From: Burkholderiales bacterium
GTDB taxonomy: Bacteria; Pseudomonadota; Gammaproteobacteria; Burkholderiales; Usitatibacteraceae
Length of the DNA: 64,000 nucleotides
Direction: 5' to 3'
Assembly: GCA_033764435.1 (NCBI GenBank)
Contig: JANRIX010000010.1
Coordinates: 163,220 to 227,219, forward strand
The notes under the pieces are model-generated. The model searched no databases. It had not been told where the DNA came from and saw nothing but the letters and a program-made list of their open reading frames with translations. Of this stretch, positions 1 to 64,000 are shown one piece after another. Both the position numbers and the translations under genes were made by a program. The first letter of the stretch is position 1. Every line of letters begins with the position of its first letter.

Positions 1-1015
1 ATTTCTGCTCGCCGCCCAGCACGAATGAACGGATTTTCTGCGTCTCCACCCGGGCTTTCAGTTCGCGCACCGCCTCGGCATCGCCCAGCTCGCCGCTGGC
101 CTGCGCGTCAGCAAACTCGATGGCATGGGCGTTGCGCACCTCGTCATCGCTGAATTTGCTCTGAAAGGCGCGCAGGAACCATTTGCTGTCGGTTGTCGGG
201 CGAAAATCCAGGTTTACCGAGAAAGCTTCGCGTTCGCGGGTGATTCGGTAGTCGCGACGCTCGAATTCCTCCAGTTTGCCGTCATCCCATGCGCCGCCGG
301 TCTCCACGTTCTCCGACCCGAACTTGCGCTTGTCGTAACTGGCGCCCAAGGCCACACCGAACTTGCCGTCCATCAGGCGGTCCGCGAACAGGGCGGTGGC
401 CTTCGGTCCGTTCTGCCTGGTGTTGTCATCGCGGCTGCCGCCGGCTTCGGCGTTGAACACGCGCCCGGGCAGGTCAAATGCGGAAAGGGTCTTCACTTCG
501 ATCGTGCCGCCCAGCGAGTTGGCGTCCTGATCGGGGGTCAGCGTCTTGCTGACCTCCAGCGAGCGAATGAGTCCGGCGGGCAGCACGTCGAGCATCACGC
601 CGCGGCGGCTGGATTCGGGCGCGGGGACCAGCGCGCCATTAATGGTCACACTGTTGAGATCGGCGCCCAGTCCGCGCACGCTCACATAGCGGCCCTCGCC
701 CTGATCACGCTCAACCGAGAGGCCGGGAATGCGCGCCAGCGCTTCGGCAGCGTTGGTGTCAGGCAGCTGGCCGATGTCGTCGCTGGACACCGCGCTCACG
801 ATGTTGTCCGCATCTTCCTGGATCTTCAGCGCCTTGCGAATATTCGCACGCTGACCCGTGACGACGATGCGCTCGATGGGTTGCGCTGTCTTCGCCGCAG
901 GTGCGCTGTTGCCGGTCGCCGGTGGCGGGGTCGTGGCCGGCGCGGGCGGGGTTGTCTGCGCGCCGACGCCCATCGCGGTCAATGCACTCAGCGTCGACAA
1001 GACACCGACAGCCAT
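1..1015 (-). CDS. TonB-dependent outer-membrane receptor, N-terminal part (gene continues beyond window start)
   Basis: Minus-strand translation from ATG at 1015 gives a Sec-type signal (MAVGVLSTLSALTAMGVGAQ). Plug-domain motifs follow: IERIVVTGQR, LARIPGLSVERDQGEGRYVSVRGLGADLNSVTINGA, GGTIEVKT. An in-frame alternative ATG lies at 1081. Absent from the ORF track because its stop lies outside the window. Confidence 0.75.
   Translation of the reverse strand, partial: MAVGVLSTLSALTAMGVGAQTTPPAPATTPPPATGNSAPAAKTAQPIERIVVTGQRANIRKALKIQEDADNIVSAVSSDDIGQLPDTNAAEALARIPGLSVERDQGEGRYVSVRGLGADLNSVTINGALVPAPESSRRGVMLDVLPAGLIRSLEVSKTLTPDQDANSLGGTIEVKTLSAFDLPGRVFNAEAGGSRDDNTRQNGPKATALFADRLMDGKFGVALGASYDKRKFGSENVETGGAWDDGKLEEFERRDYRITREREAFSVNLDFRPTTDSKWFLRAFQSKFSDDEVRNAHAIEFADAQASGELGDAEAVRELKARVETQKIRSFVLGGEQK
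836..847. repeat. GCGAATATTCGC palindrome copy (perfect)
   Basis: 12/12 match, extended form TGCGAATATTCGCA. Inside the TonB-receptor plug domain; reads ANIR on the coding strand. Confidence 0.95.
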
Positions 1016-1353
1016 GCTGGACAAGCGCGGCCGCAATGCGGCGCGAGGACAACGGGTGGAATTCTCTTTTTGGCGGCGCATGACGGACTCCCTTGATTTC
1101 GGAAAGCCCGGACTCTGGCGGCGCGACATTTCAACTCCGTTACGTGTGCTGTCACAGAGCCTCGAAGACACCCCATGCCGCGCGTCGGGAGCCGACATTT
1201 GAGCCCATTGCACCCACGCTCCGAGTCACGGAATGATCGTGGGATACCCATCGACGACCAAGCATGAGCCGTTTGCGCCCCCCTCGCGCCGGCTGACTTC
1301 GCGCTGTCATCCATTTTTCATAATCTGCCGCATCCCTTTCGATTGCCGCCGCC

Positions 1354-2268
1354 ATGCTTGCCCTGCACCGCACACCGCTCTGTATCACGCTGCTCGCTTT
1401 CGTCCTGATCACCGCACTGTTCGCCACGCTGGGCGCGACGAAAGGCGCGGCGGAATGGAAGTTCCTCGACATCGTCGGTGAAGGTGGCATCGCCCTGCTG
1501 GCGGGCATCTGCCTGGTGATGATGTGGGCCAGCCGTCCCGCCGGGCCGGTCACCTCGCTGCTCACGATCGGCCTTGCAGGGATCATGCTGGGTGCGTGGA
1601 CCGACTGCCTTGACGAGTTCTTCAAAGTGGGTGCCAACCAGAGCTGGGACAGCTGGCTGGAGGCGGTGCTCATGCTGGGCGGTGCCATCACGTTGACTGT
1701 CGGCCTCTACTTCTACCGCTTCGAACAGTTGAGTCTGAATGCGCATCTGGAGAAGCGCGAGCGCCTGTTCCGCGATCACCGCGCCTTCGACCGTGTCACC
1801 CAGGTGGCCAACGCCGACTACCTGCGTCGTCAACTGCGTGCGGAGACGGCGCCAGGGCGCGAGCCGGCCGCATTGGTGCTGCTTGACCTCGACCGCTTCC
1901 ACCTCGTGAATCGGGCGCACGGTCCGGCCGAAGGCGACCGCGTGCTGCAGGGCGTGACTCAATTGTTGCTGCTCAACGTGCGCACCGGCGACCTCGTGTG
2001 CCGCTATGCCGGCGACCGCTTCGCCGTGCTGCTCCCGGCGACGACGCCCCAGCGGGCCATGCGCCTTGCCGAGCATTTGCGGCGCGTCATCGAGCAGTGG
2101 CGCCACCATCCCCGAGACGGGACACCACCCCTCGCGCTGTGCGCGCGCCAGGCCAGCTGCCGCGTGGAGGGCGATGTCGATGCACTCCTCTCGAACCTGG
2201 ACCGAATGCTGGACGAATCAAGCAACACCCGCGTGCCCCATCGGGCCGTGCACTCCGCTCACGCCTGA
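1354..2268 (+). CDS. membrane-anchored GGDEF-domain protein with degenerate active-site motif (RYAGD)
   Basis: 304-aa ORF with N-terminal TM helices. GGDEF-like block LVLLDLDRFHLVNRAHGPAEGDRVL...CRYAGDRFAVLLP has the GG[DE]EF motif replaced by AGDRF. Confidence 0.7.
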   Translation: MLALHRTPLCITLLAFVLITALFATLGATKGAAEWKFLDIVGEGGIALLAGICLVMMWASRPAGPVTSLLTIGLAGIMLGAWTDCLDEFFKVGANQSWDSWLEAVLMLGGAITLTVGLYFYRFEQLSLNAHLEKRERLFRDHRAFDRVTQVANADYLRRQLRAETAPGREPAALVLLDLDRFHLVNRAHGPAEGDRVLQGVTQLLLLNVRTGDLVCRYAGDRFAVLLPATTPQRAMRLAEHLRRVIEQWRHHPRDGTPPLALCARQASCRVEGDVDALLSNLDRMLDESSNTRVPHRAVHSAHA

Positions 2269-2276
2269 TCTTCGTC

Positions 2277-3302
2277 GTGGAACCGCGCACCTATCGCCTG
2301 GCCGGCGAACGCTTCATCGCCGGCCTGCACCAGCCGGCGCTGGTGTACGAGTTCGGCTTGCGCTCGGAGGCCGACCCGGGACATCTGCTGCGGGATTGCG
2401 AGTTTGACCCTGCGGCGCTGCGCGATGCCGAATCCAGAGTGTCGCCGGCGGAATTGCTGAAGATGATCGGCAACACGGCACGCGCAGTCGCTCAGCCGGA
2501 CACGAGTTTTCTGCTCGGACAGCAATGGCTGCCCGGCCACTACGGGCCGGCGAGTCATGCCCTGGTTCACGCCGGCTCGCTGGGCGATGCACTGGCCATT
2601 CTCTGCCGCCACCACGCGACCTTGACGCCACTCTTGCGACCCCGCCTGCTGAACGAAGGCGATCACGCTGTCCTTTACTGGACCGACAGTTTCGGCTCGC
2701 CCGCCCTGCGTCCGCTGCTGGTCGAACTGCACATGAGCGCGGTCACGGCCATGTGCCGCTGGCTCGCGGGTGAACGGCTGCCCTGGCGCTTCTGCTTCAA
2801 TCGCGCCCGGCCGCGACATGCCGAACAGCATGCCGTGCATCTGGGCAGTGCGCTGCGCTTCGACTGCCAGCTTGATGCGCAAATCATTGACGCCGACTGG
2901 TTGCGCCGGCCGTGGCCCCGCGCGCAGATCGGTGCCATGCAGGCTTCACTGCATGGCGCCGAGGCTGATGCCGAGGCACGCGACAGCCTGCCCTCATGCC
3001 TCTATGACCACCTGTTGGCGAATATTCGCACGCCGCCCACGCTTGAAAGCACGGCAACCGACTTTGGCATCAGTCCGGCAACGTTGAAGCGCCATCTCAT
3101 GCAGCACGGCACGCACTTCCAGGCGGAGCTGGACCTGGTGCGCGCCCATGTCTCGATCTACCTCATGCAGATCAGGGGGCTCGACAACGAGGCTGTGGCG
3201 GATCATCTCGGCTTTCATGACGCCCGCAACTTCCGCCGCTCGTTCATCCGCTGGACCGGGCTCACGCCTCGCGGGATGCGCAACACGCTCTTGCCGGCCT
3301 AG
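2277..3302 (+). CDS. AraC-family transcriptional regulator
   Basis: C-terminal AraC HTH (ISPATLKRHLMQHGTHFQAELDLVRAHVSIYLMQ...ARNFRRSFIRWTGLTPRGMR). GTG at 2277 is the first start after the upstream stop at 2268; true start uncertain (next ATG is 2464). Confidence 0.55.
   Translation: MEPRTYRLAGERFIAGLHQPALVYEFGLRSEADPGHLLRDCEFDPAALRDAESRVSPAELLKMIGNTARAVAQPDTSFLLGQQWLPGHYGPASHALVHAGSLGDALAILCRHHATLTPLLRPRLLNEGDHAVLYWTDSFGSPALRPLLVELHMSAVTAMCRWLAGERLPWRFCFNRARPRHAEQHAVHLGSALRFDCQLDAQIIDADWLRRPWPRAQIGAMQASLHGAEADAEARDSLPSCLYDHLLANIRTPPTLESTATDFGISPATLKRHLMQHGTHFQAELDLVRAHVSIYLMQIRGLDNEAVADHLGFHDARNFRRSFIRWTGLTPRGMRNTLLPA
3018..3029. repeat. GCGAATATTCGC palindrome copy (perfect)
   Basis: 12/12; inside the AraC gene, frame ANIR (checked against ORF frame). 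Confidence 0.95.
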
Positions 3303-3340
3303 GCCCATCGGCCTGCAAAAAAAGTCCGCAAAATCCCCAA

Positions 3341-3371
3341 AACCCTACCAAGCATGGTGGGGTTTTTTTTC
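3341..3371 (+). terminator. rho-independent terminator downstream of the AraC gene
   Basis: 7-bp stem ccctacc/ggtgggg (one G-U pair), loop aagcat, followed by T8 (3363-3370). Confidence 0.55.
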
Positions 3372-3394
3372 TTGAACCGGTCCAGAATCGGGTC

Positions 3395-3832
3395 ATGATC
3401 GATGACACCCCCGTCCGCAGCACCCTGGTCCGCGAGTTGGTGGTCGGCGAAGCGTCCGGCCCCATTCCGGTGCTGGCACTGCTGCACTGGAACCCGTCAC
3501 GCATCCTCGCGCGGCCGGGCCAGCGCTTCCTCATCGAGGCCGACAACAGGGTCTGGACGGACGCCCACCTGCCTGCCACGGCAGCCGGTACAGGCGACCT
3601 CGGCTTGCAGCGGTTGTCCACTGCCATGTGCCGCCACCGGCAGGCCGCGCTCATGGAGTTGATCGGCACGCTCGGGCGCGAACACGATCATCAGTTCCGC
3701 ATCGGCAAGGGCACGGTGTGGGAGAACCACACTGGCATCGAGGCCGAGATCTTTTTCTACGCCAACGACGTCTACTTCATGTACTACAACAACGCCGGCA
3801 GCGTGATGGTGACGGTGACGCGGCTGGCATAG
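3395..3832 (+). CDS. hypothetical protein
   Basis: 145-aa ORF with no recognisable motifs; the terminator upstream implies an independent transcription unit. Confidence 0.4.
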   Translation: MIDDTPVRSTLVRELVVGEASGPIPVLALLHWNPSRILARPGQRFLIEADNRVWTDAHLPATAAGTGDLGLQRLSTAMCRHRQAALMELIGTLGREHDHQFRIGKGTVWENHTGIEAEIFFYANDVYFMYYNNAGSVMVTVTRLA

Positions 3833-3907
3833 TTGCGTGCGGCATGGATTTGCGTGCGGACGCGTCGCAACGACGCGCCGGGAACGATTTCCGCCACCGC
3901 AAATATT

Positions 3908-3919
3908 GCGAATATTCGC
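3908..3919. repeat. GCGAATATTCGC palindrome copy (perfect)
   Basis: 12/12. Intergenic, ~45 nt upstream of the DUF1428 start, preceded by a half copy (gcaaatattgcgaatattcgca). Confidence 0.95.
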
Positions 3920-3963
3920 AAGCCATCGGATACTCCGATCCACATAAGAAAGCGGAGAACAAC

Positions 3964-4326
3964 ATGGCCCTGTACGTCGATGGATTCCTGCTGCCCATCC
4001 CGAAGAAAAATGTGGACGCCTACAAGAAGCTCGCCCGCAAAGCCGGCAAGATCTGGCGCGAGCACGGCGCCCTGCATTACGTCGAGTGTATTGAAGACGA
4101 CGTGAAGCCCGGCAAGTGGACGTCGTTTCCCCAGGCCGTGAAGCTGAAGAAAGGCGAGACGGTGTGGTTCTCCTGGATCGTCTACAAGTCGCGCAAGCAC
4201 CGCGACCAGGTCAACGCCAAGGTCATGGCCGACCCGCGCATCAAGGCCATGGGCGGGCCGGAAGACATGCCCTTCGACGGCAAGCGAATGATGTGGGGCG
4301 GATTCAAGTCGATGGTCGAGCTGTAG
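3964..4326 (+). CDS. DUF1428 family protein
   Basis: MALYVDGFLLPIPKKNVDAYKKLARKAGKIWREHGALHYVECIEDDVKPGKW matches the DUF1428 N-terminus. RBS aagcggag upstream; in frame with ORF 3628..4326. Confidence 0.8.
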   Translation: MALYVDGFLLPIPKKNVDAYKKLARKAGKIWREHGALHYVECIEDDVKPGKWTSFPQAVKLKKGETVWFSWIVYKSRKHRDQVNAKVMADPRIKAMGGPEDMPFDGKRMMWGGFKSMVEL

Positions 4327-4364
4327 CCCAGCGAGACCACCCTGCCCGTCGCTGCGCATGCCCC

Positions 4365-4610
4365 ATGAACGATCCACTCCATAGCTTGCAGCGCTTCCTG
4401 GGCGAGCTGTTGTCCGGATTGCTGGCGGCGATGGGTCAGGTCGTCCTGACGCTGCTCGCGGTTGCGGGCACCATCACACTCATGATTGCAGCGACGATGG
4501 CCTTTGGCACAACGGGCCTGATGCTTGTCGCAGCCCCGTTGTGCATTGGCCTCTTCATCTGGGCGGTGATGCGCGCAGGCGGGGAAGGATCTGGCAGCGG
4601 CGACGAATAG
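4365..4610 (+). CDS. small membrane protein (2 predicted TM helices)
   Basis: 82-aa hydrophobic ORF MNDPLHSLQRFLGELLSGLLAAMGQVVLTLLAVAGTITLMIAATMAFGTTGLMLVAAPLCIGLFIWAVM, in frame within ORF 4116..4610. Confidence 0.4.
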   Translation: MNDPLHSLQRFLGELLSGLLAAMGQVVLTLLAVAGTITLMIAATMAFGTTGLMLVAAPLCIGLFIWAVMRAGGEGSGSGDE

Positions 4611-4614
4611 CGCC

Positions 4615-5913
4615 TTAGAGCTGCGGCCGTGCCGGCGCAGCGGGCGGCGCGGGCGGTACAGGCGGCAAAGGAAGCGCAGGTGGTGATGGCAGCGGTGGTG
4701 GGGATGGTGGCGTTGGCGGCAGCGCATCGGCCACCACCACGGCGACCGCAGCAGGCAGTCTGGGCGGCGGCGGTGCTGCAGGCGGTGCAGGCGCGGTGGT
4801 TGCACCCGGGAGCGGTGGCGGTGCCGGCGGCGCCGGTACGACGAGCGCGACATTGCCATCGGCCCATTGCGAATATTCGCCTTCCACACTGCGCGCGGCG
4901 AACTGGTTCGAACCTTCGCGCGGACGCTCCATGAGCACCATGCGCTTGCCCGGATAGTCGAACGTGACCACGTAGCGTTTCAACAGCGCGATGCCGATCG
5001 CGCCCTGGCGATTGCCCAGGCCGACCGCCTCTTTCTCTTCATACGACACCGCCACCTCGCGCGCCTGCAACACCGCCTCGCCGTGGCCCCGACTTTGACC
5101 AAACGCCACATTCACCGGCGCGCCCTTCAGCGTCTTCGACTTGCCGGACACATAGCACGCGGTCTGCGGCTCGCCCTGTTCCGGCATGCGGATTTCCGGC
5201 TTGCTGCCGGCGATGAGCGCCAGCGCGCTGTTCTTGCCAGTGTCCACATGAACATGCACTGGCACTGGCTTGTTGGCGAGATTCACGCTGAGATCTGTAT
5301 AGATGTGCCCGCTGCGAATCGAAAGCGGCAACACGGCGACGCCCGCACGCTCAGCCGGCGCGGTCCAGCGCTTCGGATCGAAGAGGCGCACCCGCCCGCG
5401 CTGATGGTCGATCTCCACCACGAACCGCTTGAAGAGATCTGCGCCGATCACGCCCTGGAAGTTGATCTTCTCGAACCGCTCCGGGCAGGGCATGGACTGT
5501 CCCGGGATGACGACAGCCGTGAGATCGGAAAACTTCACCCGGCCAAAATCGAATTCGAATCCCGGCGTGATGACGCCGGTCGGCGTTGCCGGGTTGTCGG
5601 CCGGCCCCAGCTTCCGCGCCTTCGAGGTATCGAGCTTCAGCGCCTTTGTCGCTGGCCCATCAATGATGACCGACACCGGCGCGCCCGTATCGAGGATGAA
5701 GTCGTAACGCCCGCCGCGGTTGACCGCGCCGGTCAGGATCACCAGCCCGCCCGGGCCCTCGCGAAACGCGAGCTCGATCGGCTCGTCGGCGCGGGCCGGA
5801 TCGAACTGCGCCTGCACCGTCGGCTCGGTGAAGCCCATCAGTGCGTATTGCAGGTTGCAGCCGGCCAGCACCTGCAGGAGCAGGGCGGCGAGCAGCAGCC
5901 TCGGAGCCCGCAT
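4615..5913 (-). CDS. retropepsin-like aspartic protease lipoprotein with Pro/Ala-rich C-terminal tail
   Basis: Lipobox LLQVLAGC. Two DTG motifs (FILDTGAPVSVI, VHVDTGKNSALAL). C-terminal PAPPAPPPLPG...PPVPPAPPAAPARP tail. Start at M80 (5913) or M76 (5925) of ORF 4615..6150. Confidence 0.7.
   Translation of the reverse strand: MRAPRLLLAALLLQVLAGCNLQYALMGFTEPTVQAQFDPARADEPIELAFREGPGGLVILTGAVNRGGRYDFILDTGAPVSVIIDGPATKALKLDTSKARKLGPADNPATPTGVITPGFEFDFGRVKFSDLTAVVIPGQSMPCPERFEKINFQGVIGADLFKRFVVEIDHQRGRVRLFDPKRWTAPAERAGVAVLPLSIRSGHIYTDLSVNLANKPVPVHVHVDTGKNSALALIAGSKPEIRMPEQGEPQTACYVSGKSKTLKGAPVNVAFGQSRGHGEAVLQAREVAVSYEEKEAVGLGNRQGAIGIALLKRYVVTFDYPGKRMVLMERPREGSNQFAARSVEGEYSQWADGNVALVVPAPPAPPPLPGATTAPAPPAAPPPPRLPAAVAVVVADALPPTPPSPPPLPSPPALPLPPVPPAPPAAPARPQL
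4869..4880. repeat. GCGAATATTCGC palindrome copy (perfect)
   Basis: 12/12; in the retropepsin-like gene (minus), reads EYS (frame checked). Confidence 0.95.
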
Positions 5914-5954
5914 GCTGCGCTGCATGCAATCAGGTTGGATGGACTTCCTGGACA

Positions 5955-5966
5955 GCGAATATTCGC
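5955..5966. repeat. GCGAATATTCGC palindrome copy (perfect)
   Basis: 12/12; in the 5' leader ~30-40 nt upstream of the retropepsin-like gene start. Confidence 0.95.
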
Positions 5967-6311
5967 GACGAGACATGGCGCACCTCAGCGGGTCGGCAAA
6001 GCGACGAGTGTCTGCCGCAGAGGCCAGCCGCTCAAGCGCGATTCGATGAAGCGGTGAAATCGCGGCGTGAAATGCAGGGCGGTCCTGCCGCGCCTGCCGA
6101 GCGATACAGAGCGTCACAAATCGGCACATTCGATACCAAATGCCGCTCAATTTTGCGCTGCGCTACGCGCGCGCGGCCATCGCCGCGCATGGCGACAAAC
6201 CGTTCGTCGCCTGATACAAAATTTCCGGCTTTCCCTATCAAGCATGGTGGGGACAAGCGCCTTCAGCCCTGCTAACGTCGAGAAGTTCCCGCCCAGGATG
6301 AAGGAGGCCCC

Positions 6312-8459
6312 ATGCCGTCACGCCAAGTCAACCTCACCCATGCCGGACTTCGCACGCTGGACGCCCGGCCAGACCGCCTCGATCTGCGCGACCGCCCGTA
6401 TCTGCCCCCGGTGCGATCGCTGCCGCATCGCTACCCCAGCGACGCCAATCTCCGGAAACTCCTTCCCGATTACCTGAAGAAAAAGATGGTGCTCGATCAG
6501 GGCCAGGAAGGCGCATGCACCGGCTTTGGTCTCGCGGCCGCCATCAACTTCATGCTCTGGTACAGGCATGTCGAAACCAAAGGTCGCTACCCCTACAAGC
6601 GGGTCAGCCCGTACATGCTCTACGACCTCGCGCGCTTCTACGACGAATGGCCGGGCGAGGACTACGACGGCTCCAGCTGCCGCGGCGCCATGAAGGGCTG
6701 GCACAAACATGGCGTCTGCGAATATTCGCACTGGACCAGCTCGGTGAAGCCCGGCGGAACCTCGGGAAAATCATCGAAGCCGTACAAACCCAATACCGGT
6801 TGGGCATTCGATGCGGCCAACTGTCCGGTCGGCATCTACTACCGGGTCAATCGCGAGTCTGTCACCGACATCCAGGCCGCCATCAACGAAATGGGCGCGG
6901 TCTACGTCGCGGCCACCGTCCACGCCGGCTGGGACAGCGTCAAGCTGGCGAATGCCCGCCTGAAAAGCCACGACGACATCCCGGTCATTCCGTGGACGAA
7001 GGACTATCAAGCCACTGGCGGTCACGCGTTTGCGCTGATGGGCTTCAACGAATCCGGCTTCGTCGTGCAGAACTCCTGGGGCGACCGATGGGGCAACCAG
7101 GGCTTCGCCGTGATCACCTACGCCGACTGGGTTGCCAACGGCTGCGACGCGTGGGTGTGCTCGCTGGGCGTGCCACAGGTCAAGCCCGGGTCGGCTGCCA
7201 ACGCGGCAACGGTGTCGCGCGTGCGCCAATTGAATTCGTCGGCTGTCACGCCGGCTGCGGCGCTCGCCTCGACAGCGCCTTCTGCCGCCGAGCCGTGGGA
7301 CGTGGACACCGCCTACGCGCACACGCTGGTCGCCGGCAACAACGGCGTCGTCCGCCACAACACCCCTGATATCGGCAGCGCAGCCGCCCAGGTCGAGAAG
7401 ATCCTCGTCGATGCGCCGCTGGCCTGGGCCAGGGAAACAAAGCTTGCCAAGTCCGGCAAGCCACTCAAGCTGATGCTCTACGCGCATGGCGGCCTCAATT
7501 CGGAAGACAGCTCGGTGAAGCGCATTCGCAAGCTGGGACCGTACTTCCTCGCCAACGGCGTGTACCCCGTGTTCTACACCTGGCGCACCGGGTTCATGGA
7601 AGTTGTGAAAAGCGCTCTCGGCGACGCATTTGCCCCGAGTGAAGCGCCCGCGTCGGGCAAGCTGGCCGACGCCAAGGACGCGCTGATTGAGGCGATCTGC
7701 CACGGCACGCGCGCCATCTGGAACGAAATGACGGAGAACGCCGCGCGCGGCGCCGACGCCGGACACGCGATCGACCTCGCGGCCGAGGCGATCGTCATGC
7801 TCGCCAGCAAAGTCGATCTTGAAGTGCATCTCGTTGGCCACTCCGCCGGATCGTTCGTCCACGGCCACCTCATGGACGCGCTCGCCAAGCGCAAGCTGCC
7901 GGTGCACTCGCTGACCCTCTACGCCCCCGCCTGCTCACTCGACTTTGCCAATGAACACTTCGTCCCGGCGGTGCAGAAGAAGCGGCTGGCCAAGGACGCG
8001 TTCTGGCTGCACGTCCTTTCCGACAAGCGCGAGCGTGCGGATTTCGTGGGGCCCGGCACGACCCGGGTCTACGGCAAATCCCTGCTCTATCTCGTCAGCC
8101 GAGGGTTCGAGAGCACGCGCAAGACGCCACTCGCGGGGCTTGAACACTGCCTCGATACGCGCGCCGACAACCCCGACGATGATCTGTGGACAAAGGCGCT
8201 CTACGAGAAGGATGTGCTGGCGTGGCGGAAGTTCGTTGCCACGCTGCCCGCGCAGGCGGATGGCAGGGCGGCGGTGGAGGTCACGGATGCCGATGTCGTC
8301 ACTGAGAAACTGAACGCCGACGGGACCATGTCGACCACCAAGGCCTCGCACGGCTCGTTCGACAACGATGTCGATGTTGTCACGCGCACGATCAATCGCG
8401 TGCTGGGGGTGGCCCCCGGCGCGAAGTTGGCGGTGCCGGTCGTGGATTTGAAGTATTGA
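6312..8459 (+). CDS. fusion protein: N-terminal papain-like (C1) cysteine peptidase domain + C-terminal alpha/beta-hydrolase domain
   Basis: RBS aaggagg before ATG 6312. C1 motifs: QGQEGACTGFGLAAAINF (Gln/Cys), GGHAFALMGF (His), VVQNSWGDRWGNQGF (Asn-Ser-Trp). Hydrolase motifs: LMLYAHGGLN (oxyanion HGG), LVGHSAGSFV (GxSxG nucleophile), C-terminal SHGSFDND. Confidence 0.8.
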   Translation: MPSRQVNLTHAGLRTLDARPDRLDLRDRPYLPPVRSLPHRYPSDANLRKLLPDYLKKKMVLDQGQEGACTGFGLAAAINFMLWYRHVETKGRYPYKRVSPYMLYDLARFYDEWPGEDYDGSSCRGAMKGWHKHGVCEYSHWTSSVKPGGTSGKSSKPYKPNTGWAFDAANCPVGIYYRVNRESVTDIQAAINEMGAVYVAATVHAGWDSVKLANARLKSHDDIPVIPWTKDYQATGGHAFALMGFNESGFVVQNSWGDRWGNQGFAVITYADWVANGCDAWVCSLGVPQVKPGSAANAATVSRVRQLNSSAVTPAAALASTAPSAAEPWDVDTAYAHTLVAGNNGVVRHNTPDIGSAAAQVEKILVDAPLAWARETKLAKSGKPLKLMLYAHGGLNSEDSSVKRIRKLGPYFLANGVYPVFYTWRTGFMEVVKSALGDAFAPSEAPASGKLADAKDALIEAICHGTRAIWNEMTENAARGADAGHAIDLAAEAIVMLASKVDLEVHLVGHSAGSFVHGHLMDALAKRKLPVHSLTLYAPACSLDFANEHFVPAVQKKRLAKDAFWLHVLSDKRERADFVGPGTTRVYGKSLLYLVSRGFESTRKTPLAGLEHCLDTRADNPDDDLWTKALYEKDVLAWRKFVATLPAQADGRAAVEVTDADVVTEKLNADGTMSTTKASHGSFDNDVDVVTRTINRVLGVAPGAKLAVPVVDLKY
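6718..6729. repeat. GCGAATATTCGC palindrome copy (perfect)
   Basis: 12/12, extended TGCGAATATTCGCA; in the C1 peptidase domain, reads CEYSH (frame checked). Confidence 0.95.
8139..8459. repeat. direct repeat copy A (3' end of the peptidase/hydrolase gene), paralogous to 14676-14993
   Basis: Encodes LEHCLDTRADNPDDDLW...AWRKFVATLPAQADGRAAVEVTDADVV...SHGSFDNDVDVVTRTINRVLGVAPGAKLAVPVVDLKY. About 70% aa identity to the downstream remnant. Confidence 0.75.
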
Positions 8460-8469
8460 TCGAGCGCAC

Positions 8470-9921
8470 ATGAACCACCCGGACACAACGCCAAAGGAGC
8501 GATTGGAAAAGGAAAAGCTCAGGCTTGAGATTGCCCGCCTTTATGGCCTGTCCAGTATCGAAACTGAGAAAGCCAAGACTGATCTGAAAATTGCATCGGA
8601 CTCATTCAGGCGTCAGATCACGATCGCCGTGGTCGGACTGCTGATTCCGGCGCTTTCACTCGTTTGGTCTGTGCACTCTTACACCGAGTCCCAACGGGCA
8701 CGATCCAGCGAAGCCGACTCAAGGGCAAAGGCCGAGCGTGAGGCCTCCCTTGAGAAGTCCAAGAGTGAACTGGCCATTCGCGAGCGCCAAATGTTGATCC
8801 AAGCGCTGGGCCTACTTTCGAAACCAGATGCGGCAGAAAGAATTGCGGGTGCGGTGGCGCTCTCCGCGGCCGTCACGCCAGGCAGCCCGGAAGCGAAAAT
8901 TGCCACAGGCGCACTCCTCGCCCGACTTGCGCACGAAACAGACATTCCCGTGATCGAGGCAGTCTCCAGATCAGTGGCAAATTTCGGGGTTTCAGCCGCA
9001 CCAGAAATTGTCTCGCTGAACCAGCGCTCTGCCTACTCAGTTGCAACAAGCGTCGCAGACTGGTCCGCAGTATCCGATCGGAGATTGACTGAACGGGAAC
9101 GAAAGGCAATCCACAAGTCGGAGGAGAGCGAAAGGGCTTGGCTTTGGAGTCACGTTGGTGCCGTACTTGAGCGATCAGGACTCCCTATGCAGCCGGATCT
9201 CGAAGGCATCAATAAGTCCAGCTCGATCGCGGAGCTCAACATCCTCGGATCGAAGAAGTTCTGGGCTGTCTACACAGACAGAAGAGAGTCACTGCTGAAG
9301 CGACAAGGCGCAGGTTCGGCGCCAGAACCTGAAGGAGAGCTGGCGCCGAATCACCGTCGACACATTGCCTTGATCGAATCTCAAATCAGCCGGCATGCTC
9401 GAACTCTGGCCGGCACAAGCCTCGCATTGGTTCAAATACTTCGCACATCAAGCCCGGAGGCCATTCAAAAGCTGGACCTGAGTGGCATTTCTCTCACCCG
9501 CGGCAACCTCGATGGCACGAACCTCATGCGTGCAAGACTGAAGAGTGCACTCGTCTACGCAAGCCTCAGAAACGCAAATCTCAGCGGGGCCGTGTTGAGC
9601 AACGCACACATAGAGGGGCCAATGGGGAGAGCCGACTTCAGAACGGCAAACTTGGAGGGCGCGCAGATCAGAGGCATTGGCCTGCTGCAGGTGCTCTTTT
9701 TCGGCCGAAGCTGCAAGGCGAGCGCCGACAGACGGTCACGGTTTCCGATCATGGATGAGAATGGACGCAAATTGCTACTGGATCACATTACCGGGGGCAT
9801 AAGTGCCGATGGATTCAAACTCCTTGGCAATCAAGAAAAACAAACTGTCACTGCGGATAGCTTCAAGCAGAATGTCGCTCGCTTGCTGGTTGATTGCCTG
9901 GCGCCTGAAGTGATCCCATGA
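8470..9921 (+). CDS. pentapeptide-repeat protein with N-terminal coiled-coil/TM anchor
   Basis: One TM helix (ITIAVVGLLIPALSLVWSV). C-terminal pentapeptide repeats (LSGISLTRGNLDGTNLMRARLKSALVYASLRNANLSGAVLSNAHIEG...ADFRTANLEGAQIRG). Starts 11 nt after the upstream stop. Confidence 0.7.
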   Translation: MNHPDTTPKERLEKEKLRLEIARLYGLSSIETEKAKTDLKIASDSFRRQITIAVVGLLIPALSLVWSVHSYTESQRARSSEADSRAKAEREASLEKSKSELAIRERQMLIQALGLLSKPDAAERIAGAVALSAAVTPGSPEAKIATGALLARLAHETDIPVIEAVSRSVANFGVSAAPEIVSLNQRSAYSVATSVADWSAVSDRRLTERERKAIHKSEESERAWLWSHVGAVLERSGLPMQPDLEGINKSSSIAELNILGSKKFWAVYTDRRESLLKRQGAGSAPEPEGELAPNHRRHIALIESQISRHARTLAGTSLALVQILRTSSPEAIQKLDLSGISLTRGNLDGTNLMRARLKSALVYASLRNANLSGAVLSNAHIEGPMGRADFRTANLEGAQIRGIGLLQVLFFGRSCKASADRRSRFPIMDENGRKLLLDHITGGISADGFKLLGNQEKQTVTADSFKQNVARLLVDCLAPEVIP

Positions 9922-9971
9922 AATTCGGGATCAGTCGTTGCCCGAATTGAATTTTCCGGAGCCACATAATC

Positions 9972-10907
9972 ATGCCACCCACCCGCATCGCCTTCACCTC
10001 CTGCGCCCGCATCGAGGACTTCCCTTCCCAGCCGCAGTGGAAGGAGATCCAGGATGCCGAACCGCACTACCTCCTCCTGCTGGGCGATCAGATCTACATG
10101 GACTACGGATTCAGCAGCGAGCCGAACGGTTCGCCTGCCGACTATCCGCTGGACAAGTTTCGGGACACGATGGCGGCAAAGTACGCGCGCCAGTGGTCGG
10201 AGACACATTTCAAGGACCTGCTTGAATACATGCGCGCCGAGGAGTCTCCAGACAAACCGCGAATATTCGGCACCTGGGACGACCATGACTTCGGCTGGAA
10301 CAATGCCTTCGGCCTGCAGCCGAAAATGACGCCCGACAAATACCAGGCCACGCTCGACCTCTTCCATCAATGGATGAATTGCTCGACCAACCGGCCGCAT
10401 GTGTACTGTCACGCGGACATCGGCGACTTGGCCCGGCTCATCATCCTCGATCAGCGCAGTCACGCTGAGCCCGCAAGCCCGACCAAGCCGACGGCGTCGT
10501 TGCTGGGCGCGGACCAATGGGCGTTTCTGCGGGACAAGCTCAACCACGACAAGCAATACACCCTACTCTGCGGCGGGCTCAGCCTCACCCGCGGCAAGGA
10601 CAACTGGGAGGAGTACCAAGACGAGTACCAGCAACTGCGCGATCTCATCGAGGATCGCGAAGGCGTGATCTATCTGGGCGGCGACATCCACAGCAACAAA
10701 TTCATGAAGCCCGGCGATGACCGGCCGTGCTACGAGATCATCTCATCCGGGCTGGCCGTCAACCTGCTCGCGCTGACGTCGCTGGGCATTGACGATCGCC
10801 ATAACTGGAGCTATCTCGACCTCTCCGAAGAGGGTGTAAAGGTGGTGCAATCCACGTCGGGAAAGCTCAAGCGGCACGCAATCCGATTTGACAATTGGTG
10901 GGGCTGA
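9972..10907 (+). CDS. PhoD-like / calcineurin-like metallophosphatase
   Basis: Metallophosphoesterase signature blocks ARIAFTSC, LLLGDQIYMDYG, WDDHDFGWNN, LGGDIHSNKF. Confidence 0.75.
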   Translation: MPPTRIAFTSCARIEDFPSQPQWKEIQDAEPHYLLLLGDQIYMDYGFSSEPNGSPADYPLDKFRDTMAAKYARQWSETHFKDLLEYMRAEESPDKPRIFGTWDDHDFGWNNAFGLQPKMTPDKYQATLDLFHQWMNCSTNRPHVYCHADIGDLARLIILDQRSHAEPASPTKPTASLLGADQWAFLRDKLNHDKQYTLLCGGLSLTRGKDNWEEYQDEYQQLRDLIEDREGVIYLGGDIHSNKFMKPGDDRPCYEIISSGLAVNLLALTSLGIDDRHNWSYLDLSEEGVKVVQSTSGKLKRHAIRFDNWWG

Positions 10908-10969
10908 CCTCGGCTACACATCAGGGGACTTTGCAGGGGATTGCTTGCAATCCGGAAAGGGGGCGAACG

Positions 10970-13306
10970 ATGAGTACCAAGCGGAAATCACGAGTGGCAT
11001 CCTCCAGAGCGCCAAAGGAAGAGATTGAGCTGTCGATCTGCGCCTTTGGTGTCGACCCTTTGACGATCACCCTGCCCGATCCGTCTTCGGACATGCAGTC
11101 GGTGAACATCAAGCAGCTCATCCTCAACTCGACTGCGGAACTCTGGACATACACGCTTCAGAACCGGATGCGCTGGCAAAGCGAAGATGGCATCTCGTCG
11201 AAGCTGACTCGGAAGGCCCGGGGCGCATTCGAAGAACTGGGAATCGCCCCGAGCGAGTGGTCCAAGCTGGCCTCCAGCAAGATCGCCCAGATTTCAATCC
11301 CCGTTGATCGGCTTGGCCAGAACGCGCTTCGACTCATGCCGTGGGAGTTCTTCATCGCCTCCGCGCTGGCCGCTGATCCACGAGTGCCCATCGTCCGCAA
11401 AGCTGTATTCACTCAGTCCGCAAAGCCTGCAACTCCAGAGCGCACCAACAAGACCATTCTCTTTATCCAGAGCGCGCCAGGCCGGTTGGGCACAGCGTAC
11501 GACTTTGATTCAGAGAAAAAGCTGGTCAGGTCAACGTTCAGCGACGCCACTGTCAAGATTCTGGAAAACCCTGACATCGCCGAGATCCGCAGGTGCGTTG
11601 TAGATCTGGATCCCGAGGTGATTCACTTCGCTGGCTTCGATTATCGGCAGGCGATGGCAGAGCTGTCGGCTGACGCCGCGGGCGAGTACCCCTCCGCGAT
11701 CCCGCGAGTGGGTGCGTGGCCAGAGGACTCGTTTGACGGCGTCGTTCTTGGTGACCCCGCTCAAGGTGTCGTCGCGCACCATTCCGCCGAGTTTGCCGAC
11801 GCCCTGTGTGCCGGCAAGCGGGGGCCGGTCATGGTTTGCCTCGCGTGCTGGCATGGCGCGACCGCGCTCGCGCCCGAGCTAGTGCTGGCCGGCGCGCGGA
11901 GTTGCTTCTGCTTTCAGGACATTCTGGATGATGAGTTCGCCGAGACGATCCTGTCGTCCTTCTACCGCTTCTGGCGCGACGAGAACTGGAAGCTCGGCCC
12001 CGCCTTCACCAACACACTTCGCCACTTGTGGAAGCAGCCCGGCGGCGTGCGCGGCACCGGCATCGTTCTTCTCACCACCGACGAGCTTGTCGCCCGGAAC
12101 ACACCGGAAACCGAGCCGCAGAAAACAGAGGCAGCTCCCCCGCTCAGGGGGAAGAAGTTGGCAGACGCGAACCTCCCGGCGTTGATCGGCTTCGACATTC
12201 GCCCGCACAACGAGCTCAACTACGCGATGCTCCATAACGCGCAGCCACTGTTCAAGAGCTTCCGCATCATTCGCCTGTCCGACGCAGAGTTCGAGGACTT
12301 GGAAATCACGGTCGACCTTTGCACAGGACCGGAAGGCAAGGCGTTCCGACGCACGACAGCATTGCGCGTTCAAACGCTTGATCTCACGCGTGAGATCGTC
12401 ATCCCCCTCAATGCGACCCTCTCCCGCCAGATCCGCGAAGCAGTGTCCAGCAGCCTGTTCGTCGAGATCGCCTGTGGCGGCAGAATCCTTCACCGAGAGA
12501 CCCATCGAGTCCGCCTGCTGCCAGCGGATCAATGGAAAGACAGCGCCAAGGACAGCCGCTGGCTGCCCAGCTTTGTGCTCCCGCGCGACCCGGCCGTCAC
12601 CCACGTCATCCGGGACGCGCACAAGTACGTCAAAGTCCTGCGCGATGATCCCGACGCCGGATTCGAGGGCTATCAGGTCTACTCCAGCATCGACGACGAG
12701 AGTGAGCACAGCGAGGACGAACAGATCGCCCTGGATCTGCAAGTTCAAGCCATCTGGGCCGCGATCGCACACGAATGCCGGTTGGTCTACATCAATCCGC
12801 CGCCCACCTACAGCGATGGCTTCGACTCACAGCGGCTGCGCACACCCAGCACGACAGTCAATGGTCAGATGGGCACCTGCATTGACCTCGCGCTCCTGTT
12901 TGCCGCCTGCCTGGAGTTCGTGGACATCTACCCCGTCATCTTCCTGCTGGATGGTCACGCACTTCCCGGCTATTGGCGCAGCGAGACCGCACACAGCCGA
13001 TTCGTCTGCATCGACAACCCCGGCGACGCGGCTGTCCGCCAGAGTCGAAGCAGTGCCCTCGCCGGTGGGTCGAAACTTGGGGACGGCTGGGTCTTTGACG
13101 AATCGATTTATGAGGAAATCAGAAAGGAAATCGAAATCGGCAATCTGGTGCCCGTCGAATCGACCCGACTGACCCAGGTCTCGTCATTCGCGCAGGCCGT
13201 CGAGCTCGGCACGCGCGCCCTGGCTTCCGCATCGGGCTTTCAATGCATGCTCGACATCCATATCGCGCGGCAATTGAACGTAACGCCGCTGCCCATACAG
13301 GAGTAA
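10970..13306 (+). CDS. CHAT (caspase-like) domain + C-terminal transglutaminase-like cysteine-protease domain protein
   Basis: RBS aaaggggg before ATG 10970 (M26 of ORF 10895). CHAT-like block VIHFAGFDY...VMVCLACWHGATALAPELVLAGARSCFCFQDILDDEFAETILSSFYRFW. C-terminal transglutaminase-core-like block GTCIDLALLFAACLEFVDIYPVIFLLDGHALPGYW (Cys..His..Asp). Confidence 0.65.
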   Translation: MSTKRKSRVASSRAPKEEIELSICAFGVDPLTITLPDPSSDMQSVNIKQLILNSTAELWTYTLQNRMRWQSEDGISSKLTRKARGAFEELGIAPSEWSKLASSKIAQISIPVDRLGQNALRLMPWEFFIASALAADPRVPIVRKAVFTQSAKPATPERTNKTILFIQSAPGRLGTAYDFDSEKKLVRSTFSDATVKILENPDIAEIRRCVVDLDPEVIHFAGFDYRQAMAELSADAAGEYPSAIPRVGAWPEDSFDGVVLGDPAQGVVAHHSAEFADALCAGKRGPVMVCLACWHGATALAPELVLAGARSCFCFQDILDDEFAETILSSFYRFWRDENWKLGPAFTNTLRHLWKQPGGVRGTGIVLLTTDELVARNTPETEPQKTEAAPPLRGKKLADANLPALIGFDIRPHNELNYAMLHNAQPLFKSFRIIRLSDAEFEDLEITVDLCTGPEGKAFRRTTALRVQTLDLTREIVIPLNATLSRQIREAVSSSLFVEIACGGRILHRETHRVRLLPADQWKDSAKDSRWLPSFVLPRDPAVTHVIRDAHKYVKVLRDDPDAGFEGYQVYSSIDDESEHSEDEQIALDLQVQAIWAAIAHECRLVYINPPPTYSDGFDSQRLRTPSTTVNGQMGTCIDLALLFAACLEFVDIYPVIFLLDGHALPGYWRSETAHSRFVCIDNPGDAAVRQSRSSALAGGSKLGDGWVFDESIYEEIRKEIEIGNLVPVESTRLTQVSSFAQAVELGTRALASASGFQCMLDIHIARQLNVTPLPIQE

Positions 13307-13310
13307 GGCC

Positions 13311-14660
13311 ATGAGCACGTTTAGCGCAGAAAACCGCAAGGATGTGGGCGAATGCATCAAGTCTTCCATCTCCTCCATGGAGAGCCTTTTTTCGGCGGAG
13401 CACATGGAAGCCTCGGAGCGGATGACCGGCCGCCGACGCAGCGGTGCGACGCTGCGACAGCAGCCGCGCCTGCAGCTGGTGGATGTCGACGGCGTGTTGC
13501 GCTGGCGATACCGGGATGTCGAGGCCGGACCGAGCGGGAGACGTTCGCTCCGCGCCATCGCTGCCACGGCCATGGGAGATGTCGTGGTCGACCTCCCCTT
13601 GAAGCCGTTGAACCGCAATCAAGTGCTGGCTGCGATGCAAAGCCTCGATGATTCCCTCACGCCCTCGCGCGGGCTGCGAGTGATTCACGAGGGTCAACTG
13701 GTCAAGGCACCGGAGATCGAGCACCCGGCAAAGGTTCTGCTCTTCATACACGGCACCTTCAGCAAGGGCGAGGCCCTCTACGACGAACTCAAGTCCACCG
13801 AGGACGGCCACAAGTTCCTGCATTGGGCGCATGAGCACTATGATCACGTGCTCTTCTTCGATCATCCCACGCTCGCCGTCAGCCCCATACTGAATGCCGT
13901 CGAGCTCAGCACACTTCTGGCGGGCCGCTGCAGCAGCATCGACATCATCGCCCACAGCCGCGGCGGCATCGTCGCCGCGTGGGCCGCCAAAGGCATGAAA
14001 CTGCCCCTCGGCATCGTGTGTACGCTGGGTAGTCCGCTCGATGGCACCAGCCTGGCCAGCCCCTACCGCCTGCGCGACACGCTGGACTACTTCGCCAACG
14101 TTGCCGCCGCTTGCAAGCTCGCCACCGGCGCACTCGGCGCTGTACCGTTTGCAGGTCCGCTGTTCGCAGCGACGGCCGGACTCATGTCTGTATTGCAAAC
14201 CGTCCTCTACGCCTCTGCCAAGACACCGCTCATCGACGCGGGCATTGCGATCGTGCCCGGCCTTGCAGCGCAATCACGTGTCGACAACAATCCGGAGCGG
14301 ATAGCGTTGCAGGATGACCGTACGGCGGCCCACGTATCCGGGACTTTCATCGGTGTCACCGCAAACTTCAGCCCGCAGCATATCGACGAGCCGATTTGGC
14401 AATTCTGGAAGCGGTGGCAGAGGCTGCCGTGGTCAGTGGCCAACAAGGTCACGGATGCCATCTTCGAGTCGGCCAACGATCTTGTCGTCGACTGCGACTC
14501 TGCAAAGAAATTCTGCGGCGCACCCGCAGCCGCCACGCAGATCTTCGACTTTGGTGACACCCATCTCGTGCATCACTGCAACTACCTGACGCAAAGCAGA
14601 ACGCTCGACTTCGTGAAGACGCATTTGACCGACCGGCATGCCGCAGCCGGGAGAACGTAA
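13311..14660 (+). CDS. alpha/beta-hydrolase (lipase/esterase-like) protein
   Basis: LLFIHGTFSKGEALY (oxyanion region) and IIAHSRGGIVAAW (GxSxG-type nucleophile elbow). Stop TAA 14658-14660 is in frame with the downstream remnant. Confidence 0.7.
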   Translation: MSTFSAENRKDVGECIKSSISSMESLFSAEHMEASERMTGRRRSGATLRQQPRLQLVDVDGVLRWRYRDVEAGPSGRRSLRAIAATAMGDVVVDLPLKPLNRNQVLAAMQSLDDSLTPSRGLRVIHEGQLVKAPEIEHPAKVLLFIHGTFSKGEALYDELKSTEDGHKFLHWAHEHYDHVLFFDHPTLAVSPILNAVELSTLLAGRCSSIDIIAHSRGGIVAAWAAKGMKLPLGIVCTLGSPLDGTSLASPYRLRDTLDYFANVAAACKLATGALGAVPFAGPLFAATAGLMSVLQTVLYASAKTPLIDAGIAIVPGLAAQSRVDNNPERIALQDDRTAAHVSGTFIGVTANFSPQHIDEPIWQFWKRWQRLPWSVANKVTDAIFESANDLVVDCDSAKKFCGAPAAATQIFDFGDTHLVHHCNYLTQSRTLDFVKTHLTDRHAAAGRT

Positions 14661-14675
14661 CGCAAGGTCGGCCGC

Positions 14676-14993
14676 CTCGCCCACTGCCTCGACCCGAAAG
14701 CGGACAACCACGACGACGACCTCTGGACACCACGCGAATATTCGCAAGTGGTCGCGTGGCGCGATTTCGTCCGCGCGCTGCCCGCGCAGGCCGACGGCCG
14801 CGACGCCGCGGAAGTCGTCACCATCGACGTCGTCCCCGCCAAGCTCGGCGCGGACGGCAGCGTGGTCACCATCGAGTCCACCCACGGCTCGTTCGACAAC
14901 GACCTCGAAACCATTTCGCGGACGATCAACCGGGTGTTAGGCAAGGTGCCGTCGGCGCCGCTGGAGGTGGGGGTGACGGATTTGAAGTATTGA
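14676..14993. repeat. direct repeat copy B (paralog of 8139-8459)
   Basis: See copy A. Contains a perfect GCGAATATTCGC copy that the upstream copy lacks. Confidence 0.75.
14734..14745. repeat. GCGAATATTCGC palindrome copy (perfect)
   Basis: 12/12; within the gene remnant, reads EYS. Confidence 0.95.
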
Positions 14994-15012
14994 GTAAGGG
15001 GTGGCAGAGAGT

Positions 15013-15024
15013 GCGAATATTCGC
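15013..15024. repeat. GCGAATATTCGC palindrome copy (perfect)
   Basis: 12/12, extended TGCGAATATTCGCA; intergenic. Confidence 0.95.
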
Positions 15025-15078
15025 AAGCGCCAGCGCGTCGGCGGCGACGGTTACGTAACGGAATGTCATGATTCTGCA

Positions 15079-15090
15079 GCGAATATTCGC
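15079..15090. repeat. GCGAATATTCGC palindrome copy (perfect)
   Basis: 12/12; intergenic. Confidence 0.95.
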
Positions 15091-15159
15091 AATTGGCAGC
15101 ATCAAACCGCCTCACAGCGCAATTCGCTGCCGGCGTCACAAAAAGCCACCAGAAAACAC

Positions 15160-15192
15160 CAGAACCCTACAAAGGTTGATGGGGTTTCTTCT
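15160..15192 (+). terminator. terminator-like hairpin + T-tract (member of the ccctaY..tgggg hairpin family)
   Basis: aaccctacaaaggttgatggggtttcttctc; related to the hairpins at 3343 and 6233. Confidence 0.35.
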
Positions 15193-15590
15193 CGCCAGCT
15201 TAGACATACTGTCTCGTAACGTTGCCTTCATCGATGCCCTGCGCAAGAATGACCCGTAAATGATTGACATCGTCCTGGACGACTTTGCCAATGCGCTGGC
15301 CGAACTGCTGACGACGAACGAGATGTCGATAACGCCCGATACACAATCAATCGCCGACGACGGCGAGCCGACTTGACCAGCGACGCAATGTGACTCGATC
15401 AATCCAAAGCCGAGCAAATGCGCATCACTCTCAGAACGAGGATGAAGAACCAGCTCGTCCAGGCTGTCGTGAAGGGGCGAGGGATGAGATGACAGAGGAA
15501 GAGGAGCGGCATGCGGGGCATGAAGACGTTAGGTCAAGAGCGGCGATTGTGATCGCCAAACCATAGTCCTACAAGGCATTTGACGGTATC

Positions 15591-16595
15591 TTGGCATTGC
15601 ATAGCCCAATGCCGCGCTCATTGAACCGACCGAAAGAAATCAAGGTCGTTGCAGGAAAGGGGAAATACTTGTTTAACTCGCAGATTGGTCCACTAGACGG
15701 CCCTTCCTGGGAGGCGCTGTGCCAAGAGGCCCTCAAGAGACGGCACCATTCCGAGGGATACCAAGAAATGAAAGCGTCCCCCGGCGACTATGGGATTGAT
15801 GGCTTCACACTGGATTCTGGACTTGCCTTTCAGTGCTATTGCCCGGAAAAACACTACTCTCGGCCAGAGCTGTATGAAAAGCAGAGAGACAAAATCACAG
15901 AAGACGTAGGGAAGCTACGGACGCATCAGAAGCCAATTCTCGACAGAGTTGGGAGCAATAAGTTCTCGAAATGGATATTCCTTACCCCTGAGTATGACAA
16001 GAATGATCTTCTCGCCCACGCAAGAAGCAAAGAAGTAGAAGTTCGAAGCTGGAACCTACCATTCCTAACTTCGGATTTTCAGATAGTAATAAGGGATGCC
16101 TCTGACTACAGAACTGAAATCAATGAGATCCGCGTCCTCAGTCTGGAGCCCCTCTACTTTGAGGATGAAGTCCCGACCCTAAAAACGATTCAGGGCGAGA
16201 AGGAAGAGCACGAAAAAAACATCGAGAGGAAGTCCAAGGCCCGACTTGCAGGGGCCGAACAAAGCCCTCGCTATTCAACTCGACTGGAGCAACTGCGTCA
16301 GAAGACTCTGGAGAGTTTTTTTGAGTACGAAGATTTCTTTCGAAAAATTAGTGACGACGCGCCGTTGATTTACGTCAGGCTAGTTCGACTAATAAATGAG
16401 TATGAAGAGATGGTGGTCGAGTCCTCCACCACATGGTCGGGAACAGCACAGGACCTAACTGAAAAAATTCGTGATGACCTAGCTTCTAGGATTTCTCAAG
16501 AGCTTGCGCCACAGATATCAGCGGCCACTGCAATGAAGATAGCCAGAATAATGACTGCGCGATGGATAGCTGTTTGCGAGTTGGACTATGGATAG
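15591..16595 (+). CDS. Lamassu/ABC-3C-like system, putative effector subunit (LmuA-like)
   Basis: 334-aa ORF in a ~45% GC block, first of three translationally coupled genes (overlaps 16588/17046). Weak PD-(D/E)xK-like pattern (GDYGIDGF...QCYCPEK). Assignment rests on position and architecture. Confidence 0.4.
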   Translation: MALHSPMPRSLNRPKEIKVVAGKGKYLFNSQIGPLDGPSWEALCQEALKRRHHSEGYQEMKASPGDYGIDGFTLDSGLAFQCYCPEKHYSRPELYEKQRDKITEDVGKLRTHQKPILDRVGSNKFSKWIFLTPEYDKNDLLAHARSKEVEVRSWNLPFLTSDFQIVIRDASDYRTEINEIRVLSLEPLYFEDEVPTLKTIQGEKEEHEKNIERKSKARLAGAEQSPRYSTRLEQLRQKTLESFFEYEDFFRKISDDAPLIYVRLVRLINEYEEMVVESSTTWSGTAQDLTEKIRDDLASRISQELAPQISAATAMKIARIMTARWIAVCELDYG

Positions 16596-17049
16596 CCCAA
16601 TCGTCGAACTTGTATTCCGGCGCCAGCCATCGGCGGTGATTCCAGAACACAGACCACTTTACAAGATCTCTCAGCTTGCGCTGATCCTAAATGTCTCATC
16701 CCGCGCTGGACGATCTAAAGTTTCGCGATTGCACTTATTGAACTGGGCGCTAAAGAAGAGATCGCGACAACTGTTGCTAGAACGTGCTGCTGAAAGCGGC
16801 ACACTTAGGATTCAAGCTTGGGGCTTCGATCCCATTCTTGCATTTGCAATTCGCTTTGCACTCGCTGACGGCATTGTTGCAGATACGTCGACCGGTTATG
16901 AGCTCACGGAGAAAGGAAGATCCTTTGCCATGGCCATTCTGAAAGATCCCACTTTGTTGGCGAGCGACAAAGTTTTTCTAGAAAGAATCGGAAAAGGCAT
17001 TACGGAAACAATGGTGGATGCTGTGGCAAATGACTGGGACATTAGATGA
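16588..17049 (+). CDS. Lamassu/ABC-3C-like system, small middle component (LmuC-like)
   Basis: 153-aa ORF overlapping both neighbours by 8 and 4 nt; no catalytic motifs. Confidence 0.4.
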   Translation: MDSPIVELVFRRQPSAVIPEHRPLYKISQLALILNVSSRAGRSKVSRLHLLNWALKKRSRQLLLERAAESGTLRIQAWGFDPILAFAIRFALADGIVADTSTGYELTEKGRSFAMAILKDPTLLASDKVFLERIGKGITETMVDAVANDWDIR

Positions 17050-19091
17050 AGATAAATGCGATTCGGGTCAAGATTTCGGCAACCGAAGGTGACTTTGGAT
17101 TTAATTTCCAGTTTGGTAAGAATCTGACAATCATTAGAGCCAACAACACAAGCGGTAAGAGCACTCTAATCAACTGCTTGCTATACGGCCTGGGCATGGA
17201 AGAGCTGATTGGGGGCAAGGGGGAAAGGACGCTCTCGTCCGCGGTCAAAGACGCGTTCGATCACGGCCAAAAGAAGATTCAGGTTCTTAGCTCTGAAGTA
17301 TGGCTTGAGATTGAAAACTCTCAAGGTGCAATAGTCACACTTCGGAGAGCCATCAAAGATAAATCCCGCGACTCAAAGCTAATCGAGATTTATCCCGTCG
17401 CATTTCTGACAGAGGGCGAAACGCCAATCACCTCAACTCCAACATATTTGCACGATCCCGGAAGCGCCAAGAACCAAGGGGGCTTCTATCATTACTTGGA
17501 ACAGTTCCTCCAACTCTCACTGCCGAGAGTACCCACAGTTTCTGGCTCCGAAACGAAGCTCTACATTCAATGCGTTTACACAGCTTGTGCTGTAGAACAA
17601 AAAAGAGGTTGGACTGACTACCTAGCAAACATGCCATTTTTTGGTATCAGAGATGCGAGAACCAGGGTTGTTGAATACATTTTGGGACTCGATGTATTTG
17701 AAACAAATTCTGAGAGAAATAGACTCAACCAAGAGTCAATTGAGATCGATAAGGACTGGAGATCATTGGTTGAGCAAATGAATTCGAAGGGGCTTCGAAT
17801 CGGCGCAAAGTTAGTCAACCTTCCAGCTACGCCGACAGTGTCGTTCGATCCCAATCTCGTGGCGTATGTCTTCCCACAGGGCCAAGCGACCATCACATTG
17901 TCAGAGCATCTCTCGGCGCTTCGATCGCGACACGCAAGTCTCGAGGCTCAAAGAGATCGATTCCGCTCGAACGCCAGCCAAGAATCCATACAAGCAGTCG
18001 ACTCCACAACAGAGGAGTTGAGCCAGCTGAATCTTTTTCACGGCCGCTCTCTTGCTTATGTCGAGCAACTAAAGATTTCACTCTCTCAGTATGGCGAGCA
18101 ACTGGAGGAGACAAACGAAGATCTGTCTAGGAATAAAACTGCCGGGAAGCTACAAGAGCTAGGTGCAAAATTCGAATTCAGCACCAGCTCCAACATCTGC
18201 CCAACTTGCGATCAACCGATCAATGAATCTCTGATACCAAAGGCAATCTCAGGACCGCAAATGGATCTTGCGTCGAACATTCGATATCTCGACAGTCAGA
18301 GGAAGATGCTCGAACGGCAGATTCTTGGAATACAACAGAGCTTAGCTGATGCCGAATCGAACACGAAGGCGTTTGAAGCTCAGATTCGGACCAAGACGCA
18401 GTTTCTTGCCAACCTAAGGGGAGACATTTCAACTGGAGCTGCAGAGTCTCGGGCTGTTGCCCGAGAGCAAGCCCAAATTGAACTTGAAATAGAAGCATTG
18501 GAGAGATTGGTTTCGGATCTCGCCCCGTCCTTAAATCGGATAAACGCACTAGCCCTGAAACTAAGAGAAAACCAAGCATTTCGCAACACTCTTCCTAAGT
18601 CGATCTACACGGAATCTGACGAAAGCAAGATTCGAATTTTTGAGAAGCAGTTTCGAGCAAATGCCGGCTCCTTTGGATACGAAAGCGCTCCAATCAATGA
18701 GATTGGCATTTCCTTTGAGAAACTTACTCCGAGTTGGGCAGACATCGAATTGCGCGAAGTGATTGACCGAGACATTCAAGCGGAATCAAGTGCCAGCGAT
18801 TTTATAAGATTGATCTGGAGCTACTTACTAGCACTTCACCAGACTTCGGCGCTGAGCGCGGTTGACGGTCGACATCTCGGCCAGCTAATTCTCGACGAGC
18901 CTGGACAGCACTCAATGGCTGCCCCGAGCCAGCACGCCCTACTTAAGCAATTAGCCGCTGAGAAAGAGCTTCAAAGCATTGTGTCAGCCTCGTTTGATGA
19001 GACCGAGGAGGTATTCCTGAAGGCAACCGCAGGCATTGCGTTTGAATTAATTCGCTGGGAGGGAAAGCTGATTCAACCACTCGATGCGTAA
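17046..19091 (+). CDS. SMC/Rad50-like ABC ATPase with coiled-coil and CxxC zinc-hook (LmuB-like)
   Basis: Walker A IIRANNTSGKST at the N-terminus. Long coiled-coil with ICPTCDQPINESLIP (CxxC hook) at its centre. C-terminal Walker B QLILDEPGQH. Confidence 0.7.
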   Translation: MKINAIRVKISATEGDFGFNFQFGKNLTIIRANNTSGKSTLINCLLYGLGMEELIGGKGERTLSSAVKDAFDHGQKKIQVLSSEVWLEIENSQGAIVTLRRAIKDKSRDSKLIEIYPVAFLTEGETPITSTPTYLHDPGSAKNQGGFYHYLEQFLQLSLPRVPTVSGSETKLYIQCVYTACAVEQKRGWTDYLANMPFFGIRDARTRVVEYILGLDVFETNSERNRLNQESIEIDKDWRSLVEQMNSKGLRIGAKLVNLPATPTVSFDPNLVAYVFPQGQATITLSEHLSALRSRHASLEAQRDRFRSNASQESIQAVDSTTEELSQLNLFHGRSLAYVEQLKISLSQYGEQLEETNEDLSRNKTAGKLQELGAKFEFSTSSNICPTCDQPINESLIPKAISGPQMDLASNIRYLDSQRKMLERQILGIQQSLADAESNTKAFEAQIRTKTQFLANLRGDISTGAAESRAVAREQAQIELEIEALERLVSDLAPSLNRINALALKLRENQAFRNTLPKSIYTESDESKIRIFEKQFRANAGSFGYESAPINEIGISFEKLTPSWADIELREVIDRDIQAESSASDFIRLIWSYLLALHQTSALSAVDGRHLGQLILDEPGQHSMAAPSQHALLKQLAAEKELQSIVSASFDETEEVFLKATAGIAFELIRWEGKLIQPLDA

Positions 19092-19097
19092 TTGCCT

Positions 19098-19826
19098 ATG
19101 CCGGTTTTTCGAGTAATTCTTGCTTCTCAACTCCGCCTCCTAACCTTCCGCGAATTCAAACCCAACCTGCGCGACCACTGGCGCGCGTATCTGGGCTGGG
19201 GGATGTTCTGGACGTGGGTGGCGGGCATGGGCCGGTATTGGGACAACCCCAAAGCCGAGTGGTGGCAGGCGCTGGGCCTGGGCTCGATCGCGTACATCTT
19301 CACGCTGGCGCTGGTGCTGTGGCTGATCATCCTACCGCTCAAGCCGAAAAACTGGACCTATCGCAACATCCTTATCTTCCTCTCGCTGACCTCGCTGCCG
19401 GCGGTGCTGTACGCGATCCCGGTGGAGCGCTTCATGCCGCTCGCCCAAGCGCAGGCGGCGAATGCGTGGTTCCTCGGCATCGTGGCGACGTGGCGGGTGC
19501 TGCTCTTGTGGTTCTTCATCCGCCGCGTGGCGCGGCTCTCCTGGCTGGACACGCTGGTGGCGTGCCTGCTGCCGCTCACGCTGATCGTCGTCGCGCTGAC
19601 GGCGCTGAACCTGGAGCACGTGGTGTTCAACATCATGGCGGGCAACACGCCTGAGCAGCAGTCCGGCAATGATCGGGCCTACGGGATTCTGTTTGTGATC
19701 ACGTTCTTTTCCATGATGCTCTCGCCGATTTTGGTGCTGGTCTATTTCGCGCGGGCAGGCATTCGGCTGCGGGAGGTGCGGGCGGAGCGGGATGCAGAAG
19801 AGGCTGGCCGACGCACGGGACAATAA
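19098..19826 (+). CDS. multi-pass membrane protein (6 predicted TM helices), hypothetical
   Basis: ATG 19098 lies 7 nt after the ATPase stop. GC returns to ~62%. Highly hydrophobic 243-aa product. Confidence 0.55.
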   Translation: MPVFRVILASQLRLLTFREFKPNLRDHWRAYLGWGMFWTWVAGMGRYWDNPKAEWWQALGLGSIAYIFTLALVLWLIILPLKPKNWTYRNILIFLSLTSLPAVLYAIPVERFMPLAQAQAANAWFLGIVATWRVLLLWFFIRRVARLSWLDTLVACLLPLTLIVVALTALNLEHVVFNIMAGNTPEQQSGNDRAYGILFVITFFSMMLSPILVLVYFARAGIRLREVRAERDAEEAGRRTGQ

Positions 19827-19884
19827 AGATGCGGTGAATTCATCATTGGTCTGAGAGTCGAAAGGCAGGCCAACCTTCCATGGG

Positions 19885-20724
19885 GTGACCAGATTGGGAT
19901 ATCAACGATGCAGCTTTGGGCTATTCGCAGGCGGATTGTTGGCCTCACTCTTTGTCGCAGCGCAAGAGTGCAGGCCGATTGAGAACCTGGAGAAGGTGGC
20001 TGACAAGAGATTGATCTTTGTTGGCGAGCTTCACGGCACAAAAGAATCCCCGCAATTCGTTTCCGACCTGACGTGCGGTTTGCTGCACATGAAGAAGCAG
20101 GTTGTTCTTGCAGTTGAGATGTCGAGTGACTTTCAGCCAGATTTGCAGTCAGCTATCAACGCGCCATCGGAACAGCAAGCTCTTGCCGAACTGGAGAAGC
20201 TTCGCTTTTGGGATGCGACGATGCAGGACGGGAAGCGCAGCTTGGCCTACATGAAACTGTTGAGGACGGCTTGGAGCTGGAAGCGGCAATTCCCTGACTT
20301 CGATGTTGCGGCAATCGATCTCTCGGGGTCCAGTTTCCCGTCTGCCAGAGCTGAGTTCATGGCAGGTGAGATCAGAAAGATTCTGAATCGCGACAGGCAG
20401 GTGGTGGTTGTCGCTTTTACTGGAAACATTCATGCTCGCAGACAGAAGGGAACACCCTGGAACAAGGCGTTTGTCCCAGCCGCCTCTCTGCTCAACGATG
20501 TTGAAATGGTCTCGCTGAATATGGACTACACGGCAGGGACAGCTTGGAACTGCGGGGGGCGCGGCTGCGGCATCAATCCAGTTTCCGACTTGCCAGTGAC
20601 TGGCAAGTCAACGAAGCCAAGCATTCAGATCAGTCAAGCGGACCCCTACTACGACGGCGTTTATCAACTCGGTGAAGTATCCGCCTCACCGCCTGTTCGA
20701 CAATCCCCAACAGCGAGTAAGTGA
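19885..20724 (+). CDS. hypothetical secreted protein (possible TraB/Tiki/ChaN-like fold)
   Basis: N-terminal signal (FGLFAGGLLASLFVAAQ); LIFVGELHGTKESPQF block; ~50% GC. Confidence 0.5.
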   Translation: MTRLGYQRCSFGLFAGGLLASLFVAAQECRPIENLEKVADKRLIFVGELHGTKESPQFVSDLTCGLLHMKKQVVLAVEMSSDFQPDLQSAINAPSEQQALAELEKLRFWDATMQDGKRSLAYMKLLRTAWSWKRQFPDFDVAAIDLSGSSFPSARAEFMAGEIRKILNRDRQVVVVAFTGNIHARRQKGTPWNKAFVPAASLLNDVEMVSLNMDYTAGTAWNCGGRGCGINPVSDLPVTGKSTKPSIQISQADPYYDGVYQLGEVSASPPVRQSPTASK

Positions 20725-20788
20725 GCTTGTCAGTTGGGCGTTTATTCAATTAGGGCGGGCTTAATCGTTTCGGCTGGTTTCGTGCACT

Positions 20789-20982
20789 CCGAATATTCGC
20801 AGTGCACGTTTGAGACGAACTTGGGCCCCGGCCCGTCATTCCCGCGAAGGCGGGAACGGGGCGACGGGGATGCGATTGCCATTGCGACTAAGTGGAGTCC
20901 GGGTGACTTCGATTGGACGCTGCAGGCGGTCCCGCAGGGATTCAGCAGTCGCCCCAAGCGACTGGTTAACAATATTCGCACT
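20789..20982. repeat. composite repeat element bounded by degenerate GCGAATATTCGC-like ends and containing a REP-like hairpin (20839-20856 ttcccgcgaaggcgggaa)
   Basis: Left end ccgaatattcgcagtgca (11/12); right end aacaatattcgcactgca (9/12); internal hairpin shared with the elements at 22283 and 33284. Confidence 0.5.
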
Positions 20983-21032
20983 GCAAGCGGGGCGCTGAAT
21001 CCCGGCTACGACATCGCAAGATCTTCGGCTCC

Positions 21033-21066
21033 AAAAAAATCGGCCGGCCCACTCAGTGGCCGGCCG
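21033..21066 (-). terminator. rho-independent terminator (minus strand)
   Basis: 8-bp GC stem ggccggcc/ggccggcc with loop cactcagt, followed on the minus strand by T7; lies just downstream of the small ORF 21140-21268. Confidence 0.5.
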
Positions 21067-21139
21067 CAATTCCCGTGTATCTGCTGCGGTGCTGCGGTTG
21101 CTGCGGTGCTTCCAAGTGATGGGGTGGCGGTGCGGGCGG

Positions 21140-21268
21140 TCAGGCGAGCACCGGAATGCTGGCGAGCGCGATGCCCGCGACGGCGATGATGACCGCGATG
21201 GCGGTCAGGATGATGCGGCGAACCGGGCCGGGGCGCGGTCGCTCGGGTGTGGCGCTGACGACGTACAT
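21140..21268 (-). CDS. small hydrophobic peptide (42 aa), hypothetical
   Basis: MYVVSATPERPRPGPVRRIILTAIAVIIAVAGIALASIPVLA with RBS aggaaagg and the terminator above; below ORF-track size cutoff. Confidence 0.3.
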   Translation of the reverse strand: MYVVSATPERPRPGPVRRIILTAIAVIIAVAGIALASIPVLA

Positions 21269-21530
21269 GAATGCCTTTCCTCGTGGTGACTGCGCTTGTT
21301 GCGATGATTACGTAGAGCCGCAACAGGCGCAGGCGAATCCTTGCAGATTTCATACGATTTGAAACCTACCAACCTTGATAGGTTTGGCGGATTTTTTCGA
21401 TGTTTCGACAGATAACCACGCAAATCCCGCATCGCGGGCGAGGGTTTGCGGAAGAATTGTGCCGGGCGTTGGTTACACTTTCGTTGTTCTGGCATTCGTT
21501 CAGCTTGCACGGTGCTTGCACTCGGGCCCG

Positions 21531-21580
21531 TTCATGCTTCGACACCTCAGCACGAACGGGAAGGGGGTTGGGGTGAATGC
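21531..21580. repeat. intergenic repeat family 2 (cttcgaYacctcagSacgaacggg), copy 1
   Basis: ~85% identical over ~40 bp to 31291-31340. Confidence 0.4.
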
Positions 21581-21670
21581 CTGGAATGCCTGGTTCGTTT
21601 CGCGCCGGCATGCATGCTTTTCTCATCAGCAAAAAATACAGCTGGCGCACTCGCGCCACATCCATACATC

Positions 21671-22198
21671 ATGAGCACGCTGAAATTCCGCCCCGCCACC
21701 GCCGCTGATGTTCCCGCCATCACGGCGCTGACCAACCTTGCCTATGCGGGCAACAATTCGGGAAAAGCCTGGACACACGAGGGCACGCTCTTCGACGAGG
21801 CGCGGACGAACGACGCGGAAATCGCCGGTCAACTCGCGGCACCGGGCGCGATGTTCCTGCTGGGCTTCGAGGGGGATCGTCTCGTCGCGAGCGCGCTGCT
21901 CAAGTTCAGTGACGCAGAGGGCTATCTCGGCATGCTGTCCGTGCACCCCGAGGCGCAGGCGGGCGGTGTGGGCAAGCAGATGCTGGCGGAGGCGGAGCGC
22001 ATGGCTATCGAGCGTGGCTGCATCAAGATGACGATGATGGTGATCGCCACGCATCGGCCGGAGCTGGTGAGCTATTACCAGCGGCGCGGTTATGTACTCA
22101 CTGGACGCTACGGACAGTTCTCGCGGCCGGCGGTGAAGGCTTATGCGGAAGAGATCGGGATGCGGCTGGAGTGGATGGAGAAGACATTGAGGTCGTAA
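21671..22198 (+). CDS. GNAT family N-acetyltransferase
   Basis: 175 aa; acetyl-CoA-binding block QAGGVGKQMLAEAERMAIERGC. Start at M76 of ORF 21446..22198. Confidence 0.85.
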   Translation: MSTLKFRPATAADVPAITALTNLAYAGNNSGKAWTHEGTLFDEARTNDAEIAGQLAAPGAMFLLGFEGDRLVASALLKFSDAEGYLGMLSVHPEAQAGGVGKQMLAEAERMAIERGCIKMTMMVIATHRPELVSYYQRRGYVLTGRYGQFSRPAVKAYAEEIGMRLEWMEKTLRS

Positions 22199-22249
22199 CG
22201 GAGTCGCCCTTTTTTAAGAAAGGGAGAAGTGCACAGGTCATCCTAGTTT

Positions 22250-22396
22250 GCAAATATTCGCACTGCCTACACAAATTGCTCCGTCGTTCCCGCGCAGGCG
22301 GGAACCTAAGTTGGTGGGAACAACTTGCTGAACTTGGGTTCCCGCCTGCGCGGGAACGACGAAGTCGGAGGCGGTTTCGCGGCTGCGAATATTCGC
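22250..22396. repeat. palindromic REP/MITE-like element (core 22283-22361) flanked by GCGAATATTCGC copies
   Basis: Left arm cgtcgttcccgcgcaggcgggaacctaagtt and right arm aacttgggttcccgcctgcgcgggaacgacg are reverse complements (1 mismatch). Each arm is itself a hairpin. Flanked by gcaaatattcgc (22250, 11/12) and gcgaatattcgc (22385). Confidence 0.6.
22385..22396. repeat. GCGAATATTCGC palindrome copy (perfect)
   Basis: 12/12, extended TGCGAATATTCGCA; intergenic, right end of the REP-like element. Confidence 0.95.
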
Positions 22397-22577
22397 ATTG
22401 CGAAAGTATTCACATCTCCCAATCCTCGGGGTGTTCCCGCAATCGCCATAGTGGCCGTAGCAATTTCGCTACATCAGCAATGACGATTGATCTGTACCGT
22501 TGACAGCCGCACCGGGCGGCTTGAATACTGCGATCACTTTCCCACCGCACGCACCCGACTCATCGGGGCACACAATC

Positions 22578-25500
22578 ATGACCCGCACACGTTCCGTCGC
22601 GGCCGCGCTGGCCGCGTTGCTGTTTGTTGCTTCCATTCACTCGCTGGCGCAGGATGCACCGAAAGACGCCGCTAAGCCGACAGGCGCTGACACTATACCG
22701 GCAGGCGCCGACACCAAACCGGCCACGCCCGAGAAAAAGAAATGGGACGTGAACAACCCGCCCGGCGAGAAGGCCACCGTGAAGCTGGACACGCGCACGG
22801 GCACGTGGATGACCGTGGACGTAAGCCCGGATGGCAAGCGCATCGTGTTCGATCTCCTGGGTGATCTCTATCTCCTGCCCATCGAAGGCGGTGACGCGAA
22901 GCCGCTCACCTCCACCATCGCGTGGGAGATGCAGGCGCGGTTCTCTCCGGACGGCAGGCGCATCACCTACATGTCCGACGCGGGTGGCGGGGACAACGTG
23001 TGGGTGATGGATGTTGAAGGAAGCGCGGTTGGCAAAAACGCACGTGAAGTGTCGAAAGAACCGTTCCGCCTGATGAACAACCCGGTGTGGCATCCCAACG
23101 GCCAGTACATCGCGGCGCGCAAGCACTACACCGGCACGCGCTCGGCGGGCTCGGGCGAGATCTGGCTCTTCCATGTGAGCGGCGCGGCCGATGGCGGCGG
23201 CGTGCAGCTGAACGAGAAGCCGAACTGGCAGAAGGATCTGGGCGAGCCGGCGTTCTCGCCGGACGGCCGCTATCTCTACTACTCGCAGGACACGACACCC
23301 GGCACGACATTCGAATACAACAAGGATTCGAACAAGCAGATCTATGTCATCCAGCGGCGCGATCTGGAGCGCGGCAAGACGGAGGTGTTCGTGAGCGGCC
23401 CCGGCGGCGCGGTGCGGCCCACACCTTCGCCCGACGGCAAGTGGCTGGCGTTTGTGCGCCGCGTGCGCGAGCAGACGACGCTCTTCCTGAAGAACCTCTC
23501 CACGGGTGAAGAGAAGCCGGTGTGGAGCGGGCTGGAGCGCGACATGCAGGAGGCGTGGGCCATGCACGGCGTGTATCCCGCGTTTGCGTGGATGCCGGGC
23601 TCGAAGGAAATCGTGGTGTGGGCGCAGGGTCGCATCTGGCGGCTGGATCTTTTCAGCGGCGCGGACGGCAAGGCGAAAGCGAAGGAGATTCCCTTCCGCG
23701 TGCAGCATGAGCGCGAGGTGCGCGTGCCGGTCCGCTTCGAGCAGACGGTGGCGCCGGACACGTTCAATGTGCATCAGCTGCGCTGGGTGAATGTGAGCCC
23801 GGCGGGCGACAAGGTGGTCTACTCCGCGCTGGGGCAGTTGTATGTGAAACCACTCGGCTCGCAAGGCGAAGCCAAGCGACTCACCACGCAGAACGAGCAT
23901 TTCGAATTCTTCCCGCGCTTCTCGCGCGATGGCAGCAAGGTCGTGTTCGCCACCTGGAATGACCAGGCGCTAGGCAGTGTCCGCGTGCTGGACCTGAAGA
24001 CCAACAAGGAAACAGTGGTCACGCGTGCGCCGGGCAAGTATCTGCAGCCGGTGTTCTCGCCGGACGGCACGAAGGTGCTGTACGTGAAGCAACGCGGCGG
24101 TTTCCTGACGTCACCCTGGCACGGCATCGAGAACGGCGTGTACGTGGTGTCGGCAGATGGCAAGGGAACGCCGAAGCTCTTGACCGAGGATGGCCTCTGG
24201 CCGCAATTCGGCAACTCGAATGAGCACTTCTATCTCACCCGCACGCGCATGACCAACGAAGTGGACCGCGAGGCCACCCTGGTGCGGCTGAAGCTGGACA
24301 TGTCTGAAGAGCCGCAGGTCATCGCCAAGGGCGACCAGACCTCCGACTTCGCCATCGCGCCCAATGGCGAGTGGCTCGGGTTTCGCGAACGCTATCGCAC
24401 GTATGTGATGCCGCTGCCGCTCGCCGGCCGCGCAGTCACCATCGGACCGAAGGCAAAGACGCTCCCGCTGAAGGGGCTGGACGTGAACGCGGGCGACTGG
24501 CTGCACTGGTCGGGCGATTCGTCGGCGGTGCATTTCGCGCTGGGCGATGAACTCTTCACCCGGCCGCTGAAGGACTCGTTCGACTGGCTGCCGGACTCGC
24601 CAAAGCCCTCGCCGAAGCTCTCGGAGAACGGCGTGAAGATCGGCTTCACCGCGAAGACCGATGCGCCGACGGCGACGGTGGTGATCTCGGGTGCCCGCAT
24701 CGTGACCATGAAAGGTGATGAAGTCATCGAGAACGGCCGCATCGTGGTGAAGGGATCGCGAATATTCGCAGTGGGCCGCGCGGCTGACATCGCGGTGCCG
24801 CCGGGTGCCACGCTGATCGACGCCACCGGCAAGACCATCATCCCCGGACTCATCGACGCGCACTGGCACGGCGGCATGAGCGAGGCCGGCATCATCCCGC
24901 AGCAGAGCTGGATCAACTACGCCTCGCTCGCGTTCGGCGTGACGGCGATGCACGACCCGTCCAACGACACGCCCAGCATCTTCACCCAGGCCGAGCTGCA
25001 GCGCGCGGGCAAGGTGGTGGGGCCGCGCATCTACTCGACGGGCCAGGTGATGTATGGCGCGAAGAGCCCGGGCACGGCGGAGATCAACAGTCTCGACGAC
25101 GCGCTCACACATCTCAAACGCTTGAAGGCGGCCGGCGCCATCTCGGTGAAAAGCTACAACCAGCCGCGCCGCGACCAGCGCCAGCAGGTGCTGGAGGCCG
25201 CTCGCCAGACGCGCATGATGGTGACGCCGGAAGGTGGCTCGCTCTTCCAGCACAACATGACCATGCTGATCGACGGCCACACCACGCTGGAACACGCGAT
25301 CCCGGTGGTGAAGTCGTATGACGACGTGAAGCAGCTCTGGACGCAGGCACGCGTGGCCTACACGCCCACCCTCGGCGTGGCCTACGGCGGGCTGGACGGC
25401 GAACACTACTGGTATGCGCGCACCGATGTCTGGCGCCACCCGCTGCTGAGCAAATACGTGCCGAAGACGACGCTGTGGAACCGCGCCGTGCGCCGCCCCA

Positions 25501-26027
25501 CCGCGCCGGAGGAAGATTTCAACGTGCTCAAGGTGGCCGCCAACGCGGTGGACCTGCAGCGCGGCGGCGTGCTGGTGAATATCGGCGCGCACGGCCAGCG
25601 CGAGGGCCTCGCCGCGCACTGGGAAATGTGGACGCTGGGCAAGGGCGGCGCAACACCTCTGGAAGCCATCCGCGCCGCGACCCTGAACCCGGCGCGCTCG
25701 CTCGGCATGGAGAAGGACATCGGCTCGATCGAGCCGGGCAAGCTAGCCGACCTCGTCATCATCGCGGGTGATGTGCTGAAGGACATCGAGCAATCCGACC
25801 GCATCACCCACGTGATGCAGAACGGGCGGGTGTATGACGTGGCGACGATGAATGAAGTGGGTGCCACGCCGAAGACGCGTAAGCCCTTCTTTTTCGAGCA
25901 GGCGTTTGCGTCAGCCGGGCGGAGCGCGCAGGGGCATACGCAGCTGCAAGCACAAGTCCACGCGCAGATTCCCGGACTGTCGGTGGATGACGGCTCGACG
26001 TTCCACGAGGGGTGCGGCTGCCATTGA
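22578..26027 (+). CDS. secreted TolB-like beta-propeller / amidohydrolase-family protein
   Basis: Signal peptide MTRTRSVAAALAALLFVASIHSLAQ. PD40/WD40-like repeats (DVSPDGKRIVFD, ARFSPDGRRITYMSD...). C-terminal amidohydrolase metal-binding motif IIPGLIDAHWHG. Confidence 0.85.
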   Translation: MTRTRSVAAALAALLFVASIHSLAQDAPKDAAKPTGADTIPAGADTKPATPEKKKWDVNNPPGEKATVKLDTRTGTWMTVDVSPDGKRIVFDLLGDLYLLPIEGGDAKPLTSTIAWEMQARFSPDGRRITYMSDAGGGDNVWVMDVEGSAVGKNAREVSKEPFRLMNNPVWHPNGQYIAARKHYTGTRSAGSGEIWLFHVSGAADGGGVQLNEKPNWQKDLGEPAFSPDGRYLYYSQDTTPGTTFEYNKDSNKQIYVIQRRDLERGKTEVFVSGPGGAVRPTPSPDGKWLAFVRRVREQTTLFLKNLSTGEEKPVWSGLERDMQEAWAMHGVYPAFAWMPGSKEIVVWAQGRIWRLDLFSGADGKAKAKEIPFRVQHEREVRVPVRFEQTVAPDTFNVHQLRWVNVSPAGDKVVYSALGQLYVKPLGSQGEAKRLTTQNEHFEFFPRFSRDGSKVVFATWNDQALGSVRVLDLKTNKETVVTRAPGKYLQPVFSPDGTKVLYVKQRGGFLTSPWHGIENGVYVVSADGKGTPKLLTEDGLWPQFGNSNEHFYLTRTRMTNEVDREATLVRLKLDMSEEPQVIAKGDQTSDFAIAPNGEWLGFRERYRTYVMPLPLAGRAVTIGPKAKTLPLKGLDVNAGDWLHWSGDSSAVHFALGDELFTRPLKDSFDWLPDSPKPSPKLSENGVKIGFTAKTDAPTATVVISGARIVTMKGDEVIENGRIVVKGSRIFAVGRAADIAVPPGATLIDATGKTIIPGLIDAHWHGGMSEAGIIPQQSWINYASLAFGVTAMHDPSNDTPSIFTQAELQRAGKVVGPRIYSTGQVMYGAKSPGTAEINSLDDALTHLKRLKAAGAISVKSYNQPRRDQRQQVLEAARQTRMMVTPEGGSLFQHNMTMLIDGHTTLEHAIPVVKSYDDVKQLWTQARVAYTPTLGVAYGGLDGEHYWYARTDVWRHPLLSKYVPKTTLWNRAVRRPTAPEEDFNVLKVAANAVDLQRGGVLVNIGAHGQREGLAAHWEMWTLGKGGATPLEAIRAATLNPARSLGMEKDIGSIEPGKLADLVIIAGDVLKDIEQSDRITHVMQNGRVYDVATMNEVGATPKTRKPFFFEQAFASAGRSAQGHTQLQAQVHAQIPGLSVDDGSTFHEGCGCH
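24758..24769. repeat. GCGAATATTCGC palindrome copy (perfect)
   Basis: 12/12; inside the TolB/amidohydrolase gene, reads RIFA (rare-codon frame; frame checked). Confidence 0.95.
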
Positions 26028-26028
26028 G

Positions 26029-26112
26029 TCTGCCACTGAGGCAGCCACTGGGGCTGCCACTGGGTCTTCCACCGGGTCTTCCACTTAGGCAGCCGCCGCG
26101 GCCGCCGCCGCG
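26029..26112. repeat. 7 x 12-bp tandem repeat (consensus gcWgccaCtggg) between convergent genes
   Basis: Units tctgccactgag, gcagccactggg, gctgccactggg, tcttccaccggg, tcttccacttag, gcagccgccgcg, gccgccgccgcg. Starts 2 nt after the peptidase stop and ends 5 nt before the kinase stop. Confidence 0.8.
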
Positions 26113-26116
26113 CGGA

Positions 26117-27517
26117 TCAGGCGCTGAGGTGGGTCACGGTGCGATCGCGCGGCAGGCGGAAGGTCAGCTGCGTTCCCCGGCCCGGGGCGGAATCGATTTC
26201 GAAGCTGCCCTCCAGCGCACGCATGCGCTCGCGCATGCCGATGAGGCCGTGCGACAGGGGATGCTGTTGCGTGGCCGGCTCGATGCCGGCGCCGTTGTCG
26301 GCGATGACCATCTCGACCCCGAACTCCAGCCGGCGCAGGACCACATCGACTTGCGTGGCCGAGGCATGGCGGGCGACATTGTCGAGCGCGTCCTGCAGCA
26401 CCCGGTACAACGCCAGCGAGTGCTGCTCGCCCAGGCGGATTTCCCGATCCGGCAGGCTGAGATTGCACACGCAGCCGCTCCGCTCGGTGAACTGGCCGCA
26501 GCACTCGCGAAACGCGGCCGCGTAACTGAAGTGGTCGGCCAGCACCGGGCGAAGATTGTCGATGATGTGGCGCTTCACCTTGATCGCCTCATCCAGCGCA
26601 GCGTGCGCGCGGGCAAGCCGAGTCTGCGCAGGCTCATCGGCGCGCGCGGCCGCCTCGTTCGCCGCCGCGCTCACGTCGAGCTTGATGGCCGCAAGCGGGC
26701 TGCCCAGCTTTTCGCGCAGCTCGCTTGCCAGGCGATGGCGCTCGATCTCCTGCGAATCCTGGAGGTGGATGGCAAATCCGCGGAGCTCGGCGGCGCGCTC
26801 GTTGGCCGACTGTTCGAGCGTGCGCCGTTGGGCGTCCCGGTCCGCGGCCTCGCGCTGGCGACGCTGGCGGTCATGCCGCAGCGCATAGGCGCCGGCGCCG
26901 ACGAGCAGGACGATGAGCGCAAGCAGCAGGAAGACCGCCCCGCGCGCGCGGGCGCCGAGCGCATCGCGCTCTGCCGCCTTGGCCGCGCGCATGGTCTCGA
27001 GCTGCGCCTCGATGCGGGTGATGAACGCGTCCAGCGTATTCCCCTCGGTTGATGCGGAGCGGGTGCGGGCGAATTCGGCAGTCAGGTCGGCGGTCTTGAG
27101 GTCGGCCAGCGCAAGGATTTTCTCGGCATCCCGCGTCCGCACGCCCGCCTGCGCAGCGATGCCCCGGACGAGATCATCGTAGCCCTCCAGGCTGCGGGCC
27201 TGCGTGCGAATATTCGTAACCGCTGCGTCAACAGCCTTGATCGTGCGCGGCAGCGGTTCCAGATAGGCGCGGTCGCGGGTGATCATGAAGCCCCGCTGGG
27301 CAATCTCCAATTGCTGCAGCAGCGAGCGCACCTGCTCCACCCCGGCCTGCATGAGTCGGCCCCGCTCGATCGTGGCCAGGTTTTCGGCAATGCCCCGCGC
27401 CGAGTGGTGGCTGATCCAGGCAGCAAGCCCGCCCAGCAACAGCGCAGCCGCCAGGCAGACAATGCCGGCCATGAAGAACGGATTGCGCGGTGGCGCGTCT
27501 TTATCTGTCCCGGACAT
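26117..27517 (-). CDS. sensor histidine kinase, HisKA_3 (NarX/UhpB-type) with 2 TM helices and periplasmic domain; no adjacent response regulator
   Basis: H-box EIERHRLASELREKLGSPLAAIKL. HATPase_c G-boxes VVLRRLEFGVEMVIADNGAGI...GLIGMRERMRALEGSFEI. Start at M40 (27517) of ORF 26117..27634. Confidence 0.8.
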   Translation of the reverse strand: MSGTDKDAPPRNPFFMAGIVCLAAALLLGGLAAWISHHSARGIAENLATIERGRLMQAGVEQVRSLLQQLEIAQRGFMITRDRAYLEPLPRTIKAVDAAVTNIRTQARSLEGYDDLVRGIAAQAGVRTRDAEKILALADLKTADLTAEFARTRSASTEGNTLDAFITRIEAQLETMRAAKAAERDALGARARGAVFLLLALIVLLVGAGAYALRHDRQRRQREAADRDAQRRTLEQSANERAAELRGFAIHLQDSQEIERHRLASELREKLGSPLAAIKLDVSAAANEAAARADEPAQTRLARAHAALDEAIKVKRHIIDNLRPVLADHFSYAAAFRECCGQFTERSGCVCNLSLPDREIRLGEQHSLALYRVLQDALDNVARHASATQVDVVLRRLEFGVEMVIADNGAGIEPATQQHPLSHGLIGMRERMRALEGSFEIDSAPGRGTQLTFRLPRDRTVTHLSA

Positions 27518-27556
27518 GCGGTGCGGAGATGCGGTGCGGAGATGCGGTGCGGAATG
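27518..27556. repeat. 3 x 13-bp tandem repeat (gcggtgcggagat) immediately upstream of the kinase start
   Basis: gcggtgcggagat gcggtgcggagat gcggtgcggaatg. Unit length is not a multiple of 3, so it is non-coding; sits in the 180-bp divergent promoter region. Confidence 0.75.
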
Positions 27557-27713
27557 GTGGTGGGTGTCGGAAGGTGCCGAGTGCGGCGAGTATGGCACGG
27601 CGGCGCTATGATGAGCCATCACGCGAAATTGCACCGGCAGACCCGCCCCGGCAGACCCGACCTACGAACTTGCATCATCACACACCCCTTCGCAACCCAT
27701 GGAGAACCGGCCG

Positions 27714-28829
27714 ATGACCGCGCTCACCGACACGCTCGCGGGCTCCTGGCGCACCACCTTTGGCCCGCTCACGCTCACGGCGTCCGGACGTCAATTCGGC
27801 GGGCACTACGGCGACCACGGAACGTTGCAGGGCACACTGGACGGCACGACGCTCCGCTTCGACTACGAGGAACCGGGTGAGCGCGGCACGGGGCATTTCA
27901 CCCTGAAGCGCGCGGGCCGGTTCGTGGGGCAATACCTCGCCGACGGCAGCGACACCCCGCGCCCCTGGATCGGCGAACGCGGGTGGGACGGGCTCTACAA
28001 CACGACGTTCGGGCGGCTGCGCCTGTTGCACACGACGAACGGCGTCGAAGGCTTCTACGAAGCCGCCGGCCCCGCCGCGCTGCAAGGCCGCGCCGAAGGT
28101 GACCGTCTGCACTTCCACTACGAGGAAAAGAGCGCCAATGGCGAGGGCTATTTCGTCCTCGCTGAAGACGGTGAATCGTTCACCGGCCAGTGGCGCGCGA
28201 GCGGCGACGAGGATTGGAGCGACTGGACCGGCACGCGCATGCACGCGGAGCGGGGCGTGCAGTGGCTGTTCGTCCTGGAGGCGCATTGGCAAAAGAGCCT
28301 CGCCGACAACGACTACGCATTCGGGGACATGCTTCGGGAAGTGTTCGCGCGGCTTGCGAATATTCGCGTGCGCCACCGCATCTTTCACGACGCGGACAGC
28401 CTGGCGCACTGGTGCCGCGAGCTGATGTATCTGGCCGAGCCATCGGTACTGGTCATCGCCAGTCACGGCACGGAGCGCGGGTTGTCGGTACACGGCGAGA
28501 TCATCAACACCACGCGCATCATGCAAAGCCTCGCCACGGCCGAGACGCTCAAGTATCTGCACTTCTCCGCCTGCCTCATCGCCAACGATGAGGAACGCAC
28601 GCTGAAGTCGCCACCCTTCCCCGTCTCCGGCTACACGACAAGCGTGGACTGGGGTGCATCCGCGATGATCGAGTTCACGTTGCTGGACATGGTGTTGAAC
28701 CGCGGCATGACGCCTGATGCGGCGGCGGCGATGCTGCCGAAGCTGGTGACGTATGCGCTGGATGATGCGCCGAAGGGGTCGCCTTATCCGGCAGCGGGTT
28801 TCCGCTTTTTTCCCGCAGCCGCCAAGTAG
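27714..28829 (+). CDS. caspase-like (C14/CHAT-type His-Cys dyad) protease-domain protein with duplicated N-terminal ~55-aa repeat
   Basis: RBS ggagaa before ATG 27714. N-terminal repeats FGGHYGDHGTLQGTLDGTTLRFDYEEPGERGTGHFTL.. and VEGFYEAAGPAALQGRAEGDRLHFHYEEKSANGEGYFVL... C-terminal VLVIASHGTERGLSVHG...LKYLHFSACLI (His-Gly ... Ala-Cys). Confidence 0.6.
   Translation: MTALTDTLAGSWRTTFGPLTLTASGRQFGGHYGDHGTLQGTLDGTTLRFDYEEPGERGTGHFTLKRAGRFVGQYLADGSDTPRPWIGERGWDGLYNTTFGRLRLLHTTNGVEGFYEAAGPAALQGRAEGDRLHFHYEEKSANGEGYFVLAEDGESFTGQWRASGDEDWSDWTGTRMHAERGVQWLFVLEAHWQKSLADNDYAFGDMLREVFARLANIRVRHRIFHDADSLAHWCRELMYLAEPSVLVIASHGTERGLSVHGEIINTTRIMQSLATAETLKYLHFSACLIANDEERTLKSPPFPVSGYTTSVDWGASAMIEFTLLDMVLNRGMTPDAAAAMLPKLVTYALDDAPKGSPYPAAGFRFFPAAAK
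28356..28367. repeat. GCGAATATTCGC palindrome copy (perfect)
   Basis: 12/12; in the caspase-like gene, reads ANIR (frame checked). Confidence 0.95.
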
Positions 28830-28831
28830 TT

Positions 28832-28843
28832 GCGAATATTCGC
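28832..28843. repeat. GCGAATATTCGC palindrome copy (perfect)
   Basis: 12/12, extended TGCGAATATTCGCA; ends 1 nt before the ATG at 28844. Confidence 0.95.
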
Positions 28844-29263
28844 ATGGACATTTCCTTCAGCCTGATATTCGGCGCCGCACAGACCGCGCTCGGTATCGCC
28901 TGGGTCATCGGCGCGCGCAATGATCGCCTGCGCCACAAGCAGAAGTTGGCCGCGATGAAACTCGTCGAGGCTGAGGTGACTCGGCACCGCAAGGAAGAAT
29001 GGTACGACCCGAACAGCGCGATCAGCACGACCACCGAGACGCTGGTGCCGATGGTTGAATATGTGGTCAACAACCATCGCTACACCGCTGCGATGCCGAA
29101 GGATCTTCCGCTTGGCGCCAAGCTGACGGTCGCCTACAACCCGGCCATGCCTTCGGACGCCATGCTGGCCGAGCCGCGTGGCAGGCATGCGGAGATCGCG
29201 GGCTGCGTCATCACGCTGGGCGGTATCGCGGTCGTGCTGGCAAGCCTGGGCATGTTTCACTGA
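28844..29263 (+). CDS. DUF3592-like membrane protein (TM - beta-rich domain - TM)
   Basis: 139 aa with N- and C-terminal TM helices bracketing a soluble core; 15 nt downstream of the caspase-like gene. Confidence 0.5.
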   Translation: MDISFSLIFGAAQTALGIAWVIGARNDRLRHKQKLAAMKLVEAEVTRHRKEEWYDPNSAISTTTETLVPMVEYVVNNHRYTAAMPKDLPLGAKLTVAYNPAMPSDAMLAEPRGRHAEIAGCVITLGGIAVVLASLGMFH

Positions 29264-29373
29264 CCCGCTCGCCGGGCTGAATTTCGCCAGCTTCGCGCCA
29301 GACCTCCGCCCGCGCCGCGGCCGCGCACGGACATCGCGCCGCATTCCAATGGTTCATCTCCAGCGGATGAACC

Positions 29374-30498
29374 ATGTACAGCAGCTATTCCCGAATCGAC
29401 AACGACGTCACCATTGTTGGTGCCAGCTTCGCCGGCCTCGCCTGCGCCCGCGCGTTGGCCAAGCGCGGCGCGCAGGTCACGCTGCTCGATCGCAAGTCCG
29501 ACGTGGGCGAGAAGCTGCACACGACCGGCATCCTGGTGAAGGAAGCGGCGGAGCAGGAAGAAATCCTGCGCGACATGCCGCCCTATCTAGTGCGGCGCGT
29601 GGAAGGCGTGCGACTTTACTCGCCCAATCTGCGCCAGATCGACCTCAATGCGCCGGGCTACTACTTTCTCGCCACCGACACACCCAATCTCATGCGCTGG
29701 CTGGCCAATCGGGCGCGCAGCGAAGGTGTACGCGTGGTGCTGGGGACAGCATTCCAGAACGCGGTGGAGCGGGACGATGGCTGGAAACTGGATGGCGCGG
29801 GCCGCGTGGGACACACGCGCTATCTGGTGGGCGCGGACGGGCCGTCGTCGCGCGTGGCACGCCTGCTCCATCTCGGCGTCAATCGGGAATTCCTGACCGG
29901 GGTCGAGTACGAATATTCGCTCTCAGATATCGACTTGGAAGGCCGGCTGCATTGCTTTATCGACAAGCAGCTCGCGCCCGGCTACATCGGCTGGGTGGTG
30001 CCGGGTGTGCATCACGTGCAGGTCGGGCTGGCGCGGCGTCAGAGCGCGGGTGGGCTCTCCGCCACGCAGGCGATGACGCAGTTTCTGGAAAAGATCGCAC
30101 CCATCGCGGACTTCCGCAATGCATCACCGGTGTCGGTGCGCGCAGGGCTCATTCCCTGCGGCGGGCTGGTGTCGCCGCTGGCGCGGTCATGCGCGCTGCT
30201 GGTGGGCGACGCGGCCGGCATGGTGTCGCCGGTGACAGCGGGCGGCATTCACACCGCGCTGAAGCATGGCCACGCGGCAGGCCACGCCATCGCGGATTTT
30301 CTGCAGGGCAAGGCGGGCGATCCCTGCGGTGAATTCACGCAGAGCTATCCCCGCTTTCGCACCAAGCGGGCGCTCCGCTGGCTGTTCGACCACGCGCAGA
30401 CCGACTGGGCGTTCAATCTGTTTCTCAACACCCCGCCGCTCCGCTGGGCGGCGGGAAAGGTTTACTTTCACCGAAAGGGCGTGTTCCGAGGGAAGTGA
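29374..30498 (+). CDS. FAD-dependent oxidoreductase (geranylgeranyl-reductase-like)
   Basis: Rossmann dinucleotide motif VTIVGASFAGLACARALAKRGAQVTLLDRK; C-terminal GDAAGMVSPVTAGGIHTAL typical of the FAD-binding family. Confidence 0.85.
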   Translation: MYSSYSRIDNDVTIVGASFAGLACARALAKRGAQVTLLDRKSDVGEKLHTTGILVKEAAEQEEILRDMPPYLVRRVEGVRLYSPNLRQIDLNAPGYYFLATDTPNLMRWLANRARSEGVRVVLGTAFQNAVERDDGWKLDGAGRVGHTRYLVGADGPSSRVARLLHLGVNREFLTGVEYEYSLSDIDLEGRLHCFIDKQLAPGYIGWVVPGVHHVQVGLARRQSAGGLSATQAMTQFLEKIAPIADFRNASPVSVRAGLIPCGGLVSPLARSCALLVGDAAGMVSPVTAGGIHTALKHGHAAGHAIADFLQGKAGDPCGEFTQSYPRFRTKRALRWLFDHAQTDWAFNLFLNTPPLRWAAGKVYFHRKGVFRGK

Positions 30499-31073
30499 TG
30501 CTGCACAATGCGGAGATGAACACACCCACCGACGACACCATCATCGCCGAGACCACCGACTGGCTCACTCGCGCCGTGATCGGCCTGAATCTATGTCCCT
30601 TCGCCAAAGCCGTCCACGTCAAGAAACAGATCCGCTATGTGGTGTCGCATGCGACCACGCCGGATGACCTCATGCAGGACCTGCTGCGCGAGCTCGACCA
30701 TCTGGCCGAAGCCCATCCCGAGACGACCGACACCACGCTGCTCATCCATCCTCATGTACTGAATGATTTCCTCGACTACAACGATTTCCTTGAAGTGGCC
30801 GATGCCGCCGTGGAGGAGCTCGACCTCGAGGGCATCCTGCAGGTGGCAAGTTTCCATCCGCAGTTCCAGTTTGCCGACACCGAGGCGGACGACATCACCA
30901 ACTACACCAACCGCTCGCCGTATCCGACGCTGCATCTGTTGCGCGAGGACAGCGTGAGCCGGGCGGTGGAGGCGTTTCCGGAGGCGGAGTCGATTTTCGA
31001 GAAGAACATCGCCACGCTGAGGAAGCTGGGGCATGCGGGGTGGAAGAAGGTGATTGCGGGAGAAGCGAGCTGA
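30495..31073 (+). CDS. DUF1415 family protein
   Basis: 192 aa; start overlaps the previous stop (ATGA); conserved LNLCPFAKAV block. Confidence 0.75.
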   Translation: MMLHNAEMNTPTDDTIIAETTDWLTRAVIGLNLCPFAKAVHVKKQIRYVVSHATTPDDLMQDLLRELDHLAEAHPETTDTTLLIHPHVLNDFLDYNDFLEVADAAVEELDLEGILQVASFHPQFQFADTEADDITNYTNRSPYPTLHLLREDSVSRAVEAFPEAESIFEKNIATLRKLGHAGWKKVIAGEAS

Positions 31074-31081
31074 ATACTGTT

Positions 31082-31093
31082 GCGAATATTCGC
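31082..31093. repeat. GCGAATATTCGC palindrome copy (perfect)
   Basis: 12/12, extended TGCGAATATTCGCA; 8 nt after the DUF1415 stop. Confidence 0.95.
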
Positions 31094-31290
31094 AATATCC
31101 CGATCAATGGGCAGCCCCCAATCGACCTCTCACAAATCAACCGTTCGCCCTGAGGTATCGAAGGGCGCGTGCTTCGATAAGTCTCACGCAACCTGCCCTG
31201 AGTCGGCTGAAGCCTCTTTTGCACTGCATGACTCATGTAGGCATTGCCCATTCGCTAGCTCATTGAGACCGGGAGCCGTTGCACCGTGAC

Positions 31291-31340
31291 CCGTTCATCC
31301 TTCGATACCTCAGGACGAACGGGGTTGGTCGTGTGATCAA
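31291..31340. repeat. intergenic repeat family 2, copy 2
   Basis: ccgttcatccttcgatacctcaggacgaacggggttgg; paralog of 21531-21580. Confidence 0.4.
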
Positions 31341-31364
31341 TTCGGGAAGTGTCTGCAGCTCTCT

Positions 31365-31400
31365 GAAAAAGAAAAGCCCGCCGACTTTCGTCGACGGGCT
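31365..31400 (-). terminator. rho-independent terminator of the SPFH gene (minus strand)
   Basis: Minus-strand stem gcccgtcgac/gtcggcgggc with loop gaaa, followed by ttttctttttc; 34 nt after the stop at 31434. Confidence 0.6.
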
Positions 31401-31433
31401 CAGGTTGAGGTTTATAAACACACTGGCGAAGCC

Positions 31434-32567
31434 CTAGCGGATCTTTACCAGATCCTTCAGCACGCCATCCAGGCCACCGAACACGGAGATCTTGTCGATC
31501 TTCTCGGTTACCTTTTCCAGCGTCTCCAGTTCCTTCAGGCGCAGTGCGGTCGGGTTGTCTTCCATCACCTTGGCGGTGTTCAGCAGGGAACGCGTTGCCG
31601 CGGTTTCCTCACGACGACGGATCACGTTGGCTTGCGCCACCTTCTCCGCCTCCACCACGCGCGCCAGGATGGTCTTCATCTCGCCGGGCAGGATGATGTC
31701 CTTCACACCCACCGACTCGACTTCCAGACCGAACCCGGCCACACGACGCTGGATGTGCTCGCTCACCACCTGGTCGATGACGTGCTTGTCTTCCAGCAGT
31801 TCATCCAGGGTGCGCGTACCCACCGCGGCGCGGAGCCCGAACTGGAGTTCCTTGTACAGGTAGTCCAGCGGCTTGGACTGCTTCGCGAACGCGACCAGCA
31901 CGTCGGTGATGCGGTAACCCGCCGTCAGGTTTACCCGCAGGGACACCTTGTCCTTGGTGAGGATTTCCTGACCGGCCACCTCCAGCACTTGCAGGCGGAG
32001 ATCCACCGGCAACGCCGAGAGTTCACGCGTGTACTGCCAGAAGCCATGCACACCAGCCTCCAGCACGCGATCCACCTTGCCATCCACGTACAGCACGGCC
32101 ACGTGGTACTGCGGCACGTGCATGATGAAGAGGCCTTCCAGACCGGCCACTTTCTTCACCTTGCCGGTGACAGGCGCCAGCTTGGCCAGGAGCTTCTTGT
32201 CCACGTCGAACGTGTCGGCAATGGAAAGCTTTTCCAGGCGGATGTCGATGAATCCCTTCCAGTACAGGCGGCGGGTGTTGGGTGCCAGCACTTCCACGAG
32301 CACGTTGTCCTCGAAACGCAGGCCGACTTCATCGGCACCGGTCTCCAGCACATGGAACTCGCGCTTGGCGATTTCCGGCTCCCACTTCAGCAGGTACTCG
32401 GCCAGCTTGTGATCGAACAGCGGCTTGGCCAGCGGGAACTTCTCGATCGACAGACGAAAGAACGGGTCGAAATGCGAATATTCGCCCGGCTCCAGGACTT
32501 GAACGAAATCTCCCTTGTTGAAGAGGAGAGCGCGTTCATCCTTCTTGATGTGAAACTTTTTCAGCAT
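31434..32567 (-). CDS. SPFH/band-7 (stomatin/prohibitin-like) domain protein
   Basis: 377 aa from M59 of ORF 31434..32741, RBS aggaagacg. SPFH core ...ILTKDKVSLRVNLTAGYRITDVLVAFAKQ...DIILPGEMKTILARVVEAEKVAQANVI. Confidence 0.85.
   Translation of the reverse strand: MLKKFHIKKDERALLFNKGDFVQVLEPGEYSHFDPFFRLSIEKFPLAKPLFDHKLAEYLLKWEPEIAKREFHVLETGADEVGLRFEDNVLVEVLAPNTRRLYWKGFIDIRLEKLSIADTFDVDKKLLAKLAPVTGKVKKVAGLEGLFIMHVPQYHVAVLYVDGKVDRVLEAGVHGFWQYTRELSALPVDLRLQVLEVAGQEILTKDKVSLRVNLTAGYRITDVLVAFAKQSKPLDYLYKELQFGLRAAVGTRTLDELLEDKHVIDQVVSEHIQRRVAGFGLEVESVGVKDIILPGEMKTILARVVEAEKVAQANVIRRREETAATRSLLNTAKVMEDNPTALRLKELETLEKVTEKIDKISVFGGLDGVLKDLVKIR
32474..32485. repeat. GCGAATATTCGC palindrome copy (perfect)
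   Basis: 12/12; in the SPFH gene (minus), reads EYS (frame checked). Confidence 0.95.
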
Positions 32568-32987
32568 GATGCGTCTTCCTTTCTTGGGTTGAAAAATGGC
32601 GGGGGGTTTGTGTCCACTGCCGGGGTGTTCACGCGGGCGCTCGGGAGCGCCCGGGTGAATCGGGTTGCCCCCACGTCTCGCGACGTGAGAACGAAATCGG
32701 GTGTGGGGCCACCTCCCGACCGGACGCGGGCTGTCGCGCAAACAGATGTCCCACGCGAAACGCTGCGTGACGACACCCGTGAGCGCGACCCGTGTTGCAC
32801 CGGCGGGAGACAGGCCGCGCCGCAGACGTGACCACGCATCCCCAGACTGCGGAACACGTCGTCGAATCGTTGGCTGTTGCCTGTTCGCGCCGGCACGCGA
32901 GCGGTGCCGTGGCGTCCGGAGCGGTGTGCAATGTTCCGCACATGAGATGGCCCCGGGTACTGCATGAAGTCCTGGTTAAGGACTGCT

Positions 32988-33058
32988 GATTTCCAGCGGG
33001 AGTCGAACCCGCACTGATCGATTACAAGTCGATTGCTCTACCAATAAGCTATGGATTG
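32988..33058 (-). tRNA. tRNA-Thr(TGT)-like gene with defective acceptor stem (possible pseudogene or partial copy)
   Basis: Minus-strand D-arm TAGCTTATTGGTAGAGC, anticodon arm ATCGA-CTTGTAA-TCGAT (anticodon TGT) and T-arm GCGGG-TTCGACT-CCCGC are canonical. The 5' strand CAATCCA pairs only 4/7 with the 3' strand TGGAAAT, and no CCA is encoded. Confidence 0.4.
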
Positions 33059-33130
33059 GCGATGATCGTGGGAGTCGAACCCACGACAGCCGGTGGGTAC
33101 CGGTGCTCTACCAGACTGAGCTAGATCATC
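33057..33130 (-). tRNA. tRNA-like gene (Trp-tRNA-like body) with a truncated 4-nt anticodon loop
   Basis: Perfect acceptor GATGATC/GATCATC, discriminator G and encoded CCA; D-arm GCTC-AGTCTGGTA-GAGC; T-arm GTGGG-TTCGACT-CCCAC. The anticodon region is CCGGT-ACCC-ACCGG, a 4-nt loop 3 nt shorter than canonical. Confidence 0.4.
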
Positions 33131-33254
33131 AGGTATTCAACACCGCCCGCATCGCGGCATACGGCGCACCAATTTTCAGGCGTGCCGCACCAGGGAGGCA
33201 TGCAGAACCTCGCCCGCTGTCGATGCGTTTGGAGAAGAATTGGGTTGGAGCGAT

Positions 33255-33266
33255 GCGAATATTCGC
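33255..33266. repeat. GCGAATATTCGC palindrome copy (perfect)
   Basis: 12/12, extended TGCGAATATTCGCA; intergenic, left flank of the REP-like element. Confidence 0.95.
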
Positions 33267-33283
33267 AACACTCCGAAGAGGAC

Positions 33284-33356
33284 CGTCGCTCCGGCGCAGG
33301 CGGGAGCCTAAGCTGAACTTGTATGAACTTGGGCTCCGGCCTGCGCCGGAGCGACG
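33284..33356. repeat. palindromic REP/MITE-like element (paralog of 22283-22361)
   Basis: Arms cgtcgctccggcgcaggcgggagcctaagct and aacttgggctccggcctgcgccggagcgacg are near reverse complements; ends 3 nt before the HNH gene stop. Confidence 0.55.
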
Positions 33357-33359
33357 GGT

Positions 33360-33917
33360 TTATCGGTGGCGTGAACTCGCCGGCAGCGCAGCGCGCAGAA
33401 ACTCCATCTGATCCGCCAACACGCGGCGGCCGGACAGAATCATCCACTCGTTCCGCACCGGTCGATACGGCACGTACAAGAGCGGCATGCGCGCTTCCTC
33501 CGGCGTGCGCGCACCCTTGCGCGTGTTGCAGCGACGACACGCGGTGACCAGGTTGGTCCACGAATACTCGCCACCGCGCGACTCGGGCAGGATGTGCTCG
33601 GCCGTCGGGTCCTCCGCATGCTTGCCGCAATAGGCGCACAGGCAGTGGTCACGACGGAACAGCGTGGCGCGCGTCGGGCGCGGCGCGAACAGCGGCGCCT
33701 TCAGCGCATGGCCGCGCACGAAAATGATGCTGCGCACTTCAATCTGCGAACGCAGACCCGACACGGCGTTCACACCGCCACGCAGCGTGGCGATGCGGGT
33801 GCCGGCCGAGTCGTCGATCACATGGCCGCCGGCATAGAAGCCGGCAGCCTCTTCCACCGTCAACCATGAGCGCGCGTGCCCATGGCTGTCGATGGCCAAA
33901 GCGTCCGGGTAAGACAT
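33360..33917 (-). CDS. HNH endonuclease
   Basis: HCLCAYCGK...EHILPESRGGEYSWTNLVTACRRCNTRKG (HNH beta-beta-alpha-Me motif with zinc-ligand cysteines); strong SD caggaggtgac upstream. Confidence 0.8.
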   Translation of the reverse strand: MSYPDALAIDSHGHARSWLTVEEAAGFYAGGHVIDDSAGTRIATLRGGVNAVSGLRSQIEVRSIIFVRGHALKAPLFAPRPTRATLFRRDHCLCAYCGKHAEDPTAEHILPESRGGEYSWTNLVTACRRCNTRKGARTPEEARMPLLYVPYRPVRNEWMILSGRRVLADQMEFLRAALPASSRHR

Positions 33918-34160
33918 TTGTCACCTCCTGTGGGCCTCGTCTGCCGTCAAAGCATCTGAGGAAGTTTGGAAAATGGAACAAGGCATCTCGCCTCATTCCG
34001 GAATGGGTGCCCCCGCATCCCGACAAGCGGGACACGGGGACGGGTACTACAGCCTCGGCCCCTTCACAGATTGGGCGTTGGCGATCGGGGTAGGCATGGA
34101 TCACCTCCTTTCAGTTGCGGGTAGCGCGTGCACCTCATCCCGATGATGAGGCTTGGGACG

Positions 34161-35360
34161 CTATCCCTTGACACAAAGCACTTGCTTCAACGTATGGACG
34201 ATTTCCACCAGGTCGGCCTGCGCGGCCATCACGGCGTCGATGTCCTTGTAGGCGGCGGGAATCTCGTCGATCACGCCACCATCCTTGCGGCACTCCACCC
34301 CGTCGGTCTGGCGCGCCAGATCCTCAACGGTGAAGTTCTTGCTCGCCGCGGTACGCGACATGCGACGTCCCGCACCGTGCGAACACGAGTTGTACGCCTC
34401 CGCATGTCCCTTCCCGCGCACGATGAAGCTCTTCGCCCCCATGCTGCCGGGGATGATGCCGAGCTGATCCTTGCGCGCCGAGACGGCACCCTTGCGGGTG
34501 ATCCACATCGAACGCCCGAAGTGGGTTTCCTTCTGCACGTAGTTGTGGTGACAGTTCACCGCTTCCTGCGTGATCGAGAACTCCTTCGGGATCACGTGAC
34601 GCAGGGACTTCATGACCAGATGCATCATGAGATCGCGGTTGGTGGCCGCATAGTCCTGCGCCCACAGTAGCGCCTCGACGTAGGCTTCAAACGGCTCGCT
34701 GCCTTCATCCAACCAGGCAAGATCCCGGTCCGGCAGATGCACGTCGCGCTTGGCCGCTTCGGTCTTGGCCATCTCGATGGCCAGCGTACCGATGGTGTTG
34801 CCGACGTTGCGCGAACCGGAGTGCAGCATCACCCACACCGACTGCGCCTCGTCGAGACACAGTTCGATGAAGTGGTTGCCGCCACCGAGCGTACCCAGCT
34901 GGGTACCGAGACGCGTCTTGTTGAAGCGTCCCAGGCGGTCCAGCAGACGCAGCTTCCAGAAGCGCTCATCAAGTGCGTCGATGCGGCGCTTCAGTGCAAT
35001 GCCTTCCAGCCCGTCATGCGTGGGGTCCAGCGTTTCCTTGTGCGCATGAACGCCGACAGGGACCGAGCGCTCGATCGCATGGCGAATATTCGCAAGCGAG
35101 TCCGGCAGGTCGGACGCCTTCAGCGACAGGCGCACAGCGCACATGCCGCAACCGATATCCACGCCGACGGCGGCGGGAATGATGGCAGCCTCGGTGGGGA
35201 TGATGGTCCCGACGGTTGCGCCCTTGCCCAGGTGCACGTCCGGCATGATGGCGACGTGCCCAGCGAGAATGGGCAGCGATGCCATGTTGCGAATCTGGGC
35301 GAGCGCCGCGTCCTCCACGGGCACACCGCTCACCCACATTCGGGTGTTTTGAACTTCCAT
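34161..35360 (-). CDS. rtcB: RNA-splicing ligase RtcB
   Basis: GHVAIMPDVHLGKGATVGTII, NHFIELC, HSGSRNVG, HNYV, SCSHGAGRRMSR (RtcB metal/GTP-binding signature blocks). Start at M41 of ORF 34161..35480, RBS aaggag. Confidence 0.9.
   Translation of the reverse strand: MEVQNTRMWVSGVPVEDAALAQIRNMASLPILAGHVAIMPDVHLGKGATVGTIIPTEAAIIPAAVGVDIGCGMCAVRLSLKASDLPDSLANIRHAIERSVPVGVHAHKETLDPTHDGLEGIALKRRIDALDERFWKLRLLDRLGRFNKTRLGTQLGTLGGGNHFIELCLDEAQSVWVMLHSGSRNVGNTIGTLAIEMAKTEAAKRDVHLPDRDLAWLDEGSEPFEAYVEALLWAQDYAATNRDLMMHLVMKSLRHVIPKEFSITQEAVNCHHNYVQKETHFGRSMWITRKGAVSARKDQLGIIPGSMGAKSFIVRGKGHAEAYNSCSHGAGRRMSRTAASKNFTVEDLARQTDGVECRKDGGVIDEIPAAYKDIDAVMAAQADLVEIVHTLKQVLCVKG
35082..35093. repeat. GCGAATATTCGC palindrome copy (perfect)
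   Basis: 12/12; in rtcB (minus), reads ANIR (frame checked). Confidence 0.95.
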
Positions 35361-35450
35361 GGTTTTTCTCCTTGGTGTGATTGTGAAGCAGATTGCGGGC
35401 GCGCTTGTAGACAAGTAGGCCGCGCGCTTCATCGCGGCCCCGCATGTAAG

Positions 35451-35537
35451 TGGTACCCACCGTCCGATTCGAACGGACATGCCCTTGCGGGCGCCTGCTT
35501 CTGAGGCAGGGACGTCTACCTATTCCGCCAGGTGGGT
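35451..35537 (-). tRNA. tRNA-Leu(CAG)
   Basis: Manual fold: acceptor ACCCACC/GGTGGGT; anticodon arm CCTGC-CTCAGAA-GCAGG; long variable arm; T-arm GTCCG-TTCGAAT-CGGAC; discriminator A; CCA encoded. Confidence 0.8.
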
Positions 35538-35549
35538 GTTGATGGGTGA

Positions 35550-35626
35550 TGGCAAGGGTGGTGAGATTCGAACTCACGATGACTGGCTTCAAAGGCCAGT
35601 GCCTTCGGCCGCTTGGCGACACCCCT
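35550..35626 (-). tRNA. tRNA-Gln(TTG)
   Basis: Acceptor AGGGGTG/CACCCTT (one G-U pair); anticodon arm CTGGC-CTTTGAA-GCCAG; T-arm GTGAG-TTCGAAT-CTCAC; discriminator G; CCA encoded. Confidence 0.8.
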
Positions 35627-35637
35627 GGTTGCAACTT

Positions 35638-35712
35638 GGTGGACCCGGCAAGACTTGAACTTGCGACCTCGTGGGTAAGAGCCACTTGCTCTGACGACTG
35701 AGCTACGAGTCC
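35638..35712 (-). tRNA. tRNA-Lys(CTT)
   Basis: Acceptor GGACTCG/CGGGTCC; D-arm GCTC-AGTCGTCA-GAGC; anticodon arm AGTGG-CTCTTAC-CCACG; T-arm GCAAG-TTCAAGT-CTTGC; CCA encoded. Confidence 0.8.
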
Positions 35713-35718
35713 GATGAA

Positions 35719-35872
35719 TGGCAGGACATAGGGGACTCAAACCCCTGACATCCGGATAGAAAATTTGCAGCCTCATCGCAAATTTCAGTGGAGGCTAACT
35801 TGCGAAGCAAGTTAAGCGCCATGGCGCGGCCGAAACTACAATCCGGCGCTCTATCGGCTGAGCTAATGTCCC
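35719..35872 (-). tRNA. tRNA-Tyr(GTA)-like gene interrupted by an ~70-nt hairpin-rich insertion between the anticodon arm and T-arm (probable pseudogene or unusual variant)
   Basis: 5' part GGGACAT-TA-GCTC-AGCCGATA-GAGC-G-CCGGA-TTGTAGT-TTCGG. Then 84 nt containing the palindromes gcgccatggcgc, aacttgcttcgcaagtt and gcctc..gaggc. Then T-arm AGGGG-TTTGAGT-CCCCT (non-canonical T-loop), 3' acceptor ATGTCCT, discriminator G and CCA. Confidence 0.35.
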
Positions 35873-35873
35873 A

Positions 35874-35952
35874 TGGCCTCGCATGATGGAATCGAACCAC
35901 CGACCTCCGCGTTCGTAGCGCGGCGCTCTCATATCCACTGAGCTAATGCGAG
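35874..35952 (-). tRNA. tRNA-Arg(ACG)
   Basis: Acceptor CTCGCAT/ATGCGAG; D-arm GCTC-AGTGGATATGA-GAGC; anticodon arm CCGCG-CTACGAA-CGCGG; T-arm GGTGG-TTCGATT-CCATC; discriminator G; CCA encoded. Abuts the Tyr-like gene with a 1-nt spacer. Confidence 0.75.
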
Positions 35953-35960
35953 ATGAAAGT

Positions 35961-36050
35961 TGGTAGTCGGAACGCGCGAGTTTGGCAAAATCGTGAACGC
36001 GTGACCTCCCGGTTATCAACCGGGTGCTCTCCCCGCTGAGCTATCCGACA
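35961..36050 (-). tRNA. tRNA-Ile(GAT)-like gene with an expanded ~21-nt T-loop (probable pseudogene or variant)
   Basis: TGTCGGA-TA-GCTC-AGCGGGGA-GAGC-A-CCCGG-TTGATAA-CCGGG-AGGTC is canonical to the variable loop. The T-stem ACGCG/CGCGT encloses TTCACGATTTTGCCAAACTCG instead of a 7-nt loop. Confidence 0.4.
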
Positions 36051-36176
36051 CTTGATCGAAAGTCTGGCTCTGCACTCCGACAACCGGATCCAGGCGACGC
36101 GAGTCGCGGTAATCCCATGGACGGTGCGCGCCGCCCAAGTGGTCGCCGAAGTGCAGAGTGAGACAGACGAATGAAG

Positions 36177-36253
36177 TGGGGTGAACGACCGGACTCGAAC
36201 CGGTATCTGCCTGGGTCACATCCAGGGGCTCTGCCAATTGAGCTACGTCCTCC
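36177..36253 (-). tRNA. tRNA-His(GTG) with G-1
   Basis: G-1 pairs with discriminator C. Acceptor GAGGACG/CGTTCAC has one A-A mismatch. Anticodon arm CCTGG-ATGTGAC-CCAGG; T-arm ACCGG-TTCGAGT-CCGGT; CCA encoded. Confidence 0.75.
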
Positions 36254-36256
36254 ATT

Positions 36257-36268
36257 GCGAATATTCGC
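36257..36268. repeat. GCGAATATTCGC palindrome copy (perfect)
   Basis: 12/12; 4 nt upstream of the tRNA-His 5' end (minus strand). Confidence 0.95.
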
Positions 36269-36547
36269 CGCGCGCCGGGGCCAAACGGCCCCGGGCCCGA
36301 CTGTTGACCGCTTTCCGCTGCGCGTGCGGAAGAGCGGAGGCATGCCCGCAAATTCGGTGAGGTGCGCCGCGTACAGCGCACGAACATGCCTGCAACGAAC
36401 CCGCTGTCGCCGCCGGGCAGGCCAACGCCTGCCCGGCACGACATCCGGTGAGGGGTTCCAATCTGACTTCACCGGGTTCTTCCCCGACCGGGGTCTTCTT
36501 TCATCGCTGCAACCATCTGCGCAGCAACAATCGCGGCCGGGAGAATG

Positions 36548-36622
36548 TGGCGTCCCCATGCGGAGTTGAACCGCAGTTGCCGGGCTGAAAACCCGGAGTC
36601 CTGACCGCTAGACGATGGAGAC
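36548..36622 (-). tRNA. tRNA-Glu(TTC)
   Basis: Acceptor GTCTCCA/TGGGGAC; anticodon arm CCGGG-TTTTCAG-CCCGG; T-arm TGCGG-TTCAACT-CCGCA; ends GGGGACGCCA as in enterobacterial tRNA-Glu. Confidence 0.8.
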
Positions 36623-36632
36623 AAAAAAGGGG

Positions 36633-36703
36633 AACACGTGGGTGGAATCGAACCACCAATGCCGGATTTGCAGTCCGGTGCCTTGCCGTTCGGCCACACG
36701 TGT
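36633..36703 (-). tRNA. tRNA-Cys(GCA)
   Basis: Acceptor ACACGTG/CACGTGT; 3-bp D-stem; anticodon arm CCGGA-CTGCAAA-TCCGG; T-arm GGTGG-TTCGATT-CCACC; discriminator T; CCA not encoded. Confidence 0.7.
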
Positions 36704-37880
36704 GTTGAATAAAACCGGCCTGAGACTACAGCCGGATCACCGAACCCTTCGCGGCATCATCAGCGCGTTGCAACACGCGCCGTTCTCCGCTTGTCCACCT
36801 GCCCCGGCTGTGCGCCACGAGCAGGTCGATCGGCATGTCTGCGTTTGTTGACGGAGCCGCATTGCTCCGGTCACGTCCGACTACTCGACGATTCACCTAC
36901 CGTGAACCTTGCGGGCTCCAAAGGGGGATTACCCCACCGTGCGGCTTGGCATCGACACCGGCAACCTTGCGGGTCGCCCGGCATGCCTGCATTCGTGTTG
37001 CCACGTGCAGGATTAAGACATTTGTTCATCGGACGCCGGCAGCGTCTTTGCGTTGTTCATGGTTTCGGAATGATTCTCAGGCCATTCCTCCTGCACGACG
37101 TGCGCTGCCAGCGGTTGCCATCACCTTTTGGATGACGGAATGCCGCACGCCGCATGACGTTCCTTGCGGTACTTGTCGGTGTTTCGCGATCCGGGCTCGG
37201 CATGACTACCAGTGACGGCGCATGCGCGGCCCGTGCCGCTGACACTGCGGCAAAGCCCTTCCTTGCGGGTCGGACCCTGCCACTACCTTTCACCTTCCAC
37301 GTTCGCGATCGGGTTTGTGCGGAGGACGGCACCACCCGTTTCCTTCCCGCGCCACCGTTTCCCCGGCAGTTGCCCACCGGAGCGGTTCGACACAGTCACC
37401 GCACGATCACTTCACGCTTCGCGCCGGCCGGAATCGGACGACGCACCCTTCAACGAGGGCAGGTTCGGCTTGCCTGGATTGACCACGGGTTACCCCGTGG
37501 CGCCGGTGTGCAGTACACCGGCTTTGCGCGTGTCGCCACGCGTTGTCGGCGCCAAGCCGCCATCACCTCTGCCGGCCGAAGCCGGAATCGATGAGTTTCT
37601 TCGGTGCGAATGTTTGCACCATGCCCCAGTTTCCTCGTCGTGAAGAAACTCGAACATGGCGCCTCCGCCGGACGAGTCCGGCGAAGGCACCGACACACAC
37701 ATCGGCTGCGCGGCCGATGCGCGTGTTGAACCAGACGAGTGGCAGTCATCGAGAGCCGCGCGCACAGCTGGCGATGATTGCCTGTTCGTCATCAAAAAAT
37801 CACTTCCCGAATTGTTAAAGAGCAGGCTGTTTCCCGATGGACACAGCGGTGTTGCGGGTGAAACGGTTGAAAAAGACAAC

Positions 37881-37910
37881 AAAAAACCCGGAGTCTTTCG
37901 ACATCCGGGT
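37881..37910 (-). terminator. terminator-like hairpin with flanking A/T runs
   Basis: cccggagtctttcgacatccggg, preceded on the plus strand by aaaaaa (T-run on the minus strand, downstream of small ORF 37943-38116). Confidence 0.4.
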
Positions 37911-37942
37911 TCTTGGTGGTGCTGCTTTGCTGAGAGCTGGCG

Positions 37943-38116
37943 CTACGCGCTCACACTCTCCCACTCGGAACCCGGATTCTGCGGATCAAGGCCATAGCCC
38001 ATGCGCTTGCCAAATGCGGACTGTTCAAGACCGAACAGGACGCAAATGGACAGGGCCATGGCCGGGGCTTTTGCCCGTGCCGCGGAGGTCCAGTTATGTG
38101 TCGTGTTGAAGGTCAT
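37943..38116 (-). CDS. small ORF (57 aa), hypothetical
   Basis: MTFNTTHNWTSAARAKAPAMALSICVLFGLEQSAFGKRMGYGLDPQNPGSEWESVSA with RBS agga 10 nt upstream and a terminator-like hairpin downstream; below ORF-track cutoff; weak. Confidence 0.25.
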   Translation of the reverse strand: MTFNTTHNWTSAARAKAPAMALSICVLFGLEQSAFGKRMGYGLDPQNPGSEWESVSA

Positions 38117-38286
38117 TGAAATCGGGTTCCTGAAAAATTGGTTTGGGTGTTTCTTTTTTTAGGATGCCAAGAAATTTGCGAAGTCGTCAACACCTTTCTC
38201 AAAAAATTTTCGCGCGAGGTCTTGTTTTCCTCGCGCGAACGATTGAAAACGCGATGCGTTGACGCCGACTTCCTTGTGTCTCGAAA

Positions 38287-39744
38287 TCACCCGCCCCAGC
38301 TCTGCAGATTGAGCAACTCGCGCAGGGTTTTCGGGCCATAGGTGACGAACGATGGATCGGGCCGTTCACGATAATTCTCGCGATCCTTCGCAACCTTGTC
38401 GGTACGAAGGTGCTTGTCGAGGATGTCCTTCGGCACCGGATAGATCTTCAGCGCATTGAGCCCGAACACCTTGGCGCGGAGCGCCGGTGTGATTTCGGGA
38501 TAGCCATGCTTGTCGCGCAGCGCCGCTGAAATCTGGAACGTGCGGAACGCCTGGATCTGGTCCTGTGGCGAGCCGTACCAGATCGAATCGGTGCCCCAGA
38601 CAACGTTGTCGGGCCCACAGAATTTGAACAGCTTGCCCAGCCCGTGTGCAGCCGAGTCAGGGTTGCGCATCATGATTCGCCAGGTCGAACCCAGCTCTGC
38701 GTAGACATTGCTGCCCGGTTTGATGCCATTCGCAACAAGGCTGGTGCAGAGGCTGTCGATGCCGTCGCTGCGCTTTTCGTCATACGGGCCCTCCGCCTTG
38801 TCCGCGACCAAGCCGGAGTGGTAGATGAGGAAGTTCATGTCGGGAAAGCGCTTGGCGATTCGACCGACGTCGGCACAGGTCGAGTGTTCGTAGGAACGCG
38901 GGCCGAAGGCGAGTCCCTTGTGAATCGCGATGTTCTTCACGCCGAGCTTCTTCGCCTTCTCGACGAACTTGATGCCGATGTCGTCATCCAGCCAGAAGCC
39001 TTTGCCGTCCGGCCCCCACTGCGTGTAGGTCTTCCACGCGGCGATGGGATATTTCGCGGCCATCTCGTCCATGGCTTCCAGATCACCCGGCGAATTGGGA
39101 TTCACCCGGCCGTGGATGTAGAGGCGGTGCGTGCCGTTCAGCTTCTCCACGATGCGGGAGGTCGCAAACGCTTCCTCGATGGTGAGCGGCTCGCGCTCCT
39201 TGGTGGACGGAACGAAGGAGAGCACCATCAAGTCCGTGTCCGAATCCATGAACACTTCCTTGATGAATTCGTCCTGGCCGATGCAGTTGAGATAGTCGAG
39301 CTGGCCCGGACCCTTGGTGGGTCCGCAGGCCTGCGTCTTCGGCATCTGCAACGGTTTCGCACCCGGCGGCAGCAGCTTGGTCCAGGCACCCGTCGGATTC
39401 ACGAAGTGGCCCTGCACGTCGAAGATGAACTCGTTGCCCCCAACGGTCTTCTGCGCCAGTGCATTGTCGAGTGCGGCGGTCTTGTCGATGTCGTAGAAGC
39501 CGCCCGTCTTGCCGGCTGCGGCATAAGCGGCGTTCATGCCGAGCAGCGTGCTGGCGGCGCCGGCGGCACTCACCAGGAAACTGCGCCGATCCAGGCCGAG
39601 GCGTTTCGCGTTGGCGCTCGCAGCGTCATACGCCAGTTGATTGGCGTGATGATGCTCGCGCTCCAGCGGCAGGGGCGAGTATTCGCCATTGCTGGTGGTG
39701 TCGAGCTTGATGGGCAGGCGCGTGCCGTGCGGGTCGTGGGCCAT
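38287..39744 (-). CDS. Tat-exported amidohydrolase-2 (TIM-barrel metal-dependent hydrolase) family protein
   Basis: Perfect SD aggagg before ATG 39744 (M36 of ORF). Tat motif RRSFLVSAAGAASTLLG. Amidohydrolase_2-like blocks FIFDVQGHF...IHGRVNP...AIHKGL...LIYHSG. Confidence 0.85.
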   Translation of the reverse strand: MAHDPHGTRLPIKLDTTSNGEYSPLPLEREHHHANQLAYDAASANAKRLGLDRRSFLVSAAGAASTLLGMNAAYAAAGKTGGFYDIDKTAALDNALAQKTVGGNEFIFDVQGHFVNPTGAWTKLLPPGAKPLQMPKTQACGPTKGPGQLDYLNCIGQDEFIKEVFMDSDTDLMVLSFVPSTKEREPLTIEEAFATSRIVEKLNGTHRLYIHGRVNPNSPGDLEAMDEMAAKYPIAAWKTYTQWGPDGKGFWLDDDIGIKFVEKAKKLGVKNIAIHKGLAFGPRSYEHSTCADVGRIAKRFPDMNFLIYHSGLVADKAEGPYDEKRSDGIDSLCTSLVANGIKPGSNVYAELGSTWRIMMRNPDSAAHGLGKLFKFCGPDNVVWGTDSIWYGSPQDQIQAFRTFQISAALRDKHGYPEITPALRAKVFGLNALKIYPVPKDILDKHLRTDKVAKDRENYRERPDPSFVTYGPKTLRELLNLQSWGG

Positions 39745-39835
39745 TGCGACATCCTCCTGAAACAAAGCGCTTACATTACGCCGATAGGATGCGCACTGCA
39801 TAAGGTGCCTTCGCACCGGGAAGCCGGGAGACAAC

Positions 39836-40366
39836 ATGATTCTGCACACGCTTCATTCACGCTGGATACTCGCTTTCGCGTTGCTGTTCTTTTGTGGCGC
39901 CGCGCTTGCGCAAATGCCGGGCGGCGGCGGTGATCGCCGCGGCCGCGGTCCGGGCGGCATGGGCGAGATGCCGCGCCGCGAAGCCGGCCCGCGGCCCGGT
40001 CCGCCGGCAGCACCGGTGACCGACCCGCTCTCGGCGTTCGAGCGCGAGCTGCCGTCACTGCGCATGGATCTCCGCCTCGCGCCGGAACAGGTTGCGAACT
40101 GGGATGCCCTCGCCCGCGCCATTCGCGATGCGGCTGAAGCCAACCGTGGCGTCGCCCGCATGGCCGCCAGTCTGCGCCTGGGCGAAGAAGTCCCGCCACT
40201 GGGCAAGGCGCTGGACGCATTGGGTGCGCTCGCAAACCAGCGCGCCGCCGCTCTCGCAGAAGCCAACCGCGCCCATGCCGCGTTGGACACACAGCTCTCG
40301 ACCGAACAGAAAAGCAATCTGACCCGACGCTTCCGGCAGGCGCTGATGGAGCCGTTGGGACCCTGA
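39836..40366 (+). CDS. periplasmic Spy/CpxP-like (LTxxQ motif) protein
   Basis: Signal peptide MILHTLHSRWILAFALLFFCGAALA; Gly/Pro-rich linker; two LxxEQ motifs (LAPEQVANW, LSTEQKSNL). Confidence 0.65.
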   Translation: MILHTLHSRWILAFALLFFCGAALAQMPGGGGDRRGRGPGGMGEMPRREAGPRPGPPAAPVTDPLSAFERELPSLRMDLRLAPEQVANWDALARAIRDAAEANRGVARMAASLRLGEEVPPLGKALDALGALANQRAAALAEANRAHAALDTQLSTEQKSNLTRRFRQALMEPLGP

Positions 40367-40499
40367 TCTTGCCGGCATCAGGGCGGCGCACGCACACACC
40401 ACCCATCGGAAGTACTGAGCGCCGGTGCCCGTTCGGCAGTACGTGGATTTTCCTCTATGCTTCTGGTGCGACGTTCGCCACCCACCCACTGGAGCACCC

Positions 40500-41045
40500 A
40501 TGTTCATCCGCGCCTTTGCCGCTGCCCTGCTGCTGATTCCCGTTCTGGCCCTCGCCCAGCGCCCGCCTTCGGCGCCGCAGCCCGCCAACCCGGCGATTCT
40601 CAAGGCCATTGATGCCGACGTGTGGGTGCCGTACAGCAAGGCGTTCGCCGATGGCAGAGCCAATGACTACATCGCCCTGCATTCGAAGTCGCTGCTCAGA
40701 GTGATGGGGGATGTGAAGTATGTCGATCCCTATGACGGCTTCGCCCGCAACATGACCGAGATGTTCGACAGCCTGAAGAAACAGAACGTCAAGGTGACGA
40801 TCCAGTTCCGTTTCACCGAGCGTATCGCCAGCGCCGACACGGCGTCGGAGCGCGGCATCTACGAATTCGTGATGACGGATGCCAAAGGCAAGGTGACCAA
40901 AAATTACTCCCGCTTTCACAACTTCCTGAAGAAGGAAGGCGGCAAGTGGAAGATCGTCATGGACTATGACAATGGCGAAAAAGGTGCGGTGACCGAGGCG
41001 ACCTACAAGGCCGCTTTCGCCCGCGACGACTACGCCAAGTATTGA
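40500..41045 (+). CDS. secreted SnoaL/NTF2-like (DUF4440-like) protein
   Basis: Signal MFIRAFAAALLLIPVLALA; 181 aa from M26 of ORF 40425..41045. Confidence 0.65.
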   Translation: MFIRAFAAALLLIPVLALAQRPPSAPQPANPAILKAIDADVWVPYSKAFADGRANDYIALHSKSLLRVMGDVKYVDPYDGFARNMTEMFDSLKKQNVKVTIQFRFTERIASADTASERGIYEFVMTDAKGKVTKNYSRFHNFLKKEGGKWKIVMDYDNGEKGAVTEATYKAAFARDDYAKY

Positions 41046-41051
41046 CGCCCC

Positions 41052-42353
41052 TCAGGCCAGCGGCAGACGATAGCGGGTCACGCGGCGCACCGCGTGGCTC
41101 ACATCCTTGCCGCGTTGCACCCCTCGCTCGACCTCGGTGACTTCCAGCGTCACCGCATCCTGTTGCACCACCGGCACCGCGATCAGTGCCTCATAAGGAT
41201 TGATGCCGGCATCCAGCGGCAGCGGTGCGTCAATCCGGCGCAAGGGCTCGCCGCCATGCGAGAACTCGGCCCAGGTGAGCCGCACCGTGCCGGCATCGAT
41301 GCGCTCCGCGTGGCGCCAGACCAGCAGCAGCGCGAAGCCGCGCGCCGTCGGAAACTTCCAGGGCGGGTGATCGAAGATGGCCCCGGTGCGCATGCCGTCG
41401 CTGATCCACGGCTGCGGCACGGCGCGCAGCCCATCGCCCACCGGGAGATTCAACGTCCAATCGCCTTCAATGCTGACGAGGCCGATGCGTGGCAGCGCCT
41501 CACTTCGCGCCTGCAGCATCGCGTTCTTCTGGCGCCAGTCGATGCTCCCGCCCGGCGTGGTGCGCGAAACCTGGTCAAGTGTCGCGGCCTTCTCCTCGGG
41601 AAACGTCTTCACCGGCTTCACCTTCTGCAAGGCGGACGCCCGCGCCCTTGACGGCTCGGCCGGCTGGATAAAGTCGCTCACCAGTCGCGCAACCTCCTTG
41701 CGTCGATTGCAGCCATTCACCGGATTGCCCGACACGGTGACCTGATAGGTGAGCGTGACACTGCGAATATTCGCCAGCTCGTTGCCATGCTCCACGTCTT
41801 TCATGATCGCCTGCACCCTCACATCCCGGCGGCCGGTGAGCCCGTCGATCCAGTTGTTGCGCGGCGGCGAGTGATTGACCAACTCGATCCGGTAGCGCGA
41901 GGTGGGCGCGGCAATCGGCGTCTCGGCGATGCACTCGCCCGGCTTCAACCCCAGGCCGGCCAGTTGCTGATCAAGCAGCGTCCGTTGCTGCGGATTCATC
42001 GCGTCGAGGCGCCGCGTCAGCGCGGCACAGGCCTTTTCATCCGTGGAGAGCTCGTAGCGCCGGAAGCCGCCACCGGCGCGATCGGTTTCCACATAGCGGA
42101 AGCCCCGCTTGAGCAGCAGCTCGGCCGGCCAGGGCGCGCCCTGCTGGGGCATCCAGTAGCTGGCCACGAAGAAACCATCGGCCGTGACCGGCGCCTGGGG
42201 AAGGCGCGGCGGATGCGCGGCACATTCGCGCTCGATCTCCGCCACCGGGGTGCAGGCGGAGAGCGCAATCAGCAGAAGCAGGGGCAGCGCAGGCTGGGCA
42301 AGTCGTGAGCAGTTCAAGTCGTTGGCAGCGATGCGGGAAGATGGGTCGAGCAT
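41052..42353 (-). CDS. lipoprotein, hypothetical
   Basis: Lipobox LLLIALSACT after M11 of ORF 41052..42383; 433 aa with no recognisable domain. Confidence 0.55.
   Translation of the reverse strand: MLDPSSRIAANDLNCSRLAQPALPLLLLIALSACTPVAEIERECAAHPPRLPQAPVTADGFFVASYWMPQQGAPWPAELLLKRGFRYVETDRAGGGFRRYELSTDEKACAALTRRLDAMNPQQRTLLDQQLAGLGLKPGECIAETPIAAPTSRYRIELVNHSPPRNNWIDGLTGRRDVRVQAIMKDVEHGNELANIRSVTLTYQVTVSGNPVNGCNRRKEVARLVSDFIQPAEPSRARASALQKVKPVKTFPEEKAATLDQVSRTTPGGSIDWRQKNAMLQARSEALPRIGLVSIEGDWTLNLPVGDGLRAVPQPWISDGMRTGAIFDHPPWKFPTARGFALLLVWRHAERIDAGTVRLTWAEFSHGGEPLRRIDAPLPLDAGINPYEALIAVPVVQQDAVTLEVTEVERGVQRGKDVSHAVRRVTRYRLPLA
41763..41774. repeat. GCGAATATTCGC palindrome copy (perfect)
   Basis: 12/12; in the lipoprotein gene (minus), reads ANIR (frame checked). 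Confidence 0.95.
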
Positions 42354-42396
42354 AGCACCCACCCGCAACCGAACAACCCCCACCCTGAACGCTGAA

Positions 42397-42963
42397 TCAG
42401 CGCTTCGGCGCCGGCACCACGGCCCGCGGTGCGGCGAGCGATGCCTTCAGCATCCAGTCCAGCCACGCTTCCTGATTCCTGAGCGCATCCACGCCGAGCG
42501 AATCCAGCGCAACCGGCGGAAGCTCCAGCCAGGCATCCGCCTCCCCGGATTCGGTCGTCACCTTCATCCCCGCCTTCCGCGCGATGTGCAGGATGGCGTC
42601 GTTCTGCGCGAGGCAATGCATGAACAGACGTGAGAGTCCCAGATTGCGAGCGCGCATCACCGCGCGGGCGAAGAGCAGGCTGCCCACACCCTGGCCGCGC
42701 GCGGCCGGCAGCACGGAGAGCCCCAACTCGGCCGGATCGGCACGGGAGGCCAGGTGCGCCACCGCCAGCAGGGTGAGGTCATCGGCATACACGCCGAACA
42801 GGGAATCCGAACCGTACGGGATGTCCGCCACATACTTGCGCAAGGAATCATCCGACAGCACCAGGCCGAAACGCAGCCGGCGGTCTTCCGCGTTCAGGGC
42901 AAGAAAGTGATCGGTGATCGCCGCCTGTTGGGCGCGACCGAGTTCATGGACGACGAGGCTCAT
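42397..42963 (-). CDS. GNAT family N-acetyltransferase
   Basis: 188 aa from M38 of ORF 42397..43074; acetyl-CoA motif RGQGVGSLLFARAVMRARNLGLSRL. Confidence 0.75.
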   Translation of the reverse strand: MSLVVHELGRAQQAAITDHFLALNAEDRRLRFGLVLSDDSLRKYVADIPYGSDSLFGVYADDLTLLAVAHLASRADPAELGLSVLPAARGQGVGSLLFARAVMRARNLGLSRLFMHCLAQNDAILHIARKAGMKVTTESGEADAWLELPPVALDSLGVDALRNQEAWLDWMLKASLAAPRAVVPAPKR

Positions 42964-43140
42964 GGCGCTCTCCTGTGTGCGGTATGGCCGCGGGGATCGC
43001 CCGCGCCACAGTTGCACTATCGGGTCGCCGCTATCGAAAAGCCAATCACCAATTTGGATGCCTGCCATCACCACCGCTTATGGCTCGCGCGGCGGGGCGG
43101 TACACTTTTGCTTCTTGCCGAATCAAGCAGGAGCGCCACC

Positions 43141-43740
43141 ATGTCGCATGCCGAAGTCGATGCCTACATCGCCAAGTCCGCGCCGTTTGCCCAGCCCATC
43201 CTCAACGAGCTGCGTGCCCGGGTGCACAAGGCCTGCCCGCAAGTGGAAGAAGCCATCAAGTGGGGCATGCCCTCCTTCCAGTACAACGGAAAGATCCTGT
43301 GCGGCATGGCGGCATTCAAGCAGCACGCCACATTCGGCTTCTGGCGGCGCGAGGTGGCAGCCGGCACAGCCGGCAGCGAGCACGACGCCATGGGCCAGTT
43401 CGGCAAGCTGACCGACGTGAAGCAGCTGCCGACCAAAACCGAATTCACGCGCATGGTGAAGGCCGCGATGGCGTTGATCGACAGCCACGCGCCCGCCACA
43501 CCCGCGACGCGCAAACATCCACGCCCGGCGCTGGCCATGCCGGATGATTTTCAGGCGGGCCTGAAACGGAACAAGGCCGCGCTGAAGACATTCGACGCGT
43601 TCAGCCCCAGCCACCGGCGCGAGTACATCGAATGGATCGTCGAAGCCAAGCGCGACGAGACACGCGCCAGGCACATCGCCCAGGCCATCGAATGGCTGGC
43701 CGAAGGCAAGGCACGCAACTGGAAGTATCAGAACTGCTGA
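43141..43740 (+). CDS. DUF1801 (YdhG/YdeI-like) domain protein
   Basis: MSHAEVDAYIAKSAPFAQPILNELRARVHKACPQVEEAIKWGMPSFQYNGKILCGMAAFKQHATFGFW...; overlaps the convergent phnN fusion by 13 nt. Confidence 0.8.
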   Translation: MSHAEVDAYIAKSAPFAQPILNELRARVHKACPQVEEAIKWGMPSFQYNGKILCGMAAFKQHATFGFWRREVAAGTAGSEHDAMGQFGKLTDVKQLPTKTEFTRMVKAAMALIDSHAPATPATRKHPRPALAMPDDFQAGLKRNKAALKTFDAFSPSHRREYIEWIVEAKRDETRARHIAQAIEWLAEGKARNWKYQNC

Positions 43741-45053
43741 AGATTCAACCGGACGACGACTTGAGCGTGCGCACGGGCTGAAGGTGGCGGCATCGCACCC
43801 ACGCTGTCGCCCGGTCTCGCCAGCCACTGCAGCAGGGCGAGGCCTGCTATGGGCAGGGGCCCATCGTTGACGATTTCCAGATCCACATGATCGGGCGTGA
43901 ACGCGTCCGCGCGAGCCAGCCGCTCGCCCATGGCTTCGCGATCCTCGCGACCGCGACTCTCGATACGCCGCGCCAACGCCTCGCGCGGCGCAGTGATATG
44001 CACCACCTCCAGCTCCGGATACTTGCGCCGCGCCACGGGAAGATGTTCGCGCGAACCGTTGATGACCACGGTCATGCCAGATTGGCGCAAGGCCAGTGTC
44101 TCCTTGCGGATGGCATAGCGGCATTCGTGCGCCGACCACTGGAAGGCGAAGGCATCCCGCGCCTGCAAGCGGGCGAACACCGCTTGCGACACCGACTCAT
44201 GCTGCTCGCCGCCCGGAACTGCCGGCCGGGTGATGACGCGGCGCGCGAAGACGATGTCGCGCTGCAACGCCAGATGATCGCGCGCCCAGGCAATGACGCT
44301 GTCCTTGCCGGCACCCGACGGACCGACCACATACACGAGGCGACCGGGCTTTCCGAACGGCATGCGCGCGATCAGCTCGAAGTCGGCACCGGGCCGCGCC
44401 TCCTCGAACACTGACAGGGCATCGAATGGCTGGGGGCGCTCCAGTTCGTCTGCGAATATTCGCAAGGCCTCGGCGCGGACCTGATCGATGAAGCGGGGAT
44501 GCGCACCCGTGAACGAGTCGGTCAGCGTGAAGTGAAGCCGGAACGCATCCAGCACATGCGGGTAACCCCAGCGCACCAGCATTGCATCCTCAAGCGGCGT
44601 GAGCGGCTTGGCCCGACGGCGCGCCAGATCCGCATCCGACAGCGGTCGGCGATGGGCGTCGAAGTGCGTGACGCAGCGCCGCTCCAAATCTGCGAGCCGC
44701 TCGCTGCCATGCATCGGCGTGAGCGCGAGAAAGTCGTCCAGCTCGGCCAGCTTGAGCCCCGGCAGGGCGAAGCAGGATTCGCGCGCAGCGAACTGCTCGA
44801 CATCTTCCAGCAGTTCATCGAGGCCGCCCGGATCGGCCAGATGAAACGGTGCCTTCAGCGTGGCATGAAAACCGTAACGCCGCGGATGCTGGGTGAAGGC
44901 GCGCAGCGTATCTTCGCGAATATTCGCAAGTGGCGGCGCCGGCAGCGCGCAATGCCGCCAGGCATCGCGGCCCAGCCAGGCGGAGCCCAGTTGCCACAGT
45001 GCCGAGTCTGGTCCGGGCGCGAAGTAGATGGCGTAGCGCGGTTCGCCCGTCAT
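43728..45053 (-). CDS. phnN: fusion of DUF1045 (phosphonate-metabolism, 2H-phosphoesterase-like) and PhnN ribose-1,5-bisphosphate phosphokinase
   Basis: N-terminal RYAIYFAPGPDSALW...FHATLKAPFHL (DUF1045). C-terminal LVYVVGPSGAGKDSVIAWARDHL P-loop (PhnN/guanylate-kinase-like). Confidence 0.8.
   Translation of the reverse strand: MTGEPRYAIYFAPGPDSALWQLGSAWLGRDAWRHCALPAPPLANIREDTLRAFTQHPRRYGFHATLKAPFHLADPGGLDELLEDVEQFAARESCFALPGLKLAELDDFLALTPMHGSERLADLERRCVTHFDAHRRPLSDADLARRRAKPLTPLEDAMLVRWGYPHVLDAFRLHFTLTDSFTGAHPRFIDQVRAEALRIFADELERPQPFDALSVFEEARPGADFELIARMPFGKPGRLVYVVGPSGAGKDSVIAWARDHLALQRDIVFARRVITRPAVPGGEQHESVSQAVFARLQARDAFAFQWSAHECRYAIRKETLALRQSGMTVVINGSREHLPVARRKYPELEVVHITAPREALARRIESRGREDREAMGERLARADAFTPDHVDLEIVNDGPLPIAGLALLQWLARPGDSVGAMPPPSARAHAQVVVRLNLQQF
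44452..44463. repeat. GCGAATATTCGC palindrome copy (perfect)
   Basis: 12/12, extended TGCGAATATTCGCA; in the phnN fusion (minus), reads RIFA (position set from ORF frame). Confidence 0.9.
44916..44927. repeat. GCGAATATTCGC palindrome copy (perfect)
   Basis: 12/12; in the phnN fusion (minus), reads ANIR (frame checked). Confidence 0.95.
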
Positions 45054-45751
45054 GATTGCTCGGCATCCACGATGAGCTGGACCAGATCGCCTGCGAACCA
45101 GGTGCGGCCAAACTCCACCGGCGCACCGGCACTGTCCACGTTGACCCCTTCCACGAGCAGAACCGGACGGCGCGCATCCTGATCGAGATGCTGCGCCACC
45201 TCACGGCCGGGCAGTCGCGCGCTCACGGCGCTGCGCCGCCGGATGAAATCCTGGACGCCGAATTCGGCCAGCGCGGCGGAAATGGAGCCGGTGCGGGCAA
45301 AGACGGCATCCAATCCCTTGAAGCGGCGTGCGCTGAAATGATGTTCGCCCAGCGTGATCGGCCGGTCGTTGGCTTCGCCCACGGCGAGAACACGCAGCAC
45401 CGATGCGCCCGGCCTCAAGTCCAGCGCGGCGGCCACACCTTTCGAAGCCTTGATCACCTCTGACGAGACGAAGCGATGCCGCCCGCGCAGTCCTGCAGCG
45501 GACAGGTTCTCGGAAAAGCGCGTGCGCCGCCCGAGCACATAGTCGACGGCGAGATCAGTGACAAATGTCCCAAGCCCCTGACGTACCTGCACCAGACCCT
45601 TTGCGGCGAGTGCGGCCAGCGCCTGGCGCACCGTATGGCGATTCACGCCGAACCGGCCCGCCAGCGCGTGCTCGCCCGGCAGGCGCACGCCGGCAGCCAG
45701 CCGGCCGGCCGCAATGTCGGCAGCGAGTTCGCGTTCGATGAGCGACCACAT
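45050..45751 (-). CDS. phnF: GntR-family regulator PhnF
   Basis: wHTH RLPGEHALAGRFGVNRHTVRQALAALAAKGLVQVRQGLGTFV plus a UTRA-like C-terminus. Start at MWSLIERE (45751); the ORF track extends to 45910 with an acidic 53-aa N-terminal extension of uncertain reality. Confidence 0.7.
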   Translation of the reverse strand: MWSLIERELAADIAAGRLAAGVRLPGEHALAGRFGVNRHTVRQALAALAAKGLVQVRQGLGTFVTDLAVDYVLGRRTRFSENLSAAGLRGRHRFVSSEVIKASKGVAAALDLRPGASVLRVLAVGEANDRPITLGEHHFSARRFKGLDAVFARTGSISAALAEFGVQDFIRRRSAVSARLPGREVAQHLDQDARRPVLLVEGVNVDSAGAPVEFGRTWFAGDLVQLIVDAEQS

Positions 45752-46012
45752 CGGCTCGGCTTCACTTGCGCTCGCGGTCCAGCCATCTTCCTGAAACGGG
45801 GTCAGCGCATCCTCTTCGATGCGGCCGATCTGGCCTGCGCCATCGGCATCGCTTTCAGCGCCATCTTCCAACGTGTTTTGCGGTTCTGCGTTTGTGACAG
45901 TCATTGTCATGGGGTCGTCACCGGATGTTCATATTGGCTGCGTAGATTCCCGCCCATTGCCGGGATGTCTAGACAAGCTCTGGACCCGGATTCTCGATGG
46001 GAGCTGTGACAC

Positions 46013-46459
46013 GTGCATGACAACCCGACCGCGGAGCGCCAGGACTGGATGCGACTGTTGTCCACCGCGCCGCTGGCCATGCTGGAAGCCTGGGGCGGCA
46101 CACGCCAGGACGCGCACACCTGGTTGCGCCGGCCGGAGACCGGGCTGGTCATGGTTCGCGGACGCATCGGTGCCACCGGCAATCGCTTCAATCTGGGCGA
46201 GATGACGCTGACCCGTTGCACCTTGCGCCTTGTGAGCGGGGAGCACGGTGTAGCCTATGTGCAGGGCCGCTCTTCGCGCAAGGCGGAACTGGCCGCGCTG
46301 GCGGACGCGCTGCTGCAAAGCGCTGCGGCGCGTGCCGAAGTGGAACGCGATCTTCTGCAACCGCTGCGCGCGCGCCGCGCAGTCGATGCCGCACGCCGGG
46401 CGCAGGCAGCGCGCAATACCAAGGTCGACTTTCTCACCATCGCACGGGGTGACGAATGA
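46013..46459 (+). CDS. phnG: C-P lyase subunit PhnG
   Basis: 148 aa; divergent from phnF; typical PhnG length and position. Confidence 0.8.
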   Translation: MHDNPTAERQDWMRLLSTAPLAMLEAWGGTRQDAHTWLRRPETGLVMVRGRIGATGNRFNLGEMTLTRCTLRLVSGEHGVAYVQGRSSRKAELAALADALLQSAAARAEVERDLLQPLRARRAVDAARRAQAARNTKVDFLTIARGDE

Positions 46460-47085
46460 GCCTCGTGAACACGGTCGATCTCGCCGACATCGGACCCGGA
46501 TTCGCCAACCCTGTGCATGCGGCCCAGCAGGTCTTTCGGGTGGTGCTGGATGCACTGGCGCGCCCCGGACGCATCCTCACCGTGGAGGCGGATTCGCCGC
46601 CGCCTGCGGGTGTCGGGCACGCCGCCAACGCGGCGCTGCTGGCCCTCCTCGATCAGGACACCACGCTGTACGTATCGCCCAACATCGGCGAGGCCGCCGC
46701 GCGGCACTTCCGCTTTCACACCGGCTGCCGTGCGACGCCGCGGATCGAGGATGCGGACTTCATTCTCCTCGCCGCGGGCGACGCGTGGCCCGGCAGCACG
46801 GCACTGAAGCTGGGCAGCGAATATTCGCCGGAGCAAGGTGCCACCGTCGTGCGCGAGGTCGGCGGCTTCGACAGCGGATTGCCGCTGGTGCTGACCGGCC
46901 CCGGCATCGCGGACACGCAAGCGTTGCAGTCGCCGGCGCTCGACGGCGATTTCGTCGCCGACTGGCAGGCGCTGCGCGGTCAATTTCCGCGTGGCGTCGA
47001 TCTGATCCTGACCTCTGGCGCGACCCTCGTCGGACTGCCGCGCAGCACCCGCATCCGCGCCGTCACGGAGGTCGCATGTACGTAG
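46456..47085 (+). CDS. phnH: C-P lyase subunit PhnH
   Basis: ANPVHAAQQVFRVVLDALARPGRI...; 4-nt start/stop overlap with phnG. Confidence 0.85.
   Translation: MSLVNTVDLADIGPGFANPVHAAQQVFRVVLDALARPGRILTVEADSPPPAGVGHAANAALLALLDQDTTLYVSPNIGEAAARHFRFHTGCRATPRIEDADFILLAAGDAWPGSTALKLGSEYSPEQGATVVREVGGFDSGLPLVLTGPGIADTQALQSPALDGDFVADWQALRGQFPRGVDLILTSGATLVGLPRSTRIRAVTEVACT
46817..46828. repeat. GCGAATATTCGC palindrome copy (perfect)
   Basis: 12/12; in phnH, reads EYS (frame checked). Confidence 0.95.
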
Positions 47086-48194
47086 CCGTCAAAGGGGGCG
47101 AGCGCGCCATTGCCGCATCGCATGACGAGATTGCCCGCGCGCGGCGCGGCGATCCGGCTGTGCCCGAGTTGAGTGTCGAGCAGATTCAGGAGCAGCTCAG
47201 GCTCGCCGTCGATCGCGTGATGACCGAAGGCAGCGTGTACGACCGCGAGCTCGCCGCACTCGCCATCAAGCAGGCGGCGGGTGATCTGGTCGAAGCCATC
47301 TTTCTCTTGCGCGCCTATCGCGCCACGCTGCCCCGTCTGGGCTACACAGAAGCCATCGACACCACGCGCATGCAGATGACGCGGCGCATCTCGGCCACGT
47401 TCAAAGATCTGCCGGGCGGGCAGGTGCTGGGGCCGACGTATGACTACACCCAGCGCCTGCTCGACTTTTCGCTGGCGGCGGGCACGCCTGTGGCTGCGAG
47501 CGATGACGCTGCGCATGGCGAATATTCGCAACCGGACGCTGCCGATCATGCCTACGCTTCCGTCGTCGAACTGCTCGGCAACGAAGGCCTGATCGAGCGC
47601 CACGAGCCTGACGCCGGTGACCCAGAACCCGCCGACCTCACCCGCGAGCCGCTGTCGTTTCCGGCCGACCGCGCGTTGCGCCTGCAGAACCTGGCACGCG
47701 GCGACGAAGGCTATCTGCTGGCCATGGGTTACTCCACCCAGCGCGGCTATGCGCACACCCATCCGTTTGCGGGCGAAATCCGCTTTGGCACGGTGGAGGT
47801 GGAAATCGTGCCCGAGGAACTGGGCTTCCCCATCGTCGTGGGCGAGATCGACGTGACCGAGTGCCAGATGGTCAACCAGTTCGCCGGCTCGAAGACTGCG
47901 CCGCCTCAGTTCACCCGCGGCTACGGCCTCACCTTTGGTCACGGCGAGCGCAAGGCCATGGCCATGGCGCTGGTGGATCGCGCGCTGCGCGCCGACGAGC
48001 TGGGCGAGATCGCCAGTCACACCAGCCGGGCGCCGGCGCAGATGCAGGAGTTTGTGCTCTCGCACTCCGACAACCTGGAAGCGTCGGGCTTCGTTCAACA
48101 CTTGAAGCTGCCGCATTACGTGGATTTCCAATCCGAACTGGAGCTGGTGCGCAAGATGCGCAAGGCCCACGCCCGCACGGAGGCCGCTGAATGA
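47076..48194 (+). CDS. phnI: C-P lyase subunit PhnI
   Basis: MYVAVKGGERAIAASHDEIARARRGDP...; ATG 47076 is in frame with ORF 46257..48194 and overlaps the phnH end. Confidence 0.85.
   Translation: MYVAVKGGERAIAASHDEIARARRGDPAVPELSVEQIQEQLRLAVDRVMTEGSVYDRELAALAIKQAAGDLVEAIFLLRAYRATLPRLGYTEAIDTTRMQMTRRISATFKDLPGGQVLGPTYDYTQRLLDFSLAAGTPVAASDDAAHGEYSQPDAADHAYASVVELLGNEGLIERHEPDAGDPEPADLTREPLSFPADRALRLQNLARGDEGYLLAMGYSTQRGYAHTHPFAGEIRFGTVEVEIVPEELGFPIVVGEIDVTECQMVNQFAGSKTAPPQFTRGYGLTFGHGERKAMAMALVDRALRADELGEIASHTSRAPAQMQEFVLSHSDNLEASGFVQHLKLPHYVDFQSELELVRKMRKAHARTEAAE
47518..47529. repeat. GCGAATATTCGC palindrome copy (perfect)
   Basis: 12/12; in phnI, reads EYS (frame checked). Confidence 0.95.
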
Positions 48195-49078
48195 ATGCGC
48201 GCAGCGAAATCACCCCAACAGTGGTGGAGGCCGGCTACAACTTCGCCTACCTCGACGAGCGCACCAAACGCATGATCCGCCGTGCATTGCTGAAGGCCGT
48301 GGCCATCCCCGGCTACCAGGTGCCGTTCGGTTCGCGCGAGATGCCGCTCCCCTATGGCTGGGGTACCGGCGGCATCCAGGTCACGGCGTCGGTCATCGGC
48401 GCGGACGACACGCTCAAGGTCATCGACCAGGGCGCGGACGACACGGTGAACGCGGTGAACATCCGCCGCTTCTTTCAGCGCACCACCGGCGTGGCGACGA
48501 CGGAACGCACCGTGGAAGCCACGCTCATCCAGACCCGTCACCGCATTCCGGAAACGCCGCTTCGCGAAGACCAGATCATCGTCTACCAGGTGCCGATTCC
48601 CGAGCCGCTGGCCCACCTCGAACCGCGCGAGGCGGAAACCAAGGTGCTGCATGGCCTTGCGGAGTACGGGCTCATGCACGTGAAGCTCTACGAGGACATC
48701 GCGCGTCATGGCCACATCGCCGACACCTACGACTATCCGGTCATGGTGGACGGCCGCTTCCTGATGTCGCCCTCACCGATCCCCAAATTCGACAACCCGA
48801 AGATGCATCGCAATCCCGCCCTGCAACTCTTCGGCGCGGGCCGCGAGAAGCGCATCTACGCCATCCCGCCCCACACCACCGTGGAAAGCCTCGCCTTCGA
48901 GGACCATCCGTTCGAAGTGCAGAAGTGGGATCAGGCCTGCGCACTGTGCGGCTCGACGGAAAGCTTCCTCGACGAAATGATCACCGACGACAAGGGCGGA
49001 CGCATGTTCATCTGTTCCGACACCGACTACTGCGGCGAGCGCCGTGCCGCGGCCGCCGACCGGAAGGAAGCCGCATGA
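48191..49078 (+). CDS. phnJ: C-P lyase PhnJ (alpha-D-ribose 1-methylphosphonate 5-phosphate C-P lyase)
   Basis: PGYQVPFGSREMPLPYGWGTGGIQVTA and C-terminal CALCGSTESFLDEMITDDKGGRMFICSDTDYC (Fe-S cysteine cluster). Confidence 0.9.
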   Translation: MNARSEITPTVVEAGYNFAYLDERTKRMIRRALLKAVAIPGYQVPFGSREMPLPYGWGTGGIQVTASVIGADDTLKVIDQGADDTVNAVNIRRFFQRTTGVATTERTVEATLIQTRHRIPETPLREDQIIVYQVPIPEPLAHLEPREAETKVLHGLAEYGLMHVKLYEDIARHGHIADTYDYPVMVDGRFLMSPSPIPKFDNPKMHRNPALQLFGAGREKRIYAIPPHTTVESLAFEDHPFEVQKWDQACALCGSTESFLDEMITDDKGGRMFICSDTDYCGERRAAAADRKEAA

Positions 49079-49857
49079 CCGAACTCGACCAACCCATCCT
49101 GCAGATCACGGGCGTATCCAAGCGCTACGGCGACAGGCTGGCCATCGACGACATTCACTTCGCGCTGTGGCCCGGGGAGGTGCTGGCCGTGGTCGGCGAG
49201 TCCGGCTCCGGCAAGACAACGTTGCTCAATTGTGTGTCCGCGCGCCTGAAACCTGACGGTGGCAGCGTGCAGTTCCGCACCCGCCATGAAGGCGTGGTGG
49301 ACATCTACACGCTCTCCGAAGCATCGCGCCGGCTGCTGGCACGCACCGATTGGGGCTATGTCCACCAGAACCCGGCGGACGGACTGCGCATGGATGTTTC
49401 GGCCGGCGCCAACGTGGGCGAGCGGCTCATGGCGCTGGGTGAACGGCACTACGGTCGCATCCGCAGCGAAGCGCTGCAGTGGATGACCCGGGTGGAGATG
49501 CAGGAAGACCGTATCGACGATTCGCCCGCCACGTTCTCCGGCGGCATGCGCCAGCGCCTGCAGATCGCGCGCAATCTGGTCACCAAGCCAAGGCTGGTGT
49601 TCATGGATGAACCCACATCCGGGCTGGATGTGTCGGTGCAAGCGCGACTGCTCGATCTGTTGCGCACGCTGACCCGGCAGATGCATCTCGCCTCGATCAT
49701 CGTGACCCACGATCTGGCCGTCGCCCGGTTGCTGGCCCACCGCATGATCGTGATGAAGGACGGCCGCATCGTCGAGCAGGGCCTCACCGATCAGGTGCTG
49801 GACGACCCGCAACATCCCTACACCCAATTGCTCGTGAGCTCGGTGCTGCAACCATGA
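49075..49857 (+). CDS. phnK: phosphonate C-P lyase system ATP-binding protein PhnK
   Basis: Walker A GESGSGKTT, ABC signature FSGGMRQRLQIA, Walker B VFMDEPTSGLD; start at M51 of ORF 48925..49857. Confidence 0.85.
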   Translation: MTELDQPILQITGVSKRYGDRLAIDDIHFALWPGEVLAVVGESGSGKTTLLNCVSARLKPDGGSVQFRTRHEGVVDIYTLSEASRRLLARTDWGYVHQNPADGLRMDVSAGANVGERLMALGERHYGRIRSEALQWMTRVEMQEDRIDDSPATFSGGMRQRLQIARNLVTKPRLVFMDEPTSGLDVSVQARLLDLLRTLTRQMHLASIIVTHDLAVARLLAHRMIVMKDGRIVEQGLTDQVLDDPQHPYTQLLVSSVLQP

Positions 49858-50600
49858 CATCTCCCAATTTCTCCAGCACTGTGCCGCGGCAAGCGGTCGT
49901 CGAACCCGCCATCCGCATCCGCAATCTGGCGAAGACCTTCACCCTGCACAATCAGGGCGGCGCCGAGCTCGCTGTGCTGCGCAACGTCGACCTCGATGTC
50001 GCGCCCGGTGAATGCGTGGCCCTCGACGGCCCCTCCGGCATGGGCAAGAGCACCTTGCTGAAGTGCATCTACGCCAACTACCGCGCCAGCAGCGGGTCGC
50101 TCGTCGTGCGCGACGGCAACGAGGCCTTCGATCTCACCACCAGCAATCCGCGCGAGCTGATCCGGCTCAGGCGCGACACGATGGGCTACGTGAGCCAGTT
50201 CCTGCGCGCCATTCCGCGCGTGCCGGCGCTGGACATCGTGGCCGAGCCGCTGCTGGACGGCGTCGACGCCACACCCGAGCGGCTGGCCGATGCGCGCCGG
50301 CAGGCCGAGGCGTTGCTGCTGCGGCTGCGAATTCCTGTGAGGCTCTGGAGCGTGGCCCCGGCGACGTTTTCCGGTGGCGAGCAGCAGCGCATCAACATCG
50401 CCCGCGGCCTCATCCGCCAGCGGCCGGTGCTGCTGCTGGATGAGCCCACCGCCTCGCTGGATGCGGACAACCGCGTCACCGTCATGGCGATGATCAACGA
50501 GGCGCGCGAGGCCGGTGCCGCCATCGTCGGCATCTTCCATGACCAGCGCGTGCGGGAAAACGTTGCCACGCGGGTGGTCGACATGCGGGAGTTCATCTGA
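49854..50600 (+). CDS. phnL: phosphonate C-P lyase system ATP-binding protein PhnL
   Basis: Walker A GPSGMGKST, signature FSGGEQQRINIA, Walker B LLLDEPTASLD. Confidence 0.85.
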   Translation: MTSPNFSSTVPRQAVVEPAIRIRNLAKTFTLHNQGGAELAVLRNVDLDVAPGECVALDGPSGMGKSTLLKCIYANYRASSGSLVVRDGNEAFDLTTSNPRELIRLRRDTMGYVSQFLRAIPRVPALDIVAEPLLDGVDATPERLADARRQAEALLLRLRIPVRLWSVAPATFSGGEQQRINIARGLIRQRPVLLLDEPTASLDADNRVTVMAMINEAREAGAAIVGIFHDQRVRENVATRVVDMREFI

Positions 50601-51736
50601 TGGAGCTGATTCTGAGAAATGCCCGCGTGGTGCTGGGTGACGAAGTCGTCACGGGCTCGGTTGCGGTGAAGGACGGCCTGATCGCCGACATCGCCAGCAA
50701 CGGGTCCGCGCTGTCCACCGGCCAGGATCTGGACGGCGACTACCTCATGCCCGGCTTCATCGAGCTGCACACCGACAATTTCGAGCGCCACCTCATGCCG
50801 CGGCCCAAGGTGCGCTGGCCGGAGATGCCCGCGCTGCTCGCCCATGACGCCGAGTGCGCAGCGGCCGGCATCACCACTGTCTACGACGCACTGGGCGTGG
50901 GCGACGCCGATCCCGAAGCCATGCGCGGCCAGGACATGGCACCGATCATCACCGCACTACGCCAGGCGCGTGCCGATGGACTCTTGCGGGCGGATCACCT
51001 GCTGCACATCCGCTGCGAGCTGCCTGCCCCCAACGCGCTCACCCTGTTCGAGCCCTTCCAGCAGGACCCGCTGGTGCGGCTGATTTCGCTCATGGATCAC
51101 ACGCCGGGTCAGCGCCAGTGGACCAACATCGAACAGGCCCGCGTTTACTACACCGGCAAGAAGGGCTGGTCGGACGAGAAGTTCGCGCGCTCGGTGGCGC
51201 AGTCGATGGAAATGCAGGAGAAGTACGCGCTGCCGCATCGCCGCTTCTTCACCGAATATTCGCAGTCCAAAAACATTCCGCTGGCGAGTCACGACGACAC
51301 GCTGCCCGAGCACGTGCGCGAAGCGCATGCGGAAGGCGTGCGCATCAGCGAATTCCCGACCACGGTCGACGCCGCCCGCGAAGCGAAGACGCTGGGCATG
51401 AGTACCGTCATGGGCGCACCCAATGTCATTCGCGGCGGCTCGCATTCGGGCAACGTCGCCGCGGTCGAGCTGGCACGGCTGGGATTGCTGGACACGCTGT
51501 CTTCCGACTATGTGCCGGCCAGCCTGATGGGTGCCGCACTGCAGCTCACCCGCGACGTCGGCTTCACCCTGCCGCAGGCAGTCGCGACCATTTCGCGCAA
51601 CCCGGCCAGGGCATTGGCGCTCGGCGACCGGGGGGAGATCGTGACCGGCAAGCGCGCCGACCTCGTTCAGGTGCGTATCGCCAACGGCCAACCCGTGGTG
51701 CGCGCCGTCTGGCGCGAAGGCGTACGGGTCATCTGA
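50600..51736 (+). CDS. phnM: PhnM (alpha-D-ribose 1-methylphosphonate 5-triphosphate diphosphatase), amidohydrolase fold
   Basis: MPGFIELHTDNFERHLMPRP, SHDDTLPEHV, GAPNVIRGGSHSGN; contains one 11/12 palindrome copy at 51252. Confidence 0.85.
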   Translation: MELILRNARVVLGDEVVTGSVAVKDGLIADIASNGSALSTGQDLDGDYLMPGFIELHTDNFERHLMPRPKVRWPEMPALLAHDAECAAAGITTVYDALGVGDADPEAMRGQDMAPIITALRQARADGLLRADHLLHIRCELPAPNALTLFEPFQQDPLVRLISLMDHTPGQRQWTNIEQARVYYTGKKGWSDEKFARSVAQSMEMQEKYALPHRRFFTEYSQSKNIPLASHDDTLPEHVREAHAEGVRISEFPTTVDAAREAKTLGMSTVMGAPNVIRGGSHSGNVAAVELARLGLLDTLSSDYVPASLMGAALQLTRDVGFTLPQAVATISRNPARALALGDRGEIVTGKRADLVQVRIANGQPVVRAVWREGVRVI

Positions 51737-51807
51737 GGGCGTCATCTGCCTGTCACCCGCACTTTCTACACTGCGACCCACTTATCTAGACAACCTTGAC
51801 CGCAACC

Positions 51808-52689
51808 ATGCAACCCGCCATCCGCGTCACCGAACTGACCAAGTCCTTTGGCAGCCATGCCGCGCAGCGCAGCGTGGCGCTGGACAAGGTCACGCTGGAA
51901 ATCATGCCCGGCGAGATGGTGGCCCTCATCGGCGCCTCGGGCTCCGGCAAATCCACACTGCTGCGCCATCTGGCCGGGCTGATCGTGGCGGATCGCGGCA
52001 CGTCTGGCGAAATCGTGGTCAACGGCCGCGTGGTGCAGAAGAACGGTGTGCTGGCCGCGAATATTCGCGAAGTGCGCGAAGGCATCGGCTTCGTGTTCCA
52101 GCAGTTCAATCTGGTGGGCCGGCTGCCCGTGATCACCAATGTCATGGCCGGCATGCTCACCCGCGTGCCGCTCTGGCGCAGCCTCACCCGCTGGTTCCAC
52201 ACCCGCGAATATTCGCAAGGGCTGGAAGCGCTGGCGCGCGTGGGCATGGCTGAACGTGCGGCCCAGCGCGCGTCGACACTCTCCGGCGGCCAGCAGCAGC
52301 GCGCCGCCATCGCCCGCACGCTGGTGCAGCAGGCCAAGGTGGTGCTGGCCGATGAGCCCATCGCATCGCTTGATCCGGAGTCCTCGCGCCGGGTCATGGA
52401 TATTCTCGCCACCATCAACCGCGAGGACCACTGCACGGTCGTGGTCTCGCTGCACCAGGTCAACGTCGCCATCAAGTATTGCCCGCGCACGATCGCGCTC
52501 CGCCGCGGCCAGGTGGTGTACGACGGCCCGTCCGAACGTTTGACGCCGGCCTTGCTGCGCGATCTCTACGGCGCTGAGGCCGACGAGATTCTCGATCTGC
52601 CCGACCACATCTCGCTGCTGCAGGACCGTCGCGAGAGCGCCGCGAACGTTGCCGCCCTGCCTTCCATCCAGGCTGCCCAGGCAGGCTGA
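51808..52689 (+). CDS. phnC: phosphonate ABC transporter ATP-binding protein PhnC
   Basis: Walker [10 protein letters not shown], signature [12 protein letters not shown], Walker [15 protein letters not shown] 51808 is in frame with ORF 51796 (which begins at TTG). Confidence 0.85.
52057..52068. repeat. GCGAATATTCGC palindrome copy (perfect)
   Basis: 12/12; in phnC, reads ANIR (frame checked). Confidence 0.95.
52205..52216. repeat. GCGAATATTCGC palindrome copy (perfect)
   Basis: 12/12; in phnC, reads EYS (frame checked); 148 bp from the previous copy. Confidence 0.95.
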
Positions 52690-52733
52690 CCCGAATCAAC
52701 CACCCCATCCGCATCAACCTACCGGAGACCACC

Positions 52734-53714
52734 ATGATCCGCAAACTCGCCATCACCGCCTTGACCGCGCTGGCCGTCGCCAGCGCGAACAGCGCCCTCG
52801 CCGACACCACCAAGGAGATCGTGCTCGGCATCATCTCCACCGAAGCCACCCAGAACCTGAAGCAGAACTGGGATCCGGTCGTGGCTGACATGCAGAAGAA
52901 GACCGGCCTCAAGGTCACCGCCTTCTTCGCGCCCGACTACGCGGGCATCATCGAAGGCATGCGCTTCAACAAGGTGCATGTCGCCTGGTACGGCAACAAA
53001 TCGGCCATCGAGGCCGTGGACCGCGCTTCGGGCGAGGTCTTCACCCAGATGGTCAATGCCGATGGCACGCAGGGCTACTACTCGCATCTCATCGTGCACA
53101 AGGACAGCCCGATCAATTCGCTGGATGACGTGCTGAAGAATGGCAAGAACTATTCGTTCTCCAACGGCGATCCCAACTCCACCTCCGGTTTCCTCGTGCC
53201 GTCCTACTACGTCTTCGCCCAGAACAAGATCGACGCCAAGACCCACTTCAAGATCACCCGCAGCGCCAATCACGAGACCAACGCGCTGGCCGTGGCCAAC
53301 AAGCAGGTCGACATCGCCACCAACAACAGCGAGAACCTGGACAAGATCAAGGAGCGCTTCCCCGACAAGTTCAAGGACATCAAGATTGTCTGGTCCTCGC
53401 CCCTGATTCCGCTGGATCCGCTGGTGATGAGGAAGGACCTGCCGGAAGCCACCAAGACCAAGGTGAAAGACTTCTTCTACACCTACGGCAAGACCGAGAG
53501 CGAGAAGAAAGTGCTGTGGAACCTGTCCAAGCTGTCCGGTTTCAAGCCTTCCTCGAACGCGCAGTTGGTCCCCATCCGCCAACTGGAACTCTTCCGTGAC
53601 AAGACCAAGATCGAGTCCGACACCAAGCTGACCGATGCCGAGAAGAAGGTCAAAGTCGCCGAGATCGACAAGAAGCTGGCCGAGCTGAATCAGCAGCTCG
53701 CGATGGCGAAGTAA
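52734..53714 (+). CDS. phnD: phosphonate ABC transporter substrate-binding protein PhnD
   Basis: Signal MIRKLAITALTALAVASANSALA; PhnD-like periplasmic binding-protein blocks. Confidence 0.85.
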   Translation: MIRKLAITALTALAVASANSALADTTKEIVLGIISTEATQNLKQNWDPVVADMQKKTGLKVTAFFAPDYAGIIEGMRFNKVHVAWYGNKSAIEAVDRASGEVFTQMVNADGTQGYYSHLIVHKDSPINSLDDVLKNGKNYSFSNGDPNSTSGFLVPSYYVFAQNKIDAKTHFKITRSANHETNALAVANKQVDIATNNSENLDKIKERFPDKFKDIKIVWSSPLIPLDPLVMRKDLPEATKTKVKDFFYTYGKTESEKKVLWNLSKLSGFKPSSNAQLVPIRQLELFRDKTKIESDTKLTDAEKKVKVAEIDKKLAELNQQLAMAK

Positions 53715-53723
53715 GGACATCCC

Positions 53724-54527
53724 ATGGCCGCCACCGCCCCCCTACCGCCACTCTCCACCCAGGCCAATCTGCCCAAGACTGAGTGGACCACGCTCATCAT
53801 GTGGGGCGTGGTGCTCGGGCTGCTGGCATTGTCCTGGCAGGGCGCGGACATGCGGCCGGCGGACCTGGTCCGCGATTCCGGCAACATGGCCAAGTACGCG
53901 GCCGACTTTTTTCCGCCCAACTTCGCCAACTGGCAGCTCTATCTGAAAGAGATGCTGGTCACGCTGCAGATCGCGCTGTGGGGCACGGCGCTTGCCGTGC
54001 TGTGTTCCATCCCGCTCGGCCTGCTCGCCGCCTCCAACATCACGCCCTGGTGGATTCACCAGCCGGTGCGCCGCCTGATGGATGCCTTCCGTGCCATCAA
54101 CGAGATGGTGTTCGCGATGCTCTTCGTGGTGGCCGTGGGGCTGGGCCCCTTTGCGGGTGTGCTGGCGCTCTGGGTGCACACCACCGGTACGCTGGCGAAG
54201 CTCTTCTCCGAGGCCGTGGAGGCGATCGACCCGCAGCCGGTGGAGGGCATCCGCGCGACCGGCGCGCACAAGCTGGAGGAAATCGCCTACGGCGTGATTC
54301 CGCAGGTAATGCCGCTGTGGGTGTCGTACACGCTGTACCGCTTCGAAGCCAACGTGCGCTCGGCCTCGGTCGTCGGCATGGTGGGCGCCGGCGGCATCGG
54401 CGTGGTGCTGTGGGAAATCATCCGCGGCTTCTACTACGCGGAGACGGCAGCGGTTCTGCTCATCATCATCGTCACCGTCACCCTGATCGACTTTGCCTCA
54501 GGCCGCCTGAGAAGGACGCTCATATGA
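53724..54527 (+). CDS. phnE: phosphonate ABC transporter permease PhnE
   Basis: 267 aa with ~6 TM helices and an EAA-like loop ...[19 protein letters not shown]. Confidence 0.85.
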
Positions 54528-55078
54528 ACACCATCGAGGACATCCTGGCCGTGATTGATGGTCAGGGTTCGCGCCAATACGGCCGCGAAGCGGTGAGCCA
54601 GCGTGAGCACGCGCTGCAGTGCGCGCAACTGGCCGAACAGGCGGGCGCGCCGGATACGCTGGTGGTTGCGGCACTGCTTCATGACTTCGGCCATCTGGTG
54701 AACAGTACGGCCGACACGGATGGCCCGGATGTGGACGATGTGCATCAGTACATCGCGATTCCTTTTCTCCGTCCGTTCTTCCCGCCGGCGGTGCTCGAAC
54801 CCATCCGCATGCATGTCGAGGCGAAGCGGTATCTGTGCCGCGTGGACCCGGCATATTGGGCCGGCCTGTCCGATTGCTCCAAGCACACCCTCAAGCTGCA
54901 GGGCGGCATCTTCTCCGAGGAGGAGGCGGCGCAGTTCATTCAGCGTCCCTTCGCCGCCGATGCGGTCAAGCTGCGCATTTGGGATGACCGCGCCAAAACC
55001 CCGGGGCTCGAGACGCGACCCACGCGCCACTATGCCGCCGTGATGGCGCGCTGCCTGACGGCAGAATCCGTGATCTGA
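54524..55078 (+). CDS. HD-domain phosphohydrolase/oxygenase-like protein (PhnZ-like position at end of phn cluster)
   Basis: [15 protein letters not shown]...AALLHDFGH (His..HD..His metal ligands); start overlaps the phnE stop; in frame within ORF 53783..55078. Confidence 0.65.
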
Positions 55079-55168
55079 TACCCGGTTTCACCAGGGCTTT
55101 GCGTGCACGACGGCGCAAACCGGCCGCGCTGGCGTTAACATCGGGCACTCGACTCACGATGGTGCCCC

Positions 55169-55591
55169 ATGACAACACTGACCCCTTTCCACATCGCCTT
55201 CCCCGTCAACGATCTCGCCGCCGCCCGCAACTTCTACGGCAGCGTGCTGGGCTGCCCGGAGGGCCGCTCGTCCGATGAGTGGATCGACTTCGATCTTTTC
55301 GGCCATCAGATCGTGGCGCATCTGTCGAAAGAGACATCAACGCGCATCCACAATCCCGTGGACGGGCATGACGTGCCGGTGCCGCACTTCGGTGTGGTGC
55401 TGAAATGGGACGACTTCCATGCGCTGGCCGATCGCATCCGCGCGGCCGGAATCAAGTTCGCCATCGAGCCCTATATCCGCTTTGCCGGGCTGCCGGGCGA
55501 GCAGGCGACCATGTTCTTCTACGACCCGGCCGGCAATGCGCTGGAGTTCAAGTCGTTCAAGGATTTCGGCCAGATCTTCGCCAAGCAGTAA
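55169..55591 (+). CDS. VOC (glyoxalase/bleomycin-resistance/dioxygenase) family protein
   Basis: [23 protein letters not shown]...HFGVVL...[12 protein letters not shown]. Confidence 0.85.
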
Positions 55592-55597
55592 GCGGCG

Positions 55598-56533
55598 ATG
55601 ACTGTTCCCGCCCTCGCTGTCTGGGCCGGCCCGAAGACGACGGAGTACCGCTCGCTTTTTCGCGCGGCCGCACCCGACATAGCTGTCGCGGCGGCGGACG
55701 ACATCGCGGATACATCGTCTGTCGAATGGCTGGCCGGCTGGCGACTGCCGCCCGGATACTTCGCCCGCTTTCCCCGACTCAAGGTGTTCTTCGGGCTCGG
55801 CGCCGGCGTGGACGCGGTGCTGACGCGCGACGACCTAGCGCCCCATGTGCAGGTGGTGAAGCTGGCCGATGCCGGCATGGCGCCACAAATGGCCGAGTTC
55901 GCACTCATGGGTGTGCTCCACTGGCAGCGGCGCATGGGCGAATATTCGCAACAGCAGGCGGCATGCGAATGGAAGCCCCTGCCGCCGCGACTGCGTGCCA
56001 ATGTGCGCGTGACCGTGCTGGGACTGGGTGCCATTGGCGGTGAAGTGGCGCGCACGCTGGCCGACTTCGGCTATCGCGTGAGCGGGTGGAGCCGTTCGCA
56101 GAAATCCATTGCCGGTGTGCGCTGCCTGCACGGGCGCGACGCGTTGCAGGCGCTGCTCGCGGACACCGATGTGCTGGTCAACATGCTGCCCTCGACCCGG
56201 GAGACGCGCGGCCTCATCAATCATGCCGTGCTGTCCGCGCTTCCCGCCGGCGCGTATGTCGTCAACGGTTCACGCGGCGATCAGCTGGATGCGGACGCAT
56301 TGCTCCAGCTGCTGGAGAGCGATCATCTCTCCGGCGCGCTGCTGGATGTGTTCGCCACTGAGCCATTGCCTGCGGACAGCCCGCTCTGGCACCACGCGAA
56401 TATTCGCATCACGCCGCATGTGGCCGCGGTCACCCTTCCGGGCGAAGCGGTCGAGCAGATCGTGGCGAATATTCGCAGGCTGCAAAGGCACGAACCGATG
56501 ACCGGCTTGGTGGAACGCGGCAGGGGCTACTAA
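55598..56533 (+). CDS. D-isomer-specific 2-hydroxyacid dehydrogenase family (GhrA-like glyoxylate/hydroxypyruvate reductase)
   Basis: NAD-binding VTVLGLGAIGGEVARTLADFGYRVSGWSRS; catalytic region NGSRGDQLD...DVFATEPLP...HHANIRITPHVA. Contains three perfect palindrome copies. Confidence 0.85.
   Translation: MTVPALAVWAGPKTTEYRSLFRAAAPDIAVAAADDIADTSSVEWLAGWRLPPGYFARFPRLKVFFGLGAGVDAVLTRDDLAPHVQVVKLADAGMAPQMAEFALMGVLHWQRRMGEYSQQQAACEWKPLPPRLRANVRVTVLGLGAIGGEVARTLADFGYRVSGWSRSQKSIAGVRCLHGRDALQALLADTDVLVNMLPSTRETRGLINHAVLSALPAGAYVVNGSRGDQLDADALLQLLESDHLSGALLDVFATEPLPADSPLWHHANIRITPHVAAVTLPGEAVEQIVANIRRLQRHEPMTGLVERGRGY
55938..55949. repeat. GCGAATATTCGC palindrome copy (perfect)
   Basis: 12/12; in the 2-HADH gene, reads EYS (frame checked). 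Confidence 0.95.
56396..56407. repeat. GCGAATATTCGC palindrome copy (perfect)
   Basis: 12/12; in the 2-HADH gene, reads ANIR (frame checked). Confidence 0.95.
56465..56476. repeat. GCGAATATTCGC palindrome copy (perfect)
   Basis: 12/12; in the 2-HADH gene, reads ANIR; 69 bp from the previous copy. Confidence 0.95.
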
Positions 56534-56715
56534 CGCCGCACGCCGCACTGCGCTTGACCGCGACGGTGCTTCATGGTGTCATGCGCGCACTTAATTCATT
56601 GGTGCCGCAGGTCGCGGCACTGACCCGCCCTCGAGAGGCGCTGCAGCGGAGCCCCTCCGCCACGCTCGATGCCGGGAATTCTGATTAAGGGCGCCTTCTA
56701 CCAAGGAGGCTGCCC

Positions 56716-57456
56716 ATGCAGAACCCGCGTTCCCCCGTTTCTTCTCCCATCACCGTTGGCCGTGTCGTCGGACTCTGGCGCTATCCGGTCAAATCCATGG
56801 CGGCGGAAGCGCTCACCACAGTTGACGTGAACTGGCACGGTCTGGCTGGCGACCGGCGCTGGGCGTTCATCCGCAATGGCGTCCCCAACAGCGGATTTCC
56901 CTGGTTCACGCTGCGGGAGCGCCGAGACTTGAATCACTTCATCCCCCGATTTCTGGATCGTGCAGTGCCGGACAAGTCGCTGGTAGTGGTTCGCGCACCA
57001 TCAGGCGTCGAGTACGAGGTGGCAGATCCGGCGCTGGGAAGGCTGCTCGATGTGAGCGGACTGCGCGCAATCAAGCAAGATCGCGGCATCTTCGACACGT
57101 TCCCGATTTCGCTCGTCACGACTCGGTCGATTGCATCTCTCGTGGCCACGATGGGCAGCCCGTTGGATCCGCTGAGATTCCGGCCCAACATTCTGGTCGA
57201 GACGATCGGGCCCGCCCCGTTTCAGGAGGATGAGTGGGTGGGACGAATTCTTCGGATCGGCGAGCTGCACCTGCGCGTGGACAAGCGTGACGGACGTTGC
57301 GCTGTCATCACCATCGACCCCGTCACCACGGAAGCCAATCCGGAGATCCTGCGTACGGTTGCGGAGACAAGGGAGGGATGTGTCGGCGTCTACGGTTCGA
57401 CCGTGGTCCCGGGACGGGTGACTTTGAATGATGCAGTGGTGATCCAAACCACCTGA
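56716..57456 (+). CDS. MOSC domain-containing protein
   Basis: VGLWRYPVKSMAAEAL (MOSC N-terminal beta-barrel) and ...GDRRWAF...RFRPNILVE...GRCAVITIDP. Confidence 0.85.
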   Translation: MQNPRSPVSSPITVGRVVGLWRYPVKSMAAEALTTVDVNWHGLAGDRRWAFIRNGVPNSGFPWFTLRERRDLNHFIPRFLDRAVPDKSLVVVRAPSGVEYEVADPALGRLLDVSGLRAIKQDRGIFDTFPISLVTTRSIASLVATMGSPLDPLRFRPNILVETIGPAPFQEDEWVGRILRIGELHLRVDKRDGRCAVITIDPVTTEANPEILRTVAETREGCVGVYGSTVVPGRVTLNDAVVIQTT

Positions 57457-57471
57457 TCATCCTGACGCAGA

Positions 57472-57504
57472 CCGGTCGGGGACTGGACATACAGTCCCCG
57501 GACC
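57472..57504 (+). terminator. strong GC hairpin downstream of the MOSC gene (no U-tract)
   Basis: ccggtcggggactg-gacata-cagtccccggacc, 12-bp stem with one bulge, 16 nt after the stop. Confidence 0.35.
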
Positions 57505-57724
57505 AGCACAGCCGCGTGCAATGCTCGTGGGCAATGGCGATTGAATCTGGAAGGCATGATCCGCGTGCGGCGCCGCGCAAGATGGTTTCCGCAAGTGTCG
57601 CAGTGTCGAGTGCTGCAACTATTCGCAATGTCCATCAAGTGATTCACCGCATTGCCGAATTCTGCCAAACTCCCCCCACCAGTCCGGCGCCCGACTCCGG
57701 CCAAACCATTCAGGGAGACAAACC

Positions 57725-58081
57725 ATGAACCTCGAAGACCTGCTGCCGTATCAGACCGATCTCAAGGTTGTGCCCGTGGGCCACACGCTGTTCAGCGAGG
57801 GCGACAGCGGCCAGGACATGTATGTCTTGGTGACTGGGCGCATGGACATCCGCATCAAGGACACCATCGTGGAGTCGGCCGCACCGGGGGCCATCATCGG
57901 CGAGATGTCGCTGATCGACGGCGCGCCGCGCTCGGCCACGGCGGTTGCGCGCGAGGAATGCACGCTCATCGCCATTGACCGGATGCGCTTTCGCCAGATG
58001 ACGCGAGAGATTCCGGACTTCGCGCTGGACGTGATGAAGGGCATGGCCGACCGCCTGCGCCGGCTGGGTAAGTTGCTCTGA
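57725..58081 (+). CDS. cyclic-nucleotide-binding (cNMP/Crp-type) domain protein, stand-alone
   Basis: LFSEGDSGQDMYVLVTGRMDI...GEMSLIDGAPRSATAVA (beta-roll phosphate-binding cassette); 118 aa with no DNA-binding domain. Confidence 0.8.
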   Translation: MNLEDLLPYQTDLKVVPVGHTLFSEGDSGQDMYVLVTGRMDIRIKDTIVESAAPGAIIGEMSLIDGAPRSATAVAREECTLIAIDRMRFRQMTREIPDFALDVMKGMADRLRRLGKLL

Positions 58082-58108
58082 CGATCTCTCGTTGCCGGTG
58101 ACCCGGCG

Positions 58109-58750
58109 TCACTCGACGCGGGTCACTTCCTGCAGCATTTCATTGCGGCGCAGGAACCACGGCACCATCGGCGCGTTGTAGCGCGCCATTTCCGGACGGC
58201 CGACCGCGCGGAGGCCGGACTGCTTCACCCACGTTGCGAGCTCCGCTTCATATTGCGGCACATCGCCCAGACCCCACGCACCGCTGAAATCGCGCACGGC
58301 CACGAGGCGCGCAGGCACTTCGCGCAGGCGCACCGCCGGATCGCGCGGCGCCGGTGCATTGGCCAGCGTGAAGCGCGCAGGGAGCACGAAGGCAACGACA
58401 TGGCGGCCGGTCGCGCTGGCCTCGCGCTGGGTCACCGGCACGGTCATCTCGATTTTTTCCCCGACCGCTGACTGGGTCACGGGCACGGTCATTTCGATCT
58501 TCGTTGCACCCGTGTTCTCGCCCGAGATGTAGCGGAAGAGCGGACGGAATGCGCGGTTGCCGGCTTCGGTGAAGTCGGCTTCGACTTCGATCTCGGCGAC
58601 GACATAGGGCGAATATTCGCGAAGCTCGTAGCGGCCGTCCTTCTTCACCACCTTGAACACGGGTTCTTCAATGGCCATGGCGGCGAGGCTGGTGAACGTT
58701 GCCAGCAGGAACGCGGCAAGGCTTGCGATGAGGGAAATGGCGGCGCGCAT
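58109..58750 (-). CDS. SOUL/HBP heme-binding family protein with an in-frame 45-bp tandem duplication
   Basis: Signal MRAAISLIASLAAFLLATFTSLAAMA; SOUL-like blocks; KIEMTVPVTQ occurs twice 15 aa apart. Confidence 0.8.
   Translation of the reverse strand: MRAAISLIASLAAFLLATFTSLAAMAIEEPVFKVVKKDGRYELREYSPYVVAEIEVEADFTEAGNRAFRPLFRYISGENTGATKIEMTVPVTQSAVGEKIEMTVPVTQREASATGRHVVAFVLPARFTLANAPAPRDPAVRLREVPARLVAVRDFSGAWGLGDVPQYEAELATWVKQSGLRAVGRPEMARYNAPMVPWFLRRNEMLQEVTRVE
58427..58501. repeat. 45-bp tandem duplication inside the SOUL gene
   Basis: ctgggtcaccggcacggtcatctcgatttt... and ctgggtcacgggcacggtcatttcgatctt... at 45-bp spacing, encoding the duplicated KIEMTVPVTQ. Confidence 0.7.
58609..58620. 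repeat. GCGAATATTCGC palindrome copy (perfect)
   Basis: 12/12; in the SOUL gene (minus), reads EYS (frame checked). Confidence 0.95.
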
Positions 58751-58848
58751 TGATGGGTCTCTCCAGGAAAAAAGGCCCGCCCCATGCAGGGCGGGCATTC
58801 AAGCACCGATTACTACAAAACAAAATGCTGCGTCCGGGTCGTCTGGAA

Positions 58849-59307
58849 TCAGGGCAGCACGACCGTGTCGATCACGTGGATCACGCCATTCGTGGTCTCG
58901 ATGTCGGTCTTGACCACTTTGGCGTTGTTCACCGTGACGCCACCGGTGGTGCCGATCTTGAACGTCTTGCCGTTGACGGTCTTCACGTCACCGGCCTTCA
59001 CATCCTTGGCCATGACCTTGCCCGCGACGACGTGGTACTTCAGCACGGCGGCCAGCTTTTCCTTGTCCTTCAGCAGCGCATCGAGCTGGGCCTTCGGAAT
59101 CTTGGCGAAGGCTTCATCGGTGGGCGCGAACACAGTGAACGGGCCCGGTCCCTTCAGCGTGTCGACCAGACCCGCGGCCTGCACAGCGGTCACCAGCGTA
59201 TTGAACATGCCGGCAGATTTGGCCGTGTCGACGATGTCCGACTTGGCAAAGGCAAATGAAGACACGGTAAGTGCGGCGGCAGCGACAGCGGCTTGAAACA
59301 GTTTCAT
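58849..59307 (-). CDS. fasciclin (FAS1) domain protein, secreted
   Basis: Signal [21 protein letters not shown]; FAS1 blocks [31 protein letters not shown]...[13 protein letters not shown]. Start at M175 of ORF 58849..59829, RBS ggaga. Confidence 0.85.
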
Positions 59308-59824
59308 CAGGATCTCCATGCAGTCTGAGTGAAGAGGTTGAAATGCAAGCAGGTGGTCGGGAAACAGCGCACCTTCGGACCTGGCCGACCTCACAGACTC
59401 ATCAGGCGCGACGGACTCGCCACGGGCTTGCACGCCACCGGTTCGGTGGCTGCCGCATCGGTCGCCGACCAGACCGGCCGGCAGAAGCGACCCTCGGCCG
59501 TGCTGACGCCACGATGGGCGACAGCCCCTGCAGACGACGACGCAGCCGATGCGACCACGGCACGATCCTGATGAACTGCGGGCGCGGCCAGTGCGCGAGT
59601 GCTGCGCTCTCCTGCCAACCCGACGTCGAGACCGATCAGACCTGCGAGCAGAGCCGGTACCCACCCAACCCACACACCCGTTCCCGTTGACTTGCTGTGC
59701 ATGACCATCCCCTGTTGTCCAGAACTGCGTGGAACCCGGGCAATCCATGCCGGCCCGGCTGCAGGAGACGTCTCGGCACCTCGAAAACGGTGGCGGAAGC
59801 CCGTGGACCGGTGGCACAATGCCT

Positions 59825-59865
59825 GTCACGTAGTCTTCTCAGTCAAAACGTGACTGATTAGTCAC
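59825..59865. promoter_or_regulatory. putative TetR operator: imperfect 16-bp palindrome gtgactgattagtcac plus upstream gtcacgtagtc half-sites
   Basis: Located 40-80 bp upstream of the TetR start in the divergent fasciclin/TetR intergenic region. Confidence 0.4.
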
Positions 59866-59902
59866 GAATTGAACTTCAAAGTTCATTGCAAGTCAATCAT
59901 TC

Positions 59903-60523
59903 ATGCTCGATATAAAAATTCCCTTTAGAAAACAGCAATTTGAGGCGCGCGAAGAAGCCATCCTCGATGCCGTGAACCGGCTCCTGAGCGAAAAAGGCTT
60001 CGACCTCATGACCATGGATGACGTGGCCGAAGCGGTTGGCGTGGCCAAGGGCAGCCTCTATAAACACTTCTCCTCCAAGGAAAAGCTGGCGGCAGCCACG
60101 CTGACCCGGCTGCTCAACCAGACCCTGGAAATACTCGACGCCATGCCGGCCGACTGGACGCCGGGACGGCGGCTGGAAGGGATCCTGCGCTGGTCGATCC
60201 AGCACCGTCTGCGCGGTGGCGTACCGCATTTGCCGTCCACTCGTGGTGCGCTGCAGCGCGCGCTGATGATGAGCCTTGATTACCTCGCCGTGGCAATCAA
60301 GGTGAACAAGCGGTTCTACGGACTGGTGAAGGATGCGAAGGCCGCGGGCGAACTCAACGCCGCCATGCCGGATGACGTCATCGTCTACACCTTGTACTCG
60401 CGCTCCTGCGATCCGACGGTGGAATTCCTGCGCCGCGACGGCAAACTGAGCCACGAGGAGATCGTCGAGGCCATGGTCACGGCGACCTTTGCCGGACTGA
60501 ACGCACGGCCGAAGGCAGACTGA
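59903..60523 (+). CDS. TetR/AcrR-family transcriptional regulator
   Basis: N-terminal HTH LTMDDVAEAVGVAKGSLYKHFSSKEKL. Confidence 0.85.
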   Translation: MLDIKIPFRKQQFEAREEAILDAVNRLLSEKGFDLMTMDDVAEAVGVAKGSLYKHFSSKEKLAAATLTRLLNQTLEILDAMPADWTPGRRLEGILRWSIQHRLRGGVPHLPSTRGALQRALMMSLDYLAVAIKVNKRFYGLVKDAKAAGELNAAMPDDVIVYTLYSRSCDPTVEFLRRDGKLSHEEIVEAMVTATFAGLNARPKAD

Positions 60524-60566
60524 GCGTCCGCGTCGCCCGAGCCGCGCGCACGGGCGACGCAAACCT

Positions 60567-60578
60567 GCGAATATTCGC
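60567..60578. repeat. GCGAATATTCGC palindrome copy (perfect)
   Basis: 12/12, extended TGCGAATATTCGCA; ends 2 nt before the GTG start of the KefG-like gene. Confidence 0.95.
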
Positions 60579-60580
60579 AG

Positions 60581-61123
60581 GTGATCCTGCTCCTCCACGC
60601 CCACCCCTATCCCTCACGCTCGCGGGCGTGCAAAGCGCTGCTCCACGCGGCGCGCGAGGTGGCGAATATTCGCATCCACAGCCTGTATGAGCGGTATCCG
60701 GACTTCGACATTGATGTGACCGGGGAACAAGCCCTGCTGCGCGAAGCGGCGCGCATCGTGGCGTTGCACCCCATCTACTGGTACGCCCCGCCCGGCCTCT
60801 TCAAGCATTGGCTGGACAAGGTGCTGGTGCGCGGCTTCGCCTACGGACCCGGTGGCGACGCGCTGGTCGGCAAGTCCTTCCTGTGGGCTCCCACGACCGG
60901 TGGCGATGACCACGCCTATTCGGCGGCCGGCATGCATGAACATCCGTTCACCGCCTTCATGGGACCGATGCAGCAGACCGCGCGCTATTGCCGCATGCAC
61001 TGGGAAGAGCCCTTCGTGCTGCATGGCGCGCATGTGATGGACGACGCCACGCTGGCCGCGCAGGCGGCAGCGTTCGCGGCACGCCTCGCCCATCCGCCCG
61101 GACAGGCCAGCCATGCTGTTTGA
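60581..61123 (+). CDS. kefG: NAD(P)H-dependent oxidoreductase, KefG/KefF-type ancillary subunit of the K+ efflux system
   Basis: [22 protein letters not shown]... flavodoxin-like NAD(P)H-quinone-oxidoreductase fold; overlaps kefC start by 11 nt; GTG start. Confidence 0.7.
60662..60673. repeat. GCGAATATTCGC palindrome copy (perfect)
   Basis: 12/12; in the KefG-like gene, reads ANIR (frame checked). Confidence 0.95.
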
Positions 61124-62972
61124 CGCCTTCATCTATCTCGCCGCCGCAGTGCTGTGTGTCCCGCTGGCCAAGCGCTTCGGCCTGGGCGCCGTGCTGGGCT
61201 ATCTGATCGCCGGCGCCCTCATTGGTCCGTGGGGGCTCAAGTTCGTGAGCGACGTGGAGAGCATCCTGCACTTCTCCGAGTTTGGCGTGGTGCTGATGCT
61301 GTTTGTGATCGGCCTTGAACTGGAGCCGCAACGGCTCACCTCGATGAAGAAGGAAGTGTTCGGCGGCGGCAGCCTGCAGATGGCGCTCTCGGGTGGCGCG
61401 CTCATGCTGGCCGGCCTCGCGCTGGGCCTGGACTGGCGCGCGGCATTCGCCGCCGGTTTCGCGCTGGCACTCTCCTCGACCGCCATCGCCATGGCCACCA
61501 TGGATGAACGCAACTTCACCCAGACACCAACCGGCCGCTCTGCATTCGCCGTGCTGCTCTTCCAGGACATCGCCGCCATTCCGCTGCTGGCGGTGGTGCC
61601 GCTCCTCGCTGTGGCGGGCGCCGGTGCTGATGCCGCGAGCGCAACGCCGGTGTGGCAACGCGCGGCGATCGCCTTTGCCGCGATCGCGGGCGTCATCGTC
61701 ATCGGGCGCTACCTCACCCGCCCGGCGCTCGCCATCATCGCGGGCACCCATCTGCGCGAGGTGTTCACGGCCTTCGCGTTGCTGCTGGTGATCGGCATTG
61801 CGCTCCTCATGTCGGCGGCCGGTCTCTCCATGGCGCTGGGTGCCTTCCTCGCCGGTGTACTGCTCGCCGGATCGGAATACCGCCACGCGCTGGAAACCGA
61901 CATCGAGCCGTTCAAGGGCCTGCTGCTCGGGCTCTTCTTCATCTCGGTCGGCATGAGCATCGACTTTGGTCTTCTCAAGTCGCAGCCGCTCATGGTGGCG
62001 GGGCTGGTGGTGGGCCTTCTCGTCCTGAAGCTCGTCACGCTGTGGCTGGTCGCGCGCATTCTCGGCGTCACCACGCGCCAGCGCTGGCTCTTCGCTGTAC
62101 TGCTCTCGCAAGGTGGCGAGTTCGCGTTTGTTGTGCTGGCAGCAGCCAAGACCAGCGCGGTCATCGCGCCGGAATGGAATGCGCTCCTCACCATTGCCGT
62201 GGCACTTTCGATGGCCACGACACCACTGCTGCTCATCGCTCACGACCGCTGGGTGTGCCGCGAGGCGGCCGCGCAGCGCGAGGCGGATGCCATCGATCAG
62301 TCCGGCGACGTCATCATCGCGGGCTTCGGCCGCTTCGGCCAGATCATCGGCCGCCTTCTCATCGCAAATGGCATCCGCCCGGTGGTGCTGGACCAGGACC
62401 CCGACCAGATCGAGATGCTGCGCCGCTTCGGCTACCAGGTGTTCTATGGCGATGCGACGCGGCTGGATCTGCTCGAAGCCGCCGGGGCTGCGCGAGCCAG
62501 ACTGCTGGTCAACGCCATCGACGATGTCGACGCCAATCTGGCGCTCACCGATCTCGTGCGCGAGTCCTTTCCGAATATTCGCATCCTGTCCCGCGCACGC
62601 AACGTCTCGCACTACGTCGCGTTGCGGACACGCAAAGTCGAGGTCGTCGAACGCGAGACCTTTGAGGCCGCGCTCCGTCTGGGTCGCCATGCACTGGAGG
62701 CGCTGGGCCTTGATCGCTATCGCGCCCGCGAGCTGGCCGACCAGTTCCGCCGCCACAACATCGCGACCATGGATGCGCTCATTCCCCACTTCAACGACGA
62801 AGCCAAGCTGCTCAGCGCATCCAAGGCGGGGCGACAGGAGCTCGAAGAGCAGTTCGCGCAAGACCGCCAGGCCTTTGACGCGGCACATGGGAGTGAAGAT
62901 TGGCACGCGAATCGCACTGACAGCGACGCCCGTGCCCACACAGTGCGCGATTCGACGGCGGGACAGGCGTAG
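61113..62972 (+). CDS. kefC: glutathione-regulated potassium-efflux antiporter KefB/KefC (CPA2 + TrkA-N domain)
   Basis: 12-13 TM Na+/H+ exchanger core; C-terminal Rossmann [19 protein letters not shown] (TrkA-N); one 11/12 palindrome copy at 62572. Confidence 0.9.
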
Positions 62973-63019
62973 GCCCACGCCGGACGCACTGATTTTGTGG
63001 CCGGCTTCAGTGGCCGGCT

Positions 63020-64000
63020 TCAGTTGCCGGCCATCAGCTCCCGGCGCAACCTCTCCAGGAACCCCGCCGCCATCTGCCGTCCGGATTCGAACTGCACCTG
63101 CTCGGTAAGCGTGCGTTGCCGCCATCCATCGGCCGCCGCTGCGGCGCCGCGCTCGGCTTCCACGACGGCCAGGGCCGCACACAACTCGGCGATGCGGAAG
63201 GTGGGGCGAAGCAACTCGGCCGCCTGCAAGCCGCGCTGCAGGACATCGAACGCTTCGCCCAGGCGACCCCGCTGACGCAGCATTTCGCCCAGCCGCAGCG
63301 CCTGCGGCGGCAGACTCGCGTGCTGGCGGCTCTGCGACGCCATCTCCATCGCTTGCGCCGCCTGCACGATGCCGATCTCGGTATCGCCGAGGAGTGCATG
63401 CACTTCGCTCATCAAACTGGTGAGCATCATGTCCTGCGAGTGGAGCTGCTGCGCCCGCGTGCGCTCGAGCAAGGTGGCCGCATCCGCCAGCGCCTGCTGT
63501 CCCGCGCGACGCAGACCGACCTCATCGCCCTGTGACGCATGCTGCCTCGCTTCCTTGCGCGCGACATTGACCAGATTGCTCTCCACGCGCAGCAGCAACG
63601 CCGCGCGGCCATCCTTGCGCGCGGCCGCCACGGCTGCGTTGAGCTGAGTGCGCGCCTCGTCGAAGCGTCCGAGATCGCCCAGCAGCACACCGTAGGACTG
63701 ACGCGCCCGGCTTTCCAGATCGGCGTCGCCGTGATTCAGCGCCTCATCAATGGCGCGCAGCACGAAAGGCTCGCACTCTGCCAGCAGCTTGAGCGTGAAG
63801 GAGGTGTTGGCAATCGCGCACAAGGCATGGCCCAACGCGACGCCATCGCCCAGGATTCGCGCCAGCGCTGCCGCGTCAGTTCCCGCAGCGAGTGAGCTGA
63901 TCGAGTCATTGCGCAGGCTATGGCAGCGCGCCGCAGCGTTCAATGCGGCGAGCTCCGCCCGCCTGTCCCCGGACGCTCGCGCCCGCGCATTCGCTTCCTG
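63020..64000 (-). CDS. helical TPR-like repeat protein, C-terminal part (gene continues beyond window end)
   Basis: Alanine/leucine-rich helical repeats with no catalytic motif; ORF runs to the window edge. Confidence 0.4.
   Translation of the reverse strand, partial: QEANARARASGDRRAELAALNAAARCHSLRNDSISSLAAGTDAAALARILGDGVALGHALCAIANTSFTLKLLAECEPFVLRAIDEALNHGDADLESRARQSYGVLLGDLGRFDEARTQLNAAVAAARKDGRAALLLRVESNLVNVARKEARQHASQGDEVGLRRAGQQALADAATLLERTRAQQLHSQDMMLTSLMSEVHALLGDTEIGIVQAAQAMEMASQSRQHASLPPQALRLGEMLRQRGRLGEAFDVLQRGLQAAELLRPTFRIAELCAALAVVEAERGAAAAADGWRQRTLTEQVQFESGRQMAAGFLERLRRELMAGN

What the first reader, a model, noticed from the sequence alone, without database searches (positions are those of the whole stretch)
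32988..36703. tRNA array (11 tRNA/tRNA-like genes) flanking an RtcB RNA ligase - HNH endonuclease pair; several tRNAs are structurally aberrant
All on the minus strand. The array is Cys, Glu, His, Ile-like, Arg, Tyr-like, Lys, Gln, Leu (35451-36703), then rtcB, a mini-ORF and an HNH nuclease, then two further tRNA-like genes (33057-33130, 32988-33058). RtcB repairs tRNAs cleaved by anticodon nucleases. tRNA arrays and variant tRNAs are used by mobile elements and phages to escape tRNA-targeting defences. Four members deviate from canon: a Tyr-like gene with a 70-nt insertion, an Ile-like gene with an expanded T-loop, a Trp-like gene with a 4-nt anticodon loop, and a Thr-like gene with an unpaired acceptor. 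The block could be a tRNA-repair/anti-toxin island, or a decaying tRNA cluster invaded by REP elements.
Basis: partly seen in the sequence, partly recalled or inferred. Interest (0 to 1): 0.65.

Follow-up and report, generated by a model that had tools for sequence, protein, structure and literature searches.

The report
tRNA array, GOLLD RNA and RtcB repair operon
The flagged tRNA cluster is real, but it is only the middle of a 6.5-kb single-strand block that joins a giant GOLLD RNA, nine spare tRNA genes, an intact RtcB RNA ligase, an HNH nuclease, a conserved pair of anticodon-less tRNA look-alikes and a membrane SPFH protein, which is most likely a fast-changing tRNA supply-and-repair unit.

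Summary
Eleven tRNA or tRNA-like genes, rtcB, a mini-ORF and an HNH gene lie on the minus strand where stated.

The four odd tRNAs fall into two classes:
- **Recent lesions.** Two carry insertions that a close relative lacks. One is 14 nt in the Ile T-loop.
- **A conserved RNA.** The two after HNH are a tandem tRNA-like RNA with compensatory base changes. It sits directly upstream of a 378-aa SPFH gene next to RtcB in many Proteobacteria, usually in RtcR-controlled rtc operons.

A GOLLD RNA of about 934 nt abuts tRNA-Cys (Rfam 143.7 bits, E 1e-39). The SPFH gene and its terminator lie downstream.

Relatives show rapid turnover. GOLLD is full, a remnant or absent; tRNA sets differ; RtcB is present or absent. 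No RtcR or RtcA lies in the window.

Best reading: an rtc-type RNA-repair operon that has gained a tRNA array, GOLLD and HNH of the kind seen with phages. It would supply and reseal tRNAs under tRNA-damaging stress. The parts are known; the combination and the tandem tRNA-like RNA appear undescribed.

The parts
37734..37841 (-). Near-invariant 108-nt leader or promoter region upstream of GOLLD and the array. It follows the terminator of an upstream small ORF at 37876-37912.
   Evidence: Almost identical in window, L001 and L084, although the flanks are only 80-85% identical. Coordinates. The promoter role is inferred.
36717..37650 (-). GOLLD large non-coding RNA. The conserved 3' domain is 36717-37155; the variable 5' domain runs to about 37650.
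   Evidence: RF02032 matches over the full model (1-416), 143.7 bits, E 1.2e-39, against a gathering score of 150. The 943-nt stretch is absent from L001. Fold z-score is -6.1. A homologue in L105 carries a tRNA in its linker, and L084 holds a remnant.
36631..36703 (-). tRNA-Cys(GCA), with an A1-U72 first pair and U73.
36548..36622 (-). tRNA-Glu(UUC), with CCA encoded. Absent from L001.
36177..36253 (-). tRNA-His(GUG), with encoded G-1, C73 and CCA. It has one A2/A71 mismatch.
35961..36050 (-). tRNA-Ile(GAU) gene with a net 14-nt insertion in the T-loop (35980-35993). Probably a pseudogene.
   Evidence: Rfam gives only 33 bits. The L001 orthologue is canonical, with T-loop TTCAAAT and 65.7 bits.
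35874..35952 (-). tRNA-Arg(ACG), with a C1-G72 first pair and CCA.
35719..35872 (-). Asp(GUC)-type tRNA gene interrupted by a unique 78-nt insertion (35761-35838) between positions 34 and 35, or 35 and 36, of the anticodon.
   Evidence: Alignment with the L001 tRNA-Asp at 8143-8218. The insertion has no other copy in the window or in the loci.
35637..35712 (-). tRNA-Lys(CUU)
35550..35626 (-). tRNA-Gln(UUG), with an A1-U72 first pair.
35451..35537 (-). tRNA-Leu(CAG), class II, with an A1-U72 first pair.
34161..35360 (-). rtcB, a 3'-phosphate/5'-OH RNA ligase of 399 aa. It starts 90 nt after tRNA-Leu.
   Evidence: PF01139, E 3e-128. The metal-binding and GMP-histidine motifs DIGCG, GNHF, HSGSR, HHN and SHGAGR are all present.
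34047..34112 (-). 16-codon mini-ORF preceded by a 15-nt perfect complement of the 16S rRNA 3' end. It is a relic duplicate of the HNH start region.
   Evidence: Both this stretch and the true HNH start map to the same HNH start site in L105. Alignment; coordinates.
33360..33917 (-). HNH endonuclease of 185 aa: an N-terminal beta-rich domain plus a zinc-finger HNH domain of the Cas9/IscB/McrA type.
   Evidence: Pfam, PDB sequence matches, AF2 model with pLDDT 91 and fold search.
33283..33358 (-). REP-like long hairpin (-63 kcal/mol). It is absent from L001.
   Evidence: A second copy lies at about 22281-22361.
33131..33267 (-). Conserved region upstream of the tandem tRNA-likes. It contains motifs (YCYGGTGC and RYATGCCG) shared across Proteobacteria.
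   Evidence: About 98% identical to L001. The motifs sit at a fixed distance from the tRNA-like start in 20 loci. A promoter role is inferred and not resolved.
33060..33130 (-). Tandem tRNA-like unit 1. It has acceptor, D and T arms, G73 and CCA, and a 5-bp stem with a 4-nt loop in place of the anticodon loop.
   Evidence: Rfam tRNA 54 bits. Model R1 and covariation.
32989..33058 (-). Tandem tRNA-like unit 2. The D and T arms are invariant and the 'anticodon' loop is variable (UGU here). In this copy the acceptor stem is reduced to 4 pairs.
   Evidence: Rfam tRNA 55.7 bits, local match 4-67. Comparison across loci.
31434..32570 (-). SPFH/Band-7 (slipin) protein of 378 aa, the constant partner of the tandem tRNA-likes.
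   Evidence: PF01145. tblastn finds it in 24 of 83 RtcB loci, always just after the tandem. Many Betaproteobacteria hold copies 72-83% identical.
31374..31401 (-). Intrinsic terminator that closes the block.
   Evidence: 12-bp stem followed by a T run. It is the only minus-strand terminator-like site between 38400 and 31300.

Best explanation
The block at about 37841-31374 on the minus strand is a composite RNA-maintenance unit.

**Core.** Its core is a variant of the proteobacterial rtc RNA-repair operon: the RtcB ligase, a tandem pair of tRNA-like RNAs and an SPFH/slipin protein. The usual regulator RtcR and the cyclase RtcA are not in the window.

**Accreted parts.** Onto this core the lineage has gained components known from phage-derived tRNA arrays. 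These are nine closely spaced tRNA genes, a GOLLD RNA of about 934 nt placed directly upstream of them, and an HNH endonuclease.

**Likely working (inferred).**
1. Transcription starts in the conserved leader upstream of GOLLD. A second start may lie in the conserved region before the tandem tRNA-likes. It reads through to the single terminator after the SPFH gene.
2. RNase P and 3' processing release GOLLD, the tRNAs and the tRNA-likes, and leave the rtcB-HNH and SPFH messages.
3. The array tRNAs top up the isoacceptors (His, Arg, Lys, Glu, Gln, Leu, Cys) that are lost when anticodon nucleases or toxins cut tRNA.
4. RtcB reseals the halves, which carry 2',3'-cyclic-phosphate and 5'-OH ends.
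5. The tRNA-likes cannot decode. They may act as tRNA mimics, for example decoys, sensors or scaffolds, in the same position that Y RNAs occupy in the Salmonella rtc operon.
6. HNH either spreads or reshuffles the tRNA genes at the DNA level, or trims RNA.

**Shown:** the identity and intactness of the parts, their linkage, their conservation and their turnover. **Inferred:** co-transcription, induction by tRNA damage, and the roles of GOLLD, HNH, SPFH and the tRNA-likes.

The Ile and Asp-type genes are recent insertional casualties of a locus in flux.
For: **Parts.** The genes and RNAs are identified. The RtcB catalytic motifs are intact. All parts share one strand, and the only terminator-like site comes after the SPFH gene.

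**Tandem tRNA-likes.**
- 36-39 predicted pairs, 23 of them with compensatory changes.
- Model R1 finds the pair directly upstream of an SPFH homologue in Burkholderiales, Xanthomonadales/Lysobacterales and Pseudomonas.
- In Undibacterium (L047) the order is rtcR, then the tandem, SPFH, a PNKP-type phosphatase, RtcB, RtcA and RlaP.
- In P. aeruginosa an SPFH gene is reported inside the rtc locus (PMC13086221).

**Arrays at the same place.** Arrays of up to 19 tRNA genes lie between RtcB and the tandem-SPFH pair, or just upstream of that pair. This holds in L004, L090, L091/L094, L096, L103, L105 and L107; L104 and L108 hold shorter runs of three and two.

**GOLLD.**
- Full-model match with E 1e-39 and fold z-score -6.1.
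- The 3' domain is about 88% identical between the window and L105, although that whole aligned stretch (GOLLD and the downstream spacer) is only 72% identical.
- L105 carries a tRNA in the linker, as described for known GOLLD RNAs (PMC12286853).

**HNH family.**
- It recurs next to tRNA or tRNA-like genes and RNA-repair genes.
- L086 reads Metallophos, RNA ligase, RtcB, HD, HNH, tRNAs; L087 is similar.
- A homologue lies inside a 9-tRNA cluster of jumbo phage SCTP-2.

**Literature precedents.**
- GOLLD with tRNA arrays and HNH in Mycobacterium (PMC6582537).
- Cyanobacterial long arrays neighbouring HNH and rtcB, co-induced by translational stress (PMC8421152).
- The rtc operon is induced by cleaved tRNAs (PMC7790460).
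Against: - No expression data are available, so the transcription unit and the promoters are inferred. The consensus scan found no sigma-70 promoter, and I could not fix a sigma-54 promoter.
- RtcR and RtcA are absent from the 64 kb, so induction by damaged tRNA is not supported here.
- Two of the nine array genes are broken. RtcB is missing from relatives L084 and L105, and GOLLD from L001. None of these parts is therefore indispensable, and some may be drifting.
- Whether the array tRNAs duplicate housekeeping genes cannot be checked from one window.
- No tRNA-targeting nuclease was found nearby.
- About half-identical HNH homologues also stand alone in other Burkholderiales, without tRNAs or RtcB.
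Confidence: 0.55

Rival explanations
1. The block is the decaying relic of a phage- or island-borne tRNA array. The tRNAs, GOLLD and HNH are neutral passengers being eroded. Only the old chromosomal genes (SPFH, the tandem tRNA-likes and perhaps rtcB) still function, and they are unrelated to the array.
For: - Insertions disrupt the Ile and Asp-type genes.
- L084 holds only a GOLLD remnant.
- RtcB is absent from L084 and L105.
- The mini-ORF is a relic duplication.
- tRNA content differs in every relative.
- The array tRNAs are 83-100% identical between the window and L001, about as diverged as the neighbouring DNA.
Against: - Seven of the nine array tRNAs have regular cloverleaves with the expected discriminator bases, six of them with CCA encoded.
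- The GOLLD 3' domain is far better conserved than its surroundings and is strongly structured.
- The leader is almost invariant.
- Arrays recur at exactly this position, just upstream of the tandem tRNA-likes, in many independent lineages. That argues for retention rather than chance residue.
Confidence: 0.25
2. It is an ordinary housekeeping tRNA gene cluster that happens to sit next to the organism's single chromosomal rtcB.
For: - The flanking genes are ordinary chromosomal genes: amidohydrolase, DUF1415 and an FAD oxidoreductase.
- No integrase or phage genes were found among the flanking ORFs scanned.
- The anticodons fit a GC-rich host's common codons (an inference from the anticodon list).
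- GC content is only slightly below the surroundings.
Against: - The set of tRNAs differs between relatives that share the same chromosomal site. L001 has Ala-Pro-Phe where the window has GOLLD, and it lacks Glu.
- The first base pairs are unusual: A1-U72 in Cys, Gln and Leu, and C1-G72 in Arg.
- Two members are broken.
- GOLLD and HNH are hallmarks of horizontally moving arrays (PMC6582537).
Confidence: 0.08
3. The insertions are introns. Bacterial tRNA genes would be split by short intervening sequences, cut out by a nuclease (possibly HNH) and rejoined by the adjacent 'tRNA-splicing ligase' RtcB.
For: - RtcB is the tRNA-splicing ligase of archaea and animals (established knowledge).
- Two tRNA genes next to rtcB carry insertions, one of them in the anticodon loop.
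- The 78-nt insert is predicted to pair with the anticodon region.
Against: - The insertions are absent from the orthologous genes in L001, which also has rtcB and HNH.
- The site is inside the anticodon (34/35 or 35/36), not at 37/38.
- I could draw no bulge-helix-bulge motif from the fold.
- 78 nt is too short for a group I intron (established knowledge).
- HNH nucleases leave 5'-phosphate and 3'-OH ends, which RtcB cannot join (established knowledge).
- The insert is a single copy.
Confidence: 0.04

Closest known systems
Mycobacterial tRNA arrays with GOLLD RNA and an HNH endonuclease (Behra et al. 2019, PMC6582537; Morgado et al. 2020, which I could not read)
   Same: - GOLLD lies directly beside or inside a same-strand tRNA array with an HNH gene in the cluster.
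- Presence is patchy between close relatives.
- A tRNA sits in the GOLLD linker, seen here in relative L105.
   Different: - The host is a GC-rich betaproteobacterium (Burkholderiales-like), not an actinobacterium.
- The array is short, with 9 genes rather than about 30.
- It is fused to an rtc-type operon (RtcB, tandem tRNA-likes, SPFH).
Cyanobacterial long tRNA arrays (the Anabaena trn operon) with neighbouring HNH and rtcB (Santamaria-Gomez et al. 2021, PMC8421152)
   Same: - A tRNA array is linked with an HNH endonuclease and the RtcB ligase.
- That work proposes a role in surviving translational or tRNA-cleavage stress.
   Different: - No GOLLD is reported there.
- Those arrays are longer (up to 43 genes), and the Anabaena trn operon is plasmid-borne.
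- Their regulation uses direct repeats and TrcR, which was not examined here.
- They have no SPFH or tandem tRNA-likes.
RtcR-RtcB-RtcA RNA-repair operon of E. coli and Salmonella (rsr-yrlBA-rtcBA; Hughes et al. 2020, PMC7790460), and the P. aeruginosa rtc locus with the SPFH protein PaFlo8 (PMC13086221)
   Same: - The RtcB ligase is present.
- A tRNA-mimicking non-coding RNA is encoded in the operon, YrlA there and the tandem tRNA-likes here.
- SPFH is a partner, as in Pseudomonas.
   Different: - The window has no RtcR, RtcA or Ro60.
- The tRNA-likes are full cloverleaves in tandem and do not match the YrlA model.
- A tRNA array, GOLLD and HNH have been added.
Phage tRNA clusters with embedded homing-type endonucleases and tRNA-repair enzymes (T4 Pnkp/Rnl1, T5-like tRNA arrays; from my own knowledge)
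   Same: - Spare tRNAs are combined with an RNA ligase to counter tRNA-cutting defences.
- A nuclease gene lies among the tRNA genes. An HNH homologue lies in the tRNA cluster of jumbo phage SCTP-2.
   Different: - Here the block is chromosomal, with no phage genes nearby.
- It is inherited at one site in several relatives.

Membership tests
GOLLD RNA (Rfam RF02032) | Score at or above Rfam's gathering threshold of 150 bits | tested here: not met
   The score is 143.7 bits, 6 bits short. The match covers the whole model (1-416) with E 1.2e-39.
GOLLD RNA (Rfam RF02032) | Conserved 3' domain, including the long-range pseudoknot and multi-stem architecture | tested here: met
   The alignment to the consensus keeps the bracketed pseudoknot and most helices. 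The domain is about 88% identical to L105, and the few changes are mostly pair-preserving.
GOLLD RNA (Rfam RF02032) | Large size (over 800 nt in many members) with a variable 5' half, and a linker that can hold a tRNA | tested here: met
   The block is 943 nt relative to L001. Its z-score is -6.1. L105 has a tRNA-Asn in the linker.
GOLLD RNA (Rfam RF02032) | Location beside tRNA genes, often in phages or prophages | tested here: met
   It ends 13 nt before tRNA-Cys. There is no prophage context and no relative in the phage collection.
GOLLD RNA (Rfam RF02032) | Self-assembly into a 14-mer nanocage | not testable with these tools
   This is known only from cryo-EM of one metagenomic member (PMC12286853).
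RtcB RNA ligase | RtcB fold, with the metal-binding Cys/His/Asp residues and the GMP-accepting histidine | tested here: met
   PF01139, E 3e-128. The motifs align with Thermus and Pyrococcus RtcB.
RtcR-regulated rtc operon | Divergent rtcR (CARF, sigma-54 activator) and rtcA next to rtcB | tested here: not met
   tblastn with RtcR and RtcA from L047 finds nothing in the window. Both are present in about 35 other RtcB loci.
RtcR-regulated rtc operon | Shared accessory parts (SPFH/slipin gene and a leader tRNA-like RNA) | tested here: met
Horizontally acquired tRNA array (long array) | Many same-strand, closely spaced tRNA genes of different specificities | tested here: met
   Nine genes lie in 1.25 kb, plus two tRNA-likes. 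This is at the short end of the range. Relatives hold up to 19.
Horizontally acquired tRNA array (long array) | Patchy and variable between close relatives | tested here: met
   Window compared with L001, L084 and L105
Horizontally acquired tRNA array (long array) | Redundant with a full housekeeping tRNA set elsewhere in the genome | not testable with these tools
   Only 64 kb of the genome is available.
HNH homing endonuclease | HNH catalytic motif with a zinc finger | tested here: met
   CxxC...EH...N...CxxCN.
HNH homing endonuclease | Evidence of mobility: presence or absence at otherwise identical sites | tested here: inconclusive
   It is present in the window, L001, L005, L073, L084, L090, L102 and L105, and was not found in L004, L071, L091 or L107. 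Contexts also include stand-alone chromosomal copies.
Bacterial Y RNA (YrlA, RF02553) | Match to the YrlA model and a neighbouring Ro60 (rsr) gene | tested here: not met
   YrlA does not hit 32989-33130. The only weak hit (27 bits) spans two ordinary tRNAs. No Ro60 gene was seen. Covariation supports two separate cloverleaves.
Archaeal or eukaryal-type tRNA intron | Bulge-helix-bulge motif at the exon-intron junctions, usually at position 37/38 | tested here: not met
   The insertion lies at 34/35 or 35/36. No such motif appears in the fold.
REP-type repeated palindromic element | Multiple copies in the genome | tested here: inconclusive
   The hairpin at 33283-33358 has one related copy at about 22281-22361. 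The 78-nt and 14-nt insertions have none.

The most novel reading that the evidence does not exclude
Two linked claims are not excluded by my evidence.

1. The tandem, non-decoding tRNA-like pair followed by a slipin/SPFH gene may be an undescribed, widely conserved non-coding RNA component of proteobacterial rtc RNA-repair operons. It would be the counterpart of the tRNA-mimicking Y RNA YrlA, and may have been overlooked because it is annotated or filtered out as 'tandem tRNA genes'.
2. In this lineage a GOLLD RNA is genetically wired into the same unit as the RtcB ligase and spare tRNAs. The GOLLD nanocage of unknown function would then work in tRNA damage, protection or repair, not in phage biology as such.
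Probability: 0.3. Interest if true: 0.8.

Novelty: new variant of a known kind. Interest (0 to 1): 0.6.

Why it matters
**GOLLD.** GOLLD is one of the largest and most ornate bacterial RNAs. It is now known to form a 14-mer cage, yet it has no known function. Here it sits in a bacterial chromosome in one co-directional block with an intact tRNA ligase, spare tRNAs and tRNA mimics. That points to tRNA damage control as a testable function. Natural comparators also exist: relatives with a full GOLLD, a remnant or none, and with or without RtcB.

**Tandem tRNA-likes.** The conserved tandem tRNA-like RNA next to an SPFH gene in rtc operons suggests a missing RNA component of a widespread RNA-repair system. 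Its SPFH partner and its signals are poorly understood.

**Annotation.** 'Aberrant tRNA' calls near rtcB should not be dismissed as pseudogenes.

Tried and rejected
- **Exact-protein look-ups.** The window's RtcB and HNH found nothing. The organism itself is not in the collection.
- **YrlA/Y RNA identity of the tRNA-likes.** Rejected (covariation).
- **Intron reading of the insertions.** Rejected.
- **REP origin of the 78-nt and 14-nt insertions.** Rejected.
- **The palindrome GCGAATATTCGC as an operator or enhancer site for the block.** Rejected. It occurs 39 times all over the window, inside genes too.
- **Sigma-54 promoter in front of the tandem tRNA-likes.** A GG-N10-GC match exists in the window, L001 and L056, but the spacing fails in most other loci. 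This is left open.
- **Sigma-70 consensus scan.** No hit.
- **GOLLD relatives.** blastn against known phages found none. Other Rtc-linked arrays gave no Rfam hit.
- **Metagenome scan with the leader word.** Nothing found.
- **N-terminal domain of HNH.** The fold search gave no match beyond the HNH domain.
- **Literature.** Searches found no paper linking GOLLD with RtcB, or describing tRNA-like pairs in rtc loci. The library is incomplete: Morgado 2020 and Burroughs & Aravind 2016 could not be read.

Full report
**1. What is at the coordinates**

ARAGORN calls eight tRNA genes on the minus strand between 33057 and 36703. The Rfam tRNA model finds eleven matches at or above its threshold. In transcription order they are:
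- Cys(GCA)
- Glu(UUC)
- His(GUG)
- a weak Ile(GAU)-like match (33 bits)
- Arg(ACG)
- a match with an 81-nt gap in the anticodon loop
- Lys(CUU)
- Gln(UUG)
- Leu(CAG)
- after two protein genes, two abutting tRNA-like sequences at 33060-33130 and 32989-33058

The proteins are an RtcB ligase (34161-35360; PF01139, E 3e-128) and a 185-aa HNH endonuclease (33360-33917). RtcB keeps every catalytic motif known from solved RtcB structures.

**2.

A relaxed Rfam scan showed a match to the GOLLD RNA family starting 13 nt upstream of tRNA-Cys. The match covers the whole 416-position model (36717-37155), scores 143.7 bits against a gathering score of 150, and has E 1.2e-39.

Comparison with a close relative (L001; HNH 95% identical, same chromosomal site) shows that a 943-nt stretch, 37650-36708, is present only in the window. 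L001 has tRNA-Ala, Pro and Phe there instead. That size fits GOLLD, which has a conserved 3' half and a variable 5' half (PMC12286853). The stretch folds far better than shuffled controls, with z = -6.1.

Two further relatives confirm that it is a maintained RNA:
- **L105/L106.** These hold a homologue whose 3' domain is about 88% identical to the window's, whereas that whole aligned stretch (GOLLD and the downstream spacer) is only 72% identical. They carry a tRNA-Asn exactly in the GOLLD linker, a known GOLLD trait.
- **L084.** This holds only a remnant (model positions 304-415, 30.5 bits).

Upstream of GOLLD lies a 108-nt stretch (37734-37841) that is almost invariant among the window, L001 and L084. 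It follows the terminator of an upstream small ORF. I take it as the leader or promoter of the unit. That is an inference.

**3.

The two tRNA-likes after HNH are followed by a 378-aa SPFH/Band-7 gene (31434-32570) and then a strong intrinsic terminator (31401-31374). This is the only minus-strand terminator-like site in the whole stretch from 38400 to 31300.

**4. The four aberrant tRNAs are of two kinds**

*Recent lesions.*
- In L001 the orthologous Ile gene is canonical (65.7 bits, T-loop TTCAAAT). The window copy has a net 14-nt insertion in the T-loop.
- The 'Tyr-like' gene is orthologous to an Asp(GUC) gene in L001. The window copy has a 78-nt insertion between anticodon positions 34 and 35, or 35 and 36. 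A shared T makes the exact site ambiguous.
- GUA is read only because of that insertion.
- The insert has no other copy in the window or in any fetched locus. No bulge-helix-bulge motif can be drawn around it.

*A conserved RNA.*
- The two tRNA-likes after HNH are present in L001 with nearly identical bodies but completely different 'anticodon' loops.
- The same abutting pair occurs next to RtcB in distant Proteobacteria.
- Alignments of 6 and of 11 examples give two full cloverleaves with 36-39 pairs. Of these, 23 show compensatory double changes.
- A covariance model built from six copies (R1) finds the pair in Burkholderiales, Xanthomonadales/Lysobacterales and Pseudomonas, and in metagenomic contigs.
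- Unit 1 keeps acceptor, D and T arms and an encoded discriminator plus CC(A). Its anticodon arm is a stem capped by 3-9 nt, often 4. In some lineages unit 1 shrinks to an acceptor/T-arm minihelix.
- Unit 2 has invariant D and T arms and a loop of 4-8 nt whose 'anticodon' changes freely: CAU, GAU, UAU, AAU, AUU, ACU, UGU and others.
- These RNAs cannot be ordinary decoders, yet their tRNA shape is under selection.
- In the window copy, unit 2 has lost two acceptor pairs relative to L001 (AA in place of TT).

**5. The tRNA-like pair belongs to rtc RNA-repair operons**

In 24 of 83 RtcB loci from species-representative genomes, a homologue of the window's SPFH protein (43-68% identical outside L001) lies near RtcB, and wherever the tandem pair was mapped the SPFH gene follows it directly.

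The typical arrangement, for example in Undibacterium (L047), is a divergent rtcR, then the tandem tRNA-likes, SPFH, a PNKP-type phosphatase, RtcB, RtcA and RlaP. An SPFH gene inside the P. aeruginosa rtc locus has been noted (PMC13086221).

The window contains no RtcR or RtcA. In its clade (RtcB 64-89% identical) the order is instead RtcB, then a tRNA array and/or HNH, then the tandem and SPFH:
- L004: RtcB, 19 tRNAs (counting the tandem pair), SPFH.
- L091/L094: RtcB, 13 tRNAs (counting the tandem pair), SPFH.
- L090, L096, L103, L104, L107: array, tandem, SPFH.
- L005: tRNA-Gly, RtcB, HNH, tandem, SPFH.
- L073: two tRNAs, HNH, tandem, SPFH, RtcB.
- L084 and L105: GOLLD, array, HNH, tandem, SPFH, with no RtcB.

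The constant core is therefore the tandem tRNA-likes plus SPFH. The SPFH protein is 72-83% identical across many Betaproteobacteria. tRNA arrays, RtcB, HNH and GOLLD come and go around this core.

**6. The HNH gene**

Its C-terminal half is a zinc-finger HNH domain closest to those of IscB, Cas9 and McrA. Its N-terminal beta-rich domain has no detectable relative.

The family is large, with 1950 proteins at E ≤ 1e-5, and appears in four settings:
1. Beside the tandem tRNA-likes, as here.
2. In cassettes reading Metallophos, RNA ligase (PF09414), RtcB, HD, HNH, tRNAs (L086, L087).
3. Inside a nine-tRNA cluster of jumbo phage SCTP-2, with another copy in Ralstonia jumbo phage RsoM2USA.
4. Alone in Burkholderiales chromosomes (L002, L003).

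HNH genes inside tRNA arrays are reported for Mycobacterium (PMC6582537). In cyanobacteria, the Anabaena HNH gene is co-induced with the array (PMC8421152). I cannot decide whether it moves tRNA genes at the DNA level or acts on RNA.

The mini-ORF between rtcB and HNH is a diverged duplicate of the HNH ribosome-binding site and first codons. Both copies map to the single HNH start in L105. It is most likely a scar of the rearrangement that placed rtcB there.

**7. How it most likely works**

*Shown.*
- All parts share one strand, with short spacers and a single terminator at the end.
- RtcB is intact.
- Seven array tRNAs have regular cloverleaves.
- GOLLD and the tRNA-likes are under structural constraint.
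- The locus turns over quickly.

*Inferred.*
- One or two transcripts are processed by RNase P and 3' nucleases into GOLLD, tRNAs, tRNA-likes and mRNAs.
- The array supplies isoacceptors that anticodon nucleases commonly destroy. From my own knowledge, colicin E5 cuts His and Asp tRNAs, colicin D cuts Arg, PrrC cuts Lys, and zymocin-type toxins cut Glu, Gln and Lys.
- RtcB reseals halves that carry cyclic-phosphate and 5'-OH ends, as shown for enterobacterial RtcB (PMC7790460).
- The non-decoding tRNA-likes act as tRNA mimics, a role proposed for the YrlA Y RNA in the same paper.
- The roles of GOLLD and SPFH remain open.

The main rival is that the array, GOLLD and HNH are eroding passengers. 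I give it about one chance in four, because arrays recur at this exact position in many lineages and the GOLLD core is conserved.

**8. Comparison with what is known, and novelty**

Each part is known:
- GOLLD beside tRNA arrays with HNH, in Mycobacterium.
- tRNA arrays neighbouring HNH and rtcB, in cyanobacteria.
- rtc operons with a tRNA-mimicking RNA (Salmonella) or an SPFH gene (Pseudomonas).

The combination in one block, in a betaproteobacterial chromosome without RtcR or RtcA, is a new variant. I found no description of the tandem tRNA-like RNA of rtc operons in Rfam (only the generic tRNA model hits it) or in the searchable literature. Notably, the original Y-RNA survey discarded hits overlapping tandem tRNA genes (PMC4201824). 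The library is incomplete, so prior description cannot be excluded.

**9. Limits**
- No expression data are available, and the rest of the genome is not available.
- The organism is unidentified. The best relatives are Burkholderiales and Betaproteobacteria metagenome-assembled genomes.
- The promoters are not located.
- The GOLLD score is 6 bits under Rfam's curated threshold.

Noticed in passing
whole window (e.g. 836, 3018, 31082, 32474, 33255, 35082, 36257, 60662): The 12-nt palindrome GCGAATATTCGC occurs 39 times (31 exact) against 0.22 expected, in both coding and non-coding DNA. It occurs 10 times in relative L001 and never in 82 other proteobacterial loci. It looks like a lineage-specific highly iterated palindrome or an uptake-signal-like word.
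   Followed up: partly
window 15591-19091 (+), in the low-GC island at about 15000-19000 (GC 0.48 against 0.64): A Lamassu anti-phage defence pair: LmuA (E 8e-38) and LmuB (E 4e-105). It is the only defence system I saw in the window. It lies 14 kb from the tRNA/RtcB block and is not an anticodon nuclease.
   Followed up: partly
window 34098-34112 (-): GAAAGGAGGTGATCC is a 15-nt perfect complement of the 16S rRNA 3' end, by my own knowledge of that sequence. It is unique in the window and sits in front of the relic mini-ORF just after rtcB. It is homologous to the HNH ribosome-binding site of L105. This is curious because RtcB is reported to religate the 16S 3' end in E. coli.
   Followed up: partly
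window 33283-33358 (-) and about 22281-22361: A long, perfect REP-like hairpin (-63 kcal/mol) right after HNH. It is absent from L001 and has a related second copy 11 kb away.
   Followed up: partly
window 36254-36547 (-) and 36051-36176 (-): Unannotated spacers of 294 nt and 126 nt inside the array, on either side of tRNA-His. They are conserved at 72-87% in L001, L084 and L105. They contain GC-rich hairpins but match no Rfam family. They could be degraded tRNAs or another RNA.
   Followed up: no
window 33131-33267 (-) and the equivalent stretch in 20 loci: Two short motifs, YCYGGTGC and RYATGCCG, precede the tandem tRNA-likes in Burkholderiales, Xanthomonadales and Pseudomonas. The second lies about 25 nt before the tRNA-like 5' end. 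They may be promoter elements, but the spacing does not fit sigma-54 in most loci.
   Followed up: partly
L086 75-4804 and L087 48-2729: A compact cassette reading metallophosphatase, ATP-dependent RNA ligase (PF09414), RtcB, HD_4 and HNH (58% identical to the window's), flanked by tRNA genes. It is a second type of HNH-linked RNA-repair and tRNA module.
   Followed up: no
L105 5909-5982: The tRNA-Asn embedded in the GOLLD linker of L105 is 81% identical over 57 nt to the window's tRNA-like unit 1. This hints that the linker tRNA and the tandem tRNA-likes are related.
   Followed up: no
window 37943-38116 (-) with terminator 37876-37912 (-): A small ORF of 57 codons with a hydrophobic stretch. 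Its C-terminal part is conserved at the protein level in L001 and L084. A hairpin terminator follows it, just upstream of the GOLLD leader.
   Followed up: no
window 35761-35838 (-): The unique 78-nt insertion sits at or next to the 34/35 bond of a GUC anticodon. From my own knowledge, colicin E5-type nucleases cut this bond in Asp, His, Asn and Tyr tRNAs. The origin of the insert is unknown.
   Followed up: partly
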